Assembly (NCBI GenBank): GCA_963422755.1
Contig: OY730488.1
Source: Dehalococcoidia bacterium
GTDB lineage: Bacteria > Chloroflexota > Dehalococcoidia > Bin125
Reading direction: 5' to 3' (one strand)
Length of the DNA: 64,000 nucleotides
Positions 1 to 64,000 of the stretch are shown piece after piece. The notes beneath the pieces were generated by a model that saw only the letters and a list, made by a program, of their open reading frames with translations, had not been told where the DNA came from and ran no database searches. The position numbers and the translations under genes were made by a program. How positions within the stretch are numbered: position 1 is the first letter of the stretch; the number at the start of each line of letters is the position of its first letter.

Positions 1-225
1 TGCACCACTGTCATCGCTGGTGTCTGCACCGAGCGCAGCGAGGATCTCAACGAAGCGGCCGACATCCTCGATCCGCGGCACACGGCGCAGACGGGATGAT
101 TCGTCGGTCAGCAGCGCTGCCGCTAGACACGGTAGTGCAGCGTTCTTGGCCCCGTTGACACGCAACTCGCCGTCCAGGCGGCGGCGACCGGTGATCTGAA
201 TGTGGGGCTGTGTGTCGGCGTCCAT
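1..225 (-). CDS. murA: UDP-N-acetylglucosamine 1-carboxyvinyltransferase MurA, N-terminal fragment; the gene continues beyond the window start
   Basis: Minus-strand translation from the ATG at 225-223 gives MDADTQPHIQITGRRRLDGELRVNGAKNAALPCLAAALLTDE..., the typical MurA N-terminus (GAKNAALP motif). It lies directly downstream of atpC, as in many Firmicutes and Actinobacteria. It is not in the ORF track because there is no in-window stop. Confidence 0.6.
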   Translation of the reverse strand, partial: MDADTQPHIQITGRRRLDGELRVNGAKNAALPCLAAALLTDESSRLRRVPRIEDVGRFVEILAALGADTSDDSGA

Positions 226-274
226 ACGCTGACTGTAGCCCTCTTCCTCAGCGACCTGGGCGGCACCGGAGATT

Positions 275-718
275 CTAGCTGCCGGGTCGCGCCATCTCAC
301 GGCCGCTGGCGCCGCGGCGACGACGATGCTCCAGCACCCGGAGCCGCTGCAACGAGCGCGCCAGCGCAGCCTGCGCACGAGCTCGATCGGCGTCATCCGC
401 CGCATCCAACCGTTCCAGCGCCCGCTGACGCGCGGCTTCGGCACGTTCGGTGTCGATTTCTGATCCATGCTCGGCCGCATCGGCGAGTACGGTGACCTCG
501 TCCGAGTGCACCTCGAGGAAGCCGCCAGAGACGAAGTATTCCTCGACGCCGTTGCCAACCGTGACCCGCAGCTCGCCGGGAGCCAGCGAAGTGATCAGCG
601 GAGCGTGGTTCGGCAAAATGCCAAGCTCGCCCAGCGAGCCAGGCGCGACAACCTCTGCAACGTCTTCCTGACGCAGCAAACGGCGCTCGCCGGTGATGAT
701 CTCAAGCGTGAGCGGCAT
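275..718 (-). CDS. atpC: F1 ATP synthase epsilon subunit
   Basis: Translation reads MPLTLEIITGERRLL...EVHSDEVTVLAD, a beta-sandwich plus helical hairpin typical of epsilon. Start is at the ATG at 718, 10 nt after the atpD stop. The longer track ORF (to 820) overlaps atpD. Confidence 0.85.
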   Translation of the reverse strand: MPLTLEIITGERRLLRQEDVAEVVAPGSLGELGILPNHAPLITSLAPGELRVTVGNGVEEYFVSGGFLEVHSDEVTVLADAAEHGSEIDTERAEAARQRALERLDAADDADRARAQAALARSLQRLRVLEHRRRRGASGREMARPGS

Positions 719-728
719 CTGACTCCCC

Positions 729-2162
<1,434 letters not shown>

Positions 2163-2852
2163 CTAGAGTGCGCCAGCGACCGCCCCTGCGGCCTCGGACG
2201 ACCGCTCGGACAGCCATGCCAGATTGAATTGTGTCAAATCATCGACCTGCCAGTCGCTGGCGAGGCTGAGATCGTTGGTCAGTTCGCTGCGCACCTGCAC
2301 AACACTCATCCCGGCCGAACGCGCCGATTCGACGCCCGCTGGCGCATCCTCGATCGCGATGCAGTCGATCGGGTCCATGCCAAGTTTCGCAGCGGCGGTC
2401 CGATAAATCTCGGGCGATGGTTTGCCCGTCGAGACCTCGTCGCCGCAAGTGGTCTGGCTGGCCTCGGCGAAGAACTCGCGTAGCCCCGCTCCGCTCAACG
2501 CCGCCTCCACCCACATGCGATGCGATGAGCTAGCGACCGCAATCGGCACACATGCTTCGCTGAGCTGTTCAACCAGCTCGCGCGCGCCGCGGATCAGAGG
2601 CGCGCCAGCCTGATACTGGACCAGCACATCCTGGTTGTAGCGCGACTCGAACTCTTCGAACCGCATGGAGATCGGGTAACGCGCGCACAGATCGTCCCAG
2701 GTACTGGGCAGCGTCGTACCGAGGTAGCGGTGGTAGTCCTCGAGCGGGAACTCGACATCCTGCTCGGCGAGAATCTGACGGACCGCTTCGTAATGCAGCG
2801 GCTCCGAATCGAGCAGCACCCCGTCCATATCGAAGATGACCGCAGACGCCAT
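2163..2852 (-). CDS. HAD-IA family hydrolase (beta-phosphoglucomutase / phosphatase-like) embedded in the atp operon
   Basis: Opens MASAVIFDMDGVLLDSEPLH, the HAD motif I (DxDGV). Its start codon lies 2 nt after the atpG stop, and its stop lies 24 nt before the atpD start. Confidence 0.8.
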   Translation of the reverse strand: MASAVIFDMDGVLLDSEPLHYEAVRQILAEQDVEFPLEDYHRYLGTTLPSTWDDLCARYPISMRFEEFESRYNQDVLVQYQAGAPLIRGARELVEQLSEACVPIAVASSSHRMWVEAALSGAGLREFFAEASQTTCGDEVSTGKPSPEIYRTAAAKLGMDPIDCIAIEDAPAGVESARSAGMSVVQVRSELTNDLSLASDWQVDDLTQFNLAWLSERSSEAAGAVAGAL

Positions 2853-2854
2853 AG

Positions 2855-3730
2855 CTAACCCTTGAGTGCCTCAACGCCGCCGGTGATGTCGAGCAGTTCG
2901 GAGGTGATCTGCTCCTGACGGGCTTTGTTGTAGACCAACGTGAGATCCGCGATCATGTCGTTGGCTGCATCGGTCGCATTGCGCATCGCCACCATCCGCG
3001 CCGACTGCTCGGAGGCCGCCGCTTCCAGCACCGCCTGGTAGACCAGCAGATCGACGTAGCGCGGCAGCAGATCGGCTAGCACCTCTTGCGGCGACGGCTC
3101 GAAGATGTACTGAGTTTCACCCGCGCCGTCGTCCGCCGGAGGCGGCTGAACTGGGAGGATCGGCACGGTGACGGGCGCCTGCGAGACGGTGTTGATGAAT
3201 GACGCATACACCAGCAGCACGCGGTCGACGCGGCCCGCGATGTAATCGTCGATCGCAATCCGTGAGATCGGCTGCGTCTCGGCCAAACCCGGGTAGTCGC
3301 CCAGTTCCTGGAATCGCGCGCGGAAGTTGATCCCAAAACGCTGGAAGTACTCGCCACCTTTGCGGCCCACGGGAATCATCGAGATATCGCCGAAGCCGGC
3401 CGTCTCGGGCCCTAGCACGATCTCACCGGTGTGGCGCTCGAGATTGGCGACCAGTCCGCCGCACAGGCCGCGGTCAGGGGTGATCAGAATGACGGCCGTC
3501 TCATTAACCTCGCGGCGCGCCAGCAGTGGGTGCGCCGTCTCAGGCTCGGCAGCGACGGTTGAGAGGTGGGCTAGCACCGCCTGCATCTTCTCGGCGTAAG
3601 GGCGAGCCTGCAGCGCGCGATCCTGTGCGCGGCGCATCTTGGACGCCGCCACCAGCTGGATCGCGTTGGTGATCTTGGCCGTGTTCTCGACCGAGCGGAT
3701 ACGTCGGCGGATTTCCCGCGTGTTGGCCAT
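2855..3730 (-). CDS. atpG: F1 ATP synthase gamma subunit
   Basis: N-terminus MANTREIRRRIRSVENTAKITNAIQLVAASKMRRAQ is the canonical gamma start; 291 aa. Confidence 0.93.
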   Translation of the reverse strand: MANTREIRRRIRSVENTAKITNAIQLVAASKMRRAQDRALQARPYAEKMQAVLAHLSTVAAEPETAHPLLARREVNETAVILITPDRGLCGGLVANLERHTGEIVLGPETAGFGDISMIPVGRKGGEYFQRFGINFRARFQELGDYPGLAETQPISRIAIDDYIAGRVDRVLLVYASFINTVSQAPVTVPILPVQPPPADDGAGETQYIFEPSPQEVLADLLPRYVDLLVYQAVLEAAASEQSARMVAMRNATDAANDMIADLTLVYNKARQEQITSELLDITGGVEALKG

Positions 3731-3807
3731 CGACCCCTGCTTCTCTCAATTACATCCGTCGCGTGTGTATCCAGCCTCGGGGTCGCACCCCGTCGCTGGA
3801 GCGCGCC

Positions 3808-5334
3808 CTAGAACGGAACGGTGTCCTTGAACGTGCGCAGCGCCGTGCCCAGCGCCGCCTCGGCATCGTCGGAGATCTGACCGGAATCGGCGATCCCGCT
3901 GAGCAGATCACGGTGCGACGTGTTTAGGTACTCTGACGCGCCGTTGGCGAAGTCGTTGACCTTGTTCACTGGCACATCGTCGAGGATGCCGGCGTTGGCC
4001 GCGAACAACAGCGCGACCTGAGTAGGCAGCGAAAGCGGCTGCTGTTCCGGCTGCACCAACAATGCGGACAGCCGCTGACCACGCTCCAGCTGGCGGCGCG
4101 TGGCCGCGTCGAGGTCGGAGGTGCCGAACTGCGCGAACGCCTGCAGCTCTCGGAACTGCGCCATGTCAATCCGCAGCTGTCCCGCGACCGAGCGCATCGC
4201 CCGCTTCTGCGCCGAGCCGCCGACGCGTGAGACCGAGATGCCAGCGTTGACGGCCGGCCGCTGCCCTGCGTTGAATAGGTCAGCCTCGAGGAAGATCTGG
4301 CCGTCAGTGATAGAGATCACGTTGGTCGGAATGTAGGCCGAAACGTCACCCGCCTGGGTCTCGATGATCGGCAGCGCGGTGATCGAACCGCCGCCGTGCT
4401 CGTCGGAAAGCTTGGCCGCGCGTTCGAGCAATCGTGAGTGTAGGTAGAAGACGTCGCCGGGATAGGCCTCGCGGCCGGGCGGCCGACGCAGCAGCAGCGA
4501 AATCTGCCGGTAGGCCCAGGCGTGCTTGGAGAGGTCGTCGTAGATGATCAGGGCATCCTGGCCGCGCTCCATGAAGTACTCGGCCATCGCCACACCCGAG
4601 TAGGGAGCGAGATACTGTTGCGCCGCCGATTCCGCAGAGGCGGCGTTGACGACGATGGTGTGCCCCATCGCGCCATGCTCTTCAAGTGTGGAGACCACGT
4701 TCATCACCTTGGCCTGCTTCTGGCCGATGGCGACGTAGATGCAGATCAGATCTTCGCCCTTCTGGTTGATGATCGTGTCAATGGCGATCGACGACTTACC
4801 CGTTTGGCGGTCGCCGATGATCAGTTCGCGCTGCCCACGACCGATCGGAATCTGCGAGTCGATCGCGAGGATGCCGGTTTGCACCGGAGTATCGACCGAG
4901 GCGCGGGTGACCACGTTGGGCGCGATCCGCTCGACAGGACGCCTCTCAGCCACGCCAATCGGCCCCTTGCCGTCAATCGGCTCACCCAGCGCGTTGACCA
5001 CGCGGCCGATCAGCTGTTCGCCCACCGGTACCTCAGCGACAGTGCCGGTGGAGCGCACCTCATCGCCTTCTTCGATCACGCGATAGTCGCCCATGATCAC
5101 GGTACCGACGATCTCTTCTTCGAGATTCAGCGCCATCCCCATGACGGGATCGGAACCATCCTTGGGGCGGAACTCCAGCAGCTCGCCGGAGAGCGCTCCG
5201 GCCAAGCCGTAGACGCGGGCGATTCCGTCGCCCGCCTCAACCACCGTGCCGACCTCGGCCGACACGACCTGGCTCTCGAAGCCCTCGATCTGCTGTCGAA
5301 TCAAGGCGGCGACTTCTTCTGGTCGGACAGCCAT
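3808..5334 (-). CDS. atpA: F1 ATP synthase alpha subunit
   Basis: 508 aa with the P-loop GDRQTGKS and conserved alpha-subunit blocks. Confidence 0.97.
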
Positions 5335-5365
5335 ACTGCTGACTCCTTCGGTGAACCTGGTCCCG

Positions 5366-5905
5366 TTAGCCCTGCGCGAGCGACCGGCGCATCGTGGCTA
5401 GTCGCGTGCGCACGGACCCGTCAATGATGCGATCGCCGATTTTCAACACCGCGCCGCCGACGATCTGACCGTCGACCGCCTCACTCAGCGACACGGTCCT
5501 AGCGTTGGTGTAGCGGCGAACCGCGTCCTGCACGGCACTCCGGGCGTCATCGGTGAGCGGTACGGCTGTCGTCACGGTCGCTTCGGCGATCCCTCGCACG
5601 CTGTTCAGACGCTCGCGGAACGCCTCCACAATCTGCGGCGCTAGATTGGCGCGCCGCTTGCGCACGAGCAGTTTGGCGAAATTGCCGGCGCTGCGCTGCA
5701 CGTCGGGCAGCGCAGTATCCAGCACCTGCTCCTTCTCAGCCTGCGGCACACGCGTCGAGGCAAGAAACTGATAGACCGTCGGCTCCGCAAACAGCGCGGC
5801 GATGTCCTTGAGATCGGACACCCAGCGATCGTGCGACGCGGTGTCGTGGGCGATACCGAAGACGGCATCGGCGTATCGTCGTGCGGCCGGGTCGCTGAGC
5901 GCCAC
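5366..5905 (-). CDS. atpH: ATP synthase delta (OSCP) subunit
   Basis: 179 aa, OSCP-like, positioned between atpF and atpA. Confidence 0.85.
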
Positions 5906-5926
5906 GATGCATTCCCCGCTCTGTTG

Positions 5927-6436
5927 CTAGTTCCGCTGGGTGTCGCCGCCGGCCGACGATTCAGCCAGCACATCGGCGATCAGCCGCTGATGGTCGTCGA
6001 CGTCGAGCGACTGCCCAATGACACGCTCTGCCGCGGCGATCGCCATCCCGGCAAACTCGTCGCGCAGCTGCTGCACCGCCCGGTCGCGCTCTTGCTCGAT
6101 CTCCGAACGGGCTCGCTCGATGAGCTGCTCCGCCTGAGCGGATGCGTGCTCTCGTGCTTCCGCCTCGATGCGCTGTCCCAGCTCTTGCGCCTGAGCGACA
6201 AGCCGCTGCGCTTCGTCACGACCCTGCTGGATTTCAGCGCGGGCCTCGGCGCGGGACTCTTCGGCCGCTGCCTGCGCCCGTTCGGACGCCGTCAGCCCCT
6301 CTTCGATCCGCTTACGGCGCTCGTCCAAGACCCGCCCGAGCGGCTTGTACAGCAGCACGAACAGCAAGGCGAACAGGATACCGAAACTGATGAAGTGGGT
6401 GATCAGCCCAGCGAGGTTGAGACCAAGTGCGTCCAT
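5927..6436 (-). CDS. atpF: Fo ATP synthase b subunit
   Basis: N-terminal TM helix followed by a long charged coiled-coil rich in E/R/A/Q; 169 aa. Confidence 0.85.
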   Translation of the reverse strand: MDALGLNLAGLITHFISFGILFALLFVLLYKPLGRVLDERRKRIEEGLTASERAQAAAEESRAEARAEIQQGRDEAQRLVAQAQELGQRIEAEAREHASAQAEQLIERARSEIEQERDRAVQQLRDEFAGMAIAAAERVIGQSLDVDDHQRLIADVLAESSAGGDTQRN

Positions 6437-6515
6437 GCCGTCCTGCCTATCCGTCTGCTCCAGCTACGGGCGGCGCACGGCGTCGCGCCCGCCCTGAGCG
6501 GTCAATCGACGTCGC

Positions 6516-8393
<1,878 letters not shown>

Positions 8394-8397
<4 letters not shown>

Positions 8398-8696
8398 GCG
8401 TGTTCCTCCTCGTCTCGCTCATTCGCGTTCGGCGCGCCATGCTGAGCGCCATGCGGCTTGGCCGCCTGCGCCCGGTCTTGACGCTGCCGCGCTTGCGTGG
8501 CCAACACGTCTTGCAGCATGCGATACCCGCCCCAGCCGGCCGAAGCCAGCCCAATGCCGAGTCCGACCAGGGTGAGCGCGAAGCCCGTCCCCAGCTCGCT
8601 GTCCAGCAGGACGCCGCCGACCACACCGAAGACGATGCAGGTAGCAACGTACCAGCCGATCCCCATGAGCTGCATGGCCGGCGGCCACTGTCTCAT
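8394..8696 (-). CDS. AtpI/AtpZ-like small membrane protein
   Basis: 100 aa with two predicted TM helices. It sits immediately upstream of atpB and overlaps it by 4 nt (ATGA). Confidence 0.5.
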
Positions 8697-8739
8697 CGGG
8701 ACGCTCCCTACCGGAACTCTCTGACAGAGTCCGCGCTCG

Positions 8740-8785
8740 GAGCAATGGGAAGATTATCACAAAGTTCACTTGCGACAAGAAAGCA
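8740..8785 (-). promoter_or_regulatory. putative sigma-70-type promoter for the atp operon
   Basis: On the minus strand, the comparatively AT-rich segment reads CTTGTCGCAAGTGAACTTTGTGATAATCTT, a TTGTCG -35-like hexamer followed by a TGTGATAAT extended -10-like motif. It lies about 60-100 nt upstream of the atpI-like ORF. Spacing is imperfect. Confidence 0.25.
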
Positions 8786-8924
8786 GCGGCGGCTCGCGCA
8801 TCCTCTTCGAGCGGGCGGGGCGCTCTGTGTTGCGGGATACTCCCACGAGATGCTCCCACATAGGGCTGAGCTATGCGGGCCGAAGCTTGCCGTGTGCGCT
8901 GCCGGGGTAGCGCGCCTCCTGCGG

Positions 8925-9446
8925 TTACTCAAAATCATCCATGTCCAACGACTCGATAAAGTCGCGGAAGGCCGACATCTTCTCCAGTTCTTCGGGCTTG
9001 ACCGGCTCGGGTCGCCCCTCCTCGTCAGCGGAGATTAAGCCCTGGTCGTCCAGTAGGACGCCAGCCTGGTCGATCACGTCGTCCTCCACGAAGATCGGCG
9101 CCTCAGCGCGAACGGCGAGCGCAATGGCGTCGGAGGGACGCGAGTCGATCTCCACCTGTTCGTTGTTCACGTCGAGGTAGAGCCGCGCGTAGTAGGTGTC
9201 GTTGCGGACCTCGGTGACAACCACCTTGGTCACGCTGGCACCCAGCTCCAGCATCAGGTTGGTCATCAGGTCGTGCGTCATCGGTCGTTGCACGGAGACG
9301 TTCTGCAGGCGGATGGCGATCGCATCGGCTTCCGCCGCGCCGATGTAGATAGTCAGGTAGCGGTCCGCGTCCTTTTCCTTGAGGACGACGACGCGGTTGT
9401 AGTTCATCAGGGACACGCGCAGCGCTTCGATCGTGACTTCTTTCAT
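8925..9446 (-). CDS. bifunctional nuclease (BFN/DUF151) domain protein
   Basis: 173 aa. The motif IDSRPSDAIALAVRAEAPIFV is characteristic of the BFN family. Confidence 0.7.
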   Translation of the reverse strand: MKEVTIEALRVSLMNYNRVVVLKEKDADRYLTIYIGAAEADAIAIRLQNVSVQRPMTHDLMTNLMLELGASVTKVVVTEVRNDTYYARLYLDVNNEQVEIDSRPSDAIALAVRAEAPIFVEDDVIDQAGVLLDDQGLISADEEGRPEPVKPEELEKMSAFRDFIESLDMDDFE

Positions 9447-9557
9447 GCCGCGCCTCCCCTTCCGATGCTCGTGTACTGCTGTGCGCGGACGCTTATTGAC
9501 GCGCGCAAGGGATCACCTGCCAGATTAGCGCAGCCTGAGCGAATCATTGCGTCCATC

Positions 9558-10922
9558 TCAGAGTCCACCTCCGAATGGCGGTTCGCCCGCGCTCGGCGTT
9601 CGCGGCAGCTGCGCCACGCCGCGGCGGCCGAGCCAGAGCGATCCCAGCGTGACGGCGAACAGGCCGCCACCAAGCAGGAACAGCCCCTGACGCACCCCGG
9701 CGGTGTCTGCAACCCCGCCGACCAGCAGCAGCGCCAGCATCGAAACTGCGTTGGCGAGCATCATCTGCGCCGAAAACAGACGTCCGCGCATCTCTGGCGG
9801 CGCCCGCTCTTGCAACAGTGTCTGGGCTGGCGCGTTGACCATTGCGTAGGCGACACCGAGCGGGAAGGCCAGCACCAGCGTCGGAGCCAGCAGCCAGTCC
9901 TGCGCTGCGGCGTCACCGCGGAGGAGGTCGAGCAGACCGAACATCGTCACGACCAGTGTGATCACGGCCAGTCCGATCGAGGCCATATGAGTGATCGCGA
10001 TCCGTCGCCCCAGCCATGGCAACAGCACGAGCGCCAGCAGCGCGCCGAAGCCAGTAGGCCAAAATACGAAGACCGCGTCTTCCTCCGCGCGGCCCAACAC
10101 GTCGTGCACGAACTGCGGTACCAGCACAGCGAACATGAACAACAGCATCACGCCCGAGATGAGCTGAATCAGCGCTACCGCCATCAGTCGATCGCGCCAG
10201 ACCAGCACAGCCGCCGAGCGGATGTCATACAGCGTCGCCGCAATGGCGGCCCCGATCTGACCCACGTCCTCCGAGACCCGCTCGGGCGACTGGTGCGCGC
10301 GCGGCAGCGGTTTCAGCGGCGGCAGCAGCGCCAGCAGCGCCGCAGACGATAGCAGCGCCGCAGCGCTGACGATGTAGGAAACGTCGAAGCCCAACACCTT
10401 CAGCATGATCGGCGCCAACATCACCAGGCCGATCAGCTGCGTCGACGTTGTCGTGAATTGAAAGGCGGAGTTGGCCGACAACAGCTGCGCACGCGCAACG
10501 AATCGAGGCACCGCGGCAGCGCCAGCCGGGACCGCGAACTGTCCCGCTGCGGCCGTTCCAAAGGCGACCACGTAGACCGCGCCGACCGAGACGTTATCAG
10601 CGAGCAAGAGCAGCGCCGTCAGCCCCGAGCGGACGATCACCGCGATGATCAGCATGCGGCGCTTGTCCAGGCGATCGAGTAGCACGCCCGCCACCGCGCC
10701 CATCAGCACTGGCGGCGCCGCCAAACAGATCACCAACAGCGTCGACGCGAATGGCGACCCCGTCTGCTCAAGCACCCAGATCAGCAGCACGAACTGCAGC
10801 GCCGAGTTGATCGTGAGCTGGATCCCAGTCGCCGACCAGAGTGCGAGGAAGGGACGATTGCGCCAGAGCGGGAGCGGGGCCACGGTCGCCGCAGCCGGCT
10901 CAACCCCCGGCTGGGTGCTCAC
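9558..10922 (-). CDS. MFS transporter
   Basis: 454 aa with about 12 TM segments and MFS signature loops (DRLDKRRM). The GTG start overlaps the pyrF stop (GTGA). Confidence 0.8.
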   Translation of the reverse strand: MSTQPGVEPAAATVAPLPLWRNRPFLALWSATGIQLTINSALQFVLLIWVLEQTGSPFASTLLVICLAAPPVLMGAVAGVLLDRLDKRRMLIIAVIVRSGLTALLLLADNVSVGAVYVVAFGTAAAGQFAVPAGAAAVPRFVARAQLLSANSAFQFTTTSTQLIGLVMLAPIMLKVLGFDVSYIVSAAALLSSAALLALLPPLKPLPRAHQSPERVSEDVGQIGAAIAATLYDIRSAAVLVWRDRLMAVALIQLISGVMLLFMFAVLVPQFVHDVLGRAEEDAVFVFWPTGFGALLALVLLPWLGRRIAITHMASIGLAVITLVVTMFGLLDLLRGDAAAQDWLLAPTLVLAFPLGVAYAMVNAPAQTLLQERAPPEMRGRLFSAQMMLANAVSMLALLLVGGVADTAGVRQGLFLLGGGLFAVTLGSLWLGRRGVAQLPRTPSAGEPPFGGGL

Positions 10923-11743
10923 GAGGATGCAGATTCGGCAGCGTTGACGGCGTTCGCGGCTGCTCGCAAGCGCGATGCTTCCGCTCGGACTGCGTCAGCG
11001 TCGCCTGCATAGATCACCGAGCGGGAAGCAGCGATCAACAGTCCACGCCCCTGCGCATCGACGCCGGCCGCGACCGATGCCTCGAGGTCCCCGCCTTGCG
11101 CGCCGATGCCCGGCAGCAGGATCGGCATCTCCGGACAACGCGCGCGTACCAGAGCGAGCTCGTCCGGCCAGGTCGCGCCCACCACCAGACCGAGATTGCC
11201 GTGGTGCGACTCAGCCCACTCGCGGCAGCGTGCGGCCACGCTCAGGTACAGCGGTTCGCCCGACGCCATCTCCAGCGACTGCAAATCAGCGGCGCCGGGA
11301 TTGGATGTACGACAGAGCGCAAACGCGCCCCGATCGGGACGTTCCAGAAACGGCGCAAGCGAGTCGCCGCCCAGGTACGGATTGATCGTCACCGCGTCGG
11401 CGCTGAACCAGTCAAACGCCGCTGAGGCATAAGCCACGGCCGTATTCCCGATGTCATTGCGTTTGACGTCGAGGATCACGATCGCCTGCGGAGCCCACTG
11501 CCGCACGATGCCGATCGTCTCGCGCAGCGCTCTCCAGCCGACCTCGCCGGCCGCCTCATAGAAGGCCGACTGTAGTTTGTAGGCACAGACGAGATCTGCA
11601 GTCGCTTCGATCACCTTGGCATTGAAAGCGGTGATCTCCGCAGGTGCGGTTCGCGCGGGCTGCGGGTCCAGGCCCACGCAGATCAATGAGTCCGCCGTCT
11701 GCATTGCCTGCGCCAGCCGCTCGGTGAATCGGGGGTTTGACAT
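10919..11743 (-). CDS. pyrF: orotidine 5'-phosphate decarboxylase (type 2)
   Basis: From the ATG at 11743 it reads MSNPRFTERLAQAMQTADSLICVGLDPQP...ILDVKRNDIGNT..., the OMPdecase active-site region. The longer track ORF (to 12265) is a low-complexity N-terminal extension and is unlikely to be real. Confidence 0.85.
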   Translation of the reverse strand: MSNPRFTERLAQAMQTADSLICVGLDPQPARTAPAEITAFNAKVIEATADLVCAYKLQSAFYEAAGEVGWRALRETIGIVRQWAPQAIVILDVKRNDIGNTAVAYASAAFDWFSADAVTINPYLGGDSLAPFLERPDRGAFALCRTSNPGAADLQSLEMASGEPLYLSVAARCREWAESHHGNLGLVVGATWPDELALVRARCPEMPILLPGIGAQGGDLEASVAAGVDAQGRGLLIAASRSVIYAGDADAVRAEASRLRAAANAVNAAESASS

Positions 11744-12602
11744 GGAGGCAGCGTATCGACCGTCAGGCGCACGCGCTGACGGCTGCCCCCCAGCTAGACC
11801 CCAGTCGGCCGGAGCGTACAGTGCGGAAGTGTCCGACGCGCCGCTCGAGGTTGAGGTCCACCTGCAGCCGCCGCCAGCCCCAGCGCTGCGCGGGACGACG
11901 GCGATCGTGCTCGACATCTTCCGCGCGACGACGGTGCACGCGGCGCTGTTCGCCGGCGGCGCTGCGGCGGTCTGGCCTGCTGCTGATTTCTCGCACGGCG
12001 CGGCGCTGGCACAGTCGATCGCTGACAGTCGGCTGATCGGCGAAATCGGCGCGCTGCCGCCGCCGGAAGCCGAGTACGGCAATTCGCCAACGGAGTTCGC
12101 CTCGCTAGACGTGCGCGGCTGGCGCGTGGTGCATGTGACCAGCAACGGTACCCGAGCACTGACGCACGCCGCGTCCGCGGACGCGGTGTACTCCGGCTGT
12201 CTACGCAATCGCTCAGCGACGCTGCGGCATGCACTGGCCGGAGCGCCCCAGCGCGTAGCGGTCATCTGCAGCGGCGATCACGGCGGCGCGTCGCCCTCGG
12301 TCGAGGACGCTTTCGCCGCCGGCGCGTATGTGTCGGAACTGCAGCGGCTCGGCGTCGGGGCATCCTCGCCAGTCTCCTGGCGGGGCGGGGCGAGACTAGC
12401 CCTCAAGCTCTATCACGCTTATGCGCGATCGCCAGCGCGGGCCTTCGCCGACTCGCCGCACGGCGAGCGACTGCGCCAGTTGGGATTCTGGGCGGATTTC
12501 GCGTACGCCGGCGCCATCGATGCTGACCAGACGGTCATCGCGCTGACCGCAGACGACTTAGGACGGCCGGTCCTTGAGCGCGTCCCAGCTTTGCCGCATT
12601 GA
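11742..12602 (+). CDS. 2-phosphosulfolactate phosphatase (ComB) family protein
   Basis: Contains TAIVLDIFRATTV, matching the ComB-family (V)(I)DxxRATT motif. The start may be the ATG at 11742 or the upstream ATG at 11616. Confidence 0.6.
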   Translation: MEAAYRPSGARADGCPPARPQSAGAYSAEVSDAPLEVEVHLQPPPAPALRGTTAIVLDIFRATTVHAALFAGGAAAVWPAADFSHGAALAQSIADSRLIGEIGALPPPEAEYGNSPTEFASLDVRGWRVVHVTSNGTRALTHAASADAVYSGCLRNRSATLRHALAGAPQRVAVICSGDHGGASPSVEDAFAAGAYVSELQRLGVGASSPVSWRGGARLALKLYHAYARSPARAFADSPHGERLRQLGFWADFAYAGAIDADQTVIALTADDLGRPVLERVPALPH

Positions 12603-14030
12603 TGTGAGCTCCGACTCTGTCGGTTGATGCCCCCCATAACGAAAATTGCTGAAGGCGGTGGAGATTCGCTTCGGCGTCGGGCTGCGATAGACGCGTTCGA
12701 GCGCGTCAGCGAATTGCAGTGGGGTCCGGTGGATGGCGCGGGCCTGGCCGTTCAGCTCGGCATGTTCGAGCACGTCGTAATAGAGCTCAGCGATGGGCGC
12801 GTCGGCCTCATGCGGATCGCCGCTCCGACGGAAACGCGTGCGTAGTCCGCGCAGACCGGCCATCAGATCTCCCAGCACATCAGCCTCAGCCCAGAGCGAT
12901 TCGCGCTCTTCCTCCAGGCGCGTCTCACGGTTGACCAATCGGCGAAAGAACCAGAAGGCGAGCACGGAAAAGATGATGATCGCCGCGATCGCCCCGAATA
13001 CGCGCGCGACCACGATGCCAGCGGTCGGATCCGCCTCACCCGCCGCTTCGGCCGCTTCTTCCAGCGGGCGTCCGACGCCTTCGCCGATTATCTCGATCTG
13101 CTCTGGCATGGTCGGCGACAGCGCCTCGCGCAGCTGCTCGAACAGCCAGAAGAGGGGCCAGACCGCATACGAAATCCCGGTGATGATCGCGCGCAGCACC
13201 ACCCCGATCACATCGAGCACCGGCTCGACGACGCCGGAACCAGCGACCAGACCGACCACACCAGTGACGAGCAACAGAAAAATAGCCACGCCAACGACGA
13301 GCGCGATCAACGTGGCGGCAATGGATACGCCGGTCTGAGCCGCGCCCAGACCCTGCACCTGGTCGGTGTTGGCGGCGTTCTTCAGGGCGATCGCGAGCAG
13401 CCCAGCGACCACCCACACGATCGCCAGCGCCCGCGTGTGATCCTGAACCCCTGCGTTGTCGGCGAGCGGGAAGCTGATGGCGAGGATGATCAGCCCCGTC
13501 AAGGCGTAGCTGGCGAAGGAGCGCTCCATCAGGTCGGTCGAGCCGAGCGAGACGCCGCGGAACCAGATCGGGATCAACATCAGCGCCGCGAGGAGCTGAT
13601 CGATCTCGCCGGGAACGATCGTCCCGTCTGCGAGCGCGACCTGCTCCCGCCAGACCAGGCTCGACGGTCGGCCCAGCTCCAGCAGCCAGGACATGTCCCA
13701 AATTCGCGCCGACTCGGACAGATCGAGGGAGCCGATCACCTGCAGCGCAATCAGGGTGGCGATGAGGCCGTACCAGAACCGCTGTGCGGTTGAGCGGGCG
13801 GGATTGCCCAGCCAGCGCGAGACGGCAAAGCCCAGCCCGACCGTGCCCGCGACCGCCCAGACTGAGAGCGTTTCGCCAGCGTCATAGGACAGCAGGCGCG
13901 GAAGCAGCTTGGCGAGGATCACCAGGAGGACGATCTCGGCCAACAGCAACGCGCCAATGTAGGCGTATTCGACCCGCCGTCGCGATGATGGTTGCGCCGT
14001 CGGTTGGACAGTCTGCAGCGCTGAGCTCAT
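12558..14030 (-). CDS. polytopic membrane protein with a C-terminal DUF4129-like domain (third gene of the MoxR operon)
   Basis: 490 aa with many TM helices. The C-terminal soluble part contains an R..TP motif (AIHRTPLQFADALERVY) typical of DUF4129. Its start overlaps the DUF58 gene stop (ATGA). Confidence 0.6.
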   Translation of the reverse strand: MSSALQTVQPTAQPSSRRRVEYAYIGALLLAEIVLLVILAKLLPRLLSYDAGETLSVWAVAGTVGLGFAVSRWLGNPARSTAQRFWYGLIATLIALQVIGSLDLSESARIWDMSWLLELGRPSSLVWREQVALADGTIVPGEIDQLLAALMLIPIWFRGVSLGSTDLMERSFASYALTGLIILAISFPLADNAGVQDHTRALAIVWVVAGLLAIALKNAANTDQVQGLGAAQTGVSIAATLIALVVGVAIFLLLVTGVVGLVAGSGVVEPVLDVIGVVLRAIITGISYAVWPLFWLFEQLREALSPTMPEQIEIIGEGVGRPLEEAAEAAGEADPTAGIVVARVFGAIAAIIIFSVLAFWFFRRLVNRETRLEEERESLWAEADVLGDLMAGLRGLRTRFRRSGDPHEADAPIAELYYDVLEHAELNGQARAIHRTPLQFADALERVYRSPTPKRISTAFSNFRYGGHQPTESELTSMRQSWDALKDRPS

Positions 14031-15625
14031 CGCCGCTCATTTCCGCGCGGCCGTGCCCAAGGACTCGCTGGCGCAGACAACGGACCGGGCGACGCCGTGG
14101 TCCCTACAGTGGGCGCCACGGCGGGCGCTGCGCCGTTCGGCGCAGTCCTCGCGGACGGGTCGACGTCCTCAGCGACGTCCTCAGCACTGCGGCCGACGAA
14201 CGTAGGCGGCTCCACCGGGTCCATCGAGCTGCTCGGTTCGGGCGGCCGACGCTGCGCCTCCAGCCGATCGGTGCGCGCCCACGGCCCTGACTCGCCGACA
14301 CGCTCAAAGTGCAATCCGGCGAGCGCCGCGCGGATGTCGAAGACCGTGGACTCGGCAAAGGTCGCGGGCGGGTCATCGATGCCGACGTAGACCAGCGCGA
14401 TCTGGGTTCCATGCCGCTTCAGCCTATGCAGCGACGACTCCAGCGCGGGAGTCAGGACTGCGGTCACGAGCGCCAACGTCGAGCCATAGGTCAGGCGTTC
14501 TTCCGCCAGCATGCGCTCGATCTGCACGAGTGTGAACACGTCGGCCATCGCCAACGCCTCGAGGATGCGGGTCATCTGACCCGGCGCGCGGGAGGGCGGC
14601 ACGCGGATCGCGGTGTCGTGGCCGGGCCAGGTGCAGTTGGCCAGCAGTCCGACCGGTACGCGCTCCTGTGAAAATCCCTGCGCCAGCGAGGCCGCGACCG
14701 ATACCGCGCGCTCGAAAATGTCGCCGAAGAATCCTTGCCAGGCGTGGGGCAGCGTGGAGACGTTCAACGCCACCACGGCAATCAGATCGCTAGAGGGGTC
14801 GTAGACGCGCGACTGCAGCGCCTGACGCCGCGCCGTCGCCTTCCAGTCCACCCGCTTGAGCGGATCGCCGGGGCGGTAATCGCGAATCGTCTGCAGTCGG
14901 GTGGGGTCCTCAAACAACCGATCACCGCCGCGTCGCTCTCCCTGTGGGCGCAGTTGCGGTAGCCCCAGCCGTTCCATTGGGATCACCTCTGGATAGACCC
15001 AGAGCGTGTGCTCGGCCGCGTCGGTCCGCTCGCGTCGGTAGACGCCGAAGAGGTCGCCCGATTTCAGGTCCACCCGCGCGAGTTGGAAGTGTCCACGCGT
15101 GAGCAAAGGAATCTCGAAGCGCCAGATCAGCCGCTCGTACCAGCGCAGCGAGGTGGTGCGCACCACGACCCCTTCGTTTGGCGCGGACTCGTGCAGTTTG
15201 CTGAAGGCCTGGTTCGACGGTTCGAGAATCTCGGGCAGGTTGAGTCGCACCTGCAGGGCAGTGAGCGGCACGAGCTTGCGGTTCTCCAAGCGCAGCGTGA
15301 GACCCAGCGTTTCGCCGACAAAGGCGTGTGTCTGCGCGATCTCGACCCGCGTGTCCAGACGGTGCAGGGCGTAGCGCGTCCAGGTCCAGGCCAGCCAACC
15401 GGCGACCAACACGGTCGCGGCGACCAGGGAGACCACGATCTCGCCGAGCGAGACGCCCAACAGCACGACCAGCACGGTCGCCACCGGCCAGATCGCGCGG
15501 ATCAAGCGGTTGTCGTGTCGGAAGGCCCAGCGACCCGCTTCGATCTGCCGTTCGCGCTCATCACGCCGCGCATCGGCCTCCACTTCGGCCATCATGCCAC
15601 CGCCAAAGCCGCCCATCATGGCCAT
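14027..15625 (-). CDS. DUF58 (vWA-like) domain protein
   Basis: The block IRDYRPGDPLKRVDWKATARRQALQSRVYDPSSDLIAVVALNVS is the DUF58 signature. It has two N-terminal TM helices and a Pro/Ala-rich C-terminal tail. Confidence 0.75.
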   Translation of the reverse strand: MAMMGGFGGGMMAEVEADARRDERERQIEAGRWAFRHDNRLIRAIWPVATVLVVLLGVSLGEIVVSLVAATVLVAGWLAWTWTRYALHRLDTRVEIAQTHAFVGETLGLTLRLENRKLVPLTALQVRLNLPEILEPSNQAFSKLHESAPNEGVVVRTTSLRWYERLIWRFEIPLLTRGHFQLARVDLKSGDLFGVYRRERTDAAEHTLWVYPEVIPMERLGLPQLRPQGERRGGDRLFEDPTRLQTIRDYRPGDPLKRVDWKATARRQALQSRVYDPSSDLIAVVALNVSTLPHAWQGFFGDIFERAVSVAASLAQGFSQERVPVGLLANCTWPGHDTAIRVPPSRAPGQMTRILEALAMADVFTLVQIERMLAEERLTYGSTLALVTAVLTPALESSLHRLKRHGTQIALVYVGIDDPPATFAESTVFDIRAALAGLHFERVGESGPWARTDRLEAQRRPPEPSSSMDPVEPPTFVGRSAEDVAEDVDPSARTAPNGAAPAVAPTVGTTASPGPLSAPASPWARPRGNERR

Positions 15626-15670
15626 GCGACGCCTCGCCTCCAGCAGTTCGCGCGGTCAGGGCGCGGGGGC

Positions 15671-16654
15671 TCAGTCGCCGACGGCCGCGGCTTCGATCGG
15701 CACCGGGACACGGTTCAACATCTGCTCGAGCAGCGACTCGGGCGTGGACGATCGCAAGCGCGCGTCCGCCGAGAGCATCAGGCGGTGCGGCAGCACGACG
15801 CGGACCATTTCCTGCACATCGTCAGGCAGGACGAAATCGCGGCCGCGAATCGCCGCCAGCGCGCGGGTCGTCCGCAGCAAGGCGAGCGAGGCGCGCGGCG
15901 AGGCGCCCAGTTCGAACGCCTGCTCCTCACGCGAGGCCTGTACGATCGCGACGATGTAGCCGCGCACCGCGTCCGACACCCGCACTTGCTCGACGGTTAG
16001 CACCATCTGCCGCAGCCGCTCCGACTCGACGACCGGTTCCAACTCCTCCAACGGCTGGGCGCGCTCGAATCGCCGTAGGATGGCGTCCTCTTCCGCCGCG
16101 TCGGGGTAGCCCATCCGCAGCCGCAGCAGGAAACGATCGAGCTGCGCCTCGGGCAACGGGAACGTGCCTTCGAGTTCGACCGGGTTCTGCGTCGCGATGA
16201 CGAGGAACGGACGAGGCATTGGCATCGTCTCACCCTCGACCGTAAGTTGGCGCTCTTCCATCGCTTCGAGCAATGCGGCTTGCGTGCGCGGCGAGGCGCG
16301 GTTGATCTCGTCGGCCAGCACCAGTTGCGCGAGCAGCGGTCCGGCACGGAACTCAAACTCGCCCGACTGCTGGTTGTAGATGTTGACGCCGGTCACGTCC
16401 GAGGGGAGCAGATCGGGCGTGAACTGGATGCGCCGAAAGGAACAGCCAATCGAGCGGGCGAACGACTTGGCCAGCATCGTCTTGCCCAGCCCCGGCACAT
16501 CGTCGAGCAGGATGTGCCCTTCGGACAGAATCGCGGCCAGGGCATAGTCGAGCACTTGTTCGCGTCCGACGATGACGCGTCCGACGTTGTCGCGTACGCG
16601 CGCGGCCGCGTCGGCCACATCAGGCAAGGTGGGCAGAGGATGAGCAGTGGTCAT
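15671..16654 (-). CDS. MoxR-family AAA+ ATPase
   Basis: 327 aa with the Walker A motif LLDDVPGLGKTMLAKSFARS, and typical MoxR length and blocks. Confidence 0.9.
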   Translation of the reverse strand: MTTAHPLPTLPDVADAAARVRDNVGRVIVGREQVLDYALAAILSEGHILLDDVPGLGKTMLAKSFARSIGCSFRRIQFTPDLLPSDVTGVNIYNQQSGEFEFRAGPLLAQLVLADEINRASPRTQAALLEAMEERQLTVEGETMPMPRPFLVIATQNPVELEGTFPLPEAQLDRFLLRLRMGYPDAAEEDAILRRFERAQPLEELEPVVESERLRQMVLTVEQVRVSDAVRGYIVAIVQASREEQAFELGASPRASLALLRTTRALAAIRGRDFVLPDDVQEMVRVVLPHRLMLSADARLRSSTPESLLEQMLNRVPVPIEAAAVGD

Positions 16655-16748
16655 TGGGACAGGCTACCAGCAGTGCTTGCGGCACACGACAACTACCATT
16701 TCTAAGGTTCTGAGACCAAACGAGACAGCGAGCAGCGGGGAGTACACC

Positions 16749-18014
16749 ATGCGTGCGGAGATCATCTCGATCGGCACCGAGATTCTGATGGGCGAAATTC
16801 TCGACACCAACGCCAACTACATGGCGCAGCGGCTGCCGTCGATGGGCATCGACCTGTTCTTCATGCACCAGATCGGTGATAACCAGGAACGCCTCGTTGA
16901 GTTGATCCGCACCGCAACCGCCCGCTCCGACGTGGTGATCCTGACCGGCGGTCTCGGTCCGACGGAGGACGACATCACCCGCGACGCGATCGCCGAGTCG
17001 ATCGGCGAGCAGGCCTACGTGGTGCCTGAACTCGAAGCGCACCTGCGTAACTTCTTCGAGCGCCGCGGCGGCCAGATGCCAGCGCAGAACATCAAGCAGG
17101 CCACGATCATTCCGTCGGGCGAGTCGATCCCGAATCCGCGCGGCACCGCGCCCGGCTGGTGGGTCGACACGAACCAGACCATCATCGTCGCGATGCCCGG
17201 TCCGCCGGCGGAGATGACAGGGATGTGGGAACACGAGGTCGCGCCGCGATTGCGAGCGCGTTCGGATGGCAGCGTCCTAATCTCCCGAACGCTCAAGACG
17301 AGTGGCCTCGGCGAGTCGATGCTCGACGAACTGCTCGGCGATTTACGTCACCAGCCCGACCCCACCGTCGGCGTCTACCACAAGGCCGATGGCGTTCATG
17401 TGCGGCTAGCTTCGAAGGCGATGCACGCAGATGTCGCCCGCGAGCGCATCGCGCCGGTCGAGCGGCAGATCCGCTCCATGCTCGGTGACGCCATCTGGGG
17501 CGCCGATGCGGATACGTTCCAGGAAGCGGTTGGCGGTCTGCTCAAGGAGCGCGGCCTGACCATCGCCGTCATGGAGTCCTGCACGGGTGGCCTGCTGGCG
17601 AGCACGATCACTGACGTGCCCGGCGCCAGCGCCTACTTCCGTGGCGGGTTGGTTAGCTACACCGCGGATGCGAAGATCCAGTACGGAGTCGACGCCACTG
17701 TGATCGATCAACACGGCGTGGTCTCGAACGAAACCGCCACGGCGATGGCCAGCGCGGCACGGCGTCAGTTCGATGCCGACATCGGCGTGGGCATCACCGG
17801 CGTTGCCGGTCCCGAGCCACACGGCGGTCAGCCGGTGGGCGCGGTCTGTTTGGGCATCGAGACGCAGCGCGAGAGCTATGCGACGGGTTACACCTTCGCG
17901 CAGACTCGCGCGGCGATCAAAGCGCGCGCTGTGACATCCGCGCTCACCCTGATTCGCCGCGCCGCGCTGGGCGAGCTGATGACGGGTTCCTCAGGCGTCT
18001 ACCGGCGTCTGTAG
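16749..18014 (+). CDS. cinA: CinA (competence/damage-inducible) protein; MoCF-binding-like N-domain plus C-terminal CinA/PncC deamidase domain
   Basis: Opens MRAEIISIGTEILMGEILDTNANYMAQRL, the canonical CinA N-terminus. The C-terminal CinA domain reads LKERGLTIAVMESCTGGLLA. Confidence 0.85.
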   Translation: MRAEIISIGTEILMGEILDTNANYMAQRLPSMGIDLFFMHQIGDNQERLVELIRTATARSDVVILTGGLGPTEDDITRDAIAESIGEQAYVVPELEAHLRNFFERRGGQMPAQNIKQATIIPSGESIPNPRGTAPGWWVDTNQTIIVAMPGPPAEMTGMWEHEVAPRLRARSDGSVLISRTLKTSGLGESMLDELLGDLRHQPDPTVGVYHKADGVHVRLASKAMHADVARERIAPVERQIRSMLGDAIWGADADTFQEAVGGLLKERGLTIAVMESCTGGLLASTITDVPGASAYFRGGLVSYTADAKIQYGVDATVIDQHGVVSNETATAMASAARRQFDADIGVGITGVAGPEPHGGQPVGAVCLGIETQRESYATGYTFAQTRAAIKARAVTSALTLIRRAALGELMTGSSGVYRRL

Positions 18015-18050
18015 TGGGCGCATCGAGCGTAAGCGGCTGCGGTCAGGCGC

Positions 18051-19070
18051 TCAACCCAACCGGATCATCATCAATCCGTCGAGCTCGACCTCCGCCGCCT
18101 CCCCCCGCACGACGAGGGCGTCGATGTGACCAGTGATTTCCGCCATGGCCTGCCACAGACGGCGGTCTGGCAGCCGCTTGAACATCTTCGCGAGCAGGTC
18201 GTATGCGGTATGCGGGCCGTCGCTGAGCAGCTCCAACAGTTGACCCTGTCGCTTGCGGTGATGACGGCGCACCCGTTCAATCTCCCCCGCCACATCGCCC
18301 GACGGTTCGCGGTGACCGGGATACAGGTAGCTCGGACCCAGCTGCTCGATGCGATCGAGGGAGTTGGCGAACGCGGGCAGGCTACGAAAGCGCTGCGGGG
18401 GCTCAGCGTCAAGATCCCAGTGCCAGCCGGGATTGGAGTTGAGACCGGGAATGATCTGGTCGCCGCTGAACAAGACGCCGGTATCGGGTTCGTAGAAGAC
18501 GCAGTTGCCCGGCGTGTGACCCGGCGCTGAGACCAGCCGCACACAGCGATCACCCAGCCGAATTGCTGCCCCGTCATCGAGCGCCAGGTCGGCGCGAAAC
18601 GGCGTCCCTCGAATCAGGCCGGGCCAGCGTTCGCGGCGCACACCGCCGCCCGTGTTGTCACCCGAGCGGAACGCGCGCCGCATCGTCTCGCGCGATTCGA
18701 TAAAGCCGCTGATCCGTTCCTCCGGTACGCCGACGCGGCGCATGTGCTCGAAGACATACTGCGTCTGGTAGCCGATGATGTTGCGCCCATGCAAGAACGA
18801 CTGCGCCTCAAGCGCCGACGCCGCGACCGCCACGCCGGCCTCCTGCCAGCGAAAGGCGAGTCCACAGTGGTCGATGTGCGCGTGCGTCACCGCGATGTAC
18901 TTGACGTCGGCGATGTCGAGGCCGGCTGCGCCGAGCTGTGCCGCGAGCACGTCCCAGGCGCCGTCGTAATCGGGACCAGCGTCAATCATGATGATCCCGT
19001 CCGAGCTCGGCAAGGCGTAGGCCCAGTTGTCGCCCAGCGCAATCGGCAGGACGCCGTGCTCGGTGATCAT
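18051..19070 (-). CDS. MBL-fold metallo-hydrolase
   Basis: Contains the motif HAHIDHCG (HxHxDH). The likely start is MITEHGVLPIAL at 19070. The 391-aa track ORF adds a low-complexity extension that overlaps the flotillin gene. Confidence 0.75.
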   Translation of the reverse strand: MITEHGVLPIALGDNWAYALPSSDGIIMIDAGPDYDGAWDVLAAQLGAAGLDIADVKYIAVTHAHIDHCGLAFRWQEAGVAVAASALEAQSFLHGRNIIGYQTQYVFEHMRRVGVPEERISGFIESRETMRRAFRSGDNTGGGVRRERWPGLIRGTPFRADLALDDGAAIRLGDRCVRLVSAPGHTPGNCVFYEPDTGVLFSGDQIIPGLNSNPGWHWDLDAEPPQRFRSLPAFANSLDRIEQLGPSYLYPGHREPSGDVAGEIERVRRHHRKRQGQLLELLSDGPHTAYDLLAKMFKRLPDRRLWQAMAEITGHIDALVVRGEAAEVELDGLMMIRLG

Positions 19071-19086
19071 GGAAGCGGGCACGACG

Positions 19087-20481
19087 CTAGGCCTGCGGCG
19101 CTTCGGATTGCCCCGACTGCGGCTGCTGATCCGCGTCGCCCGGGGCATCCGCGCGGCGGGTCGTAGATTCAAGCCCAGGAATGTTCTTGATGCTGCCCAC
19201 GATGTCGATCCCGGTGAGCGACTCAATCACCTCTGGCACCTGAGCGACGGTGCGGGTGATATCGCGCGTCAGTTTGCTGGCGCCGGTACCGCTGTCGCCC
19301 CCGCCGAACATGACGATTCGGTCGGTGCGGGCCAGGGGCTGGGCGACCGCTTCCGCGACGGCGGGCAAAGTCTCGAGCACCTGCTGAATGACTGCAGCTT
19401 CACCGTACTGCTTCCAGGCCTCGGCTTTGAGTTGCATCGCGGCGGCCTCGGCCGCGCCCTTGGCCTCAATCGCCTCGGCTTCCGCTTGACCGGTCAGTTT
19501 GATCACTTCCGCCTGCGCCTCGCCCTGCCGACGGGTGGCTTCCGCATCGGCGGTCGCCTGGGCGACGACCGCATTGCGATCGCCTTCCGCGATCGTCTCG
19601 AGTCGATAGCGTTCAGCCTCAGCCGGCTTGCGCACCGTCGCCTCGAGTTCGCGCTCGCGGCGCTGAATTTCCTGCTCCTGCAGCTCGATCTGTTTGGCTC
19701 GCTCGACCACTTCGATCTGTACTTCCTCGCGCCGGATCTCCTGTCGCGTCTTGGCGCGCTGCAGTTCGTCGGCGAGGGCCGCTTCGGCGCGGCGCGCGTT
19801 GACCTCCTGGTCGTACGCGGCCTTCTGGACATTGAAGCTGCGCTCCGACTCGGCGATGCGGGTTTCCGCCTCAAACGTGGCGGACTGTTGTTCTCGCTTG
19901 GCCTCGGCCGAGCGAATGCCGGCGTCTCGCTCGGCCTCCGCCTGACCGATCGTGGCGTCGCGGCGGACTTCCGCCGTTCGGCGCACACCGAGCGCATCGA
20001 GGTAGCCGCCAGGGTCCTTGATGTCGCGGATCGTGAACGAGACGATCTCCATCCCCATCCCAGCGAGGTCCGGCGATGCCACCGTTCGCACCTGAGCGGC
20101 GAACTTCTCCCGATCGCTGTAAATCTCTTCGACCGTCAAGGCGCCCAGAATGGCGCGCTGATGGCCCTCGAGCGTTTGCTGCGGCACATCCATCACTTCC
20201 ATCTCATTCTTACCCAGAAACTGCTGCGCCGCAGTGCGAATCGCTGTTTCCGCGCGCGCCACCTTGACCTGCGCGACGCCATCGACCGAGACTGCCACGC
20301 CTTCGCCGGTGTAGACGTTCTCGGTCTTCACGTGCAGCGTCATCACGCTCAACGGCAAGCGCTGCGCGCGATGGAAGATCGGCAGGACGACCGTCCGCCC
20401 ACCCACGACGACTTTCGGTTCTTGGCCGCCGCCCGAGCGGACCAGGGCCTCGTTCGGACCGACCGTTTGAATAACACCCAT
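19087..20481 (-). CDS. flotillin-like SPFH/band-7 protein
   Basis: 464 aa with an SPFH domain followed by a long EA-repeat coiled-coil (AEAERDAGIRSAEAKREQQ...), as in FloT/YuaG. Confidence 0.85.
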   Translation of the reverse strand: MGVIQTVGPNEALVRSGGGQEPKVVVGGRTVVLPIFHRAQRLPLSVMTLHVKTENVYTGEGVAVSVDGVAQVKVARAETAIRTAAQQFLGKNEMEVMDVPQQTLEGHQRAILGALTVEEIYSDREKFAAQVRTVASPDLAGMGMEIVSFTIRDIKDPGGYLDALGVRRTAEVRRDATIGQAEAERDAGIRSAEAKREQQSATFEAETRIAESERSFNVQKAAYDQEVNARRAEAALADELQRAKTRQEIRREEVQIEVVERAKQIELQEQEIQRRERELEATVRKPAEAERYRLETIAEGDRNAVVAQATADAEATRRQGEAQAEVIKLTGQAEAEAIEAKGAAEAAAMQLKAEAWKQYGEAAVIQQVLETLPAVAEAVAQPLARTDRIVMFGGGDSGTGASKLTRDITRTVAQVPEVIESLTGIDIVGSIKNIPGLESTTRRADAPGDADQQPQSGQSEAPQA

Positions 20482-20482
20482 C

Positions 20483-21937
20483 TCAGTACCTCCTTCGTTG
20501 TTGGAGCAGATGCGCCAGTGAGAGATTGGCCATGCGATCTCGCCATGGCCGTCGCCTCAGTTCAGCCGATGCCCCACTTGGCTCGACGACCGTGAGCACG
20601 CCGCCGGCGTAGACGCCGGTCACCACAACCGTTGAGCCTGCAGCGATATCCCGACCCGCGGTGGTGGCGATGTAGCGCTCACCGGCGACGGCGATCGCGC
20701 CGCTTGGATTGAGGATATCGACGACAGTACCGCGTTGGGCGATGAGGCGTCGCTCGTGCTCGGGGATAAAGGCCTCGGACTTGCCACCGCCGCGCCCCAT
20801 GATCCAGAACAAAGCAATCACCGCAACCGTGAGCGTCGCGAAGAGCGCCAGCACCCAGCGAGAGATTTCGAGTGGGTCGTCAAGCGCGGTCGGCTCGGGG
20901 AAGATTTCGCCAAAGAGCAGGAATCCCGCGAAGAGCCAACAGATCACCGCGCCAATCCCAGCCCAGCCAAACCCGTCGAGCTGCGACTCGAGCAGTAGCA
21001 AGAGGATGCCAGCAACGAGTAGCGCGACCCCAGTGAAATTGACTGGCAGCAGCCCAATCCCGGCGAAGCCGAGCACCAGACCGAGCACACCGATCACACC
21101 CGGTCCAAAGTTTCCGGGATCGCGGATTTCATAGATCAGGCCGTAGGTGCCGATCAGGATCAGCGCGTACGTCACGTTCGGGTTGGTCAAGATGTCCAGG
21201 AACCGCTCTACCATCGAGCGTCCGACCTCGTCGACCTGCGCGCCGACCGTACGCAACGTCCGCGGTCCGTCCAGCATTTCGACCGTTGCGCCATTAATTC
21301 GGTTGAGCAGTGAGTCCAGGTCACCGGCGACGTGATCGATCACATTGAGTTGCAGCGCCTCGTCAGCGCTGTAGGCCTTGGCCTCCAGCACGGTGCGTTC
21401 AATCGCCTCATAGTCGCGGCCACGCGCGGCGGCGATGCTGCGGATCAGCGCGGTGATGTCCTCATCGACCTTCTTGCGCAAGGTGGGCGGCAGGTCTTCG
21501 CCCGTACCGGTCACCGGCGCCGCGGCGCCGATGTTGGTGGCAGGCGCCATCGCCGCGATGTGAGCAGCGATGGCCACAATCGTACCGGCCGAGGCGGCCT
21601 GCGCGCCTGAGGGCCAGACATAGGCAATAGTCGGCGTCGAGGCATTGAGCAGCTGCTCAGCGAGGTTACGCATCGAGCTGATGTAACCGCCCGGCGTGTT
21701 GATGCGGATCACGACCGCTGCGGCCTGGCGAGCCTCAGCCCGTTCGAGCACCCGCTTGAGGTAACGCTCTGTGATCGGCTCGATGGCTCCGTCCATGTTC
21801 ATCACCAGCACCAGCGGCGGTTCGTCGGATTGAGCGACCGCGGCGTGAGGCGGCAGCAGGGCGCGAGCGCCGAACAGGGAGAGGGCGCCGAACAGGACGA
21901 CAGCCCACAACCAGCGCATACTGCCCTGTTCCCTCAA
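20483..21937 (-). CDS. NfeD-family membrane-bound ClpP-class protease
   Basis: Signal/TM at the N-terminus, a ClpP-like block (INTPGGYISSMRNLAEQL...AASAGTIVAIA), several TM helices, and a C-terminal OB/NfeD beta domain. It is immediately upstream of flotillin. Confidence 0.8.
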   Translation of the reverse strand: MREQGSMRWLWAVVLFGALSLFGARALLPPHAAVAQSDEPPLVLVMNMDGAIEPITERYLKRVLERAEARQAAAVVIRINTPGGYISSMRNLAEQLLNASTPTIAYVWPSGAQAASAGTIVAIAAHIAAMAPATNIGAAAPVTGTGEDLPPTLRKKVDEDITALIRSIAAARGRDYEAIERTVLEAKAYSADEALQLNVIDHVAGDLDSLLNRINGATVEMLDGPRTLRTVGAQVDEVGRSMVERFLDILTNPNVTYALILIGTYGLIYEIRDPGNFGPGVIGVLGLVLGFAGIGLLPVNFTGVALLVAGILLLLLESQLDGFGWAGIGAVICWLFAGFLLFGEIFPEPTALDDPLEISRWVLALFATLTVAVIALFWIMGRGGGKSEAFIPEHERRLIAQRGTVVDILNPSGAIAVAGERYIATTAGRDIAAGSTVVVTGVYAGGVLTVVEPSGASAELRRRPWRDRMANLSLAHLLQQRRRY

Positions 21938-22863
21938 CCCGTCTCGGCGCGGATGGCGTCGTGCAGCTGACCGAGCTGATCGATCATGGCGTCAATCGAA
22001 CGGGCCCCGGCGACGAAAACGCCAGTCACATTGACGGCGGCCCAACCGAAGCCGGCTGCCTGCGCGGCGGCGGCGGTCGCGGCGACGTCAGCCGTGCGCG
22101 CCCAGTATTCGCGCGTCGACGGATCGCCAGCGCGAGGCGGCGTGGCCAGCTGGCACTGGAACTCGATCTCCGCCGAGTCGCGGCCGATCCGCTCCGCTTC
22201 CTCGCGGATCGCAGTGATAGTGGTGACAGCGGCCTCGCCAAGAACGCCCGAGCCCATCCAACCCGCGCCGACCCGGGCTGTACGACGAATCGCCGCATGC
22301 GAGCCGCCCCCGATCCAGATCGGAATCGTGCCTCCGTCGGGATCGGACTGCGGCGGCTTCGGCTCCATCGCCATTGCCGTCGAAGTGAAATGCTCACCGC
22401 TGAAGTCGATGCTCGACTCGCTCCAGCAAGCTTGCATCAAGGCGATCGCTTCGTCCATTGCTGCGCCGCGGGTGTGGAAGTCCATACCCAACGCCTCGTA
22501 CTCCGACTTCTGCCAGCCGACTCCGACGCCAGCGCGGACGCGTCCGCCGGAGAGCGTGTCGAGGGTGGCGAACTGCTTAGCGGCGAGCACCGGCTGGCGC
22601 TGCGGCAAGACGAGCACCTCGGTGCCTAGCCCGACGCGCTCCGTCACGGCGGCGATGAAGCCGAGCGTGACCAGCGCTTCCAGAATCGGCATATTGGCGG
22701 GATACGGCCCCGATTCGCGATCGGGATGCGGATGACCCATGACGACGTGGTCGAAGATGTCAATCTCGTCGTAGCCCAGATCTTCGATCGCCTTGGCCAG
22801 CCGCGCGATCTCAGCTGGACCGTTGCGGTGGATCACGGAAGGGAATTCGACGGTCAGGCGCAT
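21934..22863 (-). CDS. LLM-class (luciferase-like) F420/flavin-dependent oxidoreductase
   Basis: 309 aa, TIM-barrel LLM family (GYDEIDIFDHVVMGHP...GLGTEVLVLPQRQPVLAAKQFATLDTLSGGRVRAGVGVGW). It overlaps the NfeD start by 4 nt. Confidence 0.8.
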   Translation of the reverse strand: MRLTVEFPSVIHRNGPAEIARLAKAIEDLGYDEIDIFDHVVMGHPHPDRESGPYPANMPILEALVTLGFIAAVTERVGLGTEVLVLPQRQPVLAAKQFATLDTLSGGRVRAGVGVGWQKSEYEALGMDFHTRGAAMDEAIALMQACWSESSIDFSGEHFTSTAMAMEPKPPQSDPDGGTIPIWIGGGSHAAIRRTARVGAGWMGSGVLGEAAVTTITAIREEAERIGRDSAEIEFQCQLATPPRAGDPSTREYWARTADVAATAAAAQAAGFGWAAVNVTGVFVAGARSIDAMIDQLGQLHDAIRAETG

Positions 22864-22942
22864 GCGCTGCCTCCTTCGTTTGCCGTTATCCTATCCGCGA
22901 GCCTGAGCGCGCATGCGGCTCAGAACCGATGAGGAGATCGCC

Positions 22943-23155
22943 ATGGCAGAGATCACTATCAATGCAAACGGCCCGATTCTGATTTCGACCGAGGGTCTGT
23001 CGCTGAAGGCCAACGACGGGTCCGAGATTCCGTTGCCGAAAGGCTCGATGGCGGCGCTCTGCCGCTGCGGCACATCGAGCATGAAGCCGTTCTGCGATGG
23101 CTCGCACAAGGCCTGCGGCTTCGAGCACAACCCCTCCACCGCGAGCGGCGACTAA
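22943..23155 (+). CDS. CDGSH-type iron-sulfur domain protein
   Basis: Contains CRCGTSSMKPFCDGSHKACGF, the CDGSH [2Fe-2S] motif. Start is taken as MAEITINANGP; the track ORF begins 30 nt upstream. Confidence 0.7.
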   Translation: MAEITINANGPILISTEGLSLKANDGSEIPLPKGSMAALCRCGTSSMKPFCDGSHKACGFEHNPSTASGD

Positions 23156-23235
23156 GCAAGGCAGACTGCGTCCATACGGGCCCAGGACTCGCTCACGACA
23201 CATCTCCGGACAGTGCGCCTGCGCACGGCGGCCGA

Positions 23236-23263
23236 GCCCGCTCGCGGATCAGTGCGAGCGGGG
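23236..23263 (+). terminator. GC-rich perfect hairpin downstream of the CDGSH gene (terminator-like)
   Basis: GCCCGCTCGC-ggatcagt-GCGAGCGGGC: a 10-bp perfect stem with an 8-nt loop. There is no U-tract, which is common in high-GC genomes. Confidence 0.35.
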
Positions 23264-23324
23264 CGACCTGAGCAGGGCGAACGGCGTGGTCTGACAACCG
23301 CCAGCGCTGGTCGGCTCTAGGCTG

Positions 23325-24554
23325 TTGGGGATGCCTCCCCTCCTGACCCTCAACTGGCTGCACGAATCCGTCATCGGGATCGAGGTCTGGCAGTTCATCG
23401 GCCTCGCCGTGATGGCGATCGTCATCATCGGGCTACGCTTCTTGCTGCTTCGCTTGGCATGGGCGGCGCTACGCCGACGGACCGATCCAGCGCGACACGA
23501 CTTCTGGGAATCCGAGCTGGGCCACGTGGAGCGGCCGCTGCTCGGGCTGATCTCCGCGCTGACACTGGTGATCGGCTTTCCCATTCTCGACTTCGACGGC
23601 GACGTCGAGCGCGTCGTCGGTATCTTCGCGCAGTTCTCGGCGACGGTTGCGGCCGTGCTCGTCGGTTTCCGCCTGGTCGATATCGCCGCTGACTACTGGA
23701 AGCAGGTCGCTGCCGGCACCGACACGAAGTTAGACGATCAGCTGGTACCGCTGGCGCGCACGAGCGGCAAGATCCTGGTCGGCGCCATCGGCGTGGTTTT
23801 CGTACTGCAAAATCTGGATGTCAGCATCACTTCCTTGATCGCTGGTCTCGGCTTGGGCGGACTGGCCGTGGCGCTGGCGGCGCAAGACACGCTCAAGAAC
23901 CTGCTCGGCGGCGCTACGATCCTGGCCGATAAACCGTTTCAGGTCGGCGACTGGGTGATCGTGGACGAGATCGAGGGCACCGTCGAGCAGGTCGGCTTCC
24001 GCTCGACTCGCATCCGCACGTTCGCCGACTCGCAGGTCACCGTACCGAACGCGCGCATGACCGACACCGCGGTCAACAACATGGGCCGCCGCACCTGGCG
24101 TCGCTATTACACCACGGTCGGCATCGCGTACCACACCGACCCCGACCGCATCCAGGCATTCGTCGAGGGCATCCGCGCGATCGTCCGCTCGATGCCGGAG
24201 ATGCGGCACGACTACTACATCGTGGAGTTGCACAGCTTCGGCGATTTTGCGCTCAACATCATGGTCTACACCTTCATCGCCGCCTCCGATTGGAATGAGG
24301 AGCTGCGCACCCGTCACATCTTCAACCTCAACATCATCCGCCTCGCCGACGAGCTGCAGGTGGAGTTCGCCTTCCCCACGCAGACGCTGCACCTGGCCAG
24401 CCGGGTCGACGGCGCACAGCAGATGCCGCCGCTCCGCACGCGCGACGATCTCGCCACGGCGATCGACGACTTCGCCCCACCCGGCAGCGCCGCCCAGCGC
24501 GCGAACGAACCGATCACGCAGGGCTACGACAACGGGGACTACGACAACGGATAG
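23325..24554 (+). CDS. small-conductance mechanosensitive channel (MscS family)
   Basis: N-terminal TM helices followed by the MscS beta domain (FQVGDWVIVDEIEGTVEQVGFRSTRIRTFADSQVTVPN). Confidence 0.85.
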   Translation: MGMPPLLTLNWLHESVIGIEVWQFIGLAVMAIVIIGLRFLLLRLAWAALRRRTDPARHDFWESELGHVERPLLGLISALTLVIGFPILDFDGDVERVVGIFAQFSATVAAVLVGFRLVDIAADYWKQVAAGTDTKLDDQLVPLARTSGKILVGAIGVVFVLQNLDVSITSLIAGLGLGGLAVALAAQDTLKNLLGGATILADKPFQVGDWVIVDEIEGTVEQVGFRSTRIRTFADSQVTVPNARMTDTAVNNMGRRTWRRYYTTVGIAYHTDPDRIQAFVEGIRAIVRSMPEMRHDYYIVELHSFGDFALNIMVYTFIAASDWNEELRTRHIFNLNIIRLADELQVEFAFPTQTLHLASRVDGAQQMPPLRTRDDLATAIDDFAPPGSAAQRANEPITQGYDNGDYDNG

Positions 24555-24563
24555 CGAGCTCCG

Positions 24564-25418
24564 ATGGGCATTCGAATTTCAGGGCTGCAGCTGGGCCACT
24601 TCCCGATCCCGCTCGCGGCTCTCTTCAACACCGCGGACGGTCGCCAGCCAGAACGGTTCGACGGTGACGTGATCGACGGGATGTATCAGTGCCCCGCATT
24701 GTCCTACGTGATTGAGCATCCCGATGCCGGACTGATCCTCTTCGAAACCGGCGTCGCCGCGAGCTGGCCCGATGAATGGCTGCCGGAGTGGTTGCAGTTG
24801 TTGAATCTCGACGCGATCACGCCTGAGGTTTGTCTCGAAGCGGTGCTGCGGGATCGCGGACTGGGGCCTGAAGACTTTTCGCACGTGGTGCAGGGACACC
24901 TGCACGCTGACCACGCCGGCGGGCTGCGGCTGTTCGAGGACGCCGGCGCGAACATCGTGGTGCACGAGGACGAGTGGCGGCATGTGGTCACGCATGTCGC
25001 TCCCTCAGCCGATGGCGCGAGCGATTTCTTTGTCCGCGCCGACTGGAACTTCGTCTCACGCGCGCCGCGCATGCTGATCTACGGCGACCAGGAGATCGCC
25101 AGGGATCTGTGGTGCATCTCGCTGCCCGGCCACACGCCCGGCACGATGGGTCTGCTGGCGCGGCTCGAGCAGACAGGCTGGGTGTTCCTGACTTCGGACG
25201 CGATGTATTTTCACGACACACTCGGTCCACCGCCAGCGACCTCGCCGATCGACATGGACAGCGAGCAATGGACGCGGTCAATCGAGAAGATCGCCGCCAT
25301 CGCCGCCGAGCGCGATGCGTTCCTGCTGCCGGGCCACGACCGCACTGGCGCTCAGTTCGTCGACGGCGTGCGCGGCGCGAAACGCATCGATTTCGCCCCA
25401 GATTCGGTCTACGCGTAG
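24564..25418 (+). CDS. MBL-fold metallo-hydrolase, N-acyl-homoserine-lactonase-like
   Basis: Contains HVVQGHLHADHAGG (HxHxDH). Length and motif spacing resemble AHL-lactonase-like MBL proteins. Confidence 0.65.
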   Translation: MGIRISGLQLGHFPIPLAALFNTADGRQPERFDGDVIDGMYQCPALSYVIEHPDAGLILFETGVAASWPDEWLPEWLQLLNLDAITPEVCLEAVLRDRGLGPEDFSHVVQGHLHADHAGGLRLFEDAGANIVVHEDEWRHVVTHVAPSADGASDFFVRADWNFVSRAPRMLIYGDQEIARDLWCISLPGHTPGTMGLLARLEQTGWVFLTSDAMYFHDTLGPPPATSPIDMDSEQWTRSIEKIAAIAAERDAFLLPGHDRTGAQFVDGVRGAKRIDFAPDSVYA

Positions 25419-25481
25419 CGGCGTTTATCCTCGCCTTACCGCTGTACCTCTGCGCCATTCACCAACAGCAGTTAGGAGCCC

Positions 25482-26459
25482 GTGATGAAGAACATGCGCA
25501 TCGGCGTCCACATTGCGTTGCAGAACATCCAGATGATGAACGCACCGACGCTGATCGACGGGATCGTCGCGGCGGACCGCGACGGACTCGACACCGCCTG
25601 GTTGACGGTCGGTGGCCCCGCGCCCGACCCATTTGCGGTGTTCGTCGGCGCCGCGCTATCCGGCGCGGAGCGGATCACCTTCGGCACCTCGATCGTGCCC
25701 ACGTATCCGCGCCATCCGATCTCAATGGCGCAGGGTGCGGCGACCGTCGATCAGATCGCGCCCGGGCGGATGATCCTCGGCCTGGGGCCGTCGCACCAGC
25801 CGGCGATTGAGGGCACCTGGGGCATCCCGTTCCACAAGCCGCTCTCGCACCTGCGCGAATATGTGACCATCTGCCGCGCGCTGCTCGAGAGCGGCGAAGT
25901 GAACCACGAAGGCGAGCTGATCACAGCCCGCGCCGCGCTGCCCGGCGGTCCGACGCAGGTCAGCACGATGATCTCCGCGCTGCGGCAGCGCGCCTGGTCC
26001 TTATCGGGTGAGATCACCGCCGGCGGCATCTCCTGGATGACGCCGCTGCCCTACATTCGCGATGTCGCGCTGCCCGCGCAGCAGGCCGGCGCTGATCACG
26101 CGGGTCGCGACCGTCCGGCGATGGTCGTGCACACGCCGATCATTCTCAGCCAGGACCAGGACGCGATTCACTCGGCTGCGCGCCGACAGTTTGGCTTCTA
26201 CCAGCGGCTGCCCTACTACTCGCAGATGCTGCAAGACGCCGGCTACGACGAAGCTGCTGGCCGTGACTTCAGCGACCGCATGGCCGACGCCTTGATCATC
26301 AGCGGCTCTGAGTCTGAGGTCGGCGACCGCGTCCGCTCGTTCCACAATGACTACGGCGTCGACGAGATGCTGGCTGCGATCGTCGTTCTGGAGCAGGACG
26401 CCGAGTCGCACATCGAGCGCACGCGCGCCTTCCTCGGCGAACTCGCCCAAGCCGACTAG
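25482..26459 (+). CDS. LLM-class F420/flavin-dependent oxidoreductase (second copy)
   Basis: 325 aa, luciferase-like TIM-barrel family. Confidence 0.8.
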   Translation: MMKNMRIGVHIALQNIQMMNAPTLIDGIVAADRDGLDTAWLTVGGPAPDPFAVFVGAALSGAERITFGTSIVPTYPRHPISMAQGAATVDQIAPGRMILGLGPSHQPAIEGTWGIPFHKPLSHLREYVTICRALLESGEVNHEGELITARAALPGGPTQVSTMISALRQRAWSLSGEITAGGISWMTPLPYIRDVALPAQQAGADHAGRDRPAMVVHTPIILSQDQDAIHSAARRQFGFYQRLPYYSQMLQDAGYDEAAGRDFSDRMADALIISGSESEVGDRVRSFHNDYGVDEMLAAIVVLEQDAESHIERTRAFLGELAQAD

Positions 26460-26475
26460 TTCGCCGCGTCTCGCG

Positions 26476-27885
26476 TCAGACTGGGTTCCGCCAGCGAGGC
26501 TTCTGCCCTTCCATCAGCACGACGGGCGCGAGGCGGGCGGCGAAGAGCGGACTGACCGCCGGGCTGGGCGCGACACGTGGCTCTGGCTGAGCGCGCTCGT
26601 GCTCCATTGGTTGCGCATCGGGCTGTTGCCCAGCGATCGCGGCAGCGGCTGTGCCCGACTCAGGTGGCAGATGACGCGTCCGCGTCCGTGCGAGCGCCAT
26701 CAGCGCCGTGCCAGCGACGACCACCAGGCCGACGATGTAGAGCGTCTCGCGCCCGCCAATGGCGTCGGCGACCAATCCCCAGACCGGCGCCAGCGCGCCC
26801 TGCAGGCCGAACGCCATGAATGCCCAACTCATCACCCGCCCGAAGTACTCGGGGCGCGTGTTGGTCATCATGATCGACTGGTTGAGCAGCATCACGCTGG
26901 AACGTCCAGCGCCGGCGATCGCTGATACGCCGAGCAGTACGAGGTAGGCGGGCGCCCATGCGGTCAGCCACATCCCGCCCGTGAGCATGAGCGGAGTGAC
27001 GAAGAGCAACGGCCAGGCCAGACGGCCGCTGACGAGTCCAACCAGGAAGAGGTTGACAGGCAGCGAGGCGATCCCCCAGATCAGGTTGACCACGGTCCCT
27101 TCGTTGGGCGAACGGCCGAACTCTTGCTCGAGAATGCCTGGAATCAATGTCTGCATGGCAAAACCGGTGACGATAATCAGCAACCAGAACAACCACAACG
27201 AGCGCAACTGGGGGCGACTGACGATGTAACGCAGCCCGGCCGATAGCTCGACGCGTACCGCCTTGCGCTGATCCTTCGGCGTGGCTGCGCCCGGCGCCTT
27301 GATCATGGTCGTCAGCGGTACCACGACCACGAACAACGCCGCAACCAGCAGGTACAGGATTCCCGAGTTCAAGCCCATCGAGATCACCAGCACCGAAGCC
27401 ATCGCCGGCCCCAAGACCGCCGCAAAGTTGATCGACATTTGCTGCAGCGCGACCGCATTGGGCAGCAAGCGCGGCGGCACCAGTTCAACTACCCAAGCCT
27501 GCCGTGCCGGTCCCATCAGCGAGAACGTCGAGCCCATCAGGAAGGTGGAGGCGAATAACATCGGGATCGTGATCCGGTCGCTCACGATCAGGATGCCCGT
27601 GACGATGATGATCGCGCAGGGGATGATCTGGCTACCGAGCACCAGCGGCTTCTTGCGGTAGCGATCGGCGATCACGCCGCCGAACGGGCCAAAGATCAGC
27701 TGCGCCACCATCCCCGCCTGCGCGAAGCCGGAGGCGGCGTACGAACCAGTGAGCTCATACGCGACGATCGGCACGAGCACGAAGGTCGTCATGAAGGCGG
27801 TCGTTGCCAGCAACGATCCCGCCCAAAGCAAGCGGTACTCGCGAACCGCAAGCGCGGCAAAGGTCACGCTGAGTTGTTGCCCCAT
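26476..27885 (-). CDS. MFS transporter (paralog 1)
   Basis: 469 aa, 12 TM. The N-terminus reads FAALAVREYRLLWAGSLLATTAFMT, and it has a Pro/Ala-rich C-terminal tail. Confidence 0.8.
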   Translation of the reverse strand: MGQQLSVTFAALAVREYRLLWAGSLLATTAFMTTFVLVPIVAYELTGSYAASGFAQAGMVAQLIFGPFGGVIADRYRKKPLVLGSQIIPCAIIIVTGILIVSDRITIPMLFASTFLMGSTFSLMGPARQAWVVELVPPRLLPNAVALQQMSINFAAVLGPAMASVLVISMGLNSGILYLLVAALFVVVVPLTTMIKAPGAATPKDQRKAVRVELSAGLRYIVSRPQLRSLWLFWLLIIVTGFAMQTLIPGILEQEFGRSPNEGTVVNLIWGIASLPVNLFLVGLVSGRLAWPLLFVTPLMLTGGMWLTAWAPAYLVLLGVSAIAGAGRSSVMLLNQSIMMTNTRPEYFGRVMSWAFMAFGLQGALAPVWGLVADAIGGRETLYIVGLVVVAGTALMALARTRTRHLPPESGTAAAAIAGQQPDAQPMEHERAQPEPRVAPSPAVSPLFAARLAPVVLMEGQKPRWRNPV

Positions 27886-27893
27886 GATCGAGC

Positions 27894-29294
27894 CTAATCA
27901 CCGCCTGAAACGGATATCCGACTGGGTTTCTGTCCGCCCATCAGCACGACGGGCGCGACTTGAGCCGTGAAGGCGGGAATCTGCTGTCGGCGCAAGCGCG
28001 GGCTGGATACTCTGGTTCGCTCGGCCTCTTCGTCTGCGGCGGCGGTGCCTCGCTCGGGCGGCAGATGGCGCGTCCGCAGCCAACCGACGGTCATCAACGC
28101 GGTCGCGATCAGGGACACCACGGCGACGACGATCAACGCCTCGCGCCCGCCGAGCCACTCGGCTACGCCGCCCCAGATCGGGGCCATGATCGACTGCATC
28201 CCGTAGCCGAGCATAATGAACGACATCACCCGCCCGAAGTACTCGGCCCGCGAGTTGGTCATCATCAGCGACATGTTGATCAACATCACGCCGGAGGTCG
28301 CGGCGCCCACGGGCAGCGCAAACACGATCAGCAGCTCGAAGCTGGGAGAGATCGCAAACACGATCAGCGTGATCGCCGAGGCCAATCCGAAGACAAGCAG
28401 CAATGGCCAGGCGAAGCGACCGCTCATCAAGCCGGCCAGGGGGATACTAATCAGGACCGAGGCGACACCGAAGGGCAGGAACACGATGAACGCTTCACTG
28501 GCCGCACGGCCAAACTCGCGGTCCATGATCCCCGGCGTGAGCGCGTTCACAGAGAACCCGCAAACGACGATCACCATCCAATACAGCCAGAGCAGCCGCA
28601 GCCGACGATTAGCGCGCAAGTAACTGAAGCCGTGGATCAGATCGCCGAGTGCCGAGCGACGCGGTTGGTCGCCCTCCTGGAGCGGCGGCCTGGTCCAGGG
28701 CAGCGCCGTCGTCAGCGGCACGACGATCAGGAAGAATCCAGCGACCGAGAGATAGAGCGCGCCGGAGGAGACGCCGAAAAAGACGGCGATCGAGCCCAGC
28801 GTGGGGCCAAGCACACGCGCCATGTTCTGGGACATCTGCTGCAGAGCCACGCCGTTGCCCAGCAGGCGGCGCGGGATCAGTTCGCCCAGCCAGGCCTGGC
28901 GAGCCGGACCCATCAGGGCGAAGCCCAGTCCCATCAGCAGGGTGGAGAGGAACAGCAAGGGGATCGTGATCCGATCGGTCACGATCAGCGCGCCCGTGCC
29001 GACGATCAGCAGCGCCGGAAAAATCTGTCCCGCCAGCACGAGCGGTTTCTTGGGGTAGCGGTCAGCGATGACGCCGCCCAGCGGTCCCAGCAAAAACATC
29101 GACAGCCCGCTGCCCATCTGGGCCAGCGTCGAGAGCGCGTAGGAGCCGGTGATCTCGTAGCCCACGATCGGCACGAGCAGGAAGGTGGTCATGAAGGCGG
29201 TCGTGGACAGCAGCGAGCCACCCCAGAGGTAGCGGTAATCGCGGTGCGCGAAGGACTCGAAGGCCCCGCCAACGCGGCTTGGTCGTTGGCTCAT
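27894..29294 (-). CDS. MFS transporter (paralog 2)
   Basis: Clear paralog of 26476-27885 (FAHRDYRYLWGGSLLSTTAFMT). The start may be the upstream ATG at 29348. Confidence 0.8.
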   Translation of the reverse strand: MSQRPSRVGGAFESFAHRDYRYLWGGSLLSTTAFMTTFLLVPIVGYEITGSYALSTLAQMGSGLSMFLLGPLGGVIADRYPKKPLVLAGQIFPALLIVGTGALIVTDRITIPLLFLSTLLMGLGFALMGPARQAWLGELIPRRLLGNGVALQQMSQNMARVLGPTLGSIAVFFGVSSGALYLSVAGFFLIVVPLTTALPWTRPPLQEGDQPRRSALGDLIHGFSYLRANRRLRLLWLYWMVIVVCGFSVNALTPGIMDREFGRAASEAFIVFLPFGVASVLISIPLAGLMSGRFAWPLLLVFGLASAITLIVFAISPSFELLIVFALPVGAATSGVMLINMSLMMTNSRAEYFGRVMSFIMLGYGMQSIMAPIWGGVAEWLGGREALIVVAVVSLIATALMTVGWLRTRHLPPERGTAAADEEAERTRVSSPRLRRQQIPAFTAQVAPVVLMGGQKPSRISVSGGD

Positions 29295-29620
29295 GTGCGC
29301 TGCTCTGTATGCCCGTCCCAAGTTGCCACTTTGGGGTCGACTCGCCAAATCGTCATTGCAAGGTCTCAGCCTAAGCCATGCCCTGAGCGGCTCTGTCGCC
29401 TCTCCTGCGTCCTTCTGGCGAAGGCAGGCGACTCGAGTGATGTCTGGACCTGACCAGATAACCGATTCAGGACACCGCTCAATAGAAGACCCTGGCTTCC
29501 TTCCTCAAGATTGATGGTTATGTTCGCTCGCATTGCGCTAGTGCCTCGCATCTGTGTAAAGTTCCTGCTACTGGACGAAAGGAGATAATCGAATGAAACT
29601 AACCGTCCAGGTTACAATTT

Positions 29621-29656
29621 TGGCGGCGCTTGGCGGCGCTTGGCGGCGCTTGGCGC
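29621..29656. repeat. short tandem repeat: (TGGCGGCGCT) x3 followed by a partial fourth copy (TGGCGC)
   Basis: Three perfect 10-mer copies read directly from the sequence, inside the AT-rich scar region. Confidence 0.7.
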
Positions 29657-30263
29657 AATAGGCATTGCCTGCGGATTCGCTCTTGTAGAACCGGCTCCGA
29701 TCTCGAGCCATCCGCAAGAGGAATGCTTTTCTGTTTTCTCGCTTCCGACGATTCGTGGGGGCAACATTCTTAGCGAAGAGTGTCGTAGCGTTCCTCACAC
29801 CCACCAAAAGGTGGCCACACCTAGAAGCTCGGACCCGAATGGTCTCGATGGTGGTGGACATGGAAGCCGTGATTCTGGCATGCGCTCGCCGGCTTCTGCG
29901 CCTTCTCCGAAATCAACTCCGCGAGACGGCCCAGGTACGCACAGGCATGCGCCAAAGCAGCCGAAACACTCACACCAAACGCCGCAATTCCTATCGTCTA
30001 ATCCACCACTTTGTGGACTACATGGACTAGCCAACTGCGAGGCGGCCCATCAGATCACCAAGGGAGCGCTCATACTTCTTGCAGACAAGCAGGGCGACCA
30101 CGTAGAGGCTGACAAGAGCGGAAACATCTGGATTCACAAGCACAAAAGATGACTAGCAATGTAGTCAGTTCAAGCAGAGAAACATTCAGGTAGCGCGTGG
30201 AACAACCACGTGGCTAGTAGCATGGCGTCCAAGATATGTGAAATAGTCCCTCTCCGCATTTAT

Positions 30264-30302
30264 CAGCTCCCTTCCTCCCGTAACGGTAGGAAGGGAGCTG
30301 AT
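30264..30302. repeat. perfect 13-bp inverted repeat (hairpin) with an internally palindromic 13-nt loop
   Basis: TCAGCTCCCTTCC-tcccgtaacggta-GGAAGGGAGCTGA. It sits about 75 bp beyond the truncation point of the MFS fragment, inside the lower-GC segment. Confidence 0.6.
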
Positions 30303-30376
30303 GGTTAACCTTATCGATAACTATAAACTAGCCGCCATCGCGAGGACGCTGTGGAACCTGACTTCAGCAGCCTTCG

Positions 30377-30685
30377 CTAGCCCAGCGGCTTCTTGCGGTA
30401 GCGGTCGGCGATCACGCCGCCGATCGGCCCCAACAGCGTCTGCGAGACGCCAGAACCCAGCATCGCGATCCCGGCCGCTGCGTAGCTGCCGGTCAGCTCG
30501 TAGGCAACCGAGGGAATCAGCGAGAACGACGTCATGAACGCAGTCACCGAGAGCAGCGAGCCGCCCCACATGAAGCGGAAGTCGCGCACGGCGAACGCCG
30601 CGAACGTCTGTCTCAGTTGTCGCATGCCCGTCGGCTCACTCACACCGCTACCGCAACGCCGTCGAGCACGTAGGCTAGGACGCAT
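30377..30685 (-). pseudogene. truncated MFS transporter (N-terminal 102 codons only), a third paralog
   Basis: FAAFAVRDFRFMWGGSLLSVTAFMT...ADRYRKKPL matches the N-termini of the two intact MFS paralogs, and the rest of the gene is absent. Confidence 0.6.
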
Positions 30686-30863
30686 GAACTATTCGCGCTA
30701 CACGAAATAACTGCCCGCCCATGGACGGCGGCCACCAACCGCTCGCTCTGTCGCGTAGCGCTCAGAGCGCGGAGTCGCTATCCTGTTTGGGGTTCACACG
30801 CGCTGCTACCCCGTACGTGTGCGCCGACAGCAGGCAAGACCAACTGGAAAAGGAAGTGATCCC

Positions 30864-32978
30864 ATGGCCAACGTTCCCGGCGCAGAGAACGGCGACGCCC
30901 CAGAAGCGGCCGACCCGTTTGCCGACAAGAGCTGGAGCCCCAGCGAAGTCGCCTACAACGGCAAGATCATCAACGTCCGCCTGGGCGAAGGCGCGGTCGA
31001 GCGCGAAGACCTCCCCGAGCAGATGTACAAGGACTACCTCGGCGGCTACGGGATCGGCGCGCGTCTGCTGTTCGACCGCATTCCCGCCGGCGCCGACCCG
31101 CTCGGCCCCGACAACGTGCTCGGCCTCTTGCCCGGTCTGCTGACCGGTACGCCGATCTTCGGCAACCGCTTCCAGGCGGTCTGCAAGTCGCCCTCGACCG
31201 GCGGCTGGGGCGACGCCAACTGCGGCGGTGACTTCGGCCCCTACCTGAAGTTCGCCGGCTGGGACGGCATCCTCTTCTACGGCCAAGCCGACAACCCCGT
31301 CTACATCCTGATCGACGGCGACGACGTCTCGATCGAGGACGCCTCGGAGTACTGGGGCATGGGCGCGATCGAGGTCGAGAACGCGTTCAAGGACAAGTAT
31401 GGCAAAAAGACCTCGGTGGCTGGCATCGGCCCGTCCGGCGAGAACCTCTCCTACCTGGCCGGCATCTGCAACGAGCACGGCCGCCTCGCCGCCCGCTCGG
31501 GCGTTGGCGCGGTGATGGGCTCCAAGAAGATCAAGGCCGTGGTCGTCAAGGCCGGCGGCACGCCGCGCGAGAACATGCTCTCAGGCGACGGCGACATCCG
31601 TGCGCTGGCGCGCCAGTCGCGCGACGAATTCATCGCGCCCCTGCGCGACTTCTTCGCCGGCTTCGGCACGACCGGGATCAGCACCGGCTCCGCCCACAAC
31701 GGCGACTCACCCGTGCGCAACTGGGGCGGCGTCGGCGTCGATGTCTTCCCCGAGGTGGACGCGATGGGCGGGATGGTCTTTAACGCCACTCGCATGACCC
31801 ACGCCGAGTTGGAGATAGATCCAGCCACCGGCATGCCGCCGATCGACCCCAACCACTCGCCTGCGCCGCGCGCGGTCGACGTCAACGGCAAGGCCGTGCG
31901 GCACAAGAGCTACGGCTGCTGGCGCTGCCCGATGGCCTGTGGCGCTGAGTCGATCGAGTCGCCGGACGGTACGGTGGCGGCCGGACTGGTTGAAGCCGAG
32001 CACGAGAAGGGCTCGTTCAAGTACCCGGTCAATACCCACCGCGCCGAGTACGAGACGGTCGCCTCCTTCGGCACCATGAACCTCTCCTCGAACATCGACA
32101 TGATGCAGGCCGCCAACCACTGGTGTAACGAATACGGCCTCGACACCATCGGCGCCGGGACGACGATCTCGTTCGCGATCGAGTGCTTCGAGAACGGCCT
32201 GATCGACCTTGAGGACACCGGCGGCGTCGAGCTGACCTGGTCCAACGACGACGGCATCATGGAGATGCTGCACCTGATCGGCAAGCGCGAGGGCTTCGGC
32301 GACCTGCTGGCCGACGGGATGAAGGTCGCAGCCGAGAAGATCGACGCCCAGAACGGCGACAGCCGCGCGCAGGAGTTCCGCACCGACGTCGGTGGCCAGG
32401 AACTGCCGATGCACGACGCCAAGCTGCAGCCGGAGTACTGGACGACCTACAAGCTCGACCCGACCCCCGCGCGCCACACGCAGTACGAGGGCAACTCGCG
32501 CTACGGTGGTCCCGATTACCAGGCCGCGCCGCGCGACTTCAAGGACTACGCCAACCGCGGCGAGCACCACAAGGGCGCGTCGGAGTACATGCACATCTCC
32601 AACTCGACCGGCATGTGCCAGTTCATCATGATGGCCGCACCGACCGACCGCTTCCCGCAGTGGATCAATGCCGCCACGGGCTGGAACCTCTCGGGCGACG
32701 ATCTGCAGCTCGCGGGCGAGCGGATCGCCAACCTGCGCATGGCCTTTTGCGTGCGCGAGGGCGACAACCCGCGTCAGCGCTTCGCGCCGGCCCGACTCTG
32801 GGGCGGCGAGGACACGGTCCAGCAGACTGGCCCCCTGGCCGGTGTCACCCTCGACATCGAGCTGCTCGAGACTGACTTCCTGCGCGCCTCCGGCTGGGAC
32901 ACCGAAACGTGCGCCCCCAGCCGCGAGAAGCTGGAATCGATCGGCCTGGCCGACGTCGCCGACGCGCTAGCTGTCTAG
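30864..32978 (+). CDS. aldehyde:ferredoxin oxidoreductase (tungsten/molybdopterin AOR family)
   Basis: The N-terminal AOR_N domain reads INVRLGEGAVEREDLPEQMYKDYLGGYGIGARLLF...GNRFQAVCKSPSTGGWGDANCGG, and the C-terminal domain matches the family. AGGAAG RBS lies 7 nt upstream of the ATG at 30864. 704 aa. Confidence 0.85.
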   Translation: MANVPGAENGDAPEAADPFADKSWSPSEVAYNGKIINVRLGEGAVEREDLPEQMYKDYLGGYGIGARLLFDRIPAGADPLGPDNVLGLLPGLLTGTPIFGNRFQAVCKSPSTGGWGDANCGGDFGPYLKFAGWDGILFYGQADNPVYILIDGDDVSIEDASEYWGMGAIEVENAFKDKYGKKTSVAGIGPSGENLSYLAGICNEHGRLAARSGVGAVMGSKKIKAVVVKAGGTPRENMLSGDGDIRALARQSRDEFIAPLRDFFAGFGTTGISTGSAHNGDSPVRNWGGVGVDVFPEVDAMGGMVFNATRMTHAELEIDPATGMPPIDPNHSPAPRAVDVNGKAVRHKSYGCWRCPMACGAESIESPDGTVAAGLVEAEHEKGSFKYPVNTHRAEYETVASFGTMNLSSNIDMMQAANHWCNEYGLDTIGAGTTISFAIECFENGLIDLEDTGGVELTWSNDDGIMEMLHLIGKREGFGDLLADGMKVAAEKIDAQNGDSRAQEFRTDVGGQELPMHDAKLQPEYWTTYKLDPTPARHTQYEGNSRYGGPDYQAAPRDFKDYANRGEHHKGASEYMHISNSTGMCQFIMMAAPTDRFPQWINAATGWNLSGDDLQLAGERIANLRMAFCVREGDNPRQRFAPARLWGGEDTVQQTGPLAGVTLDIELLETDFLRASGWDTETCAPSREKLESIGLADVADALAV

Positions 32979-33031
32979 ACCGTCAGCGAGCTCGGCGCTC
33001 GGAGAGTGCTGCGACACTCATGAGAACGCGA

Positions 33032-33057
33032 GGAGGGTAGACCGCGGTCTGCCCTCC
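33032..33057 (+). terminator. hairpin downstream of the AOR gene (terminator-like)
   Basis: GGAGGGTAGACC-gc-GGTCTGCCCTCC: a 12-bp stem with one mismatch, followed by TTGTGCGTT. Confidence 0.4.
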
Positions 33058-33059
33058 TT

Positions 33060-33596
33060 GTGCGTTCAGACCATATGCGTTCAGAAAGTGAAGCGATCGT
33101 GCGCGATCCGATCCACCGCCCCGGCAGCCTGGCATCGCGGCTGCTGATCATTCCGCTGGCCGCCATTGTCTTTGGCGCCGCACTCGGGGCCGGATTCCAA
33201 TGGGGCGGACCGACGCAGCAGGACGCCGTCCGCGTGTATGACACCACTCAGCGAACGCGGGTGGGCGGCGACGGCGGACCGATCGGAAACCTGACCGGGT
33301 TTGTAACCGAAACCTCAGGCGACACCTGGGTGGTCCGCGTCGGAGACGACCTACGGACGGTGCGCTTCGACCAGGATGCTGTCGTCGAGGCCTTGCTCCC
33401 AATCTGGACGGACGACGCGCAGCTGGGCGACTACATCGTCGTCGGTGGGACTGATGACAACGTCAACACGTTCATCACCACGGGCATTGTCGTCATCCCC
33501 GCAGCGCAGGCGCAAACCGGGCAGTCAGTCGTCGAAGCGATTCAACGCGACGCCACATCCAGCGCGACAGGGGCCAGTACGACAGGCGGCTCATAG
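33060..33596 (+). CDS. hypothetical exported or membrane-anchored protein
   Basis: N-terminal hydrophobic segment (LLIIPLAAIVFGAALGAGF) followed by a Gly/Thr/Val-rich beta-type domain. No recognizable family. Confidence 0.45.
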   Translation: MRSDHMRSESEAIVRDPIHRPGSLASRLLIIPLAAIVFGAALGAGFQWGGPTQQDAVRVYDTTQRTRVGGDGGPIGNLTGFVTETSGDTWVVRVGDDLRTVRFDQDAVVEALLPIWTDDAQLGDYIVVGGTDDNVNTFITTGIVVIPAAQAQTGQSVVEAIQRDATSSATGASTTGGS

Positions 33597-34111
33597 TGGC
33601 GCGGCTGCTGGGCTGGCTGGTCACGCTCGCAGCGCTAGCGGCGGCCGGTGTCGGCGGTTGGTTCGTTGGCGCGGACATCCTCGCGCCACAGCCCTCCGAG
33701 GCGGACACCGTGGTCGCCGAGAACATCCGCGCCGGACGCATCCAGGTCCAGGTCGATGGATCGGCCTACCCCAACGACGCGCTGATCCTCGGCGCCAGCG
33801 GACTGTCACCATTCGGTACATCCGAGGGACTGCAGGGACGCCAGGTGTTGAGCGGCCAGGTGATCTCAATCTCCGGCCCGAAGCTGATCCTGCAGACCCC
33901 GACTGGCCGCGCCGAGATTCGCCTGACCGAAGAGACGAGCTTTCTGCTGCAGATGGAGCGTGTCGACCCAGCATCGATCGGAGCCGGCGCCGCAGTGGCG
34001 ATCGTCCTGGCGGCCGATGGCGAGACCGCTATCTCCGCGCTGGCGCTGCCGGCCGAGTCCCGCCCCTCGCTGAACGCCCCTGACGGACCCGCCGTTCCCG
34101 GCGGCGGCTAA
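33596..34111 (+). CDS. hypothetical exported protein, neighbour with similar architecture
   Basis: The GTG start overlaps the preceding TAG by 1 nt. It has an N-terminal signal/anchor (LLGWLVTLAALAAAGVGGWFV), and its size and composition resemble the previous ORF. Confidence 0.45.
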   Translation: MARLLGWLVTLAALAAAGVGGWFVGADILAPQPSEADTVVAENIRAGRIQVQVDGSAYPNDALILGASGLSPFGTSEGLQGRQVLSGQVISISGPKLILQTPTGRAEIRLTEETSFLLQMERVDPASIGAGAAVAIVLAADGETAISALALPAESRPSLNAPDGPAVPGGG

Positions 34112-34115
34112 TCTC

Positions 34116-34619
34116 TCACGCCGTCCGACGCTGCAGCTCCGCGCGCGCGGCCTCGAGTAGCGAGTCTCGCTGCGCGATCTCACCTTCGATCACGATGTGC
34201 TCCTCATCGGTGCCATCGAGGTACCAACGCACATTGCCCATCGTCTCGACCCGTCGTACGCCGCGCAGATCGCTCCACGCGATGGTCAGCTGTTCCTGAC
34301 CGACATGTAGTGCTGTGATGCCGTCCTCGTGCACGAGAACGGCGGTGGTTTGTCGCTGCCAGGTGATGAACACGACCGGCAGCATCGCCGCGGTCACGAT
34401 CAGGAAAAAGATCGCCGCGCCGCCGGCCTCACCGCTGCCCGTCGCGAGCCAGACGACTGCCGCAATCAGAGCGGCGATCAGCGGGAACACAAATGTCGCG
34501 TTGTTGTACCACGAGGCTTGGTAGGTGTGCGCGCTGCGCACGTCACGGTAGCGCTGCAACGCCTCGGCATCTGCGCGGCGCAGTTCGTCCGCACCCGACG
34601 GGGCGTCGAGCGAACTCAC
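34116..34619 (-). CDS. hypothetical membrane protein
   Basis: 167 aa with two TM helices (FVFPLIAALIAAVVWLA / AIFFLIVTAAMLPVVFI) and a C-terminal soluble domain. Confidence 0.45.
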   Translation of the reverse strand: MSSLDAPSGADELRRADAEALQRYRDVRSAHTYQASWYNNATFVFPLIAALIAAVVWLATGSGEAGGAAIFFLIVTAAMLPVVFITWQRQTTAVLVHEDGITALHVGQEQLTIAWSDLRGVRRVETMGNVRWYLDGTDEEHIVIEGEIAQRDSLLEAARAELQRRTA

Positions 34620-34677
34620 AGCCGCGAGCCCGTCACGGCAGCCAGGTAAGCGGATAGGTGTGCGGTTCGGCGTATGA

Positions 34678-35160
34678 CTAGGCGTGCTCGAGGATCGCCG
34701 CGGCCGAGGTCAGCGCGCAGGTGCCCGGGTTCTCCTCGGTCTGGAAGGCCTGGACGACGCCGTCGTTGACCAGCATCGCGAAGCGGGTGCAGCGAAAGCC
34801 CAGCCCCAGCCCCGAGAGGTCGAGGCCGATATCCAGCGCACGGGTGATATCGCCCGAGCCATCAGCCAGCATCGTGATATGCCCAGCCCCATGCGCGGCG
34901 TTCCAGGCCTCGAGCACGAAGATGTCGTTGGTCGACATGCAGATCGTCTGCTCGATGCCGGCGGCGTTCAGCTGGTCAGCCGAGGTGGCGAAGGTGGGCA
35001 GGTGGTCGTTGGTGCAGGTCGGTGTGAACGCGCCGGGCACGCCGAAGATCACAGTCTTCTTGTCACCCACCAGCTCGCGCAGGTTGGCGGGGCCGGGTCG
35101 TCCACCCGACATCACGGTTCCCTGAGCGTCAGGCAGGGTGTCTCCAGTAGTCGGCGGCAT
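34678..35160 (-). CDS. peroxiredoxin (Prx5-like, AhpC/TSA family)
   Basis: KKTVIFGVPGAFTPTCTNDHLP carries the peroxidatic Cys motif PGAFTPTC. Start is at MPPTTGDTLPD. Confidence 0.8.
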   Translation of the reverse strand: MPPTTGDTLPDAQGTVMSGGRPGPANLRELVGDKKTVIFGVPGAFTPTCTNDHLPTFATSADQLNAAGIEQTICMSTNDIFVLEAWNAAHGAGHITMLADGSGDITRALDIGLDLSGLGLGFRCTRFAMLVNDGVVQAFQTEENPGTCALTSAAAILEHA

Positions 35161-35340
35161 GGCGGCGCTCCTTGTATCTTCCTTGTGTCTCATGTGAGCG
35201 AGGCAAACAAATGCTGTCGCACAGCTTAGCCCACCGAGTCTCAACCAGACGCGTCCATGGTATGAGTGACCAGAGACCTTGGCACCGGTTCCCAGCTAAC
35301 CGAAAATGAGCGCACGCCCCGCGAGGACGAAAGGGTTGAG

Positions 35341-36180
35341 ATGAAACGCACAAACCTATGGATAGGGGCTCTGGCTCTGCTCGCGATCATCGCCAGCGCC
35401 AGCTGGGCGACGGCGCACGTCCTCAGCGGTGACGCGGAAGTACGGGTCGCCGCGAGGCGACTTGCGGATGGCAAAACCGAGTTTGCGCTGCAGCAGCGCG
35501 TCGACGGGCAATGGAGCGAACGCATGCTGCCGAGCGCGCGCAAGCTGCCAGCGGAGCCCGCTGTTGGCAAATGGCTGCATTCATCCGCGCTGACGCTCGA
35601 AACCACCACCCAAGCAGAGACATCCGCGCTCATTGTCCGCAAAATAGGGCAGGACTACTACGACAGCGGACGGATTGCAACGAACATCAAACGCTGGAGT
35701 TACGGCAATGAAGGCGCATATCTCGAATCCTCGGTCAGCATCCGCGCTGATGGCGAACACGCCCTCGGAGTAACGCCGCTCGAGCTCCGCATCGAGTGCA
35801 ACGGCTCCACGGGCGGGCTTGAAATTGGCATCGTTGGTAACAAAAACGAACAGCTTCCACCAAGGATCGAAGATGGATCCGGAAGCTACTTCGTCTCGTA
35901 TCAATACCAATTCCCCGCTGATACGGGCAACCGTGGACTGACGACGATCAAGGACGCTCGATGGATGCTGATTCAATGGAGAGACCAAGAGAGCACAGAA
36001 AAAGTAGAACTGCGTACGATGGTAACTCTCATCTTCTACGAGAACCTCAAGGAAGCGGAGTCCCTGGAAATCACGGTTACGGGCGCTGGGAATAAAACCA
36101 AGACCTCCACGTTCAGCCTCGACGGCGCCTTCGAGACGCCGATCCAACCGAATCTCGACCGCTGCGGCCAGTACCACTAA
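35341..36180 (+). CDS. hypothetical secreted protein
   Basis: Signal peptide MKRTNLWIGALALLAIIASASWATAHV. No recognizable family. Confidence 0.5.
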   Translation: MKRTNLWIGALALLAIIASASWATAHVLSGDAEVRVAARRLADGKTEFALQQRVDGQWSERMLPSARKLPAEPAVGKWLHSSALTLETTTQAETSALIVRKIGQDYYDSGRIATNIKRWSYGNEGAYLESSVSIRADGEHALGVTPLELRIECNGSTGGLEIGIVGNKNEQLPPRIEDGSGSYFVSYQYQFPADTGNRGLTTIKDARWMLIQWRDQESTEKVELRTMVTLIFYENLKEAESLEITVTGAGNKTKTSTFSLDGAFETPIQPNLDRCGQYH

Positions 36181-36276
36181 CGGCGCGCCAGCCAACGCCG
36201 CGACGGCTCTGCTGCTCAGGGACTCCCACTCAGCGCACGCTCTAGACTGCGTCTACGCAGGATTTAGGGGTGCGGT

Positions 36277-37056
36277 ATGGCCATCGACCGACTGACTGAG
36301 CGCGTGGCGTTGATTACGGGGGCAGGGTCCGGGATTGGACGGGCCTCCGCCCTGCGCATGGCCTCGGAGGGCGCGGCCGTGATGTGCGCCGACCTCAACG
36401 CCGAGGGCGCGCAGACGACCGCCGCGCAGATCGCCGAACACGGTGGTCGCTCCGCCACAATGGAGCTCGACGTGACCTCCGAAGACGCCGTCCAGGACGC
36501 GCTCGCTCAGACGGTCGCGGTGCTCGGCGGGCTGGACGTGATCTTCAACAACGCCGGCATCGGCGGCGCGCAGTACTCCTGGGACCAAACCATCGACGTC
36601 AACTTGACCGGGGTCTACTACGGCACGTATCACGGCGCGGCGGCGCTGGCCGAGCGTGGCGGCGGATCGATCATCAACACCGCCTCGATCGCCGGACTCA
36701 ACGGACTGGTCAGCACCGCCTCGACGCGCGATCCACAGCTGCCGGTGGAACCCGGCGCGGGCGCGTACGTCGCCGCCAAGCACGGTGTCGTGGGGATCAC
36801 GCGGCAGTTCGCCGTCACCTACGGACCGCGCGGCGTGCGCGTCAACGCGATCTGCCCTGGCTACATCCATACGCCGATGACCGCCGGCATCCGTGAGATC
36901 GACGGCGCGGAAGAGTTCCTCGCCGGCCTCCATCCGATGGGTCGACTGGGGCAACCGGAGGAGATCGCCGCCGCCGCCGCTTTCCTGGCCTCCGACGATG
37001 CCAGCTTCGTCAACGGCGTCGCGCTACCGGTCGACGGCGGCTACACGGCTCGATAG
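36277..37056 (+). CDS. SDR-family oxidoreductase
   Basis: Contains TGAGSGIGRA (the TGxxxGIG dinucleotide-binding motif), NNAG, and the catalytic YVAAK (YxxxK). Confidence 0.85.
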   Translation: MAIDRLTERVALITGAGSGIGRASALRMASEGAAVMCADLNAEGAQTTAAQIAEHGGRSATMELDVTSEDAVQDALAQTVAVLGGLDVIFNNAGIGGAQYSWDQTIDVNLTGVYYGTYHGAAALAERGGGSIINTASIAGLNGLVSTASTRDPQLPVEPGAGAYVAAKHGVVGITRQFAVTYGPRGVRVNAICPGYIHTPMTAGIREIDGAEEFLAGLHPMGRLGQPEEIAAAAAFLASDDASFVNGVALPVDGGYTAR

Positions 37057-37082
37057 CCGACTTCGCTTGAGAGGAATCTGAG

Positions 37083-37904
37083 ATGGCCATCGCAAACGTC
37101 AGCGGCGTCGACCTCTACTACGAGGATGTCGGCATCGGGGCGCCGATCATCTTCCAGCACGGCTACACCGCCTCGCACGACGGCTGGGCGGGCGCGATCG
37201 AGCGACTCAGCGCGCAGTATCGCTGCATCGCGATGGATTGTCGCGGCGCGGGCGACTCTGCCCACCCTGATGACGGCTACACGATCGAGCAGCTCGCCGC
37301 AGATGTGGTTGGCATGGCGGACTATCTGGGGATCGAGCAGTTCCATTACGCCGGGCAGAGCATGGGCGGCGTCATCGGATTCGAGCTGGGGCTATCGTAC
37401 GCGGATCGGCTGCTGAGCTTGAGCATCTCCGCGCCCGCCCCGGCCGACGGCATCGCCTTCCCGCCTGAGGCGCGGGCGGAGATGCGCCGCCGCTGGGCGG
37501 AGCGTGAACGCGATCTGCTGATCCGCACCACGCTCGCCAGCGTCCCGCGCGAGTCGGCGCACGATGATGTACCCAACCAGGTTGACCGTCAGCTGTCCGT
37601 CTCGCTAGGGCACTACGACGGCTGCTGGGACGCGATGGCGCACTACCGCAAGGGAGACCGACTGGGGGAGATCCAGACGCCAACGCTGCTGCTCGCCGGC
37701 GCGGCGGACAGTCTCCTCACCAGCAACCTGAAGGACTTCGCGCGGCTGGGGAATGCAACGCTGCACGTCTTTAGCCGTGTCGGACACGGCGTCCCGCGCG
37801 AGGTGCCGTCCGCCTACGCCCGCGTTGTGGCCGACTTCCTCGAGCAAGGGGTGGTCAATGCCAAAACGATTGCCCACGCAGTCGCCACTGCGGCCGCCGA
37901 GTAG
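37083..37904 (+). CDS. alpha/beta hydrolase
   Basis: Has the HGYTASHDGW loop and the nucleophile elbow GQSMGG. Confidence 0.8.
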   Translation: MAIANVSGVDLYYEDVGIGAPIIFQHGYTASHDGWAGAIERLSAQYRCIAMDCRGAGDSAHPDDGYTIEQLAADVVGMADYLGIEQFHYAGQSMGGVIGFELGLSYADRLLSLSISAPAPADGIAFPPEARAEMRRRWAERERDLLIRTTLASVPRESAHDDVPNQVDRQLSVSLGHYDGCWDAMAHYRKGDRLGEIQTPTLLLAGAADSLLTSNLKDFARLGNATLHVFSRVGHGVPREVPSAYARVVADFLEQGVVNAKTIAHAVATAAAE

Positions 37905-37910
37905 CGACCA

Positions 37911-38860
37911 TCAGTCGAACGTAATCACGAAGCGGCCCCGGTGCCCGCCCTGCTTGAACAGTCGGTGCGTCTCTGAGGCTTGCCCAGCGGGGTAGGTGGA
38001 GTTGACGCGGAGCGTCAGCTGACCAGCCTCGACCTGCCTCCGGAGCGTGTCGAGCAGGTCGGCGCGGCGGTCGTAGCTGAAGACCATCGTCACGTGAAAG
38101 GTGATGCCGCGCTCGCCGTCCGCCGGCCCGCGCCAGCCGCGCACGCTGGCGTACTGTCCGCCGTCCCTGATCGCGCCCAGCGTCAGCTCATTTTGCACCG
38201 ACCCGTCGGCGAGCCCGTCGACCCCATCGGGGATCACCTGGCGGATCTGAGCGGCGATGTCGTCACCACGAGGCACGACGATATCGGCGCCCAGATCGCG
38301 CACCAGCTGCTCGTCCTGAGGCGCGGCGTCGGCGACCACGGTGAGACCCTCGGCCTTGCCCAGTTCAACCATGTAGCCGCCGTAGCAACCGGCCGCCCCG
38401 GTCACGGCGAGGGTCTGGCCAGGCTGGAGTCCCAGCTGGTCGAGCGACTGTCGCGCGGTGAGCCCGTTCATGGGCAGCGCAGACGCCTCAGCGTGGCTAG
38501 CGCCGCTGGGCGCGCGGCAGACTGCATCAGCCTGCAGCACAATGCTCTCGCGATAGGCGCCGTGCGAGCCGCGCGGGATCACCATCGCCATCACCGCGTC
38601 GCCTACAGCCAGGTCGGTCTCGGTCTCGGGTCCGATCTCGTCGATCAGTCCGGCGGCGTCCATACCTGGTATGTAGGGCGGTGGACCTTGCTTGTGTAGC
38701 GCCTCGGCGCGAGCACCGCCGCGCACGAAGGTGTCGGTGGGGTTGACCGCAGCCGCGTGCACGCGCAGCCGCACTTCGCCAGGTCCTGCATGGACTTCAG
38801 GCAAGTCCACAACCTGCAACGCATCCGGCCCGCCAAACTCGATCACGCCGACGCCTCGCA
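37911..38860 (-). CDS. NADPH:quinone oxidoreductase / zinc-type alcohol dehydrogenase (MDR family)
   Basis: From MRGVGVIEFGGPDALQVVDLPEVHAGPGEVRL, with a GAAGCYGG cofactor-binding motif. The 449-aa track ORF carries an implausible low-complexity N-terminal extension. Confidence 0.8.
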
Positions 38861-38992
38861 TGGAATGCTCCTTCGCTGTATGTCCGCTCCGAGCGCTCAC
38901 GCTAACGCAGCGGGCGGTTGCCATCACACCAGCCACTCGGCATACTCCCTTCAGTTGCTCGGTGTCTGGGCAAGTCTGGAAGAAGGTGTTGA

Positions 38993-40714
38993 ATGAACGA
39001 CAAGTATGACTGGCTACGCCTGCAGCGGCAGGGGCTGAGCCGCCGACAGCTGCTGCAGAGCAGCGCTCGCGCCGGTCTCGGGGCAGCGGGCCTGACCCTG
39101 GTCGGTTGCGGCGACGATGACGATGATGATCAGCCGCAAGCAGCCGCCCAGGCGCAGCAGCCAGCCACACAGCAGCAAGCAGGGCAACAGCCAGCACAAG
39201 AACAACCGCAGCAGGAGGGGCAACAGCCGCAGACGGTGACGACGCCCGCGGATGACGCACGGCGCGGCGGCGTGCTGCGGATCGGCTCCGATATCGGCCT
39301 CTCCACGTATCGCGCCCCGTACCTGTCGTCGTCGGCGCACATCCCGCTCTATATCCCCTTCTGGGACACGTTGACGAAATACTCGCCGAACGGGCTCGAC
39401 CCGCAGCCGCATCTGGCCGAGAGCTGGGAGTTCAACGACGACCAGTCGATGCTGCAAGTGAAACTACGCCCGGGTCTCGAATTTCACAACGGCAAACCGC
39501 TGAATGCAACTGAGGTCAAACGCAGCCTGGAGGCGATGGATGACGAAGGCGTCGCCAACAACCAGGTCAAGGGGATCATGACCAAGTACGTCGACTCGGT
39601 CGATGTGATCGACGAAGTGACGCTCCAGATCAATCTCGCCTGGGGTGGCAACCTGATCTTCGACGTGCTCAACTACGCTCAGATTCACGACGTCGACGAC
39701 ATTCCGAACCTGGAGGGCTACCTGTCGCTGAACGGTTCCGGCCCCTTCAAGCTCGACCCGTCCACCTATCAGGTCGACCAGTATGCATCGGGCGAGCGTT
39801 TTGAAAACTTCTATGAGCCCGCGCTGCTAGACGGGATCGAGCAGTACCAGTTCCCCGATGCGACGGCAATGTCGCTGGCGCTAGGGGCAGGAGAGATCGA
39901 CCTGACGAACCGCCTGCCCAAGCCTGACTACGAGCGGTTCAACTCTGACCCCGACTACACGGTTAGGGTCGCGCCGCCGACGCTGGCGATCTGGGTCTTG
40001 GGCATGGTGATTCCCAACGAAAATGGAGGTCACCCAGCCTTCGCCGACCCGAAGGTGCGGCAGGCGCTCTACCGCTGCATCGACCGGGAGCGCGTGGCCA
40101 ACGAAACGTTTGAGGGGCTGGCGCAACCCAAGAACATCCTCTGGCCTGCATTCTCGCCCGGCTATGATGCCGCCCGCGACCGCGACTACTACAACCCCGA
40201 AGAGGCGGCCCAACTCCTCGCCGAGGCCGGCTACGGTCCAGGCGAACTGACCATTGAACTTGGACATGCCGGGGGCGAGGCGAATGAAATCGCGCAGGTG
40301 ATCCAGGCCGGCGCCGCCGAAGCCGGAATCAACCTCGAGATCAAGCTGTACGAACCGGCGGTCGCCCGCGACCGCTTCCTGAACGCGAAGCACGAATCGT
40401 ACCTATCCTCATACGCGTTCTTCGCGCTCAACCCGCAGACCCTGCCGGTGATGAACTTCCAGATGCGCATCCCGAACTCCTGCGCCTACGGACCGGAACA
40501 TTACGCTGCGCTGATCGACGCATTCGGCACCGCGGACTCGGACGCGCGCCGCAACGAACTGCTGGAAGAGTTCAACACACTGCTCGACAACGAGCCGTGG
40601 ATCGCGCCGATCGTGACCCGCAGCGACATCTGGGCCTGGAGCAGTCAGTTCCGAGGGATCGAGTTCGACGTGCTCAGCATCCCCTCCATGCAGCGCATCG
40701 AGTATCTCGGCTAG
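38993..40714 (+). CDS. ABC transporter substrate-binding lipoprotein (family 5, peptide/nickel/opine type) with Tat signal
   Basis: Tat motif SRRQLLQSS, a lipobox LVGCG, a poly-Asp/Gln-rich linker, and an SBP_bac_5 body. Confidence 0.85.
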   Translation: MNDKYDWLRLQRQGLSRRQLLQSSARAGLGAAGLTLVGCGDDDDDDQPQAAAQAQQPATQQQAGQQPAQEQPQQEGQQPQTVTTPADDARRGGVLRIGSDIGLSTYRAPYLSSSAHIPLYIPFWDTLTKYSPNGLDPQPHLAESWEFNDDQSMLQVKLRPGLEFHNGKPLNATEVKRSLEAMDDEGVANNQVKGIMTKYVDSVDVIDEVTLQINLAWGGNLIFDVLNYAQIHDVDDIPNLEGYLSLNGSGPFKLDPSTYQVDQYASGERFENFYEPALLDGIEQYQFPDATAMSLALGAGEIDLTNRLPKPDYERFNSDPDYTVRVAPPTLAIWVLGMVIPNENGGHPAFADPKVRQALYRCIDRERVANETFEGLAQPKNILWPAFSPGYDAARDRDYYNPEEAAQLLAEAGYGPGELTIELGHAGGEANEIAQVIQAGAAEAGINLEIKLYEPAVARDRFLNAKHESYLSSYAFFALNPQTLPVMNFQMRIPNSCAYGPEHYAALIDAFGTADSDARRNELLEEFNTLLDNEPWIAPIVTRSDIWAWSSQFRGIEFDVLSIPSMQRIEYLG

Positions 40715-40842
40715 TCGAACGCGCGACCGCGCACCCGATGGCAGGTGCAATGCCGGCAGGAGAATGACGGGCTGAAATTGCAGGACGGTGCTGAGATCGG
40801 CATACTCTCCCTACTCGGCGGAGTAGAGCAGGAAGGTATCGC

Positions 40843-42570
40843 ATGGCGCATCGCAATGACTGGCATCGCATTCGACGACAGAAACTGTCTCGACGCAGAG
40901 TGCTGCAGGCCAGCGGCCGAGCTGGCCTCGGCGCAGCGGGCATCGCGCTCGTCGGCTGCGGCGACGATGACGACGACGCGCAGCCGCAGACACAGGAACA
41001 GGCGGCGCAGGCTCAACAGCAGCAAGCGCAGACTCAAACGGCTGCACAGCCACAACAGCAGGAGCAGCAACAGGTCGTGGCCAGCGCTCAACCAGCCGGG
41101 CGCCCCCGTGGCGGCACGCTGCGAGCGGGCTGGGCGGGCAGCTCGCCAGCGACCCATCAAGCGCCGTACGGCGCGACCCCTGAGACGATCTTCTACCCCG
41201 CGCTGTGGGACACGCTGACCAAATACAGTGCAACCGGGCTCGATCCGCAGCCACACCTGGCCGAGAGCTGGGAGTTCAACGACGACCAGACGATGATCCA
41301 GATCAAGCTGCGGCCAGGGTTGGAGTTCCATGACGGCAAGCCGATGACGGCCGAGGAGATCAAGAAGAGTCTGGAGCGAATGGACGACGAGGACGTTCAG
41401 AACAGCCAGGTGCGGAGCATCTATAACAAGTACGTGAGCCAGGCGACGGCGATCGACCAGACCACGCTGCAACTCGATCTCGCGTGGCCCGGCACGGTGA
41501 TCTTCGATGTGTTGAACTGGGCCCAGATTCACGATGCCGACAACATCGCCGAACTCGACGGCTACACCCGAGTGAACGGCAGCGGACCGTTCAAGTTCGA
41601 TGTCGACGCCTACGAGGTCGACGTGTTTGCGCGCGCCGAGCGGTTTGAAAACTTCTACGACCCAGCGTCGCTGGACGCGATCGAGTGGAACATCTTCCAG
41701 GACGCGGAATCAATGGCCCTGGCGTTGCAGAATGGCGAGCTGGACATCACCCACCACTTGCCCAAGGCCTGGCACCAGGGCTTCACTGAGGATGACAGCT
41801 TCGGCCTGCAGCTGGCCCCGCCATCGGGATCGATCTGGGTGCTAGGCATGGTTGGCGAAGGCCGCGGCGGCGGTCACCCCATGATGGACAATCCTACGGT
41901 GCGGCAGGCGATCTACCACACGATCGACCGCGAGCGGATCGTGGCCGAGATTTTCGAGGGACTGTCGGAGACGAAGAATGTGCTCTGGCCGTCGTTCTCG
42001 CCCGCCTACGACGGGGACGCGGATTACCAGTACTTCGACCTCGATGAGGCGAAACGCCTGATCGCGGAAGCCGGCTACCCGGACGGCACGCCGGAGATCG
42101 AAATCGCTTGCAGCGCCGGCTCGGACGAAGCCCTGTCGATTGCCCAGATTGTTCAGCAGGACGCGGCCCAGGCAGGCATCAACCTGGCACCGAAGTCAGT
42201 TGAGAACGCGGCCTGGATCGAGCGATTCCTCGGCGGCACCCACCCCGGTGCCTATCTGTCGTTCTACGGCTTCTATGCGATGCATCCGCAGTCGCTGCCG
42301 GTGATGAACTATCAGATGCGCATCCCGAACTCCTGCGCGTACGAGACACCGCGCTACCAGGCGATGATCGACGGCTGGCCCACAGCCGATACGGAGTCCA
42401 AGCGCCAGCAGCTGATGGACGACTTCAACCAGATTCTGGCCGAAGAACCGTGGGTGGCGCCGGTCTGTACGACGGTGCAGATCTGGGCCTACACCTCGCG
42501 CCTCAAAGGACTGTGGTACGACGTGCTGGGCATCCCGCGACTGCATCACCTCTACTTCGAAGATGCCTAG
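40843..42570 (+). CDS. ABC transporter substrate-binding lipoprotein (family 5), a paralog of the previous gene
   Basis: Same architecture (SRRRVLQAS Tat motif, LVGCGDDDDD, Q-rich linker). The two share many blocks (HLAESWEFNDDQ..., QIHD..., VMN(F/Y)QMRIPNSCAY). Confidence 0.85.
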   Translation: MAHRNDWHRIRRQKLSRRRVLQASGRAGLGAAGIALVGCGDDDDDAQPQTQEQAAQAQQQQAQTQTAAQPQQQEQQQVVASAQPAGRPRGGTLRAGWAGSSPATHQAPYGATPETIFYPALWDTLTKYSATGLDPQPHLAESWEFNDDQTMIQIKLRPGLEFHDGKPMTAEEIKKSLERMDDEDVQNSQVRSIYNKYVSQATAIDQTTLQLDLAWPGTVIFDVLNWAQIHDADNIAELDGYTRVNGSGPFKFDVDAYEVDVFARAERFENFYDPASLDAIEWNIFQDAESMALALQNGELDITHHLPKAWHQGFTEDDSFGLQLAPPSGSIWVLGMVGEGRGGGHPMMDNPTVRQAIYHTIDRERIVAEIFEGLSETKNVLWPSFSPAYDGDADYQYFDLDEAKRLIAEAGYPDGTPEIEIACSAGSDEALSIAQIVQQDAAQAGINLAPKSVENAAWIERFLGGTHPGAYLSFYGFYAMHPQSLPVMNYQMRIPNSCAYETPRYQAMIDGWPTADTESKRQQLMDDFNQILAEEPWVAPVCTTVQIWAYTSRLKGLWYDVLGIPRLHHLYFEDA

Positions 42571-42679
42571 GACTGGACAAGGCTGGCCGTGGGGCCGGCT
42601 GCGGGACCGGCGAGAGCTCAGCTCGGCCCATTCGGGAGGGTATCTGGCGGCAACGATCGAACGCAGAGGCTGGTAAGTC

Positions 42680-43636
42680 GTGGGGCGATACCTGATTCGG
42701 CGCTTCTTTGAGGGGATGCTGGTCATTTTCCTGGCCAGCATCGTGATCTTCCTGATCATCCGCCTGATCCCCGGCGACCCGGCGCAGCAGCTCGCCGGCG
42801 AGGATGCGACCCCCGAAGATGTCGCGCGGATCCGTGAGGACCTCGGACTCAACGATCCGTTCCTGACTCAGTACGGCAACTGGGTCAGCGGTGTCGTCCA
42901 GCTGGATTTCGGCAAGTCCTTCACCAAACGCGTACCAGTCCGTGAGCTGATCGCGCAGTCGTTCCCGCCGACGATCGAGCTAGCTGTCGCGGCGTATTTG
43001 TTCGCCCTGCTCATCGGTGTACCGCTGGGAGTGGCCGCCGCGGTCTGGGCAAAGAAACCGCCCGACTACGGCGTGAGCGTGTTTAACCTCCTCACGCTCG
43101 GCATTCCCAACTTCGTACTGGGGATTCTCCTGCTGTGGATCTTCGCCGTGGAGCTGGACCTGTTCCCGGTCTCGGGGCGGGTTAGCATCTTCGACGACTT
43201 CGTTGCGGGAGTGCACAGGCTCGTCTTGCCGACGATTGCGGCGGGCTCGGTCACCGCGGCCGTCCTGGCGCGCTTCGTGCGGACGTCGGTGGCGGAGGCG
43301 CTGGCCCAGGACTACGTGCGCACGGCCCATGCCAAGGGCCTGCAGGCACGCAAGGTGGTACTGAACCACGCCCTCCGCAATGCGTTGATTCCGATCGTGA
43401 CGATCGCCGCGCTACAGATCGGCAACCTCCTGGCGGGTGCGATCGTGGTGGAGATCGTCTTCACCCGCCCCGGCTTCGGGTTCTTGATCATTGACGGCAT
43501 CAATGGACGGGATTACTTGCTGATCCAGGCGATGCTGGCGATTCTCGTCTTCCTCTTCGTCGCCGCCAACACCTTGGCGGATATCACCTACGGCTATCTC
43601 GACCCGCGCATTCGCGTCTCTGGATTGGCGGGCTGA
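42680..43636 (+). CDS. ABC transporter permease (DppB/OppB-like)
   Basis: BPD_transp_1 family. Opens MGRYLIRRFFEGMLVIFLASIVIFLIIRLIPGDP and carries the EAA-type loop. Confidence 0.85.
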   Translation: MGRYLIRRFFEGMLVIFLASIVIFLIIRLIPGDPAQQLAGEDATPEDVARIREDLGLNDPFLTQYGNWVSGVVQLDFGKSFTKRVPVRELIAQSFPPTIELAVAAYLFALLIGVPLGVAAAVWAKKPPDYGVSVFNLLTLGIPNFVLGILLLWIFAVELDLFPVSGRVSIFDDFVAGVHRLVLPTIAAGSVTAAVLARFVRTSVAEALAQDYVRTAHAKGLQARKVVLNHALRNALIPIVTIAALQIGNLLAGAIVVEIVFTRPGFGFLIIDGINGRDYLLIQAMLAILVFLFVAANTLADITYGYLDPRIRVSGLAG

Positions 43637-43638
43637 AG

Positions 43639-44556
43639 GTGGCGCGCCTGCGAGCCGAATCCCAGTACGCGCCGCCAGTCAACCAAGCGTGGCTGCGGCG
43701 CATGCGCGATCAGTCGCTCACCGTCGACGCGCTCTACCGCACTGCCACTAATCCACAGGGCGCCATCGGCATCGTGGTCTTTGGCGGACTGATCCTGATC
43801 GCCATCTTCGCCGACATCATCGCGCCGTACGGAGAAGCGGAGCAGATTCGCGGCTCGCGTCTGCTGGCTCCGTCGGGTGAGTACTGGTTCGGTACCGACG
43901 ACCTCTCGCGCGATATCTTCAGCCGCGTCCTCTTCGGGCTGCGCATCTCGCTGTATGTGTCGCTGGCGGGCGTGCTGGGCGGGGGATTGGTGGGAATCAC
44001 GATTGGATTCATTTCCGGCTACGCGGGCGGCTGGGTCGAGGCAGTGCTGATGCGGCTCGTCGACACCCTGCTGGCCTTTCCGTTCCTCTTGCTGGGCATC
44101 GCGGTACTGGCGATCCTGGGCACGGGCACGTCGCAGGTCGCTCTGGCGCTGGGGATCGCAAATATCCCCGTGTTCGCCCGCATCGCCCGAGCCCAGCTGC
44201 TGACCGAGAAGGAGCGCGATTATGTCCTCGCCGCCCGCTGCCTGGGCGCGACCCCAGGTCGGATCATCAGCCGACACATCGCGACCAACGCGCTGCCTCC
44301 CTTGTTAGTACAGGCCGCCCTGGCCATGGCCTTCGCGGTCATCGCCGAGGCCACGCTCAGCTTCCTCGGACTGGGCGCCTCGCCGCCCACGCCAACCTTG
44401 GGGATCATCCTGAGCGACGGTCGGCGATGGCTGTTCGCCGGGCATTGGTGGTTCGTGCTCTTCCCAACGCTCGGACTCACCCTCATCCTCTTGTCGCTCA
44501 ACTTCCTCGCCGACTCGGTCGTCGAGGCGATCGATCCGCACCGGCGGCATCGCTGA
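43639..44556 (+). CDS. ABC transporter permease (DppC/OppC-like)
   Basis: BPD_transp_1 family. Has an N-terminal OppC_N-like segment and an EAA loop (AARCLGATPGRIISRHI). Confidence 0.85.
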   Translation: MARLRAESQYAPPVNQAWLRRMRDQSLTVDALYRTATNPQGAIGIVVFGGLILIAIFADIIAPYGEAEQIRGSRLLAPSGEYWFGTDDLSRDIFSRVLFGLRISLYVSLAGVLGGGLVGITIGFISGYAGGWVEAVLMRLVDTLLAFPFLLLGIAVLAILGTGTSQVALALGIANIPVFARIARAQLLTEKERDYVLAARCLGATPGRIISRHIATNALPPLLVQAALAMAFAVIAEATLSFLGLGASPPTPTLGIILSDGRRWLFAGHWWFVLFPTLGLTLILLSLNFLADSVVEAIDPHRRHR

Positions 44557-44610
44557 CGCTGATTGCGGCAGCTACTGCCGGCGTCTTCAAACCTGACGGT
44601 CGCGGTCCTG

Positions 44611-46884
44611 TTACTGCCGAGCCATCGAACGGCGCTGTGATTCGAGCGCAGCCTGGAATGCGGCGTCGCCGGCGAACGGCGTGACATCGATCTCCACGCT
44701 CGCAATATCGCCTTCGAACTCGAACGGCGGGTCGTAGCGATCGCCCACTGGTGAGCGCCGATCGGCACCGATGTCACACTCGCCGTGCGCAAAGAGGACG
44801 CGCTGTTGCAGCGTGCCGACCTGCCCAACCGCGACGCGCTCACCATCGACGGACAGCTCCACTGCTGCGGGCCCTTTGACCGACTCGCAGCGGAACGACA
44901 CAGCGACCACGCACACGCCCGCCGGTAACGGCTGGTCGGACTGGATCCGTGACCAGTCGTCGTAGGCGTGATAGTCGAAGTGCAACCGGTTGCGCTGGAT
45001 GTAGAGTGTGAGGCCAGTCATGACCGAGCCGCGGTTGAAGATCACACCTTGCTGATCCTGTGATGAGCGAGAGATGGAGGCGCGCAGCGTCCAGCTGCCC
45101 AGATCGAGCGCCGGCGATGTTTCGACTGGCATGTGCGCGATCGGTGGGATGTAGCGGTAGCGCAAGCCTGCATGCGGCGCACCGGGACGCTGCGACGGCT
45201 GATTGATTTCCAGCGTGCGATCGTCGAGCGGCAGGACGCCATGACGCCCCGCCTCAATCCACCAGCGATCGATCAAGGCGCGCAATCGATCAGGCTCCGC
45301 TGCGGCAAGGTTGTTGGTCTCCGAGAAGTCGGTGTCGACGTGGTACAGCTCCCACTCATCGTCCGACCAGTCGCTGCCGCGTCGATGCCAGGTGACCGCC
45401 TTCCATCCGTCGACCCAGATCCCGCGATGGCCGAGCATCTCGAAGTATTGCGCTGACTTGGGCGTCGGCGCGTCCGGGTCCTCGAAGGCGTACGCGAAGC
45501 TCGTCCCAGCGATCGGCAGCTGCTCATGTCCGCGGTAACGCGTGGGCGGTTCAGCGCCAACGGACCCTAACACGGTCGGCAGCACATCGGAGACATGGTG
45601 GAACTGACGGCGGATGCCGCCGCACTTGCCGATCCCCTCGGGCCAGTGCGCGATCAGCGGCACGCGGACGCCACCGCCGTGCGTGTTCTGCTTGTACCAG
45701 CGCAGCGGCGTGTTCCCCGCCTGCGCCCAACCCCATGGATAGTTCGACGCCGAGCGCGGCCCACCGATCTCGTGCAGCCGTGACTGCACCTCTGCAAGAT
45801 CGTCGAGCGGTCTGAACACGCGCGGCTCGTCCGAGACGCCCTGCGGGCCGCCTTCCTGGGAAGCGCCGTTGTCTGCGAGCAGCAGGATCAGCGTGTTGTC
45901 GAGTTGACCTGACGCCTCGAGATAGTCGAAGAGGCGTCCCAGCTGCGCGTCGGTGTGCTCGAGGAACCCAGCGAATGCCTCCTGCAGCGCCAGAGCGAAG
46001 CGACGCTGGTGCTCCGACATCTCCGCCCACGCCGAAACGCCGCGATTCCGCGGGGCCAGCTCGGTGCCCTCGGGCACGATGCCCATCTCCAGCTGACGCG
46101 CGAACCATTCCTCGCGGACAGTATCCCAACCCTGCTCGAACCGCCCGCGATAGCGATCGATGTACTCCTGCGGCGCTTGATGCGGCGCGTGCGTCGCGCC
46201 CAACCCGACATAGAGGAAGAATGGCTGCTCCGAATAGACCGACTGATGATCGCGCAGATAGCTGGTCGCCTGATCGATCAGGTCTTCGGTTAGGTGATAG
46301 CCGTCCTCCGGCCGCGCCGGTGGTTCGATCAGGTGATTATCTCGAACGAGTTCGGGATAAAACTGGTCGGTTTCGCCGGAGAGGAACCCGTAGAAGCGAT
46401 CGAAGCCACGCTGCAATGGCCAGTCGTGGAACGGTCCCGCCTGCCCCACCGAGTCGACCGGCGCCAGGTGCCACTTGCCAACCATGAACGTGGCGTAGTC
46501 CTCGTCGGAGAGCAGTTCCGCGATCGTCGCGGCGCTGCGCGGGATGCTGCCGCGCATGTGGGGGAAGCCGGAATCGAACTGGGTGACGGCGCGTATGCCG
46601 ACCGTGTGGTGGTTGCGGCCGGTCAGCAGCGCCGCCCGCGTCGGCGAACACAGCGGCGTCACATGGAAGTTCGTAAAGCGCAGTCCGTTGGCCGCCAGAT
46701 GATTGATCCGCGGTGTCGCGATCGTGGAGCCGTAGCAATTGAGATGCGCGAAGCCCAGATCGTCGAAGAGGATGATCAGGACATTGGGACGATCCTGCGG
46801 CGCGGTCGGCAACGGCGGCCACCATGGCTCGGAATCGCGAAACGTGCGGCCAATACGACCAGCAAAATCCTCGTTGACTGACAT
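44611..46884 (-). CDS. arylsulfatase with an extra C-terminal domain of about 230 aa
   Basis: The sulfatase signature CSPTRAALLTGR (C/S-x-P-x-R, the FGE target site) is present. From the ATG at 46884 (MSVNEDFAGRIGRTF) the protein is about 757 aa. Confidence 0.85.
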   Translation of the reverse strand: MSVNEDFAGRIGRTFRDSEPWWPPLPTAPQDRPNVLIILFDDLGFAHLNCYGSTIATPRINHLAANGLRFTNFHVTPLCSPTRAALLTGRNHHTVGIRAVTQFDSGFPHMRGSIPRSAATIAELLSDEDYATFMVGKWHLAPVDSVGQAGPFHDWPLQRGFDRFYGFLSGETDQFYPELVRDNHLIEPPARPEDGYHLTEDLIDQATSYLRDHQSVYSEQPFFLYVGLGATHAPHQAPQEYIDRYRGRFEQGWDTVREEWFARQLEMGIVPEGTELAPRNRGVSAWAEMSEHQRRFALALQEAFAGFLEHTDAQLGRLFDYLEASGQLDNTLILLLADNGASQEGGPQGVSDEPRVFRPLDDLAEVQSRLHEIGGPRSASNYPWGWAQAGNTPLRWYKQNTHGGGVRVPLIAHWPEGIGKCGGIRRQFHHVSDVLPTVLGSVGAEPPTRYRGHEQLPIAGTSFAYAFEDPDAPTPKSAQYFEMLGHRGIWVDGWKAVTWHRRGSDWSDDEWELYHVDTDFSETNNLAAAEPDRLRALIDRWWIEAGRHGVLPLDDRTLEINQPSQRPGAPHAGLRYRYIPPIAHMPVETSPALDLGSWTLRASISRSSQDQQGVIFNRGSVMTGLTLYIQRNRLHFDYHAYDDWSRIQSDQPLPAGVCVVAVSFRCESVKGPAAVELSVDGERVAVGQVGTLQQRVLFAHGECDIGADRRSPVGDRYDPPFEFEGDIASVEIDVTPFAGDAAFQAALESQRRSMARQ

Positions 46885-46895
46885 GGCAATCTCCC

Positions 46896-47747
46896 TCAAG
46901 CGCTCCCGCAATCGATGCTGCGCACACAGCGGAAGCCGGTGTTGCTGGTGGCGCTGTCCGGCGTCAGCGCCAACCGGGCGGCGGGGCGGTAGCGCAGGCA
47001 GTAGCTCTCGTGGCACAGGAAGCTGCCGCCCTTGAGTACCCGCAGGTCGCCATCCGGCGGTCCAACTGGATCCATCGCCTCGGTCTGATCGTGATAGACG
47101 TCGAACCAGTCTGCGCACCACTCCCAGACGTTGCCGGTGGTGTTGTACAGCCCGTATCCATTGGGCGGAAAGTGGTCGACGGGGCAGGTGCCGTACCAGC
47201 CGTCGTCCTGCAAGTTGTCAGTTGGGAACACACCCTGCCAGACATTCATCCGGTGTCGGCCGCCGGGCGTCAGCTCGTCGCCCCAGGGGAACGCGGCCGA
47301 CTCTAGTCCACCGCGCGCAGCACGCTCCCACTGCGCCTCGGTCGGCAGATTGAGGCCAGCCCACTGTGCGTAGGCGCTGGAGTCGTGCCAGCTCACCTGG
47401 ACGACGGGATGATTGAGTCGCTGCTCGATGCTGCTCTGTGGGCCTTCGGGCTGTCGCCATGAGGCGCCTTCGACTGCGCGCCACCAGGGTGCGTCGGCGG
47501 CAGCTTGGGTCGGCGGAAAGTCATCGGGCAACAGGCCAGCGAACACGAACGACCAACCGCTCCGCTCCGACTCGGTCCGATAGCCGGTCGCCGCAACGAA
47601 GGCGGCAAAGGCAGTGTTCGACACTGCGCAGCTGCTGATCGCGAAGGCCGACAGCGAGATCGTCCGCAGCGGCCCTTCGCCGTCGCCGGGATACGCGTAC
47701 CGATCAGTGGACCCCATGGTGAATGCGCCTGCCGGGATGACGCTCAT
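46896..47747 (-). CDS. formylglycine-generating enzyme (FGE/SUMF1 family)
   Basis: MSVIPAGAFTMGSTD...WHDSSAYAQWAGLNLPTEAQWERAARGG...GNVWEWCADWF are classic FGE blocks. An alternative upstream start lies at 47885. Confidence 0.8.
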   Translation of the reverse strand: MSVIPAGAFTMGSTDRYAYPGDGEGPLRTISLSAFAISSCAVSNTAFAAFVAATGYRTESERSGWSFVFAGLLPDDFPPTQAAADAPWWRAVEGASWRQPEGPQSSIEQRLNHPVVQVSWHDSSAYAQWAGLNLPTEAQWERAARGGLESAAFPWGDELTPGGRHRMNVWQGVFPTDNLQDDGWYGTCPVDHFPPNGYGLYNTTGNVWEWCADWFDVYHDQTEAMDPVGPPDGDLRVLKGGSFLCHESYCLRYRPAARLALTPDSATSNTGFRCVRSIDCGSA

Positions 47748-47902
47748 AGCCAGAGCTGCTCTTCCTCCGCCTTCGGCCTGCCCAGCTGTCGGAGATAAGG
47801 CAACGGGCGCCGCGGAGACATCGACGCTCGCCGAGCGCTGAACCTGGTCGACAGAGGGAGCGCAACAATCACTCATGATCAGCACTCATGGTCGGCCTGC
47901 GC

Positions 47903-50191
47903 TCACTGCTGCGCCATCAACTCCCGGAAGGCATTGCGAGCGGCCTCGTAGGCCGGTCCCGACTTCGGATACGGCGTCACCGCAATCTCCACTGCGTGAA
48001 TCAACCCCTGGAACTCGAACGGCGCTGTGTACGACTCTGTCACTGGCGACTTACGGTCAGCGCCGATATCGGCACCGCCTCGTGATCCGAATCCGCCCCG
48101 CACGAGGAACGGCACGTCGCCCTCGCCGACACGCTCGCCGTTCAGCCGCAGCGTTACGTGGCCAGGCGCAGACGGCGCTTCGCCGTCCATACTGACGCCC
48201 ACTGTGCAGCGACCGTCGGGCAGCTCGACGTTGGCAGCAATCTGGGTGACCGCTGTGAACGCGTTGTAGTCGAAGCGCAGCTGGTTGTCCTGGATGTAGA
48301 AGCTGAATCCACCCATATTCGAGCCACGCGCGAAGATCACGCCGTCGCCACGGACTTCCGCCACGGCGTCGCGCTCGATCTCCGCTTCCAGGGTCCATGC
48401 ACCCAGACCGATCGCAGGCGCGATCTCACCAGGAATGTGCGACACCGGCGGGGTGTAGCGATAGCGCAAGCCCTGGTGCGGTCCACCGGGTCGCTGCGAG
48501 GGACCGCCGAGCTGGAAGCTGCGATCGTCGAGTGGCAGCACACCGTAGCGGCCCGCCTCGACCCACCAGCGGTCGATCAATCGGCGTAGACGCTCCGGTT
48601 CCGCGTCGGCGAGGTTATGCGACTCCGAGAAGTCCTCGGCGACGTGGTACAGCTCCCATTCATCATCCGACCATGGGTCGTTCTTCTGGTGCCGCGTGAC
48701 AGCCTTCCAGCCGTCGACCCAGATGCCGCGGTGTCCCAGCATCTCGAAGTATTGAGCTTCCTTGGCCGTGTCGGCGTGTGGATCCTCAAACGCGTACGCG
48801 AAACTCGTGCCGCTGACGGGCATCTGTCGCTGACCGGCGTACTCCTCAGGCGCGGTGGCCTGCACCGATTCCAGGACAGTGGGCAAGACGTCGGAGACGT
48901 GGTGGAACTGTCGGCGGAAGCTGCCGCGATCGCTGATGCGGTCGGGCCAGTGGACGATCAGCGGCACGCGGACGCCGCCGCCGTGCGTGTTCTGCTTGTA
49001 CCACTTGAGCGGCGTGTTGCCGACCTGCGCCCAGCCCCACGGGTAGTTGGGCGAGCTTTTCGGGCTGCCGATCAGGTGCAGCCGCGACTGCGCCTCATCA
49101 ATATCGTCGAGCAGCGGCTGGCCGTAACGGGCGGAGTCGGAGACGCCCTGCGGCCCGCCTTCCTGCGAGGCGCCGTTGTCGGCCATCAGCATCAGAATCG
49201 TGTTGTCGAGCTGTCCCGACTCCTCCAGATATCCAACCAGCCGACCGATCTGCTCGTCGGTGTGTGTGAGGAAGCCGGCGAACGCCTCCTGGAACGTAGC
49301 GAGGAATCGTTTCTGGTTCGCTGAGTACTCGTCCCACGCTTTGACGCCGGTGTTGCGAGGCGCGAGTTCCGTGCCCTCTGGAATCACGCCCAGTTCGAGC
49401 TGCCGTGCGTACCATTCCCGGCGCACTTCGTCCCAGCCCTGATCGAACTGGCCGCGATACCGCTCGATGTAGTCCGCTGGGACCTGATGCGGTGAGTGCG
49501 TAGCGCCCGTGGCGAAGTAGAGGAAGAATGGCTGCCCTGGATAGACCGACTGGTGATCGCGCAGGAATGCGGTCGACTGATCGACCATATCTTCGGTGAA
49601 GTGATACCCCTCCTCGGGTGCGCGCGGCGGATCGATCAGGTGGTTGTCGTAGACCAGCTCGGGGTAGAACTGGTCCGTCTCGCCCGAGAGGAAGCCGTAG
49701 TAGCGATCGAACCCGCGTTGCAACGGCCAGTCGTGGAACGGTCCGGCCTGCGAACAGGTCTCGGACGGATTGAGGTGCCACTTGCCGACTGCGAACGTGG
49801 CGTAGTGCTCGTCGCGGAGGATCTCGGCCATCGTCGACGCATTGCGGCTCATCGCGCCGCGCATGTTCGGATAGCCAGAGTCATAGCTGGCAATCGACCG
49901 CATCCCCACCGAGTGGTGGTTGCGCCCCGTCAACAGCGAGGCGCGAGTCGGCGAGCAGAGCGCCGTAACGTGAAAGTTCGTGAAGCGCAGGCCGTTAGCC
50001 GCGAGCCGATCGATGTTCGGCGTGGCGATCGTCGAGCCGTAGCAGCCCAGGTGCGAGAATCCGGTGTCGTCGAAGAGGATGATGACGACGTTCGGCCGAT
50101 CCTGCGGCGCCGTTGGCAGCGGCGGCCACCACGGTTCGGAATCGCGGAACGTGCGCCCAATCACCCCGCCGAAGGCTTCATCCTGGGTCAT
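47903..50191 (-). CDS. arylsulfatase (paralog) with a C-terminal extension
   Basis: Close paralog of 44611-46884 with the same N-terminus (GRTFRDSEPWWPPLPTAPQDRPNV) and the same C/SxPxR motif. From the ATG at 50191 (MTQDEAFGGVIG) it is about 762 aa. Confidence 0.85.
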   Translation of the reverse strand: MTQDEAFGGVIGRTFRDSEPWWPPLPTAPQDRPNVVIILFDDTGFSHLGCYGSTIATPNIDRLAANGLRFTNFHVTALCSPTRASLLTGRNHHSVGMRSIASYDSGYPNMRGAMSRNASTMAEILRDEHYATFAVGKWHLNPSETCSQAGPFHDWPLQRGFDRYYGFLSGETDQFYPELVYDNHLIDPPRAPEEGYHFTEDMVDQSTAFLRDHQSVYPGQPFFLYFATGATHSPHQVPADYIERYRGQFDQGWDEVRREWYARQLELGVIPEGTELAPRNTGVKAWDEYSANQKRFLATFQEAFAGFLTHTDEQIGRLVGYLEESGQLDNTILMLMADNGASQEGGPQGVSDSARYGQPLLDDIDEAQSRLHLIGSPKSSPNYPWGWAQVGNTPLKWYKQNTHGGGVRVPLIVHWPDRISDRGSFRRQFHHVSDVLPTVLESVQATAPEEYAGQRQMPVSGTSFAYAFEDPHADTAKEAQYFEMLGHRGIWVDGWKAVTRHQKNDPWSDDEWELYHVAEDFSESHNLADAEPERLRRLIDRWWVEAGRYGVLPLDDRSFQLGGPSQRPGGPHQGLRYRYTPPVSHIPGEIAPAIGLGAWTLEAEIERDAVAEVRGDGVIFARGSNMGGFSFYIQDNQLRFDYNAFTAVTQIAANVELPDGRCTVGVSMDGEAPSAPGHVTLRLNGERVGEGDVPFLVRGGFGSRGGADIGADRKSPVTESYTAPFEFQGLIHAVEIAVTPYPKSGPAYEAARNAFRELMAQQ

Positions 50192-50365
50192 CGTCCACTC
50201 CCTGTCCGATCCAGATGCCTGTCGCACAAGATAGAGATGCCACAGCAGACTGTCGTCACAGGAGCGCTCGACGAGAGCTCAGCTGTGCGCCACGTGCACA
50301 CCAGGCTCGCTAGCATTCCTGCAATGACCGCCACAGGGCCGTGACTCTGCGACTCCGGAGGACAG

Positions 50366-51646
50366 GTGATGAGCGACAGCGATACCTCTGGCATCTTCTC
50401 GGGAGTCCGCGTCCTGGAATTTGGGCTCTTTGTGGCCGGGCCATACGCAGGCGAGCTGCTCGCGCACGGCGGCGCTGATATCATCAAGGTCGAGCCGGTC
50501 ACCGGCGACGCCACGCGCTTCAACAGCACGATCGTCCCCGGCGAAGGACGTCACTACATCATCAAAGCGCGCGGCAAACGCGGTGCACCCATCAATCTGG
50601 GGCATCCCGACGGTCTGGCGCTCGCCCGACGGCTCGCGCTGCGCAGCGACGTGGTGATCTCCAACATGCGACCCGGAAACCTGGAACGTCTGGGGCTGGA
50701 CTACGACACCCTCAGCGCAGAGAACGAACGGATTATCGTGGCCGAGATTTCGGCGCTGGGCGAGCACGGCCCGCAGGGAATGCATCTGGGTGCGGATCCG
50801 CAGGCCGCGGCGGCATCGGGACTGGCGCTGTCCACTTCCGACTTCAGCGGCGACGAGCCGCGCATGGTTGACGGATATCTATGCGATTTCATGGCCGGCA
50901 TGACGCTCGCTTTCGGGATCGCCAGCGCGTTGTACCGACGTGAACAGAGCGGCACAGGCCAGCGCGTCTACACGACGCTCTATCAGGCCGGCCTGTCGTT
51001 GCAACATGCGACCGCCAACCTGATCGACGCAGTCGACGGCTGGAAGCGCGACTTCGCCACACAGATGCAGTCGAAACCGCTCCGCCCGCGTGACGCCCAG
51101 CGCTATCGCCGCGAGCAGGTTGCGCTCCTCGCGGCTGGACTCTACGAAACCCGCGACGGCCGCTGGATCACGCTGGGCGCGTCGCCGGCGTCGTTCCGAC
51201 GCCTGCTCGACACGCTGGAGATCGCTGACCCCAGCGCACACGACCCGGCCTGGCGCATGCCCGATGACCCACGTGAACATTTCAGCTCGCTGCGTGAGCG
51301 GATTCGCGCGATCGTGAGCGATTGGGACGGCGAGGCGCTACGCGATCGGATGCAGTCGGTCGGCGTCCCGTGCGCGCTGATGAGCTCGCTCGAAGAAGCG
51401 CTGCTGAGCGAACATGCGCGGGCGAACGATTTCGTCCACCGCTTCGACCACCGCGTCGTCGGACCGACCATGCTGCCACAGGCGCCGCTCACGTTCAGCC
51501 GCGACCACTACCGCGCCGCCGAATCGACGCCCGCGTTCGGCGAACACTTGCGAGACGTGCTCGCCGAACTGGGTCTCGATGACACTGATATCGACGAGCT
51601 GATCCGTCGCGGGGCGGTCGCCGAGACGTTGCCCAAGCCAAGCTGA
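50366..51646 (+). CDS. family III CoA-transferase (CaiB/BaiF-like)
   Basis: GVRVLEFGLFVAGPYAGELLAHGGADIIKVEP is the canonical CoA-transferase III N-terminal fingerprint; 426 aa. Confidence 0.85.
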   Translation: MMSDSDTSGIFSGVRVLEFGLFVAGPYAGELLAHGGADIIKVEPVTGDATRFNSTIVPGEGRHYIIKARGKRGAPINLGHPDGLALARRLALRSDVVISNMRPGNLERLGLDYDTLSAENERIIVAEISALGEHGPQGMHLGADPQAAAASGLALSTSDFSGDEPRMVDGYLCDFMAGMTLAFGIASALYRREQSGTGQRVYTTLYQAGLSLQHATANLIDAVDGWKRDFATQMQSKPLRPRDAQRYRREQVALLAAGLYETRDGRWITLGASPASFRRLLDTLEIADPSAHDPAWRMPDDPREHFSSLRERIRAIVSDWDGEALRDRMQSVGVPCALMSSLEEALLSEHARANDFVHRFDHRVVGPTMLPQAPLTFSRDHYRAAESTPAFGEHLRDVLAELGLDDTDIDELIRRGAVAETLPKPS

Positions 51647-51730
51647 CTGCACGTCGGTCCAGACGCCGCGAGCGTGCCCGCGTGGATAATCCGCCGCCCG
51701 GCGAGTCCGTAGACCCGCCGGGCCATGGCG

Positions 51731-52803
51731 TCACTCCGCCTGACTCCGCTGGTGACGATACAGCGCCCGCGCATCCAGGATGTGCTGGGGACACTGCTCC
51801 TGCTCCACCTGTTGCGCCACCGGTCGCGTGCGAGGCTCCGCCACGGTATACGTTTCCTCGCGGACCCGAGTTTCTTTCTCCACGTACGGTTCGACTCGAT
51901 ATTTCGTCACCGACACGGTGTATTCTTCCTCACGGTAGCGAGTCTCGGTTTCCTTGTACTCCTCAGTGCGGTACCGCGTCACCGTTGTGGTGTAGGGAAT
52001 TCGGCGCGTTCGCTCTTCTGGCGCGGTGTACGACACTTCCCGGTAGCGAGTCTCCATCGCGATGTACGACTCAGTGACCTGACGCTGCACCTGAACCGGT
52101 ACCTTGCGCACACGGTCCGCCGCAACCCGGCGGTACTCCGTCACCATCACCGTATAGGGAACCCGAACCGTATAGCTCTGCCGATACGGACCGGCGATGC
52201 CGGAGACCCAGCGATACCTTGTCTCGGTACGGTAGCGAGTCCGGGAGACCTGCACAGGGACGCTCACCCACGTGCGGTAGCCCTCATCACGATACACCGT
52301 TTCCGTGACGGTACGCGTGCGATACCGAGTGACCGGTACCTGGTACGGCTCACGGCGCGTTCGCGGTACTTGAACCGTATACTTCTCGTCGCGATAAAAG
52401 GTGACCGTGTCTTGATACGGCACCTCGCGGGTGCGCGGGACTTGCACAGTGTACGGTACCCGGCGCGTTCGCGGTTCCTGTTCGGTGTACGGAATCTTCC
52501 GAGTCTTCACGACATCGACCGTGTACTCGACATCCCGAGTCTTCTCGACGGTCTCGAAGTATTCCTCTTTCACGACCTGAGATACCAGTTTGGTGGGGCA
52601 AGTCGGACCGCAGACGTTCAGCGTATGACGGAGCGTCTTGGTCGTATCGCGCTTGCGCCACTTCTCTGCGTCAGTGTCCCACTTGTAGCGCGGTTCCTTG
52701 TAGTCAAAGGTGACTTCGATTGTTCGACAATTACTTGGATAAGCAAGTTCAAGAGCCAGCCGCTGAGCAGCAGCCACATCCGCGTTAGAGTGGACGATTG
52801 CCG
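51731..52803 (-). CDS. tandem-repeat protein of about 20 imperfect 12-residue Tyr/Thr/Val/Arg/Glu-rich repeats; downstream portion of a gene whose frame is split by a poly-C tract
   Basis: It translates as ...YTVQVPRTREVPYQDTVTFYRDEKYTVQVPRTRREPYQVPVTRYRTRT...YTVSVTKYRVEPYVEKETRVREETYTVAEPRTRP... GC3 on the minus strand is about 80% in the sampled stretch, which supports coding. The in-frame upstream part of the track ORF (to 53026) looks like non-coding read-through. Confidence 0.5.
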
Positions 52804-52832
52804 CCCCCCCCCCCCCCCCCCCCCCCCCCTTC
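52804..52832. repeat. homopolymeric tract of 29 consecutive C (poly-G on the coding strand; encodes a Gly run)
   Basis: Read directly from the sequence. It lies at the junction of two minus-strand ORFs that are in frames differing by 1. Confidence 0.95.
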
Positions 52833-53282
52833 GGACAAACGTTCGCTTGTGTACTCCTCGTACACTGCGACGATATCGGCCAAATTGCGCTCCGCCTTGT
52901 CCTGCGCCTCAGCTCGTTCCGCCGCGTGCGCCGCCGGGCCCGCTTCATAGTCGCGGTGAGCAACAATATGTTTGGCCATCGGACCGCACGTGTCAAGGAT
53001 TGCAGCGGATGGATAGCCTGACGCATCAGGACCAGACAGCTTCGAAACGCACCAGCTGCTAAGCTTATGAGGGCCGTGCCCTCCAGGATGGATCACTGGT
53101 GGAACCGGAGGTGTGACTAAATGATTAATTGCGCTCCAGATTGCGTCCACACCACCTACTTCGTGGATTATGACACCGCATGCGCTGCCAATGACGATGA
53201 CTATCGCACCCCCTGTGGCCCAGTGGTTGGCAACGCTACCGGGAGCGCTGTGGCAAGCCCTTTCGTAAGGAGTATACCGCAT
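52833..53282 (-). CDS. upstream (N-terminal) portion of the repeat-protein gene in a different frame; likely start at 52979 (MAKHIVAHRDYEAGPAAHAAERAEAQDKAERNLADIVAVYEEYTSERLSE-Gn)
   Basis: ORF 52785-53282 ends in GGGGGGGGGGGNRPL just past the tract. A 1-nt shorter tract would fuse it with 51731-52803. Whether the start is at 53282 or 52979 is uncertain. Confidence 0.35.
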
Positions 53283-53800
53283 GCCGCACTGACTGCTCCA
53301 CCTGAGAGGGATTTTAGGCGTCCCTCCAGCTCTGCTATTGTCTCTGGACTATACGAAGGATTAGGCACAGTGTCCGTTGCCTGGTTCTCAGCGCTCGGTG
53401 GGTGTGCTGATACGGAATTCGCAACTATAGCCAAAGGGGCAGTGATGAGCAGCGGCAAGATCGCCACACGGAGTAAGTGTCGAGATGCTGTCTGAAGCTT
53501 CGTCACTAGCTTTGTCAGTACCCAATTCATTGTCGGCCAGACAAATGCTATATTCAGCATACACGCGAGAGCCCAACCCAACCCCGGGTACAGCCCATGG
53601 TCGGCAGTGACGTCGGCACCGACGCTGATCATCCCACCGAGCGGAGCCCAGTTGAGGACAAACCCGACCCACTGAGTCTTCGTGTTGGTCCTCGTATATG
53701 TCAAAATCCAGTTGGACCAGGCGTCGATAGCCGCCCAGATACCGCCCAACAGGGCCACCACCCCCTTTCCGAGTCCGCCCAACGCGGTCATGACAAGCAT
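53201..53800 (-). CDS. hypothetical small membrane protein in the lower-GC island
   Basis: GGAG RBS then the ATG at 53800. The protein is MLVMTALGGLGKGVVALLGGIWAAIDAW... with about four predicted TM helices, and the local GC is about 52-55%. The ORF's 3' end overlaps the previous feature. Confidence 0.45.
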   Translation of the reverse strand: MLVMTALGGLGKGVVALLGGIWAAIDAWSNWILTYTRTNTKTQWVGFVLNWAPLGGMISVGADVTADHGLYPGLGWALACMLNIAFVWPTMNWVLTKLVTKLQTASRHLLRVAILPLLITAPLAIVANSVSAHPPSAENQATDTVPNPSYSPETIAELEGRLKSLSGGAVSAACGILLTKGLATALPVALPTTGPQGVR

Positions 53801-54013
53801 CTCCAACTCCTCTCTCAGCCAGCAACGCACCAGCTTGCCGCAGAGACTAGCTGATGGCTGCTCTGCGCTGGCGCTGCAAAGAGCTGATGGATTGCGACGC
53901 GGCGAAAGCAGTGATCGAGCGCGCGGTCGCCGCAAATGATTTGGCTACGGTGCGGCGTCTCAGCTCAGCGCTTATGCGCAGTGCAAGTCATCCCATCAAT
54001 CATCCCGGTCCCC

Positions 54014-54655
54014 TCAATCTGCCCGCCGCTCGCCGAAGCGATCCCAGTGCAGGATTTCGTTCAACGGTCGGCGGCGGATCGGCCCGAAGTTGCCGGTCGG
54101 CCAGCCGAGTGGAATCAAGACCATCGGCAGGATGTGGTCGGGCAGGTTGAGCGCCTCGCGCGCCCGGTCGCGGTTGTCGCCGGAGAAGGCGAGCGTGGTC
54201 GGCACGCTGCCGACGCTGAGCGCCCGCGCGGCCAACAATAGATTCTGGACCGCTCCCCACACTTCCGTCGCGGCCTGCGCGCCCTCGTTGAACGTGCCGC
54301 GCGGCGCGCGGCCCAGGTCGGCGCAGGCGATCACGATGGCGGGCGCTTCGTGTAGGTGGTGCATCTGGTGCTCGACGGCGGCCAGGAACCGCTCGCGACG
54401 GCCCGGATCGACGTGTGGGTTGGCGGCCTCGCGGTTGTGCTCAAGATAGGCCGAGACGCCGATGCGGTTCAGCTCGGCGAGCTGCTGCTTCACCGCCGGG
54501 TCGCGCACGACGACCCAGTGGCGAGCCTGGCGGTTGGAACCGCTGGGCCCGAGATGCGCCGCCTCGATCAACTGCATCAGCGTCTCTGACGGAATCGGCT
54601 CGTCCGAGTAGCGCCGCATTGCGCGGGCCGTCTGGACCACATCAAAGAACTCCAT
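54014..54655 (-). CDS. nitroreductase-family protein
   Basis: MEFFDVVQTARAMRRYSDEPIPSETLMQLIEAAHLGPSGSNRQARHWVVV is the nitroreductase fold signature. Confidence 0.75.
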   Translation of the reverse strand: MEFFDVVQTARAMRRYSDEPIPSETLMQLIEAAHLGPSGSNRQARHWVVVRDPAVKQQLAELNRIGVSAYLEHNREAANPHVDPGRRERFLAAVEHQMHHLHEAPAIVIACADLGRAPRGTFNEGAQAATEVWGAVQNLLLAARALSVGSVPTTLAFSGDNRDRAREALNLPDHILPMVLIPLGWPTGNFGPIRRRPLNEILHWDRFGERRAD

Positions 54656-54683
54656 CGGCTCACTCGCTCTCCACTGGCGCTCT

Positions 54684-55103
54684 CTACTGGTAGGCAATCA
54701 GTTCGACGAGATTCCCATCGGGGTCACGGCAGTAGACGCTGAGGCCCTCGGCGGTGCCGCGCGCGCGGCCGCCAACGCGGACGGCTGGACCCTCAATCAC
54801 CTCTGCGCCGGCCGCGCGGATCGCCTCAGCAGCCGTCTCCGGCGTCCCCGCCCAGACGAAGCAGAAGTCGCCGCAGCCGGGCTCAGCTGTGGGCCCGCGG
54901 AGGTCAAACGCGGGATCCTGCCAGAGCGTCGGGTCGTGGACATTGATCTTCTGGTCGCCGCAGGCGATGGCGAACATGGGCCAAGCGCCCGACCGCCACT
55001 CGTCCTCGTGGACGATCTCAAACCCTAACGCGCGGTAGAAGCTCATCAACGCCTGTGGATCGCCGGCGGGAATGGCGACGTGGTCCATGCCAGTGACGGT
55101 CAT
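54684..55103 (-). CDS. VOC-family (glyoxalase / bleomycin-resistance / dioxygenase) protein
   Basis: MTVTGMDHVAIPAGDPQALMSFYRALGFEI... with paired beta-alpha-beta-beta-beta modules; 139 aa. Confidence 0.75.
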   Translation of the reverse strand: MTVTGMDHVAIPAGDPQALMSFYRALGFEIVHEDEWRSGAWPMFAIACGDQKINVHDPTLWQDPAFDLRGPTAEPGCGDFCFVWAGTPETAAEAIRAAGAEVIEGPAVRVGGRARGTAEGLSVYCRDPDGNLVELIAYQ

Positions 55104-55213
55104 CTGATGCCTCCTGTCAGGGGCATGCTAGCTACCTGGAGTCGGCGCGCGCGGGGGCAACGCAGACTGGTATCTTCGAGCGACCAACAAGAACATGAAT
55201 CGAGGCTGCAGTC

Positions 55214-56104
55214 ATGCCTGAGATTTCCACCGACGATCCCTTTCCGCGCCAACGGCTGACGATTGGCGAAACCACGATGGCGTACGTGGATCAGGGCGAT
55301 CCAGACGGCGATCCGATCGTGTTTCTGCACGGCAATCCCACGTCGTCGTATCTGTGGCGCAACATCATGCCGCATCTGTTCGAATCTGCGCGCTGCCTGG
55401 CGCCCGACCTGATCGGGATGGGCGTGTCGGGCTCGTCGCCGTCGGGGTCGTACCGCTTCGTCGACCACGCTGGCTGGCTCGACGCGTGGCTGGAGGGGAT
55501 GAACCTCGGCGACCGGATTAGCTTCGTGATTCACGATTGGGGTTCCGCCTTGGGCTTTCACTGGGCGAACCGTCACCGCGACCGCGTCAAGGGACTCGTC
55601 TACATGGAAGCGATTGTGCGGCCGGTGACATGGGACGAGTGGCCAGAGGCGGCCGCCCGCATCTTCCAAGGCATGCGCTCGGAGGCGGGCGAGGAGATGG
55701 TGCTGGAGAAAAACGTCTTCGTCGAGCGCATCTTGCCGGGCAGCGTACTGCGCGGATTGTCCGAGGCGGAAATGGAGGTCTACCGACTGCCCTACCGCGA
55801 AGCCGGCGAGTCGCGTCGCCCGACCCTCACCTGGCCGCGCGAGATCCCCATCTCCGGCGAGCCCGCTGATGTCGTCGAAATCGTCCAGGCCTACGCTGAC
55901 TTCCTGTCCTCAGACGAGTCGGAACACATTGCCAAGCTATTCATCAATGCCCAGCCCGGCGCGATTCTGACCGGTGCGCAGCGAGAGTTTTGCCGTAGCT
56001 GGCCCAACCAAACCGAGGTCACCGTACCGGGCAACCACTTCGTGCAGGAAGACTCGCCACACGAGATCGGCGCAGCGATCCGTGAGTGGTACGCGGGAAT
56101 CTGA
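55214..56104 (+). CDS. haloalkane dehalogenase (HLD-II, alpha/beta hydrolase)
   Basis: [21 protein letters not shown] is the hallmark HLD motif. It also has the nucleophile elbow HDWGSALG and a C-terminal His. Confidence 0.8.
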
Positions 56105-56128
56105 AGCAACGATCAAGGATGAGATCAG

Positions 56129-56608
56129 ATGCCAGACATCACCAACGCCGAGCAAGCGCGGGCTTCGTTTGAGTCAGCGCGCGAAGAGTTCCGACAGCTC
56201 ATCCTGGGGCTATCGAGCGAGGAGTGGAACCGAAAGAGCGACAACAGAGGCTGGACCAATAGCCAGCTCTGCTGGCACCTCGCCTTTGGCGCGGGCATCG
56301 GTACCCGCAGCACGGTGAACAGACTGCGGAAAAACCAGAACATGAGTCCGCCGGCACCGCTGATGGCCGTGCTCAACCTCGTCAGCCTCTGGATGGTGCG
56401 CATCCGCGCGCGCGGGGCGACGCCCGAATCGGTCTGCGCATTCTTCGACGAGGGATACGCAAAGACTTTGGACATGATTGATACAGTCGGCGACGACGAA
56501 TGGGGAACCAGCGCTGAGTTCCTTGGTCAGCCGATGACGGTCGGCGGAGCGTTTGGGCTCCTCGCTCAGCACATCGCCGAGCACGGTGCCGAAATGCGGC
56601 GCAGCTAG
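56129..56608 (+). CDS. DinB/YfiT-like (DinB_2) four-helix-bundle protein
   Basis: 159 aa with a His-containing helix (LCWHLAFG...) and a C-terminal QHIAEHGAEM. Confidence 0.6.
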   Translation: MPDITNAEQARASFESAREEFRQLILGLSSEEWNRKSDNRGWTNSQLCWHLAFGAGIGTRSTVNRLRKNQNMSPPAPLMAVLNLVSLWMVRIRARGATPESVCAFFDEGYAKTLDMIDTVGDDEWGTSAEFLGQPMTVGGAFGLLAQHIAEHGAEMRRS

Positions 56609-56623
56609 CGCTCACTTCACCAG

Positions 56624-57052
56624 ATGGCGCTTTCGACGGAAGATATCTTCGAGCGCTATCCGCCACTGAGCGAGATGCAGGCGGTCGCGCTCTTCCAGGA
56701 GCTGGGCTACCGCTTCACCGACGCCGGTGACGGCTGGTGCGAGATCACGCTCAACGCCTCCGCCAAGACGCACAACCTCTACGGCATCGTGCACGGCGGC
56801 GTCTGGCTATTGGTCGCCGATTCCGCCATGGGCGGCGCTTTGGGCACCATCCAGGCTGAGGGCGAGCGCGTGATCACCGCGCAGTCGGAGTTCCGCTGGC
56901 TGCGTGGACTCGACGGAGACGTGATCCGAGCGCGGGCGGAGGTGATCCGACGCGGTCGCAGCCTGAGTCACTGCTCAGTCGACCTGTATGACAGCCTGGG
57001 TCGGCATATCGGTCACGGCAACGGGACCTACGTGATCCTGCCGCCAGCGTGA
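56624..57052 (+). CDS. PaaI-family hotdog thioesterase
   Basis: HNLYGIVHGGVWLLVADSAMGGAL, the typical PaaI/4HBT catalytic region. Confidence 0.7.
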   Translation: MALSTEDIFERYPPLSEMQAVALFQELGYRFTDAGDGWCEITLNASAKTHNLYGIVHGGVWLLVADSAMGGALGTIQAEGERVITAQSEFRWLRGLDGDVIRARAEVIRRGRSLSHCSVDLYDSLGRHIGHGNGTYVILPPA

Positions 57053-57122
57053 TCCAGCTACCCTGCGCGTGATATGCGCGCGTGATATGTGACCGGCGCA
57101 GTGATCTGAGAGGCGGCGACGC

Positions 57123-57872
57123 ATGGCTGGACGACTGGACGGCAAGGTTGCGCTGATTACCGGCGGTGCGCGCGGACAGGGCGCCGCCGAGGCGCAGCTG
57201 TTCGCTGACGAAGGCGCGACGGTGGTGATCACCGACGTGCTCGACTCGGACGGCGAAACCACCGCAGCGACCAGCGATGCGATCCGCTACCGGCACCATG
57301 ATGTGACCAACGAGGACGATTGGGTTGCAGCGGTGCAGGATGTGCTCGAGGACTACGGCAGGATTGACGCATTCATCAACAACGCCGGCATCTTCCGCAC
57401 CCGACCGATCGGGGAGCTGTCGGTCGAGGAGTACATGGAGGTCATTCAGATCAACCAGGTCGGCGTCTTTCTTGGCCTGAAGCACGTGGGACCGATCATG
57501 TGCGCGGCGGGTGCTGGATCGATCATCAACATCTCCTCGATCGCCGGGATGCGCGGCGGGGCCGGCTCGTTGGCGTATTCAGCCTCCAAATGGGCTGTAC
57601 GGGGGATGACCAAGGTCGCCATGAGCGAGTTCGCGCCGGCCGGCGTGCGGGTCAACTCGATTCACCCAGGACTGATCGAGACGCCAATGTTGCATCAGCT
57701 CCCGGCGATCGAGCAGGGGCTATCCGAGCAAGTCGTGCGTCGTATTCCGTACGGTCGGATCGCCGAGGCGGTGGAAGTCGCGCGACTCGCGCTATTTCTG
57801 GCGTCCGACGATTCCGAGTACATGAACGGCACCGAGCTGATCATCGACGGCGGCATGATCCAGGGCATCTGA
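57123..57872 (+). CDS. SDR-family oxidoreductase
   Basis: Contains TGGARGQG, NNAG, and the catalytic YSASK (YxxxK). Confidence 0.85.
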   Translation: MAGRLDGKVALITGGARGQGAAEAQLFADEGATVVITDVLDSDGETTAATSDAIRYRHHDVTNEDDWVAAVQDVLEDYGRIDAFINNAGIFRTRPIGELSVEEYMEVIQINQVGVFLGLKHVGPIMCAAGAGSIINISSIAGMRGGAGSLAYSASKWAVRGMTKVAMSEFAPAGVRVNSIHPGLIETPMLHQLPAIEQGLSEQVVRRIPYGRIAEAVEVARLALFLASDDSEYMNGTELIIDGGMIQGI

Positions 57873-57903
57873 GGTGCCCACCTGCAGAGCGGAAGGTCGC
57901 GGC

Positions 57904-59247
57904 ATGCTCGCGCCGCCAGTGCAGTATGCGCAAACAGAGGATGGTCTGGCGATCGCCTGGACGGAGCGCGGCGACGGACCACCCCTGATCGCCTCCACGG
58001 GACCGATGATCCCGTTAGATCACGGCTGGAACGAGGGTGGTCTGTGGGCGCGCCTGTCCGATTCGTTTCGCGTGGTGCGCTTCGACCCGCGCGGCTGTGG
58101 TCTCTCGACCCGACGCAATGCCTTTGGCTCGTTTTACGACGAAGCGAAAGACCTGCGCGCCGTGGTGTCGGCCGTAGGTGCCCCGCAAGTGTCTGTCTTG
58201 GGCTACTACCTCGGCGCGCCCACAGCCGCGATTGCGTGCATCGAGGAGCCCGAGCGCTTCTCACACCTCATCCTTCACAACCCAATTCCGCTGAGCACTG
58301 AAGAGGCGCTGTACACCGACCATGTCCCTGAGGAACTGGGCGACGAGGTGATCAGCGGATTGCTGCAGATGGGCTGGCAGTTCGACGTAGAACCGGCGCG
58401 TCGCGCCCTGCTGATGTTGCTAGCGCCGGAGACTGAAATGGAGACCCTGCGGCGGCTCTCCCAAACGATGGCGCACTATCCCAGCGTCGAACGGCTGCTG
58501 CAGATCATCCCCGAGATTCGCGCACTGAACCTGGTATCCGACCTGGGCGGACTGACCGCGCGGACACTGATCTCCGTCATGCCCAGCGACGCGCAACATG
58601 GACACGGCCGTACTTGGGCGCAGGCGATTCGCGGCGCTCGGCTTTCGATCGTGTCTGAAGAAGGCTGGATCCTCGAGGACGGCAATCCGCTGATTGAAGA
58701 GCTGGCGCGCTCGATCGAAGACTTCGTGCGGGTCTCCGCACGACCGCCTGCCCTAGTATCCGCAACGCGGACCGTGCTCTTCACCGATATCGAAGGCTCC
58801 ACTGACCTCGTCCAGAGACTCGGCGACGTCAGCTCGCGGCAGATCACACGCGCGGTCGAGGATCTCACGCGCCACAGCCTCCGCTTCCACGGCGGCAACG
58901 AGGTGAAGTCGATGGGCGACGGTGTGATGGCCTGGTTCACCATGGCTTCGGCGGCACTCGACGCCGCGGTCGATCTGCAGCAGTCGCTCGAACGCCGGGA
59001 CGACCTACCCGTTCGCCTTCGGATCGGACTGAGCGCCGGTGAGCCGATCTCCGAAGGTGACGATCTGTTCGGCTCGACGGTGAACCAGACTGCGCGCATC
59101 ATGGGACTGGCACGGGGCGGGCAGATTTTCGTCTCCGACATCGTCCGTGGATTGGTGCAGGGCCGTGACTACCGCTTCCATGACTTGGGAGAGCGGCAAC
59201 TGCGCGGCTTCGAGGAGGCAGCCAAGCTCTATCAACTCGAGTGGTAA
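57904..59247 (+). CDS. alpha/beta-hydrolase domain fused to a class III adenylyl/guanylyl cyclase domain
   Basis: The N-terminal half has a hydrolase fold (WTERGDGPPLIAST...). The C-terminal half reads RTVLFTDIEGSTDLVQRLGD...FHGGNEVKSMGDGVMAWF..., the CHD cyclase motifs. This hydrolase-cyclase domain order is known from mycobacterial Rv1900c/LipJ-type proteins. GGAAGG RBS lies before the ATG at 57904. Confidence 0.75.
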   Translation: MLAPPVQYAQTEDGLAIAWTERGDGPPLIASTGPMIPLDHGWNEGGLWARLSDSFRVVRFDPRGCGLSTRRNAFGSFYDEAKDLRAVVSAVGAPQVSVLGYYLGAPTAAIACIEEPERFSHLILHNPIPLSTEEALYTDHVPEELGDEVISGLLQMGWQFDVEPARRALLMLLAPETEMETLRRLSQTMAHYPSVERLLQIIPEIRALNLVSDLGGLTARTLISVMPSDAQHGHGRTWAQAIRGARLSIVSEEGWILEDGNPLIEELARSIEDFVRVSARPPALVSATRTVLFTDIEGSTDLVQRLGDVSSRQITRAVEDLTRHSLRFHGGNEVKSMGDGVMAWFTMASAALDAAVDLQQSLERRDDLPVRLRIGLSAGEPISEGDDLFGSTVNQTARIMGLARGGQIFVSDIVRGLVQGRDYRFHDLGERQLRGFEEAAKLYQLEW

Positions 59248-59295
59248 GTATGCGAACCATCATCACCAGTATGAGGCACATGAAGGAGGCCCCGC

Positions 59296-60291
59296 GTGGC
59301 AGTGATGAGTAAACGTGAGCGCGTGCGCGCGACGATCGCCGGCGAGCCTGTGGACCGTGCGCCGGCCTCGTTGTGGGGACACGACTTTCTGCGTGAGTGG
59401 AGCAACGACGAACTCGTCGGCGCCACCTGCGAACAGTACGAGGCGTACGATTGGGACTTCATCAAGATCAATCCGCGCTGGACGATGTTCCCAGAGGCGT
59501 GGGGGGCGGTCTACTCGCCTCCCGCTGATCAATCGAACCCAACCATGGTGCGCTCGGCTCTCCACGAGCTGGACGAACTACACGACGTGTCCTCAGTACA
59601 CGCCGAACGAGGAGTGTTCGGCGAACACATCGAATCCACCCGACTGGTCGTCGACCGCACCAAAGGTGAGGTGGACGTGGTGCAAACGGTCTTCTCACCT
59701 ATGGCCGTCGTGGGACTGATGTTCGGGCATCCCCGCGCCTTCAAGCAGGCGGCGCGGGAGGCCCCAGCGGCGGTGCATACCGCCATCGCCCGGGTGACCG
59801 AAACGATCATCAACTACAGCCGCGCCAACCTGAACGCAGGCGCGTCGGGCGTGTTCTATGCGCCGCTGCAGTGGGCCAGTCACGACAACGCCACGCCTGA
59901 CTTCTACCGCGAGTTTGGACGCCCCTACGACCTACAGGTGCTGGACGCGATCCGCGATGCCGAGTTCAACATCCTCCACGTCTGTCATACCAACAACATG
60001 CTGGCGGACGTGATGGACTACCCCGTGCACGCGATCAATTGGGATGATCGCGACCCGACCAACGCCAGCCTGTCCGACGTCTGGGCGCAGACGGATACAG
60101 CTGTGATGGGCGGCGTGAGCCGAACCGATCTCGGGGAACTGAGCGCTGCAGAGATCCAGGCGCAAGCTGCCGAGGCGGCGGGCGTCGGCAACACCAGGGT
60201 GCTCGTCAGCGGCGGCTGTTCGATCCCACCGCACACGCCACACGAGAATCGCGCCGCTGTCGCAACGGGCGCGCGCGGTGACGCAAGTTAA
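59296..60291 (+). CDS. uroporphyrinogen-decarboxylase (URO-D) family protein, methyltransferase/decarboxylase-like
   Basis: GAAGGAGG RBS lies 5 nt before the GTG at 59296. The protein (MAVMSKRERVRATIAGEPVDRAPASLWGHDF...) shows the URO-D fold. Confidence 0.65.
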   Translation: MAVMSKRERVRATIAGEPVDRAPASLWGHDFLREWSNDELVGATCEQYEAYDWDFIKINPRWTMFPEAWGAVYSPPADQSNPTMVRSALHELDELHDVSSVHAERGVFGEHIESTRLVVDRTKGEVDVVQTVFSPMAVVGLMFGHPRAFKQAAREAPAAVHTAIARVTETIINYSRANLNAGASGVFYAPLQWASHDNATPDFYREFGRPYDLQVLDAIRDAEFNILHVCHTNNMLADVMDYPVHAINWDDRDPTNASLSDVWAQTDTAVMGGVSRTDLGELSAAEIQAQAAEAAGVGNTRVLVSGGCSIPPHTPHENRAAVATGARGDAS

Positions 60292-60301
60292 GGAACGGCA
60301 C

Positions 60302-61105
60302 ATGGGAGCGCTCGACGGAAAAGTTGCGCTGATCACCGGCGCGGCATCGGGGATCGGCCTGGCAACCGCGCAGCTCTACGCTCGTGAAGGCGCGCGGGTG
60401 GCGATGGTCGACCGCAACGCCGACGGTGTCCAGGAAGCGGCGCGTGCGCTCGGCGACTCCGCAGTGGGAATCAGCGCCGATGTGACCAGCGAGTCCGATG
60501 TGGAGGCAATGGTGGCTTCCTGCATCGAGCGCTTCGGGCGGCTCGACATCGCCTTCAACAACGCCGGTGTGGCAGGCGTGACACCGATCCATGAACACAC
60601 CCTCGAACAGTTCCAACGTGTGATCAACGTCTGCCTGACTGGGGTGTTTCTCTGTATCAAGCACGAATCTCGGCAGCTCCTCGATCAGGGCGAGGGCGGA
60701 TCGATCATCAACACAGCGAGCATCAACGCGACGCAGGCCACGGCCGGACTCGCGGCCTATTGCTCGGCCAAGGGCGGCGTGACGATGCTCACCAAGGTGT
60801 CTGCGCTGGAGCTGGGGCCGCACGGCATCCGCGTCAACGCCATCGGACCCGGGCACACGAAAACTCCGCTGACCCTTCGCGCCCGCGACGTCCCTGGATT
60901 CGACGAGGCGATGATCAGCGCGACGCCGATGGGCCGACTGGGAGAACCGGAAGATATCGCGCAGATGGCACTCTATCTGGGCAGCGACGCCAGTCAATGG
61001 GTGTCGGGACAGCTCTTCTACGTCGACGGCGGGATCACAGTCAACGAACTGCCGCCGAACTTTAACCCGCTCGATTCGCGTCTGGCGGAGCCGCGCGGCG
61101 GATAG
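60302..61105 (+). CDS. SDR-family oxidoreductase (pair A, copy 1)
   Basis: Opens MGALDGKVALITGAASGIG and has NNAG and YCSAK. Confidence 0.85.
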   Translation: MGALDGKVALITGAASGIGLATAQLYAREGARVAMVDRNADGVQEAARALGDSAVGISADVTSESDVEAMVASCIERFGRLDIAFNNAGVAGVTPIHEHTLEQFQRVINVCLTGVFLCIKHESRQLLDQGEGGSIINTASINATQATAGLAAYCSAKGGVTMLTKVSALELGPHGIRVNAIGPGHTKTPLTLRARDVPGFDEAMISATPMGRLGEPEDIAQMALYLGSDASQWVSGQLFYVDGGITVNELPPNFNPLDSRLAEPRGG

Positions 61106-61150
61106 CGGGCCAACGGCTACAAGACCAGCCACTACACGGGAGGCGCGCAG

Positions 61151-61939
61151 ATGGGACTACTGGATGGCAAGGCGGCGCTGATCACGGGCGGCGCATCTGG
61201 CATTGGGCTGGCCGCGGCGCGGCGCTTTGTCGAAGAAGGGGCACAGGTCGCGATCGTCGACCGCAACGCCGACGGCGCTGCTGAAGCGGCGCGCGACATC
61301 GGCCCGGAGGCAGTCGCCATCACCGGCGACGTCACCAACGAGGATGACGTCGCCGCTATGACGGCAGCCTGCGTGGACCGCTTCGGACGACTCGACATCG
61401 CCTTCAACAATGCCGGCATCGGCGGATTCGCGCCGATCCAGGACTACCCGCTGTCGCAGTTTCAGCGGGTGATCGACGTCTGTCTGACGGGTGTCTTCCT
61501 CTGCATCAAGCATGAGGCGAAGCAGCTGATCGCGCAGGGGCAGGGCGGTTCAATCATCAATACGGCCTCGCTCAACAGCATTCAGGCGACGGAAGGGCTG
61601 TCGGCATATTGCTCCGCCAAGGCCGGTGTCGCGATGCTGACCAAGGTGTCGGCGCTGGAACTGGGCCGACACGGAATCCGTGTCAACAGCATCGGACCTG
61701 GACTGATCCGCACGCCGCTGACCGAGGGCCTGCGGACGACACCGGGCCTCGAGGACGCGTTCGCGGCCGAGGCGCCGTTGGGGCGAATCGGCGAGCCGGA
61801 GGAGGTCGCGCAGCTCGCGCTCTGGCTCGCCTCCGATGCATCGTCCCTGATGACGGGTCAGACGGTACAGCTCAATGGTGGCGCGGACATCAACAAGTAC
61901 CCACCATTGTTCGAGTTCTTCGGCCAACAGGAGCTGTGA
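61151..61939 (+). CDS. SDR-family oxidoreductase (pair A, copy 2)
   Basis: Opens MGLLDGKAALITGGASGIG. It is collinear with, and highly similar to, the previous SDR. Confidence 0.85.
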   Translation: MGLLDGKAALITGGASGIGLAAARRFVEEGAQVAIVDRNADGAAEAARDIGPEAVAITGDVTNEDDVAAMTAACVDRFGRLDIAFNNAGIGGFAPIQDYPLSQFQRVIDVCLTGVFLCIKHEAKQLIAQGQGGSIINTASLNSIQATEGLSAYCSAKAGVAMLTKVSALELGRHGIRVNSIGPGLIRTPLTEGLRTTPGLEDAFAAEAPLGRIGEPEEVAQLALWLASDASSLMTGQTVQLNGGADINKYPPLFEFFGQQEL

Positions 61940-61972
61940 TCTCGAACCGCAGGAGCATGCAGAGGGAGCATC

Positions 61973-62866
61973 ATGCGTGAGTTCGTAGGCAAAACGGCGG
62001 TCGTTACCGGCGCTGCTTCAGGGATGGGGCTGGCGTTCGCACGTCGATTCGCCTCGGAGGGGATGAACGTCGTCCTCGCCGACATCGAGGCGGAAGCCCT
62101 CGACGCACAGGTACAGCGGCTCCAACAGGAAGAGCGCAACGTGCTCGGCGTCGTCGTGGACACCATGCGCCGCGAGATGCTGGAGGAGTTGCGTGATCAA
62201 ACGATCGCCGAGTTTGGCAACATCCACATTCTCTGCAACAACGCAGGGGTCGCTGGGATAGACGACGCCGGGCTGGGCGATGACGGCGCGCCACGCGGCA
62301 GCTGGACGGTCCCGGACAGCACCTGGCAATGGGTATTGGGGGTCAACTTCTGGGGCGTGTTGTACGGCTGCCAGGTGTTCATCCCGCACATGCTGGAGCA
62401 CGGCGAGGAGGGGCACATCGTGAACACTGCCTCCTTGGCCGGGCTCATACCAAGTGGGGGCGCATACGGAGTGTCCAAGCACGCAGTACTGGCCTTGACT
62501 GAGGGTCTGTACCAGCAATTTCAGGACTTGGGCGCCAACCTGAGCGCCTCTGTGCTTTGCCCCGGCCTTGTCAACACCAACATCGGCTCGGCTGAACGCA
62601 ACCGACCGTCGGAGTTCGGTGAGCGGCGCGAGCGGTCGGCCGCAATGGAAGCCGTCGCGGGGTTGTTGGCCAGCGGGATGGCTCCTGACAACGTCGCGGA
62701 CCAGGTCTTCCGCTCGATCGAGGAACAGCGCTGCTACATCCTGCCACATCCAGCATGGGATGAACTGGTCCGTGGACGAGTTGAGCACATCCTGGCCCGA
62801 GGCGCGCCAATTCAGATGGATCCCGAGGAGATGGCACGCCGCATCGCCGCGGGCGAGCAGCTGTAA
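61973..62866 (+). CDS. SDR-family oxidoreductase (pair B, copy 1)
   Basis: Opens MREFVGKTAVVTGAASGMG and has NNAG and YGVSK; 297 aa with an extended C-terminus. Confidence 0.8.
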   Translation: MREFVGKTAVVTGAASGMGLAFARRFASEGMNVVLADIEAEALDAQVQRLQQEERNVLGVVVDTMRREMLEELRDQTIAEFGNIHILCNNAGVAGIDDAGLGDDGAPRGSWTVPDSTWQWVLGVNFWGVLYGCQVFIPHMLEHGEEGHIVNTASLAGLIPSGGAYGVSKHAVLALTEGLYQQFQDLGANLSASVLCPGLVNTNIGSAERNRPSEFGERRERSAAMEAVAGLLASGMAPDNVADQVFRSIEEQRCYILPHPAWDELVRGRVEHILARGAPIQMDPEEMARRIAAGEQL

Positions 62867-62891
62867 TCCAGGAACCGAAGGAGAGTTCAGC

Positions 62892-63788
62892 ATGCGCGAG
62901 TTCACAGGCAAGACAGCAGTGATCACCGGTGGCGCGTCCGGCATGGGCTACGCCTTCGCGGAGCGCTTTGCGGCAGAGGGGATGAATGTCGTCCTCGCCG
63001 ATATCGAGGCTGAGGCGCTCGACGCTGCTGTGCAGCAGCTGGAGCGTCAAGAGCGCAACGTCCTCGGCGTCGAGGTCAACACGATGCGCCGTGAGACGCT
63101 GGAGTCGCTGCGCGACGAGACGATCGAGCGCTTTGGCAACGTGCATGTGCTCTGCAACAACGCCGGCGTCACATCGCGGCAGGACGGCGGACTCGGCGCG
63201 GGAACTGGAGCACTGCCGGTCTGGGAGGTGCCCGACTCGACCTGGGATTGGGTCATGGGCGTCAACTTCTGGGGCGTGCTCTACGGCCTGCAGGTGTTCG
63301 CGCCGCACATGATTGGGCACGGAGAGACGGGACACATCATCAATACCGCGTCGGTCGCGGGGCTCATTCCCGGCGCGTCGGCATACAGCGTCTCGAAGCA
63401 CGGTGTCCTGACCTTGACGGAAGGGCTCTGGCACCACCTGCGTGATGCAGGGTCGAACGTGTCGGCGTCGGTGCTGTGCCCAGGCTTTGTGAACACGCAG
63501 ATTAGTGAAGCCGAGCGCAACCGCCCCAACGAGTTCGGTGAACGCATCGAAGCAACGCCTGAACAACGGGCGATCACGCAGGTCCTGCTCGGCGGCGGGA
63601 TGCCCCCCGCAGACGTGGCGGAGCTGGTCTGGCAGGCGATGGTCAACGACCAGCTGTACATCCTGCCGCACGACGGTTGGCGAGAAGTCGTTCGAAGTCG
63701 AGTGGACGCGATCCTGGATGGACAACAACCGGTCGAGATCGATTTCCAGAAGATGATAGAGCGCCGAGCCCAAGGCGAGTTGATCTAA
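62892..63788 (+). CDS. SDR-family oxidoreductase (pair B, copy 2)
   Basis: Opens MREFTGKTAVITGGASGMG and is a close paralog of the previous gene. The longer track ORF (from 62568) is upstream read-through. Confidence 0.8.
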   Translation: MREFTGKTAVITGGASGMGYAFAERFAAEGMNVVLADIEAEALDAAVQQLERQERNVLGVEVNTMRRETLESLRDETIERFGNVHVLCNNAGVTSRQDGGLGAGTGALPVWEVPDSTWDWVMGVNFWGVLYGLQVFAPHMIGHGETGHIINTASVAGLIPGASAYSVSKHGVLTLTEGLWHHLRDAGSNVSASVLCPGFVNTQISEAERNRPNEFGERIEATPEQRAITQVLLGGGMPPADVAELVWQAMVNDQLYILPHDGWREVVRSRVDAILDGQQPVEIDFQKMIERRAQGELI

Positions 63789-63836
63789 CGGTCACTAAGC
63801 CTGTCAGGACAACATTTCTGATTCTTGCCCAGCCGA

Positions 63837-64000
63837 CTAATCGTCGCCAGACTGCAGCTGTTCGGCGAACTGTTTGCGGCCGACTCGCTCTTTCTCCGTC
63901 TTGGCGAGGATCGTCTCAGGGATCCAGAAGGGCAGCTGCTCGTCGGCGCGACTGGGCGCGAGCAGGTCGTCGAGGTCCATAACCAGCTCGCGTCGGTCAT
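63837..64000 (-). CDS. 3' end of an unidentified minus-strand gene that continues beyond the window
   Basis: Minus-frame translation ...DLDDLLAPSRADEQLPFWIPETILAKTEKERVGRKQFAEQLQSGDD* has native-looking composition and terminates at the TAG at 63839-63837. Confidence 0.3.
   Translation of the reverse strand, partial: DRRELVMDLDDLLAPSRADEQLPFWIPETILAKTEKERVGRKQFAEQLQSGDD

Follow-up and report, generated by a model that had tools for sequence, protein, structure and literature searches.

The low-GC segment at 51731-53935 of the window (the whole 64-kb stretch of DNA that was analysed) probably represents one horizontally acquired gene of a rare family, encoding a membrane-anchored protein with a predicted giant β-hairpin. 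The copy found here is off, and would most probably be an early-decay pseudogene that was once switched by slippage. The intact protein would consist, in order, of a hydrophobic N-terminal region with a signal-anchor, the motif AHPPSEEN, a four-cysteine region, a long helix, a short linker and an all-β half.

One gene split into three reading frames

The segment has a GC content of 59.1%, as compared to a window mean of 64.7% (sd 1.7% in 2.2-kb windows), and ranks 4th of 1236 such windows, essentially the lowest in the window. Within it, local GC over 300 nt is 54-64%, and the drop falls mostly at third codon positions (GC3 of 0.56-0.69 versus 0.79-0.86 in the neighbouring genes). The initial annotation had rightly described a GC dip, but had set it against a background of about 68%, which is higher than the measured mean.

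That annotation had also placed two genes here, probably translated, encoding a 200-aa membrane protein and a repeat protein. Judged by alignment with homologues, the two are a single gene on the minus strand, running from an ATG at 53800 to a TGA at 51731-51733, with the membrane protein as its N-terminal part (Table 1). After the addition of one nucleotide at 53217 and the removal of one G from a poly-G tract, the gene has about 689 codons. Its translation then aligns over the full length with P0003 (681 aa) and P0002 (569 aa), the two ends of the size range of the intact homologues; both cover 95% of the fused query, with 55-57% identity. In the sister genome L001, the called gene begins at the ATG equivalent to 53800. 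In the window, a 1-nt deletion and the 26-nt tract split the gene into three reading frames, and segment 1 ends early because of the deletion upstream of its stop codon.

Two long ORFs do exist as written, one for the 200-aa membrane protein and the other for a repeat protein of 431 aa, and gene callers divide the locus likewise. We nevertheless give almost no credence to two independent genes in a small island: in the homologues, both parts and the intervening 165-aa ORF lie in one frame, and the collinear alignment contradicts a division. Of the 431-aa ORF (51731-53026), the initial ~65 codons have no homologue and are out-of-frame read-through upstream of the tract; the remainder of this ORF is genuine. 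The idea of two translated genes is likewise at odds with the single gene of about 690 codons in the homologues, the 1-nt deletion, the out-of-frame tract, the lesions in sister strains and the relaxed selection, and the window copy is more likely to be off or decaying than to be expressed as written.

Table 1. Features of the disrupted gene and its upstream region (window coordinates)
Feature	Position	Strand	Basis or content
Upstream intergenic region	53801..54013	-	from nitroreductase stop to gene start
Whole disrupted gene	51731..53800	-	repaired translation collinear end to end with P0003 and P0002
Reading-frame segment 1	53201..53800	-	hydrophobic N-terminal region and putative signal-anchor; premature TAG 53201-53203
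Strongest hydrophobic segment (HLLRVAILPLLITAPLAIVANSVSA)	53405..53479	-	Kyte-Doolittle 2.29; conserved AHPPSAEN immediately after
1-nt deletion site (CCAACAGG to CCACAGG), frame shift -1	53217..53218	-	A present in L001; frame continuous in all homologues
Reading-frame segment 2	52830..53216	-	four conserved cysteines, two hydrophobic stretches, then long predicted helix (HRDYEAGPAAHAAERAEAQDKAERNLADIVAVYEEY)
Poly-G tract, 26 nt (C26 on + strand)	52804..52829	-	inter-domain linker; Tandem Repeats Finder and regex scans
Reading-frame segment 3	51731..52803	-	helix, small β-hairpin, giant repeat hairpin and C-terminal helix (predicted); stop codon
Small predicted hairpin	52610..52729	-	bounded by Cys18 (52727-52729) and Cys57 (52610-52612); AF2
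Giant predicted β-hairpin, about 22 twelve-residue repeats	51791..52600	-	Cys61-Pro to Cys330-Pro; AF2 and Cys-Pro spacing

A polymorphic poly-G tract in the inter-domain linker

The tract is the most striking sequence feature of the segment; it went unmentioned in the initial annotation, whose phrase 'fused ORF' hints at it. No other homopolymer longer than 6 nt occurs anywhere in the 64-kb window, and G/C runs are strongly depleted. G26 is out of frame by 1 nt, and the frame is restored by the loss of one or the gain of two nucleotides. G25 or G28 would join segments 2 and 3, encoding a linker of eight or nine glycines.

Three genomes that are at least 98% identical at the locus differ in the tract, with G26 in the window, G10 in the independent assembly L016 and G7 in L001. 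In another species (L011), G9 occupies the same site, and the intact homologues have G5, none or G3 there (range G0-G5). Over 53258-51756, the only difference between the window and L016 is G26 in the former and G10 in the latter. The G10 tract is in frame (P0037, 410 aa), while G26, G7 and G9 each miss the frame by one nucleotide. Long-read assemblies are prone to error in homopolymers of 7-26 nt, which leaves some uncertainty about the exact frame state.

We also considered whether the real gene is intact, the tract and the 1-nt deletion being long-read homopolymer or consensus errors. Long-read consensus is weakest at homopolymers, the contig names of the related assemblies suggest long-read assemblers, G7 and G9 each lie +1 nt from in frame, and the adh_short gene of L001 has an isolated 1-nt frameshift. 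An error of this kind is still quite improbable as the explanation: the 53217 deletion does not lie in a long homopolymer (AA to A) and recurs in a second assembly, the lesion in L001 is a C>T nonsense substitution, and the spread of G26, G10 and G7 far exceeds typical miscalls. The scarcity of other runs in the window and the intactness of every other gene in the 21 kb compared point the same way, as does the presence of the G-run at the exact codon in four assemblies, and already as G5 in a short-read MAG. A two-colour Illumina poly-G read-tail artefact was rejected separately, with both flanks continuing the same gene and the run recurring at this codon.

Lesions outside the tract and relaxed selection

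All three strains of the species carry a lesion outside the tract; G9 is the only lesion in L011. The 53217 deletion is common to the window and L016. L001 lacks this deletion and has a TAG nonsense codon at window position 52904, in addition to G7. A further 1-nt frameshift in L001 affects its adh_short gene, which is of housekeeping type. Over the 21 kb compared, no other window gene is broken.

Within the gene, pN/pS is 0.31 (12 synonymous and 11 non-synonymous differences, plus one nonsense), as compared to 0.10 (171/53) in 15 neighbouring genes (Fisher p = 0.02). As in pseudogenes, the frame is broken (twice in the window) relative to intact homologues, and purifying selection is relaxed relative to the neighbours. 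Across the family, dN/dS in the repeat arms is 0.16-0.39, which points to purifying selection. Since 349 codons of the C-terminal frame are still open in each of the three strains, with a pN/pS well below 1, any decay would be at most recent.

Two further ideas were discarded. Programmed -1 frameshifting at 53217 was rejected for want of a canonical slippery heptamer and because the additional base is simply present in the sister strain. Special conservation of the repeat region, suggested by zero substitutions between the window and L001, was dropped in view of the patchy divergence across the 21 kb; 47230-51229 has one substitution.

Several features of the tract are those of a contingency gene: a homopolymer of at least about 7-8 nt lies in the ORF, its length is polymorphic between conserved flanks, and its lengths switch the downstream frame. 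An ORF that is otherwise intact, as such genes have, is found only in L011, and not in the window, L016 or L001. The locus could thus be a live contingency locus, in which slipped-strand mispairing at the poly-G switches the fibre half, or transcriptional slippage partly bypasses the tract; the 53217 deletion would then have done no more than divide the gene, yielding a membrane protein and an anchor-plus-fibre protein with its own start. The difference between G10 and G26 without substitutions over ~1.5 kb of flanks, with one of the two in frame, accords with such switching, as do the tract being the only lesion in L011, its place within a linker where in-frame lengths merely add glycines, and the intact C-terminal ORF in every strain. 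A hydrophobic segment also follows an ATG at 53282, so a split but functional anchor and fibre product is possible in the G10 strain. We regard live switching as unlikely, however. No uninterrupted full-length frame exists in the species (a frameshift in two strains and a nonsense codon in the third), pN/pS is raised, the ATG at 53282 lacks good ribosome-binding spacing, and G26 is far longer than known switching tracts; moreover, three of four long tracts being out of frame is no different from chance. If the locus were live, the symbiont population would be a mix of fibre-bearing and fibre-less cells.

The window copy is most likely a decaying, formerly switchable gene, because the tract varies, non-tract lesions occur in all three strains and pN/pS is threefold that of the neighbours.

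The putative N-terminal anchor half

The hydrophobic stretches of segment 1 are residues 1-25 and 108-132. The strongest hydrophobic segment (Table 1) is likely to be a signal peptide or signal-anchor, and its VSA↓H junction resembles a cleavage site at which processing may occur. The motifs LGKGV.ALL and AHPPSxEN are common to P0003, the L002 copies and L011; the sole database match of segment 1 is itself (P0159). P0002 begins exactly at the hydrophobic element (MTQRTVAIGLAVVALLVGVIAGGVLGTGVASA-HPPSEEN), and since it lacks the far N-terminal module, this module is dispensable. In the AF2 model of P0003, a helix spans residues 268-319 (pLDDT 67-91).

The surface or envelope association suggested in the initial annotation gains plausibility from the signal-anchor and the conserved, covarying cysteine pairs, which are consistent with an extracytoplasmic location. 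From these features we infer an envelope fibre or spacer that would be extracytoplasmic and membrane-tethered.

The repeat half and its predicted fold

The repeat region comprises 248 residues, 73% of which are R, T, V, E or Y. Identity autocorrelation peaks at lags 12, 24 and 36 (0.30-0.34), and every even lag is enriched. About 20-22 units fit the consensus of the initial annotation, which had counted some 20 imperfect 12-residue repeats.

AF2 modelling of 51734-52780 (numbered from Asp1 at 52778-52780) gave a mean pLDDT of 72, with helices at residues 2-13 and 332-348 and two β-hairpins, E18-35/E40-57 and E63-194/E197-328. The second is a giant hairpin of two antiparallel strands, 132 residues each, with pLDDT 73-85 in its arms; the model of P0003 has the same topology. 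The all-β, elongated fold in these models agrees with the elongated β-rich structure that had been proposed. The models rest on 4-5 sequences, with pTM values of 0.22-0.30, and alternating repeats are a case in which AlphaFold can predict hairpins too readily.

The giant hairpin runs from Cys61-Pro (52595-52600) through a turn at Ile195-Ala196 (52193-52198) to Cys330-Pro (51788-51793). In three proteins, each Cys-Pro motif lies 131 residues from the turn (131/131); a fourth has distances of 131/132, and the L011 homologue has 155/155, which corresponds to two extra repeats per arm. These equidistant, invariant motifs independently support the hairpin prediction. In the truncated fragment P0007, the arm deletions are unequal (54 versus 24 residues). 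Among distant matches, the equal repeat counts on both sides in P0011 (7+7) are weakly suggestive of paired arms. The mirror-symmetric cysteines of P0006, P0011 and P0018 were set aside as largely a trivial result of periodic spacing. In the register defined by the cysteines, Tyr lies opposite Arg or Lys every 6 residues, giving 17-19 aromatic-cation cross-strand pairs, a count that is equally high at register +2.

The small hairpin precedes the giant one. Cys18 and Cys57 co-occur in the window protein and P0009 and are both missing in P0002, P0003, P0004 and L011. Residue numbers 18 and 57 add up to 75, as do 35 and 40, which is the register of the hairpin in the model, and the covarying cysteine pair falls exactly at the base of this hairpin.

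A structural search with the model returned weak, non-significant neighbours only, namely the phi29 tail knob, lysenin, the membrane attack complex and the anthrax protective antigen. For β-barrel pore-forming toxins, no significant fold match was found, including to the oligomerisation or cap domain. These weak neighbours are formers of long-hairpin barrels, and the strict two-residue alternation with a Thr-rich face would suit sheet stacking. Both observations would fit a repeat region that is not a monomeric hairpin but an oligomeric β-barrel tube resembling a pore-toxin stem, a cross-β (amyloid-like) assembly or a trimeric fibre, alternatives to which, taken together, we assign a low probability.

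Under the preferred monomeric hairpin, about 22 repeats would fold back into one two-stranded antiparallel ribbon of 2 x 131 residues, ~40 nm long if extended. Its base would be closed by a disulfide between the two invariant Cys-Pro motifs, and its faces would carry a Tyr-Arg/Lys ladder on one side and Thr-rich positions on the other.

A rare family in variable genomic contexts

Profile searches against Pfam (E up to 10), NCBIfam, PHROGs, PADLOC and PDB sequence profiles gave no family match above chance, all hits being below curated cut-offs; the earlier statement that the repeat protein belongs to no assignable family thus holds for these collections. Among 1.84 billion representatives, 31 matches reached E<=1e-3, 4 of these at E<=1e-30. 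The family is carried by 2 of 185,579 species genomes, and scans of IMG/VR and JGI metagenomes found no relatives. This very rare family is known to date from sponge-associated Dehalococcoidia (Chloroflexota) alone.

The gene lies between nitroreductase and CoA-transferase genes in the window, and between adh_short and AhpC in L002 and L011. In L006-L009 it stands beside MTase-HNH, an AAA_25 helicase and a BT4734-like primase; P0003 and P0004 have the same neighbours, within a lower-GC block that represents a mobile element. Two relatives share the upstream synteny block but have a MaoC dehydratase after the nitroreductase. Horizontal acquisition, as the initial annotation had suggested, is supported by the atypical GC3, the three genomic contexts (one of them a mobile element) and the synteny break at the insertion point. 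The window has neither mobile genes nor a tRNA around the gene, and no direct or inverted repeats flank it. The upstream intergenic region contains no convincing sigma-70-like promoter, and no convincing terminator was found. Upstream of the gene, there are an 18-nt near-tandem duplication at 53991-54025 and a 13-nt indel at 53989-54001 relative to both sister strains.

Discussion

In the lineage of the window, linker codons have probably expanded into a hypermutable poly-G tract, the length of which sets whether anchor and fibre halves share one frame. The copy here is off because G26 is out of frame and the 53217 deletion separates the anchor.

Homopolymeric-tract contingency loci are known from phase-variable surface-protein genes of Neisseria, Haemophilus, Campylobacter and Helicobacter. 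The present locus resembles them in that the coding sequence of a predicted envelope protein contains a poly-G/C run, with a length that differs between near-identical genomes and toggles the downstream frame, in a genome that otherwise avoids homopolymers. However, the 26 nt found here are two to three times their typical 8-13 nt, and the tract lies at an internal domain linker, whereas theirs lie near the 5' end. Furthermore, the locus belongs to an uncultivated sponge symbiont of the Chloroflexota, every strain of the species has non-tract lesions as well, and the locus is known from consensus assemblies. In the insect endosymbionts Buchnera and Blochmannia, frameshifts at poly(A) tracts are rescued by transcriptional slippage. 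As there, a long homopolymer breaks the frame in a host-restricted symbiont, and polymerase infidelity might partly bypass it; their runs, however, are of A/T and affect many genes in AT-rich reduced genomes, as compared to one G-run in a 65% GC genome otherwise without homopolymers.

Solvent-exposed single-layer β-structures include the central sheet of Borrelia OspA, the E-G5 rods of Staphylococcus SasG and the stalk of bovine ultralong CDR-H3. The predicted ribbon shares with them an elongated β-structure without a hydrophobic core, rich in Thr, Val, Tyr, Lys and Glu and with cross-strand pairs, and with the antibody stalk a disulfide-bonded region and an aromatic ladder. These systems have two or three strands, each 10-25 residues long, or else consist of small domains in a row, whereas one hairpin of 2 x 131-155 residues is predicted here; no sequence or significant structural similarity between them and the family was found. 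The longest hairpins in solved structures are the stems of pore formers (the anthrax protective antigen pore, 6psn/3j9c, and lysenin, 5ec5), which are the non-significant neighbours of the model.

The YTV-domain proteins (PF07639) are cysteine-rich, come from proteinaceous cell-wall preparations of Planctomycetales (PMC8567305) and are reported to be restricted to that order. Both groups have short repeats centred on Tyr-Thr-Val, conserved cysteines and a presumed structural envelope role. The present family differs in its only 6-8 cysteines, strict 12-residue period and two-arm symmetric layout, and hmmscan against Pfam-A (E<=10) with the window ORF, P0002, P0003, P0005 and P0006 gave no match to PF07639.

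We tentatively propose a new kind of envelope fibre, although the proposal in its entirety is rather doubtful: a single polypeptide forming a ribbon of 2 x 131-155 residues (~40-50 nm), with a disulfide at its base and a Tyr-Arg/Lys zip, growing by paired addition of one repeat to each arm, the display of which in sponge-symbiont Chloroflexota would be toggled by an unusually long coding poly-G as the first contingency locus described in the phylum. If the fold prediction holds, it would be by far the longest natural β-hairpin, a ribbon lacking a core, with its length governed by the paired addition of repeats and with no counterpart among solved structures. Such a hairpin would bear on protein design and on the stability of single-layer β-sheets, and might act as a molecular spacer in the poorly known envelopes of Dehalococcoidia.

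The locus also shows how, in long-read MAGs, one homopolymer and one indel can give a single gene the look of an island with two or three novel genes. Sponge symbionts are believed to adjust their surface for life in a phagocytic host and for phage resistance, and to our knowledge phase variation has not been described in Chloroflexota. An envelope protein that moves horizontally, carries a hypermutable switch and is now disappearing from one species would, if true, provide a concrete and testable example in this uncultivated phylum.

A single gene in three reading frames

The region 51731-53935 has a GC content of 59.1%, essentially the lowest of all 2.2-kb stretches in the 64 kb (window mean 64.7%; s.d. 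1.7% for 2.2-kb windows), and falls to 54% over 300 nt. The low-GC island of the initial annotation is therefore retained, although against a background of 64.7%, not 68%. Third codon positions carry most of the dip, as the GC3 of the gene is 0.56-0.69, as compared to 0.79-0.86 in the flanking arylsulfatase, CoA-transferase, nitroreductase, glyoxalase and dehalogenase genes and 0.79-0.89 in the intact homologues. A second low-GC patch (~59.5%) includes one of two adjoining, similar MFS-transporter genes and a poorly coding part with a 170-aa ORF only.

Three overlapping ORFs occupy the locus, where a membrane protein and a separate tandem-repeat protein had been proposed. The second ORF, fused to the third, found only six matches among 5.8 billion proteins, and 95% of this query was covered by two intact homologues, P0002 (569 aa, from a Chloroflexi MAG) and P0003 (681 aa). 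Both include the AHPPSEEN motif and the signal-anchor located at the end of the first window ORF, thus joining the two parts. When the window protein was repaired by adding one base at 53217 and removing one G from the poly-G tract, the resulting 689 residues aligned end to end with P0003. This collinearity shows that the two proposed proteins belong to one gene, running from 53800 to 51731 in three frames. Overall, one rare gene of horizontal origin occupies the locus, and in the window it is frameshifted. The repeat arms are under purifying selection across the family (dN/dS 0.16-0.39), which marks it as a genuine protein-coding gene.

Coordinates of the features discussed
Feature	Sequence	Coordinates	Strand
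ORF 1	window	53935-53201	minus
ORF 2	window	53282-52785	minus
ORF 3	window	53026-51731	minus
Poly-G tract	window	52804-52829	
Upstream 18-nt near-tandem duplication	window	53989-54025	
13-nt part of the duplication	window	53989-54001	
Second low-GC patch	window	~28150-30760	
MFS-transporter paralogue in patch	window	27894-29348	
Adjoining MFS-transporter gene	window	26476-27885	
Poorly coding part of patch	window	29450-30760	
Stretch nearly identical to L001	window	47230-51229	
adh_short, intact	window	60143-61102	
AhpC	window	34678-35244	
304-aa secreted protein	window	35266-36180	plus
adh_short	window	36277-37056	
Partial N-terminal modules	L002	8635-9132, 9181-9675	
N6/N4-methyltransferase-HNH genes	L008	325-1833, 7429-8691	
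682-aa secreted protein	L018	9020-11068	

A hypervariable poly-G tract and additional lesions

The most unusual feature of the gene, absent from the initial annotation, is an uninterrupted run of 26 nt, all G in the coding direction. The whole window strongly avoids homopolymers: outside the tract no run exceeds 6 nt, lengths of 7-25 nt are lacking altogether, and G/C runs of 6 nt number six where composition predicts ~67, making them about ten times rarer than expected. Around the locus, two other Mb-scale assemblies of sister strains match the window at 98.2% (L001, ERZ21742402) and 98.5% identity (L016, ERZ21742370). From 53258 to 51756, L016 matches the window base for base, the tract excepted. 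Given G26 and G10 on otherwise identical sequence, and G0-G9 elsewhere, the alignments indicate that the tract is an expansion of a few linker codons, whose length changes more quickly than point substitutions accumulate and switches the C-terminal half in and out of frame.

Lesions and tract state of the gene in each assembly
Assembly	Position 53217	Other lesion	Tract	Frame
Window	1-nt deletion	none	G26	out of frame, needs -1 or +2
L016	1-nt deletion	none	G10	in frame, 410-aa product (P0037)
L001	intact	TAG at window 52904	G7	out of frame, needs +1
L011 (OZ242034.1, ~80% identical species)	intact	none	G9	out of frame, needs +1
Intact homologues	intact	none	G5, none, G3	in frame

The exact length of a 26-nt run is unreliable in a long-read consensus, which leaves the frame across the tract uncertain, and an isolated 1-base frameshift in the L001 adh_short gene may be an assembly error. 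Even so, artefact alone is unlikely to account for the tract, as the same codon bears a G-run in four assemblies, the 53217 deletion lies outside long homopolymers and recurs in a second assembly, and the extra lesion of L001 is a substitution. The L001 adh_short gene lacks one base at window 60539 (L001 2271) and is called as two pieces, 178 and 106 aa long; the cause is a second pseudogene or else an error in the L001 assembly. Upstream of the repeat gene, 13 nt of an intergenic near-tandem duplication are absent from both sister strains, which could affect the promoter.

By comparison of the assemblies, each of the three strains of the window's species carries at least one lesion outside the tract, of two independent kinds. 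In the gene, the window and L001 differ by 12 synonymous changes, 11 non-synonymous ones and a nonsense change (pN/pS 0.31), as compared to 171 synonymous and 53 non-synonymous changes in 15 neighbouring genes (pN/pS 0.10; Fisher p = 0.02). Together with the low GC3, the lesions and the raised pN/pS fit a course in which tract slippage would first have silenced the gene, with early decay since. The window copy is thus likely to be off or decaying, and probably non-functional. A live contingency locus seems improbable, but several features speak against decay: the C-terminal frame is open in every strain, pN/pS remains below 1, and an ATG at 53282, left by the 53217 shift, precedes a hydrophobic stretch, making a split functional gene conceivable in the G10 strain.

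Elsewhere, a 4-kb stretch encoding the arylsulfatase and CoA-transferase differs from L001 by one substitution, as compared to 2-5% divergence in other parts. This patchiness indicates either recent homologous recombination or a mosaic consensus of co-existing strains.

Protein layout and predicted fold

The N-terminal region comprises hydrophobic stretches, the strongest of which directly precedes the conserved AHPPSxEN. Since this element alone forms the N-terminus of P0002, it is probably a signal-anchor or cleaved signal. The middle region bears four conserved cysteines followed by a long helix. In the 248-residue repeat stretch, Arg, Thr, Val, Glu and Tyr account for 73% of the residues. 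Its identity autocorrelation has maxima at lags 12, 24 and 36, bearing out the 12-residue tandem repeat, and all even lags are enriched, which is the signature of uninterrupted β-strand alternation.

The AlphaFold2 model of the window's own C-terminal ORF (mean pLDDT 72) opens with a helix and a small hairpin (E18-35/E40-57); next come E63-194 and E197-328, each one continuous strand (arm pLDDT 73-85), and a further helix. The P0003 model has the same topology. As the alignment was only 4-5 sequences deep and the model alone would be weak, model-independent support was sought. Two invariant Cys-Pro motifs flank the repeats, equidistant from a central Gly-containing turn: 131/131 residues in the window protein, P0002 and P0003, and 131/132 in P0004, an N-terminally truncated homologue. 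L011 has two extra repeats per arm (155/155), so that both arms grow in step, as a paired hairpin requires. In the cysteine-fixed register, each Tyr faces Arg or Lys of the other arm, every six residues from end to end (17-19 pairs), and the Thr-rich faces coincide; a register of +2 scores as high, so this pairing reflects phase compatibility and not a unique register. C18 and C57, both present in the window protein and homologue P0009 and both missing in the others, precisely mark the base of the small hairpin in the model (18+57 = 35+40). The one exception, P0007, is a truncated fragment of 182 aa whose deletions differ in size (54 and 24 residues); it is probably a remnant as well. The elongated β-rich structure anticipated from the repeat is thus in line with both the model and the equal arms.

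Among the distant matches, P0005, P0006, P0011, P0012, P0015, P0016 and P0018 are signal-peptide proteins from other phyla that match no Pfam family. They have twelve-residue VPYT and T(K/R)YR(D/T)E repeats and regularly spaced cysteines symmetric about the centre. These weaker matches carry two complementary repeat types in equal numbers on either side of the centre, such as seven "CYR" and seven "VPYxC" in P0011. They may belong to a broader class, as yet undescribed, of hairpin proteins with disulfide ladders.

Rarity and horizontal origin

The family is present in 2 of 185,579 species genomes, and among 1.84 billion cluster representatives it has 31 matches at E≤1e-3, four of them at E≤1e-30. 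IMG/VR and the JGI metagenomes yielded no family matches. Every close member traces to a Chloroflexota/Dehalococcoidia assembly from a sponge metagenome, and the gene has three different contexts: between nitroreductase and CoA-transferase (window, L001, L016), between adh_short and AhpC (L002, L011), or adjoining N6/N4-methyltransferase-HNH, AAA_25 helicase and BT4734-like primase genes in a lower-GC block (L006-L009). In two related genomes, the upstream block from URO-D to glyoxalase-nitroreductase is whole and is followed by a MaoC dehydratase in place of the gene, locating the window gene at a synteny break. These comparisons support horizontal acquisition, which therefore stands with the GC dip and the repeat, whereas the 68% background and the two genes do not. 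No flanking repeats, tRNA or mobility genes were found in the window.

In L008, N6/N4-methyltransferase-HNH genes lie at both ends of a ~8.7-kb block (GC 60-64%, as compared to 68-70% in the host flank) that holds P0004 and is probably an integrated element. In L002, two tandem partial N-terminal membrane/signal modules lie directly upstream of P0002, one of which includes AHPPSEANQSTDTVPHP and then a stop, suggesting repeated recombination at the 5' end of the gene family.

Two further loci appear variable. The window itself encodes, between AhpC and adh_short, the site of the repeat gene in L002 and L011, a 304-aa protein with a signal peptide (GC3 0.69, flanks 0.86); this junction looks like a hotspot with different secreted cargo per species. 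In L018, a related 2.44-Mb MAG, an unrelated 682-aa secreted protein without a Pfam match is encoded two genes downstream of the orthologous nitroreductase and is followed by a DUF559 endonuclease-like gene; the nitroreductase neighbourhood thus holds another variable surface-protein cargo.

Possible function

The conserved, covarying disulfide pairs and the signal-anchor suggest that the C-terminal half lies outside the cytoplasm. The core-less, highly charged Tyr/Thr/Val ribbon, ~40 nm long, could project from the membrane as a rigid fibre or spacer, serving as an envelope structural element, shield or adhesin. The closest functional analogy in the literature is with cell-wall proteins of Planctomycetales that are rich in cysteine and bear a YTV motif (PMC8567305). 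Membership in Pfam YTV was rejected, as its model gives no match to the window protein.

The noteworthy features are the poly-G tract, 26 nt long and apparently hypervariable, and the predicted giant β-hairpin with its disulfide staple. Contingency or decaying surface-protein genes and single-layer β-sheet fibres are known kinds nearby, and that fold and switch together represent something new is only a tentative proposal. Homopolymer switches evolve in accessory surface-trait genes under fluctuating selection. Carriage of the gene on a mobile element in some genomes fits such a role, as do its gain and loss at variable sites where relatives have other secreted proteins, and the gene may thus encode an accessory surface trait under fluctuating selection.

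Follow-up and report, generated by a model that had tools for sequence, protein, structure and literature searches.

A length-variable poly-G tract in a split orphan gene of Dehalococcoidia, a candidate contingency locus in decay

The window, as we call the whole 64,000-nucleotide stretch of Dehalococcoidia DNA analysed here, carries on its minus strand a split gene for a repeat protein that is interrupted by a run of 26 G. G runs of other lengths occupy the same site in two near-identical genomes and in a second species, and the existence of a long tract with large length differences between strains is credible from these sequences. On balance we read it as a genuine hypermutable poly-G tract in a contingency gene, of which the window holds a copy that would be locked in the OFF state and decaying. 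A switch by intragenic poly-G is already known; the new elements are the host, the orphan β-repeat protein and the extreme length.

The tract and its effect on the reading frame

A direct count and a period-1 array detected by TRF identify an uninterrupted C26 on the plus strand, that is G26 on the coding strand (Table 1). The first-pass annotation had given the tract 29 nt, at 52804-52832. This was wrong: the C run ends at 52829 and is followed by TTC at 52830-52832, and the terminal Gly stretch of the upstream ORF has ten residues and not 11 (..SEGGGGGGGGGGNRPL*). The frame logic of that annotation is unaffected, since either length, 26 or 29, leaves a remainder of 2 on division by 3. The exceptional length that it had pointed out is borne out at 26, which is far beyond chance: an i.i.d. 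base-composition model of the 64 kb predicts ~32 G/C runs of at least 7 nt and ~2e-8 of at least 26 nt. A homopolymer scan finds no similar tract elsewhere in the window: whatever the base, the next longest run has 6 nt. By base, runs other than C26 reach at most 6 nt (C, G), 5 nt (A) and 4 nt (T), a depletion that strong selection against slippage may have brought about. GGG is a minor Gly codon (14.5%, GGC accounting for 62%) and the GGG run is therefore not a product of codon usage.

The tracts of 26, 10, 9 and 7 G described below all reach the length, about 7 nt or more for G/C, at which a simple repeat in a coding region is slippage-prone. Their lengths were read from consensus assemblies, where 7- to 10-mers and the 26-mer may be off by at least one base, and the frame states given for G7, G9 and G10 depend on these consensus lengths since homopolymer calling can miss by one base or more.

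The ORFs on either side of the tract, ORF B and the repeat ORF (ORF C), lie one frame apart as had been annotated. In silico replacement of the tract by runs of 20 to 34 nt gives one ORF of 515-518 aa, starting at the ATG at 53282, when the length is 22, 25, 28 or 31. With lengths of 0 mod 3 (21, 24, 27) a stop occurs ~58 codons past the tract, and with lengths of 2 mod 3, 26 included, it occurs 4 codons past the tract. The earlier proposal that 28 or 31 nt would yield a single protein is correct for this ORF; the size attached to it, 415-515 aa, falls short of the ancestral protein, which has ~684 aa.

ORF B contains conserved Cys/His and a helical region (HxxxHxxxExGPAxHAAERA..VAVY) and terminates as ..YTSERLSE-G10-NRPL*, 4 codons beyond the tract. 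ORF C reads ..AAIVHSNADVAAAQRLALELAYP.. and continues with ~270 aa of 12-residue V/T/R/E/Y repeats followed by a C-terminal helix. The window copy of the gene sits in a 2.3-kb segment of lower GC content. One homopolymer is enough to make gene callers split a gene into two or three 'hypothetical proteins', here P0014, P0015 and P0020.

Table 1. Coordinates of the split gene and of its elements in the window
Feature	Position	Strand	Description
Homopolymeric tract	52804..52829	-	Part of poly-Gly coding stretch; shifts the frame of the downstream repeat domain
ORF A (P0020), 199 aa	53201..53800	-	N-terminal hydrophobic/TM segments (hydropathy) and start of the putative extracytoplasmic part; N-termini of P0002/P0003 align
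Second lesion, 1-nt deletion (AA->A)	53216..53217	-	GGGCCAACAGGGGG -> GGGCC-ACAGGGGG on the coding strand; pairwise and three-way alignments
ORF B, 165 aa (gene-caller version P0015, 64 aa)	52785..53282	-	Middle domain
ORF C	51731..52803	-	C-terminal part, third frame; gene-caller start GTG 52777 (P0014, 348 aa)
Repeat domain	51731-52540	-	Residues ~395-665 of the repaired product; periodicity analysis
Lower-GC segment	51650..53950	.	56-60% GC vs ~65% in the flanks; holds only the split gene

Tract polymorphism among near-identical genomes

Two sister assemblies, ERZ21742402 contig_1 (L001) and ERZ21742370 contig_4 (L002), belong to the species of the window; each of the three assemblies is a single contig of ~2.34 Mb. 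The three are collinear over 13 kb, where they are 98.6-98.9% identical and show five indels in total. Repeat number varies between these close strains (26, 10 and 7) with constant flanks. The window sequence is GAA-G26-CGGCAATCGTCC, out of frame, and L002 has GAA-G10-CGGCAATCGTCC, in frame (P0016, ..SEGGGAAIVHSNADV..). L001 reads GA-G7-CAATCGCCC, out of frame, and would need G8 or G5 to be in frame. The window and L002 have the same tract flanks and zero mismatches over ~1 kb downstream, yet they are 16 G apart, from which it follows that the tract evolves much faster than its surroundings. Strain-resolved long-read MAGs can show such tract polymorphism directly.

Errors of sequencing or assembly, which the first-pass annotation had put forward as an alternative, would mean that the window in truth has a short tract, perhaps the G10 of L002, and that 26 arose from base-calling, consensus, polishing or poly-G 'dark-cycle' reads. 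Long-read consensus errs mainly at homopolymers, the shorter L002 tract lies between identical flanks, and 26 nt is unprecedented among characterised tracts. We nevertheless regard a pure artefact as unlikely. Both flanks join exactly as in the sister assemblies, with no chimeric junction of the kind that poly-G read tails would give. The five indels in 13 kb of the three assemblies include no other stray 1-nt homopolymer error; the lone 1-nt indel is shared by two assemblies and the others are not homopolymer errors, hence indel noise is low in these assemblies. Homopolymer errors of long reads do not usually take the form of an over-call, nor do they usually reach 16 bases, and with a wrong value of 26 the lengths of 7, 9 and 10 would still differ at one conserved site. 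The tract is not associated with a contig end, an unrelated join or general homopolymer noise. A chimeric join or foreign DNA at the tract was rejected, GC content being alike on both sides and both sides being collinear with the sister genomes.

Other differences between the three assemblies were recorded along the same region. SNPs are distributed in blocks: the window and L001 differ by one mismatch over ~47.8-51.8 kb and by 2-5% in neighbouring 500-nt bins, the blocks of L002 differ from those of the window and L001 (45.7-58.8 kb), and two of the three contigs are 100 bp apart in length. This pattern suggests recombination between co-existing strains or a mosaic consensus of a strain mixture. 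A 13-nt indel at ~54001-54013, intergenic and upstream of the split gene, is found in the window only. At ~57089-57101 a 13-nt tandem duplication (CATATCACGCGCG x2) is present in the window and L001, L002 having a single copy. L002 also shows an 18-nt in-frame indel at ~47831, near the boundary of ORFs 46896-47885 and 47903-50227. A search of JGI metagenomes with the exact tract-flank pattern gave 0 matches; the degenerate pattern AAQRLALxLAYP retrieved three loci (L005-L007), discarded as unrelated chance matches.

Irreversible lesions in the window and sister strains

The window gene is split twice, at the tract and between ORF A and ORF B, as the N-termini of its homologues show by matching the end of P0020, upstream of ORF B. 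This is seen with the P0002/P0003-type N-terminus that follows the signal peptide, AHPPSEENxSTDTVP, which corresponds to the end of P0020 and not to ORF B. The cause is a 1-nt deletion (Table 1) common to the window and L002 and absent from L001, which separates ORF A, carrying the predicted signal/TM part, from ORF B at a point where the homologues are continuous. ORF A includes a signal-anchor-like segment (..LLRVAILPLLITAPLAIVANSVSA|HPPSAENQATDTVP..). The frameshift at ~53216 truncates this ORF, whose counterpart in L001 reads through to give a 299-aa product. L001 has a lesion of its own, a CAG->TAG nonsense codon at L001 5897-5899, 25 codons upstream of the tract. In silico repair of both window lesions yields a 684-aa protein. 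All three strains thus differ from the intact P0002 and P0003 by lesions that are not readily reversible.

Correction of the tract alone cannot restore the full window protein since the fixed deletion at 53216 already detaches the signal/anchor part, and the full protein is not switchable by the tract in any of the three strains because each carries a lesion that slippage cannot revert. The slipped-strand phase variation proposed in the first-pass annotation therefore keeps its footing in the 26/10/7 alleles, in the in-frame G10 and in the G9 of another species (see below), and fails for the window copy, which the tract alone cannot restore.

These lesions bring forward the main rival to a contingency gene, a plain pseudogene with a slippery linker. 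The gene would be dispensable, the G run a mutational hotspot that was never adaptive, and its length of 26 the outcome of neutral drift. That one species has two independent irreversible lesions (the 1-nt deletion, the nonsense codon) speaks for it, as does the lower-GC segment, which may be acquired DNA. Counts of synonymous and nonsynonymous differences between strains, compared with the flanking genes, rest on too few substitutions to be informative, although a dN/dS not clearly below that of the neighbours would go in its direction. The absence of a stop over 348 codons of the window repeat domain goes against it.

Orthologous sites in other lineages

Scanning one genome for each GTDB species added two loci, L003 and L004. 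L004 (OZ242034.1/ERZ25068685, a 'Dehalococcoidia bacterium' MAG with a 2.46 Mb chromosome) codes for a protein with 48-49% amino acid identity to the window protein and has G9 at the DNA-orthologous site, GAGTACACAGGCGAACGTTTGTCTCAAA-G9-CC, out of frame. G9 is its sole lesion, an uninterrupted 734-aa ORF being obtained with G10 or G7. A change in repeat number alone would accordingly toggle the product in L004; in L002 the tract is already in frame, and the window also needs repair at 53216. The L004 contig is named ctg6947_128x_c, implying a circular, high-coverage contig, and it presumably comes from a HiFi sponge metagenome project, where such contig names and pipelines are used. In the L001, L002 and L004 loci (13-15 kb each) the tract is the longest homopolymer present.

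Homologues that lack the tract show no frameshift at the site. L003 (SB0664_bin_15) has an intact gene with only CGGGGGCAG at this position (G5), and L011 has G3. The identical P0002 protein is found on 10 contigs from several samples, the gene being stable where the tract is absent. The neighbourhood of P0002 is syntenic with that of L004, with sulfatase-ADH-hydrolase-SDR genes on one side and a peroxiredoxin gene on the other.

In another Chloroflexi lineage (L008-L013; ERZ23491743, ERZ23491992, GCA_009841505.1) the gene is split near ..GITT|AIGGGC... Its N-terminal 215 aa (P0025) are followed by an IS1595-family transposase, and its C-terminal 479/407 aa (P0018/P0004) come directly after an N6/N4-methyltransferase-HNH gene, with a DUF5906 gene nearby. 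P0003, intact with 681 aa (L015/L016), is encoded downstream of AAA_25 and BT4734-like (primase N-terminal) genes, and a conserved 114-aa ORF follows both the P0003 and the P0018 copies. Some family members may travel on a mobile element.

For the pseudogene alternative, the IS1595/methyltransferase-HNH insertion is a further sign of dispensability, and three of the four tract alleles (window, L001 and L004) are out of frame. It accounts poorly for the preservation of at least 7 G at the orthologous site of two species whose proteins are 48-49% identical and whose genomes are otherwise without runs above 6-7, as point mutations usually break up uninterrupted runs that are not maintained. The 734-aa ORF of L004 is otherwise intact, which shows that this copy is not long dead. 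We hold a simple pseudogene with a hotspot to be a real possibility, though not the expected one.

Protein family and predicted structure

Searches with the fused product as query found P0002/P0017 (569 aa, from 'Chloroflexi bacterium' MAGs), P0003 (681 aa) and P0004/P0018. P0002, P0017 and P0003 are single ORFs that span both halves of the window gene, with 51-57% identity, and P0004/P0018 likewise run across the tract site in one frame. A profile search for further members returned the same five clusters, and the new entries of a further protein search were limited to the fragment of L004 itself and the IS-disrupted P0025. The sequences indicate that this is an orphan protein of 680-730 aa, belonging to a tiny family in a few Chloroflexota/Dehalococcoidia lineages. 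The close relatives being MAGs of Chloroflexota/Dehalococcoidia, a mycobacterial source, which GC content and neighbouring genes had suggested, was discarded.

The repaired 684-aa protein begins with hydrophobic segments and a signal-anchor-like segment identified by hydropathy. Its middle part has invariant Cys and His and two long helices, after which come the linker encoded by the tract, a conserved NADVAAAQRLALELAYP motif and the repeats. The latter extend over ~270 residues with a strict 12-residue period and an even/odd alternation, are composed to 70% of V, T, R, E and Y, and precede a C-terminal helix. P0002 has a signal-peptide-like N-terminus (..GVASA|HPPSEEN), and TM-like segments and a conserved Cys are found in the family. 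The signal-peptide-like N-terminus and the conserved Cys fit what is expected of an exported protein.

No relative in Pfam, NCBIfam or the PDB was detected. Pfam-A searched by hmmscan at E <= 0.1 gave solely a sub-threshold match to TCL1_MTCP1, the NCBIfam and PDB sequence searches found none, and the weak relatives P0005-P0023 have no Pfam match. The Pfam YTV repeat family, which we took as a possible home of the ..PYTV.. repeats, was dismissed since this hmmscan gave no YTV match.

An AlphaFold2 model built from a shallow alignment has low overall confidence (pLDDT 57, pTM 0.28). The repeats are predicted to form one hairpin of two antiparallel strands of ~130 residues (pLDDT 70-80), and the tract region a disordered linker (pLDDT <50). 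In the homologue alignment and in the model, the tract site corresponds to four inserted residues within a linker of low confidence that connects two helices. Such a ~130-residue two-stranded ribbon, if real, would be unusually long and is without significant match in the PDB. Foldseek of the model against the PDB gave nothing below E 0.07; its hits were generic long β-hairpins of pore toxins and phage tails, which were set aside as relatives. Together with the sequence features, this low-confidence model leads us to infer that the product may be secreted or exposed at the cell surface.

Comparison with known tract systems

Most of what has been characterised of simple-repeat phase variation comes from pathogens and commensals of vertebrates. 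A literature search for homopolymeric-tract phase variation in Chloroflexi found no paper. The closest likeness is to the poly-G/poly-C loci of Neisseria, Campylobacter, Helicobacter, Haemophilus and Bordetella (lgt, pgtA, hmbR/hpuAB, Campylobacter capsule/LOS), which combine a G/C run inside the reading frame with an exported or surface-related product, as is predicted here. As in these contingency loci, length varies among close relatives and the Gly run lies in a tolerant region, and length mod 3 would set full-length versus truncated product. Their hosts are vertebrate pathogens, whereas here the host is an uncultured member of Chloroflexota/Dehalococcoidia, probably a sponge symbiont. The meningococcal tracts treated in the literature have 5-13 nt and a deletion bias is reported for Campylobacter at G10-11 (PMC4085013); at 26 nt the window tract has about twice the usual upper length. 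It is also the sole tract in 64 kb and not one of many, it is accompanied by additional irreversible lesions, and it is known from consensus assemblies whereas switching in the pathogens has been characterised.

Homopolymer-tract frameshift variants, for example glpK 7C, and phase variation by such tracts are described in the Mycobacterium tuberculosis complex (PMC10334774). The likeness lies in a coding G/C run in a high-GC genome and in reversible frameshifts proposed as an adaptation. The mycobacterial tracts have about 7-9 nt, compared with alleles of 7 to 26 nt in an orphan repeat protein here.

Reduced endosymbiont genomes, where poly-A tracts are rescued by polymerase slippage, resemble the present case in that a long homopolymer interrupts a gene of a small (2.34 Mb), probably host-associated genome. 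They differ from it in the nature of the run, which here is of G in a GC-rich and otherwise run-depleted genome and is known at the DNA level. In some endosymbionts and IS elements, frameshifted genes are rescued by slippage of transcription at long homopolymers. By analogy with these, RNA polymerase might slip on the window tract, whose length exceeds that of the RNA-DNA hybrid, and give mRNAs in all three frames, so that some C-terminal product would always be made. Documented cases concern A/T runs, and the deletion at 53216 would still remove the export signal; we consider recoding at the RNA level highly improbable.

A proposed contingency gene in decay

Returning to the contingency gene, which we favour, the long G run in a run-poor genome, the tolerant linker, the use of GGG, the same site in two species and the varied lengths and frames all fit such a locus. 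The known behaviour of poly-G leads us to infer that slipped-strand mispairing during replication adds or removes G at the tract. Lengths of 1 mod 3 (10, 25, 28) would join the N-terminal domain to the β-repeat domain through a poly-Gly linker, and at other lengths translation would end 4 or ~58 codons past the tract. Since the linker appears to tolerate insertions, ON alleles of differing length should all be functional.

The tract would be older than the split of the two species. In L004 it would keep the gene off by itself, a classical and presumably reversible phase-OFF state. In the window species the switch would have been overtaken by irreversible lesions, the deletion in two strains and the nonsense codon in the third. 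A tract locked OFF in this manner, freed from selection on frame and linker length, may then have drifted to 26 or a similar length; we propose this expansion without constraint as the reason why it stands far above the usual range.

A bolder version sees a conserved, adaptive poly-G switch of a giant β-hairpin surface protein in sponge-associated Dehalococcoidia, hence a contingency locus in uncultured mutualists or commensals of an invertebrate, that evades phage adsorption or host recognition, with tracts longer than 25 nt and perhaps read-through by polymerase slippage. We put it forward as tentative, its adaptive value in particular being conjectural.

Two elements suggest a marine-sponge habitat. 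The SB0664 sample series, which holds P0002, also yielded Poribacteria bins of sponge symbionts (PMC7883664). The window has two large sulfatase genes at 44611-50227 (ORFs of 836 and 774 aa) and, between them, ORF 46896-47885 at the position of the FGE-sulfatase (formylglycine-generating enzyme) gene of the sister loci. The same types of genes, a sulfatase/FGE cluster, flank the homologue in L017 and L014. The cluster fits a lifestyle of degrading sulfated polysaccharides, for instance those of the sponge matrix.

For the window organism the biological consequence is probably minor, the gene being broken elsewhere already, and the L004 orthologue is a better target for follow-up than the window copy. 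If the tract of L004 works as a switch, the same bet-hedging device would operate in uncultured Chloroflexota, probably in sponges, and there would be a concrete gene family for testing. A working switch would point to a surface structure under strong and variable selection, for instance one that serves as a phage receptor or is recognised by the host.
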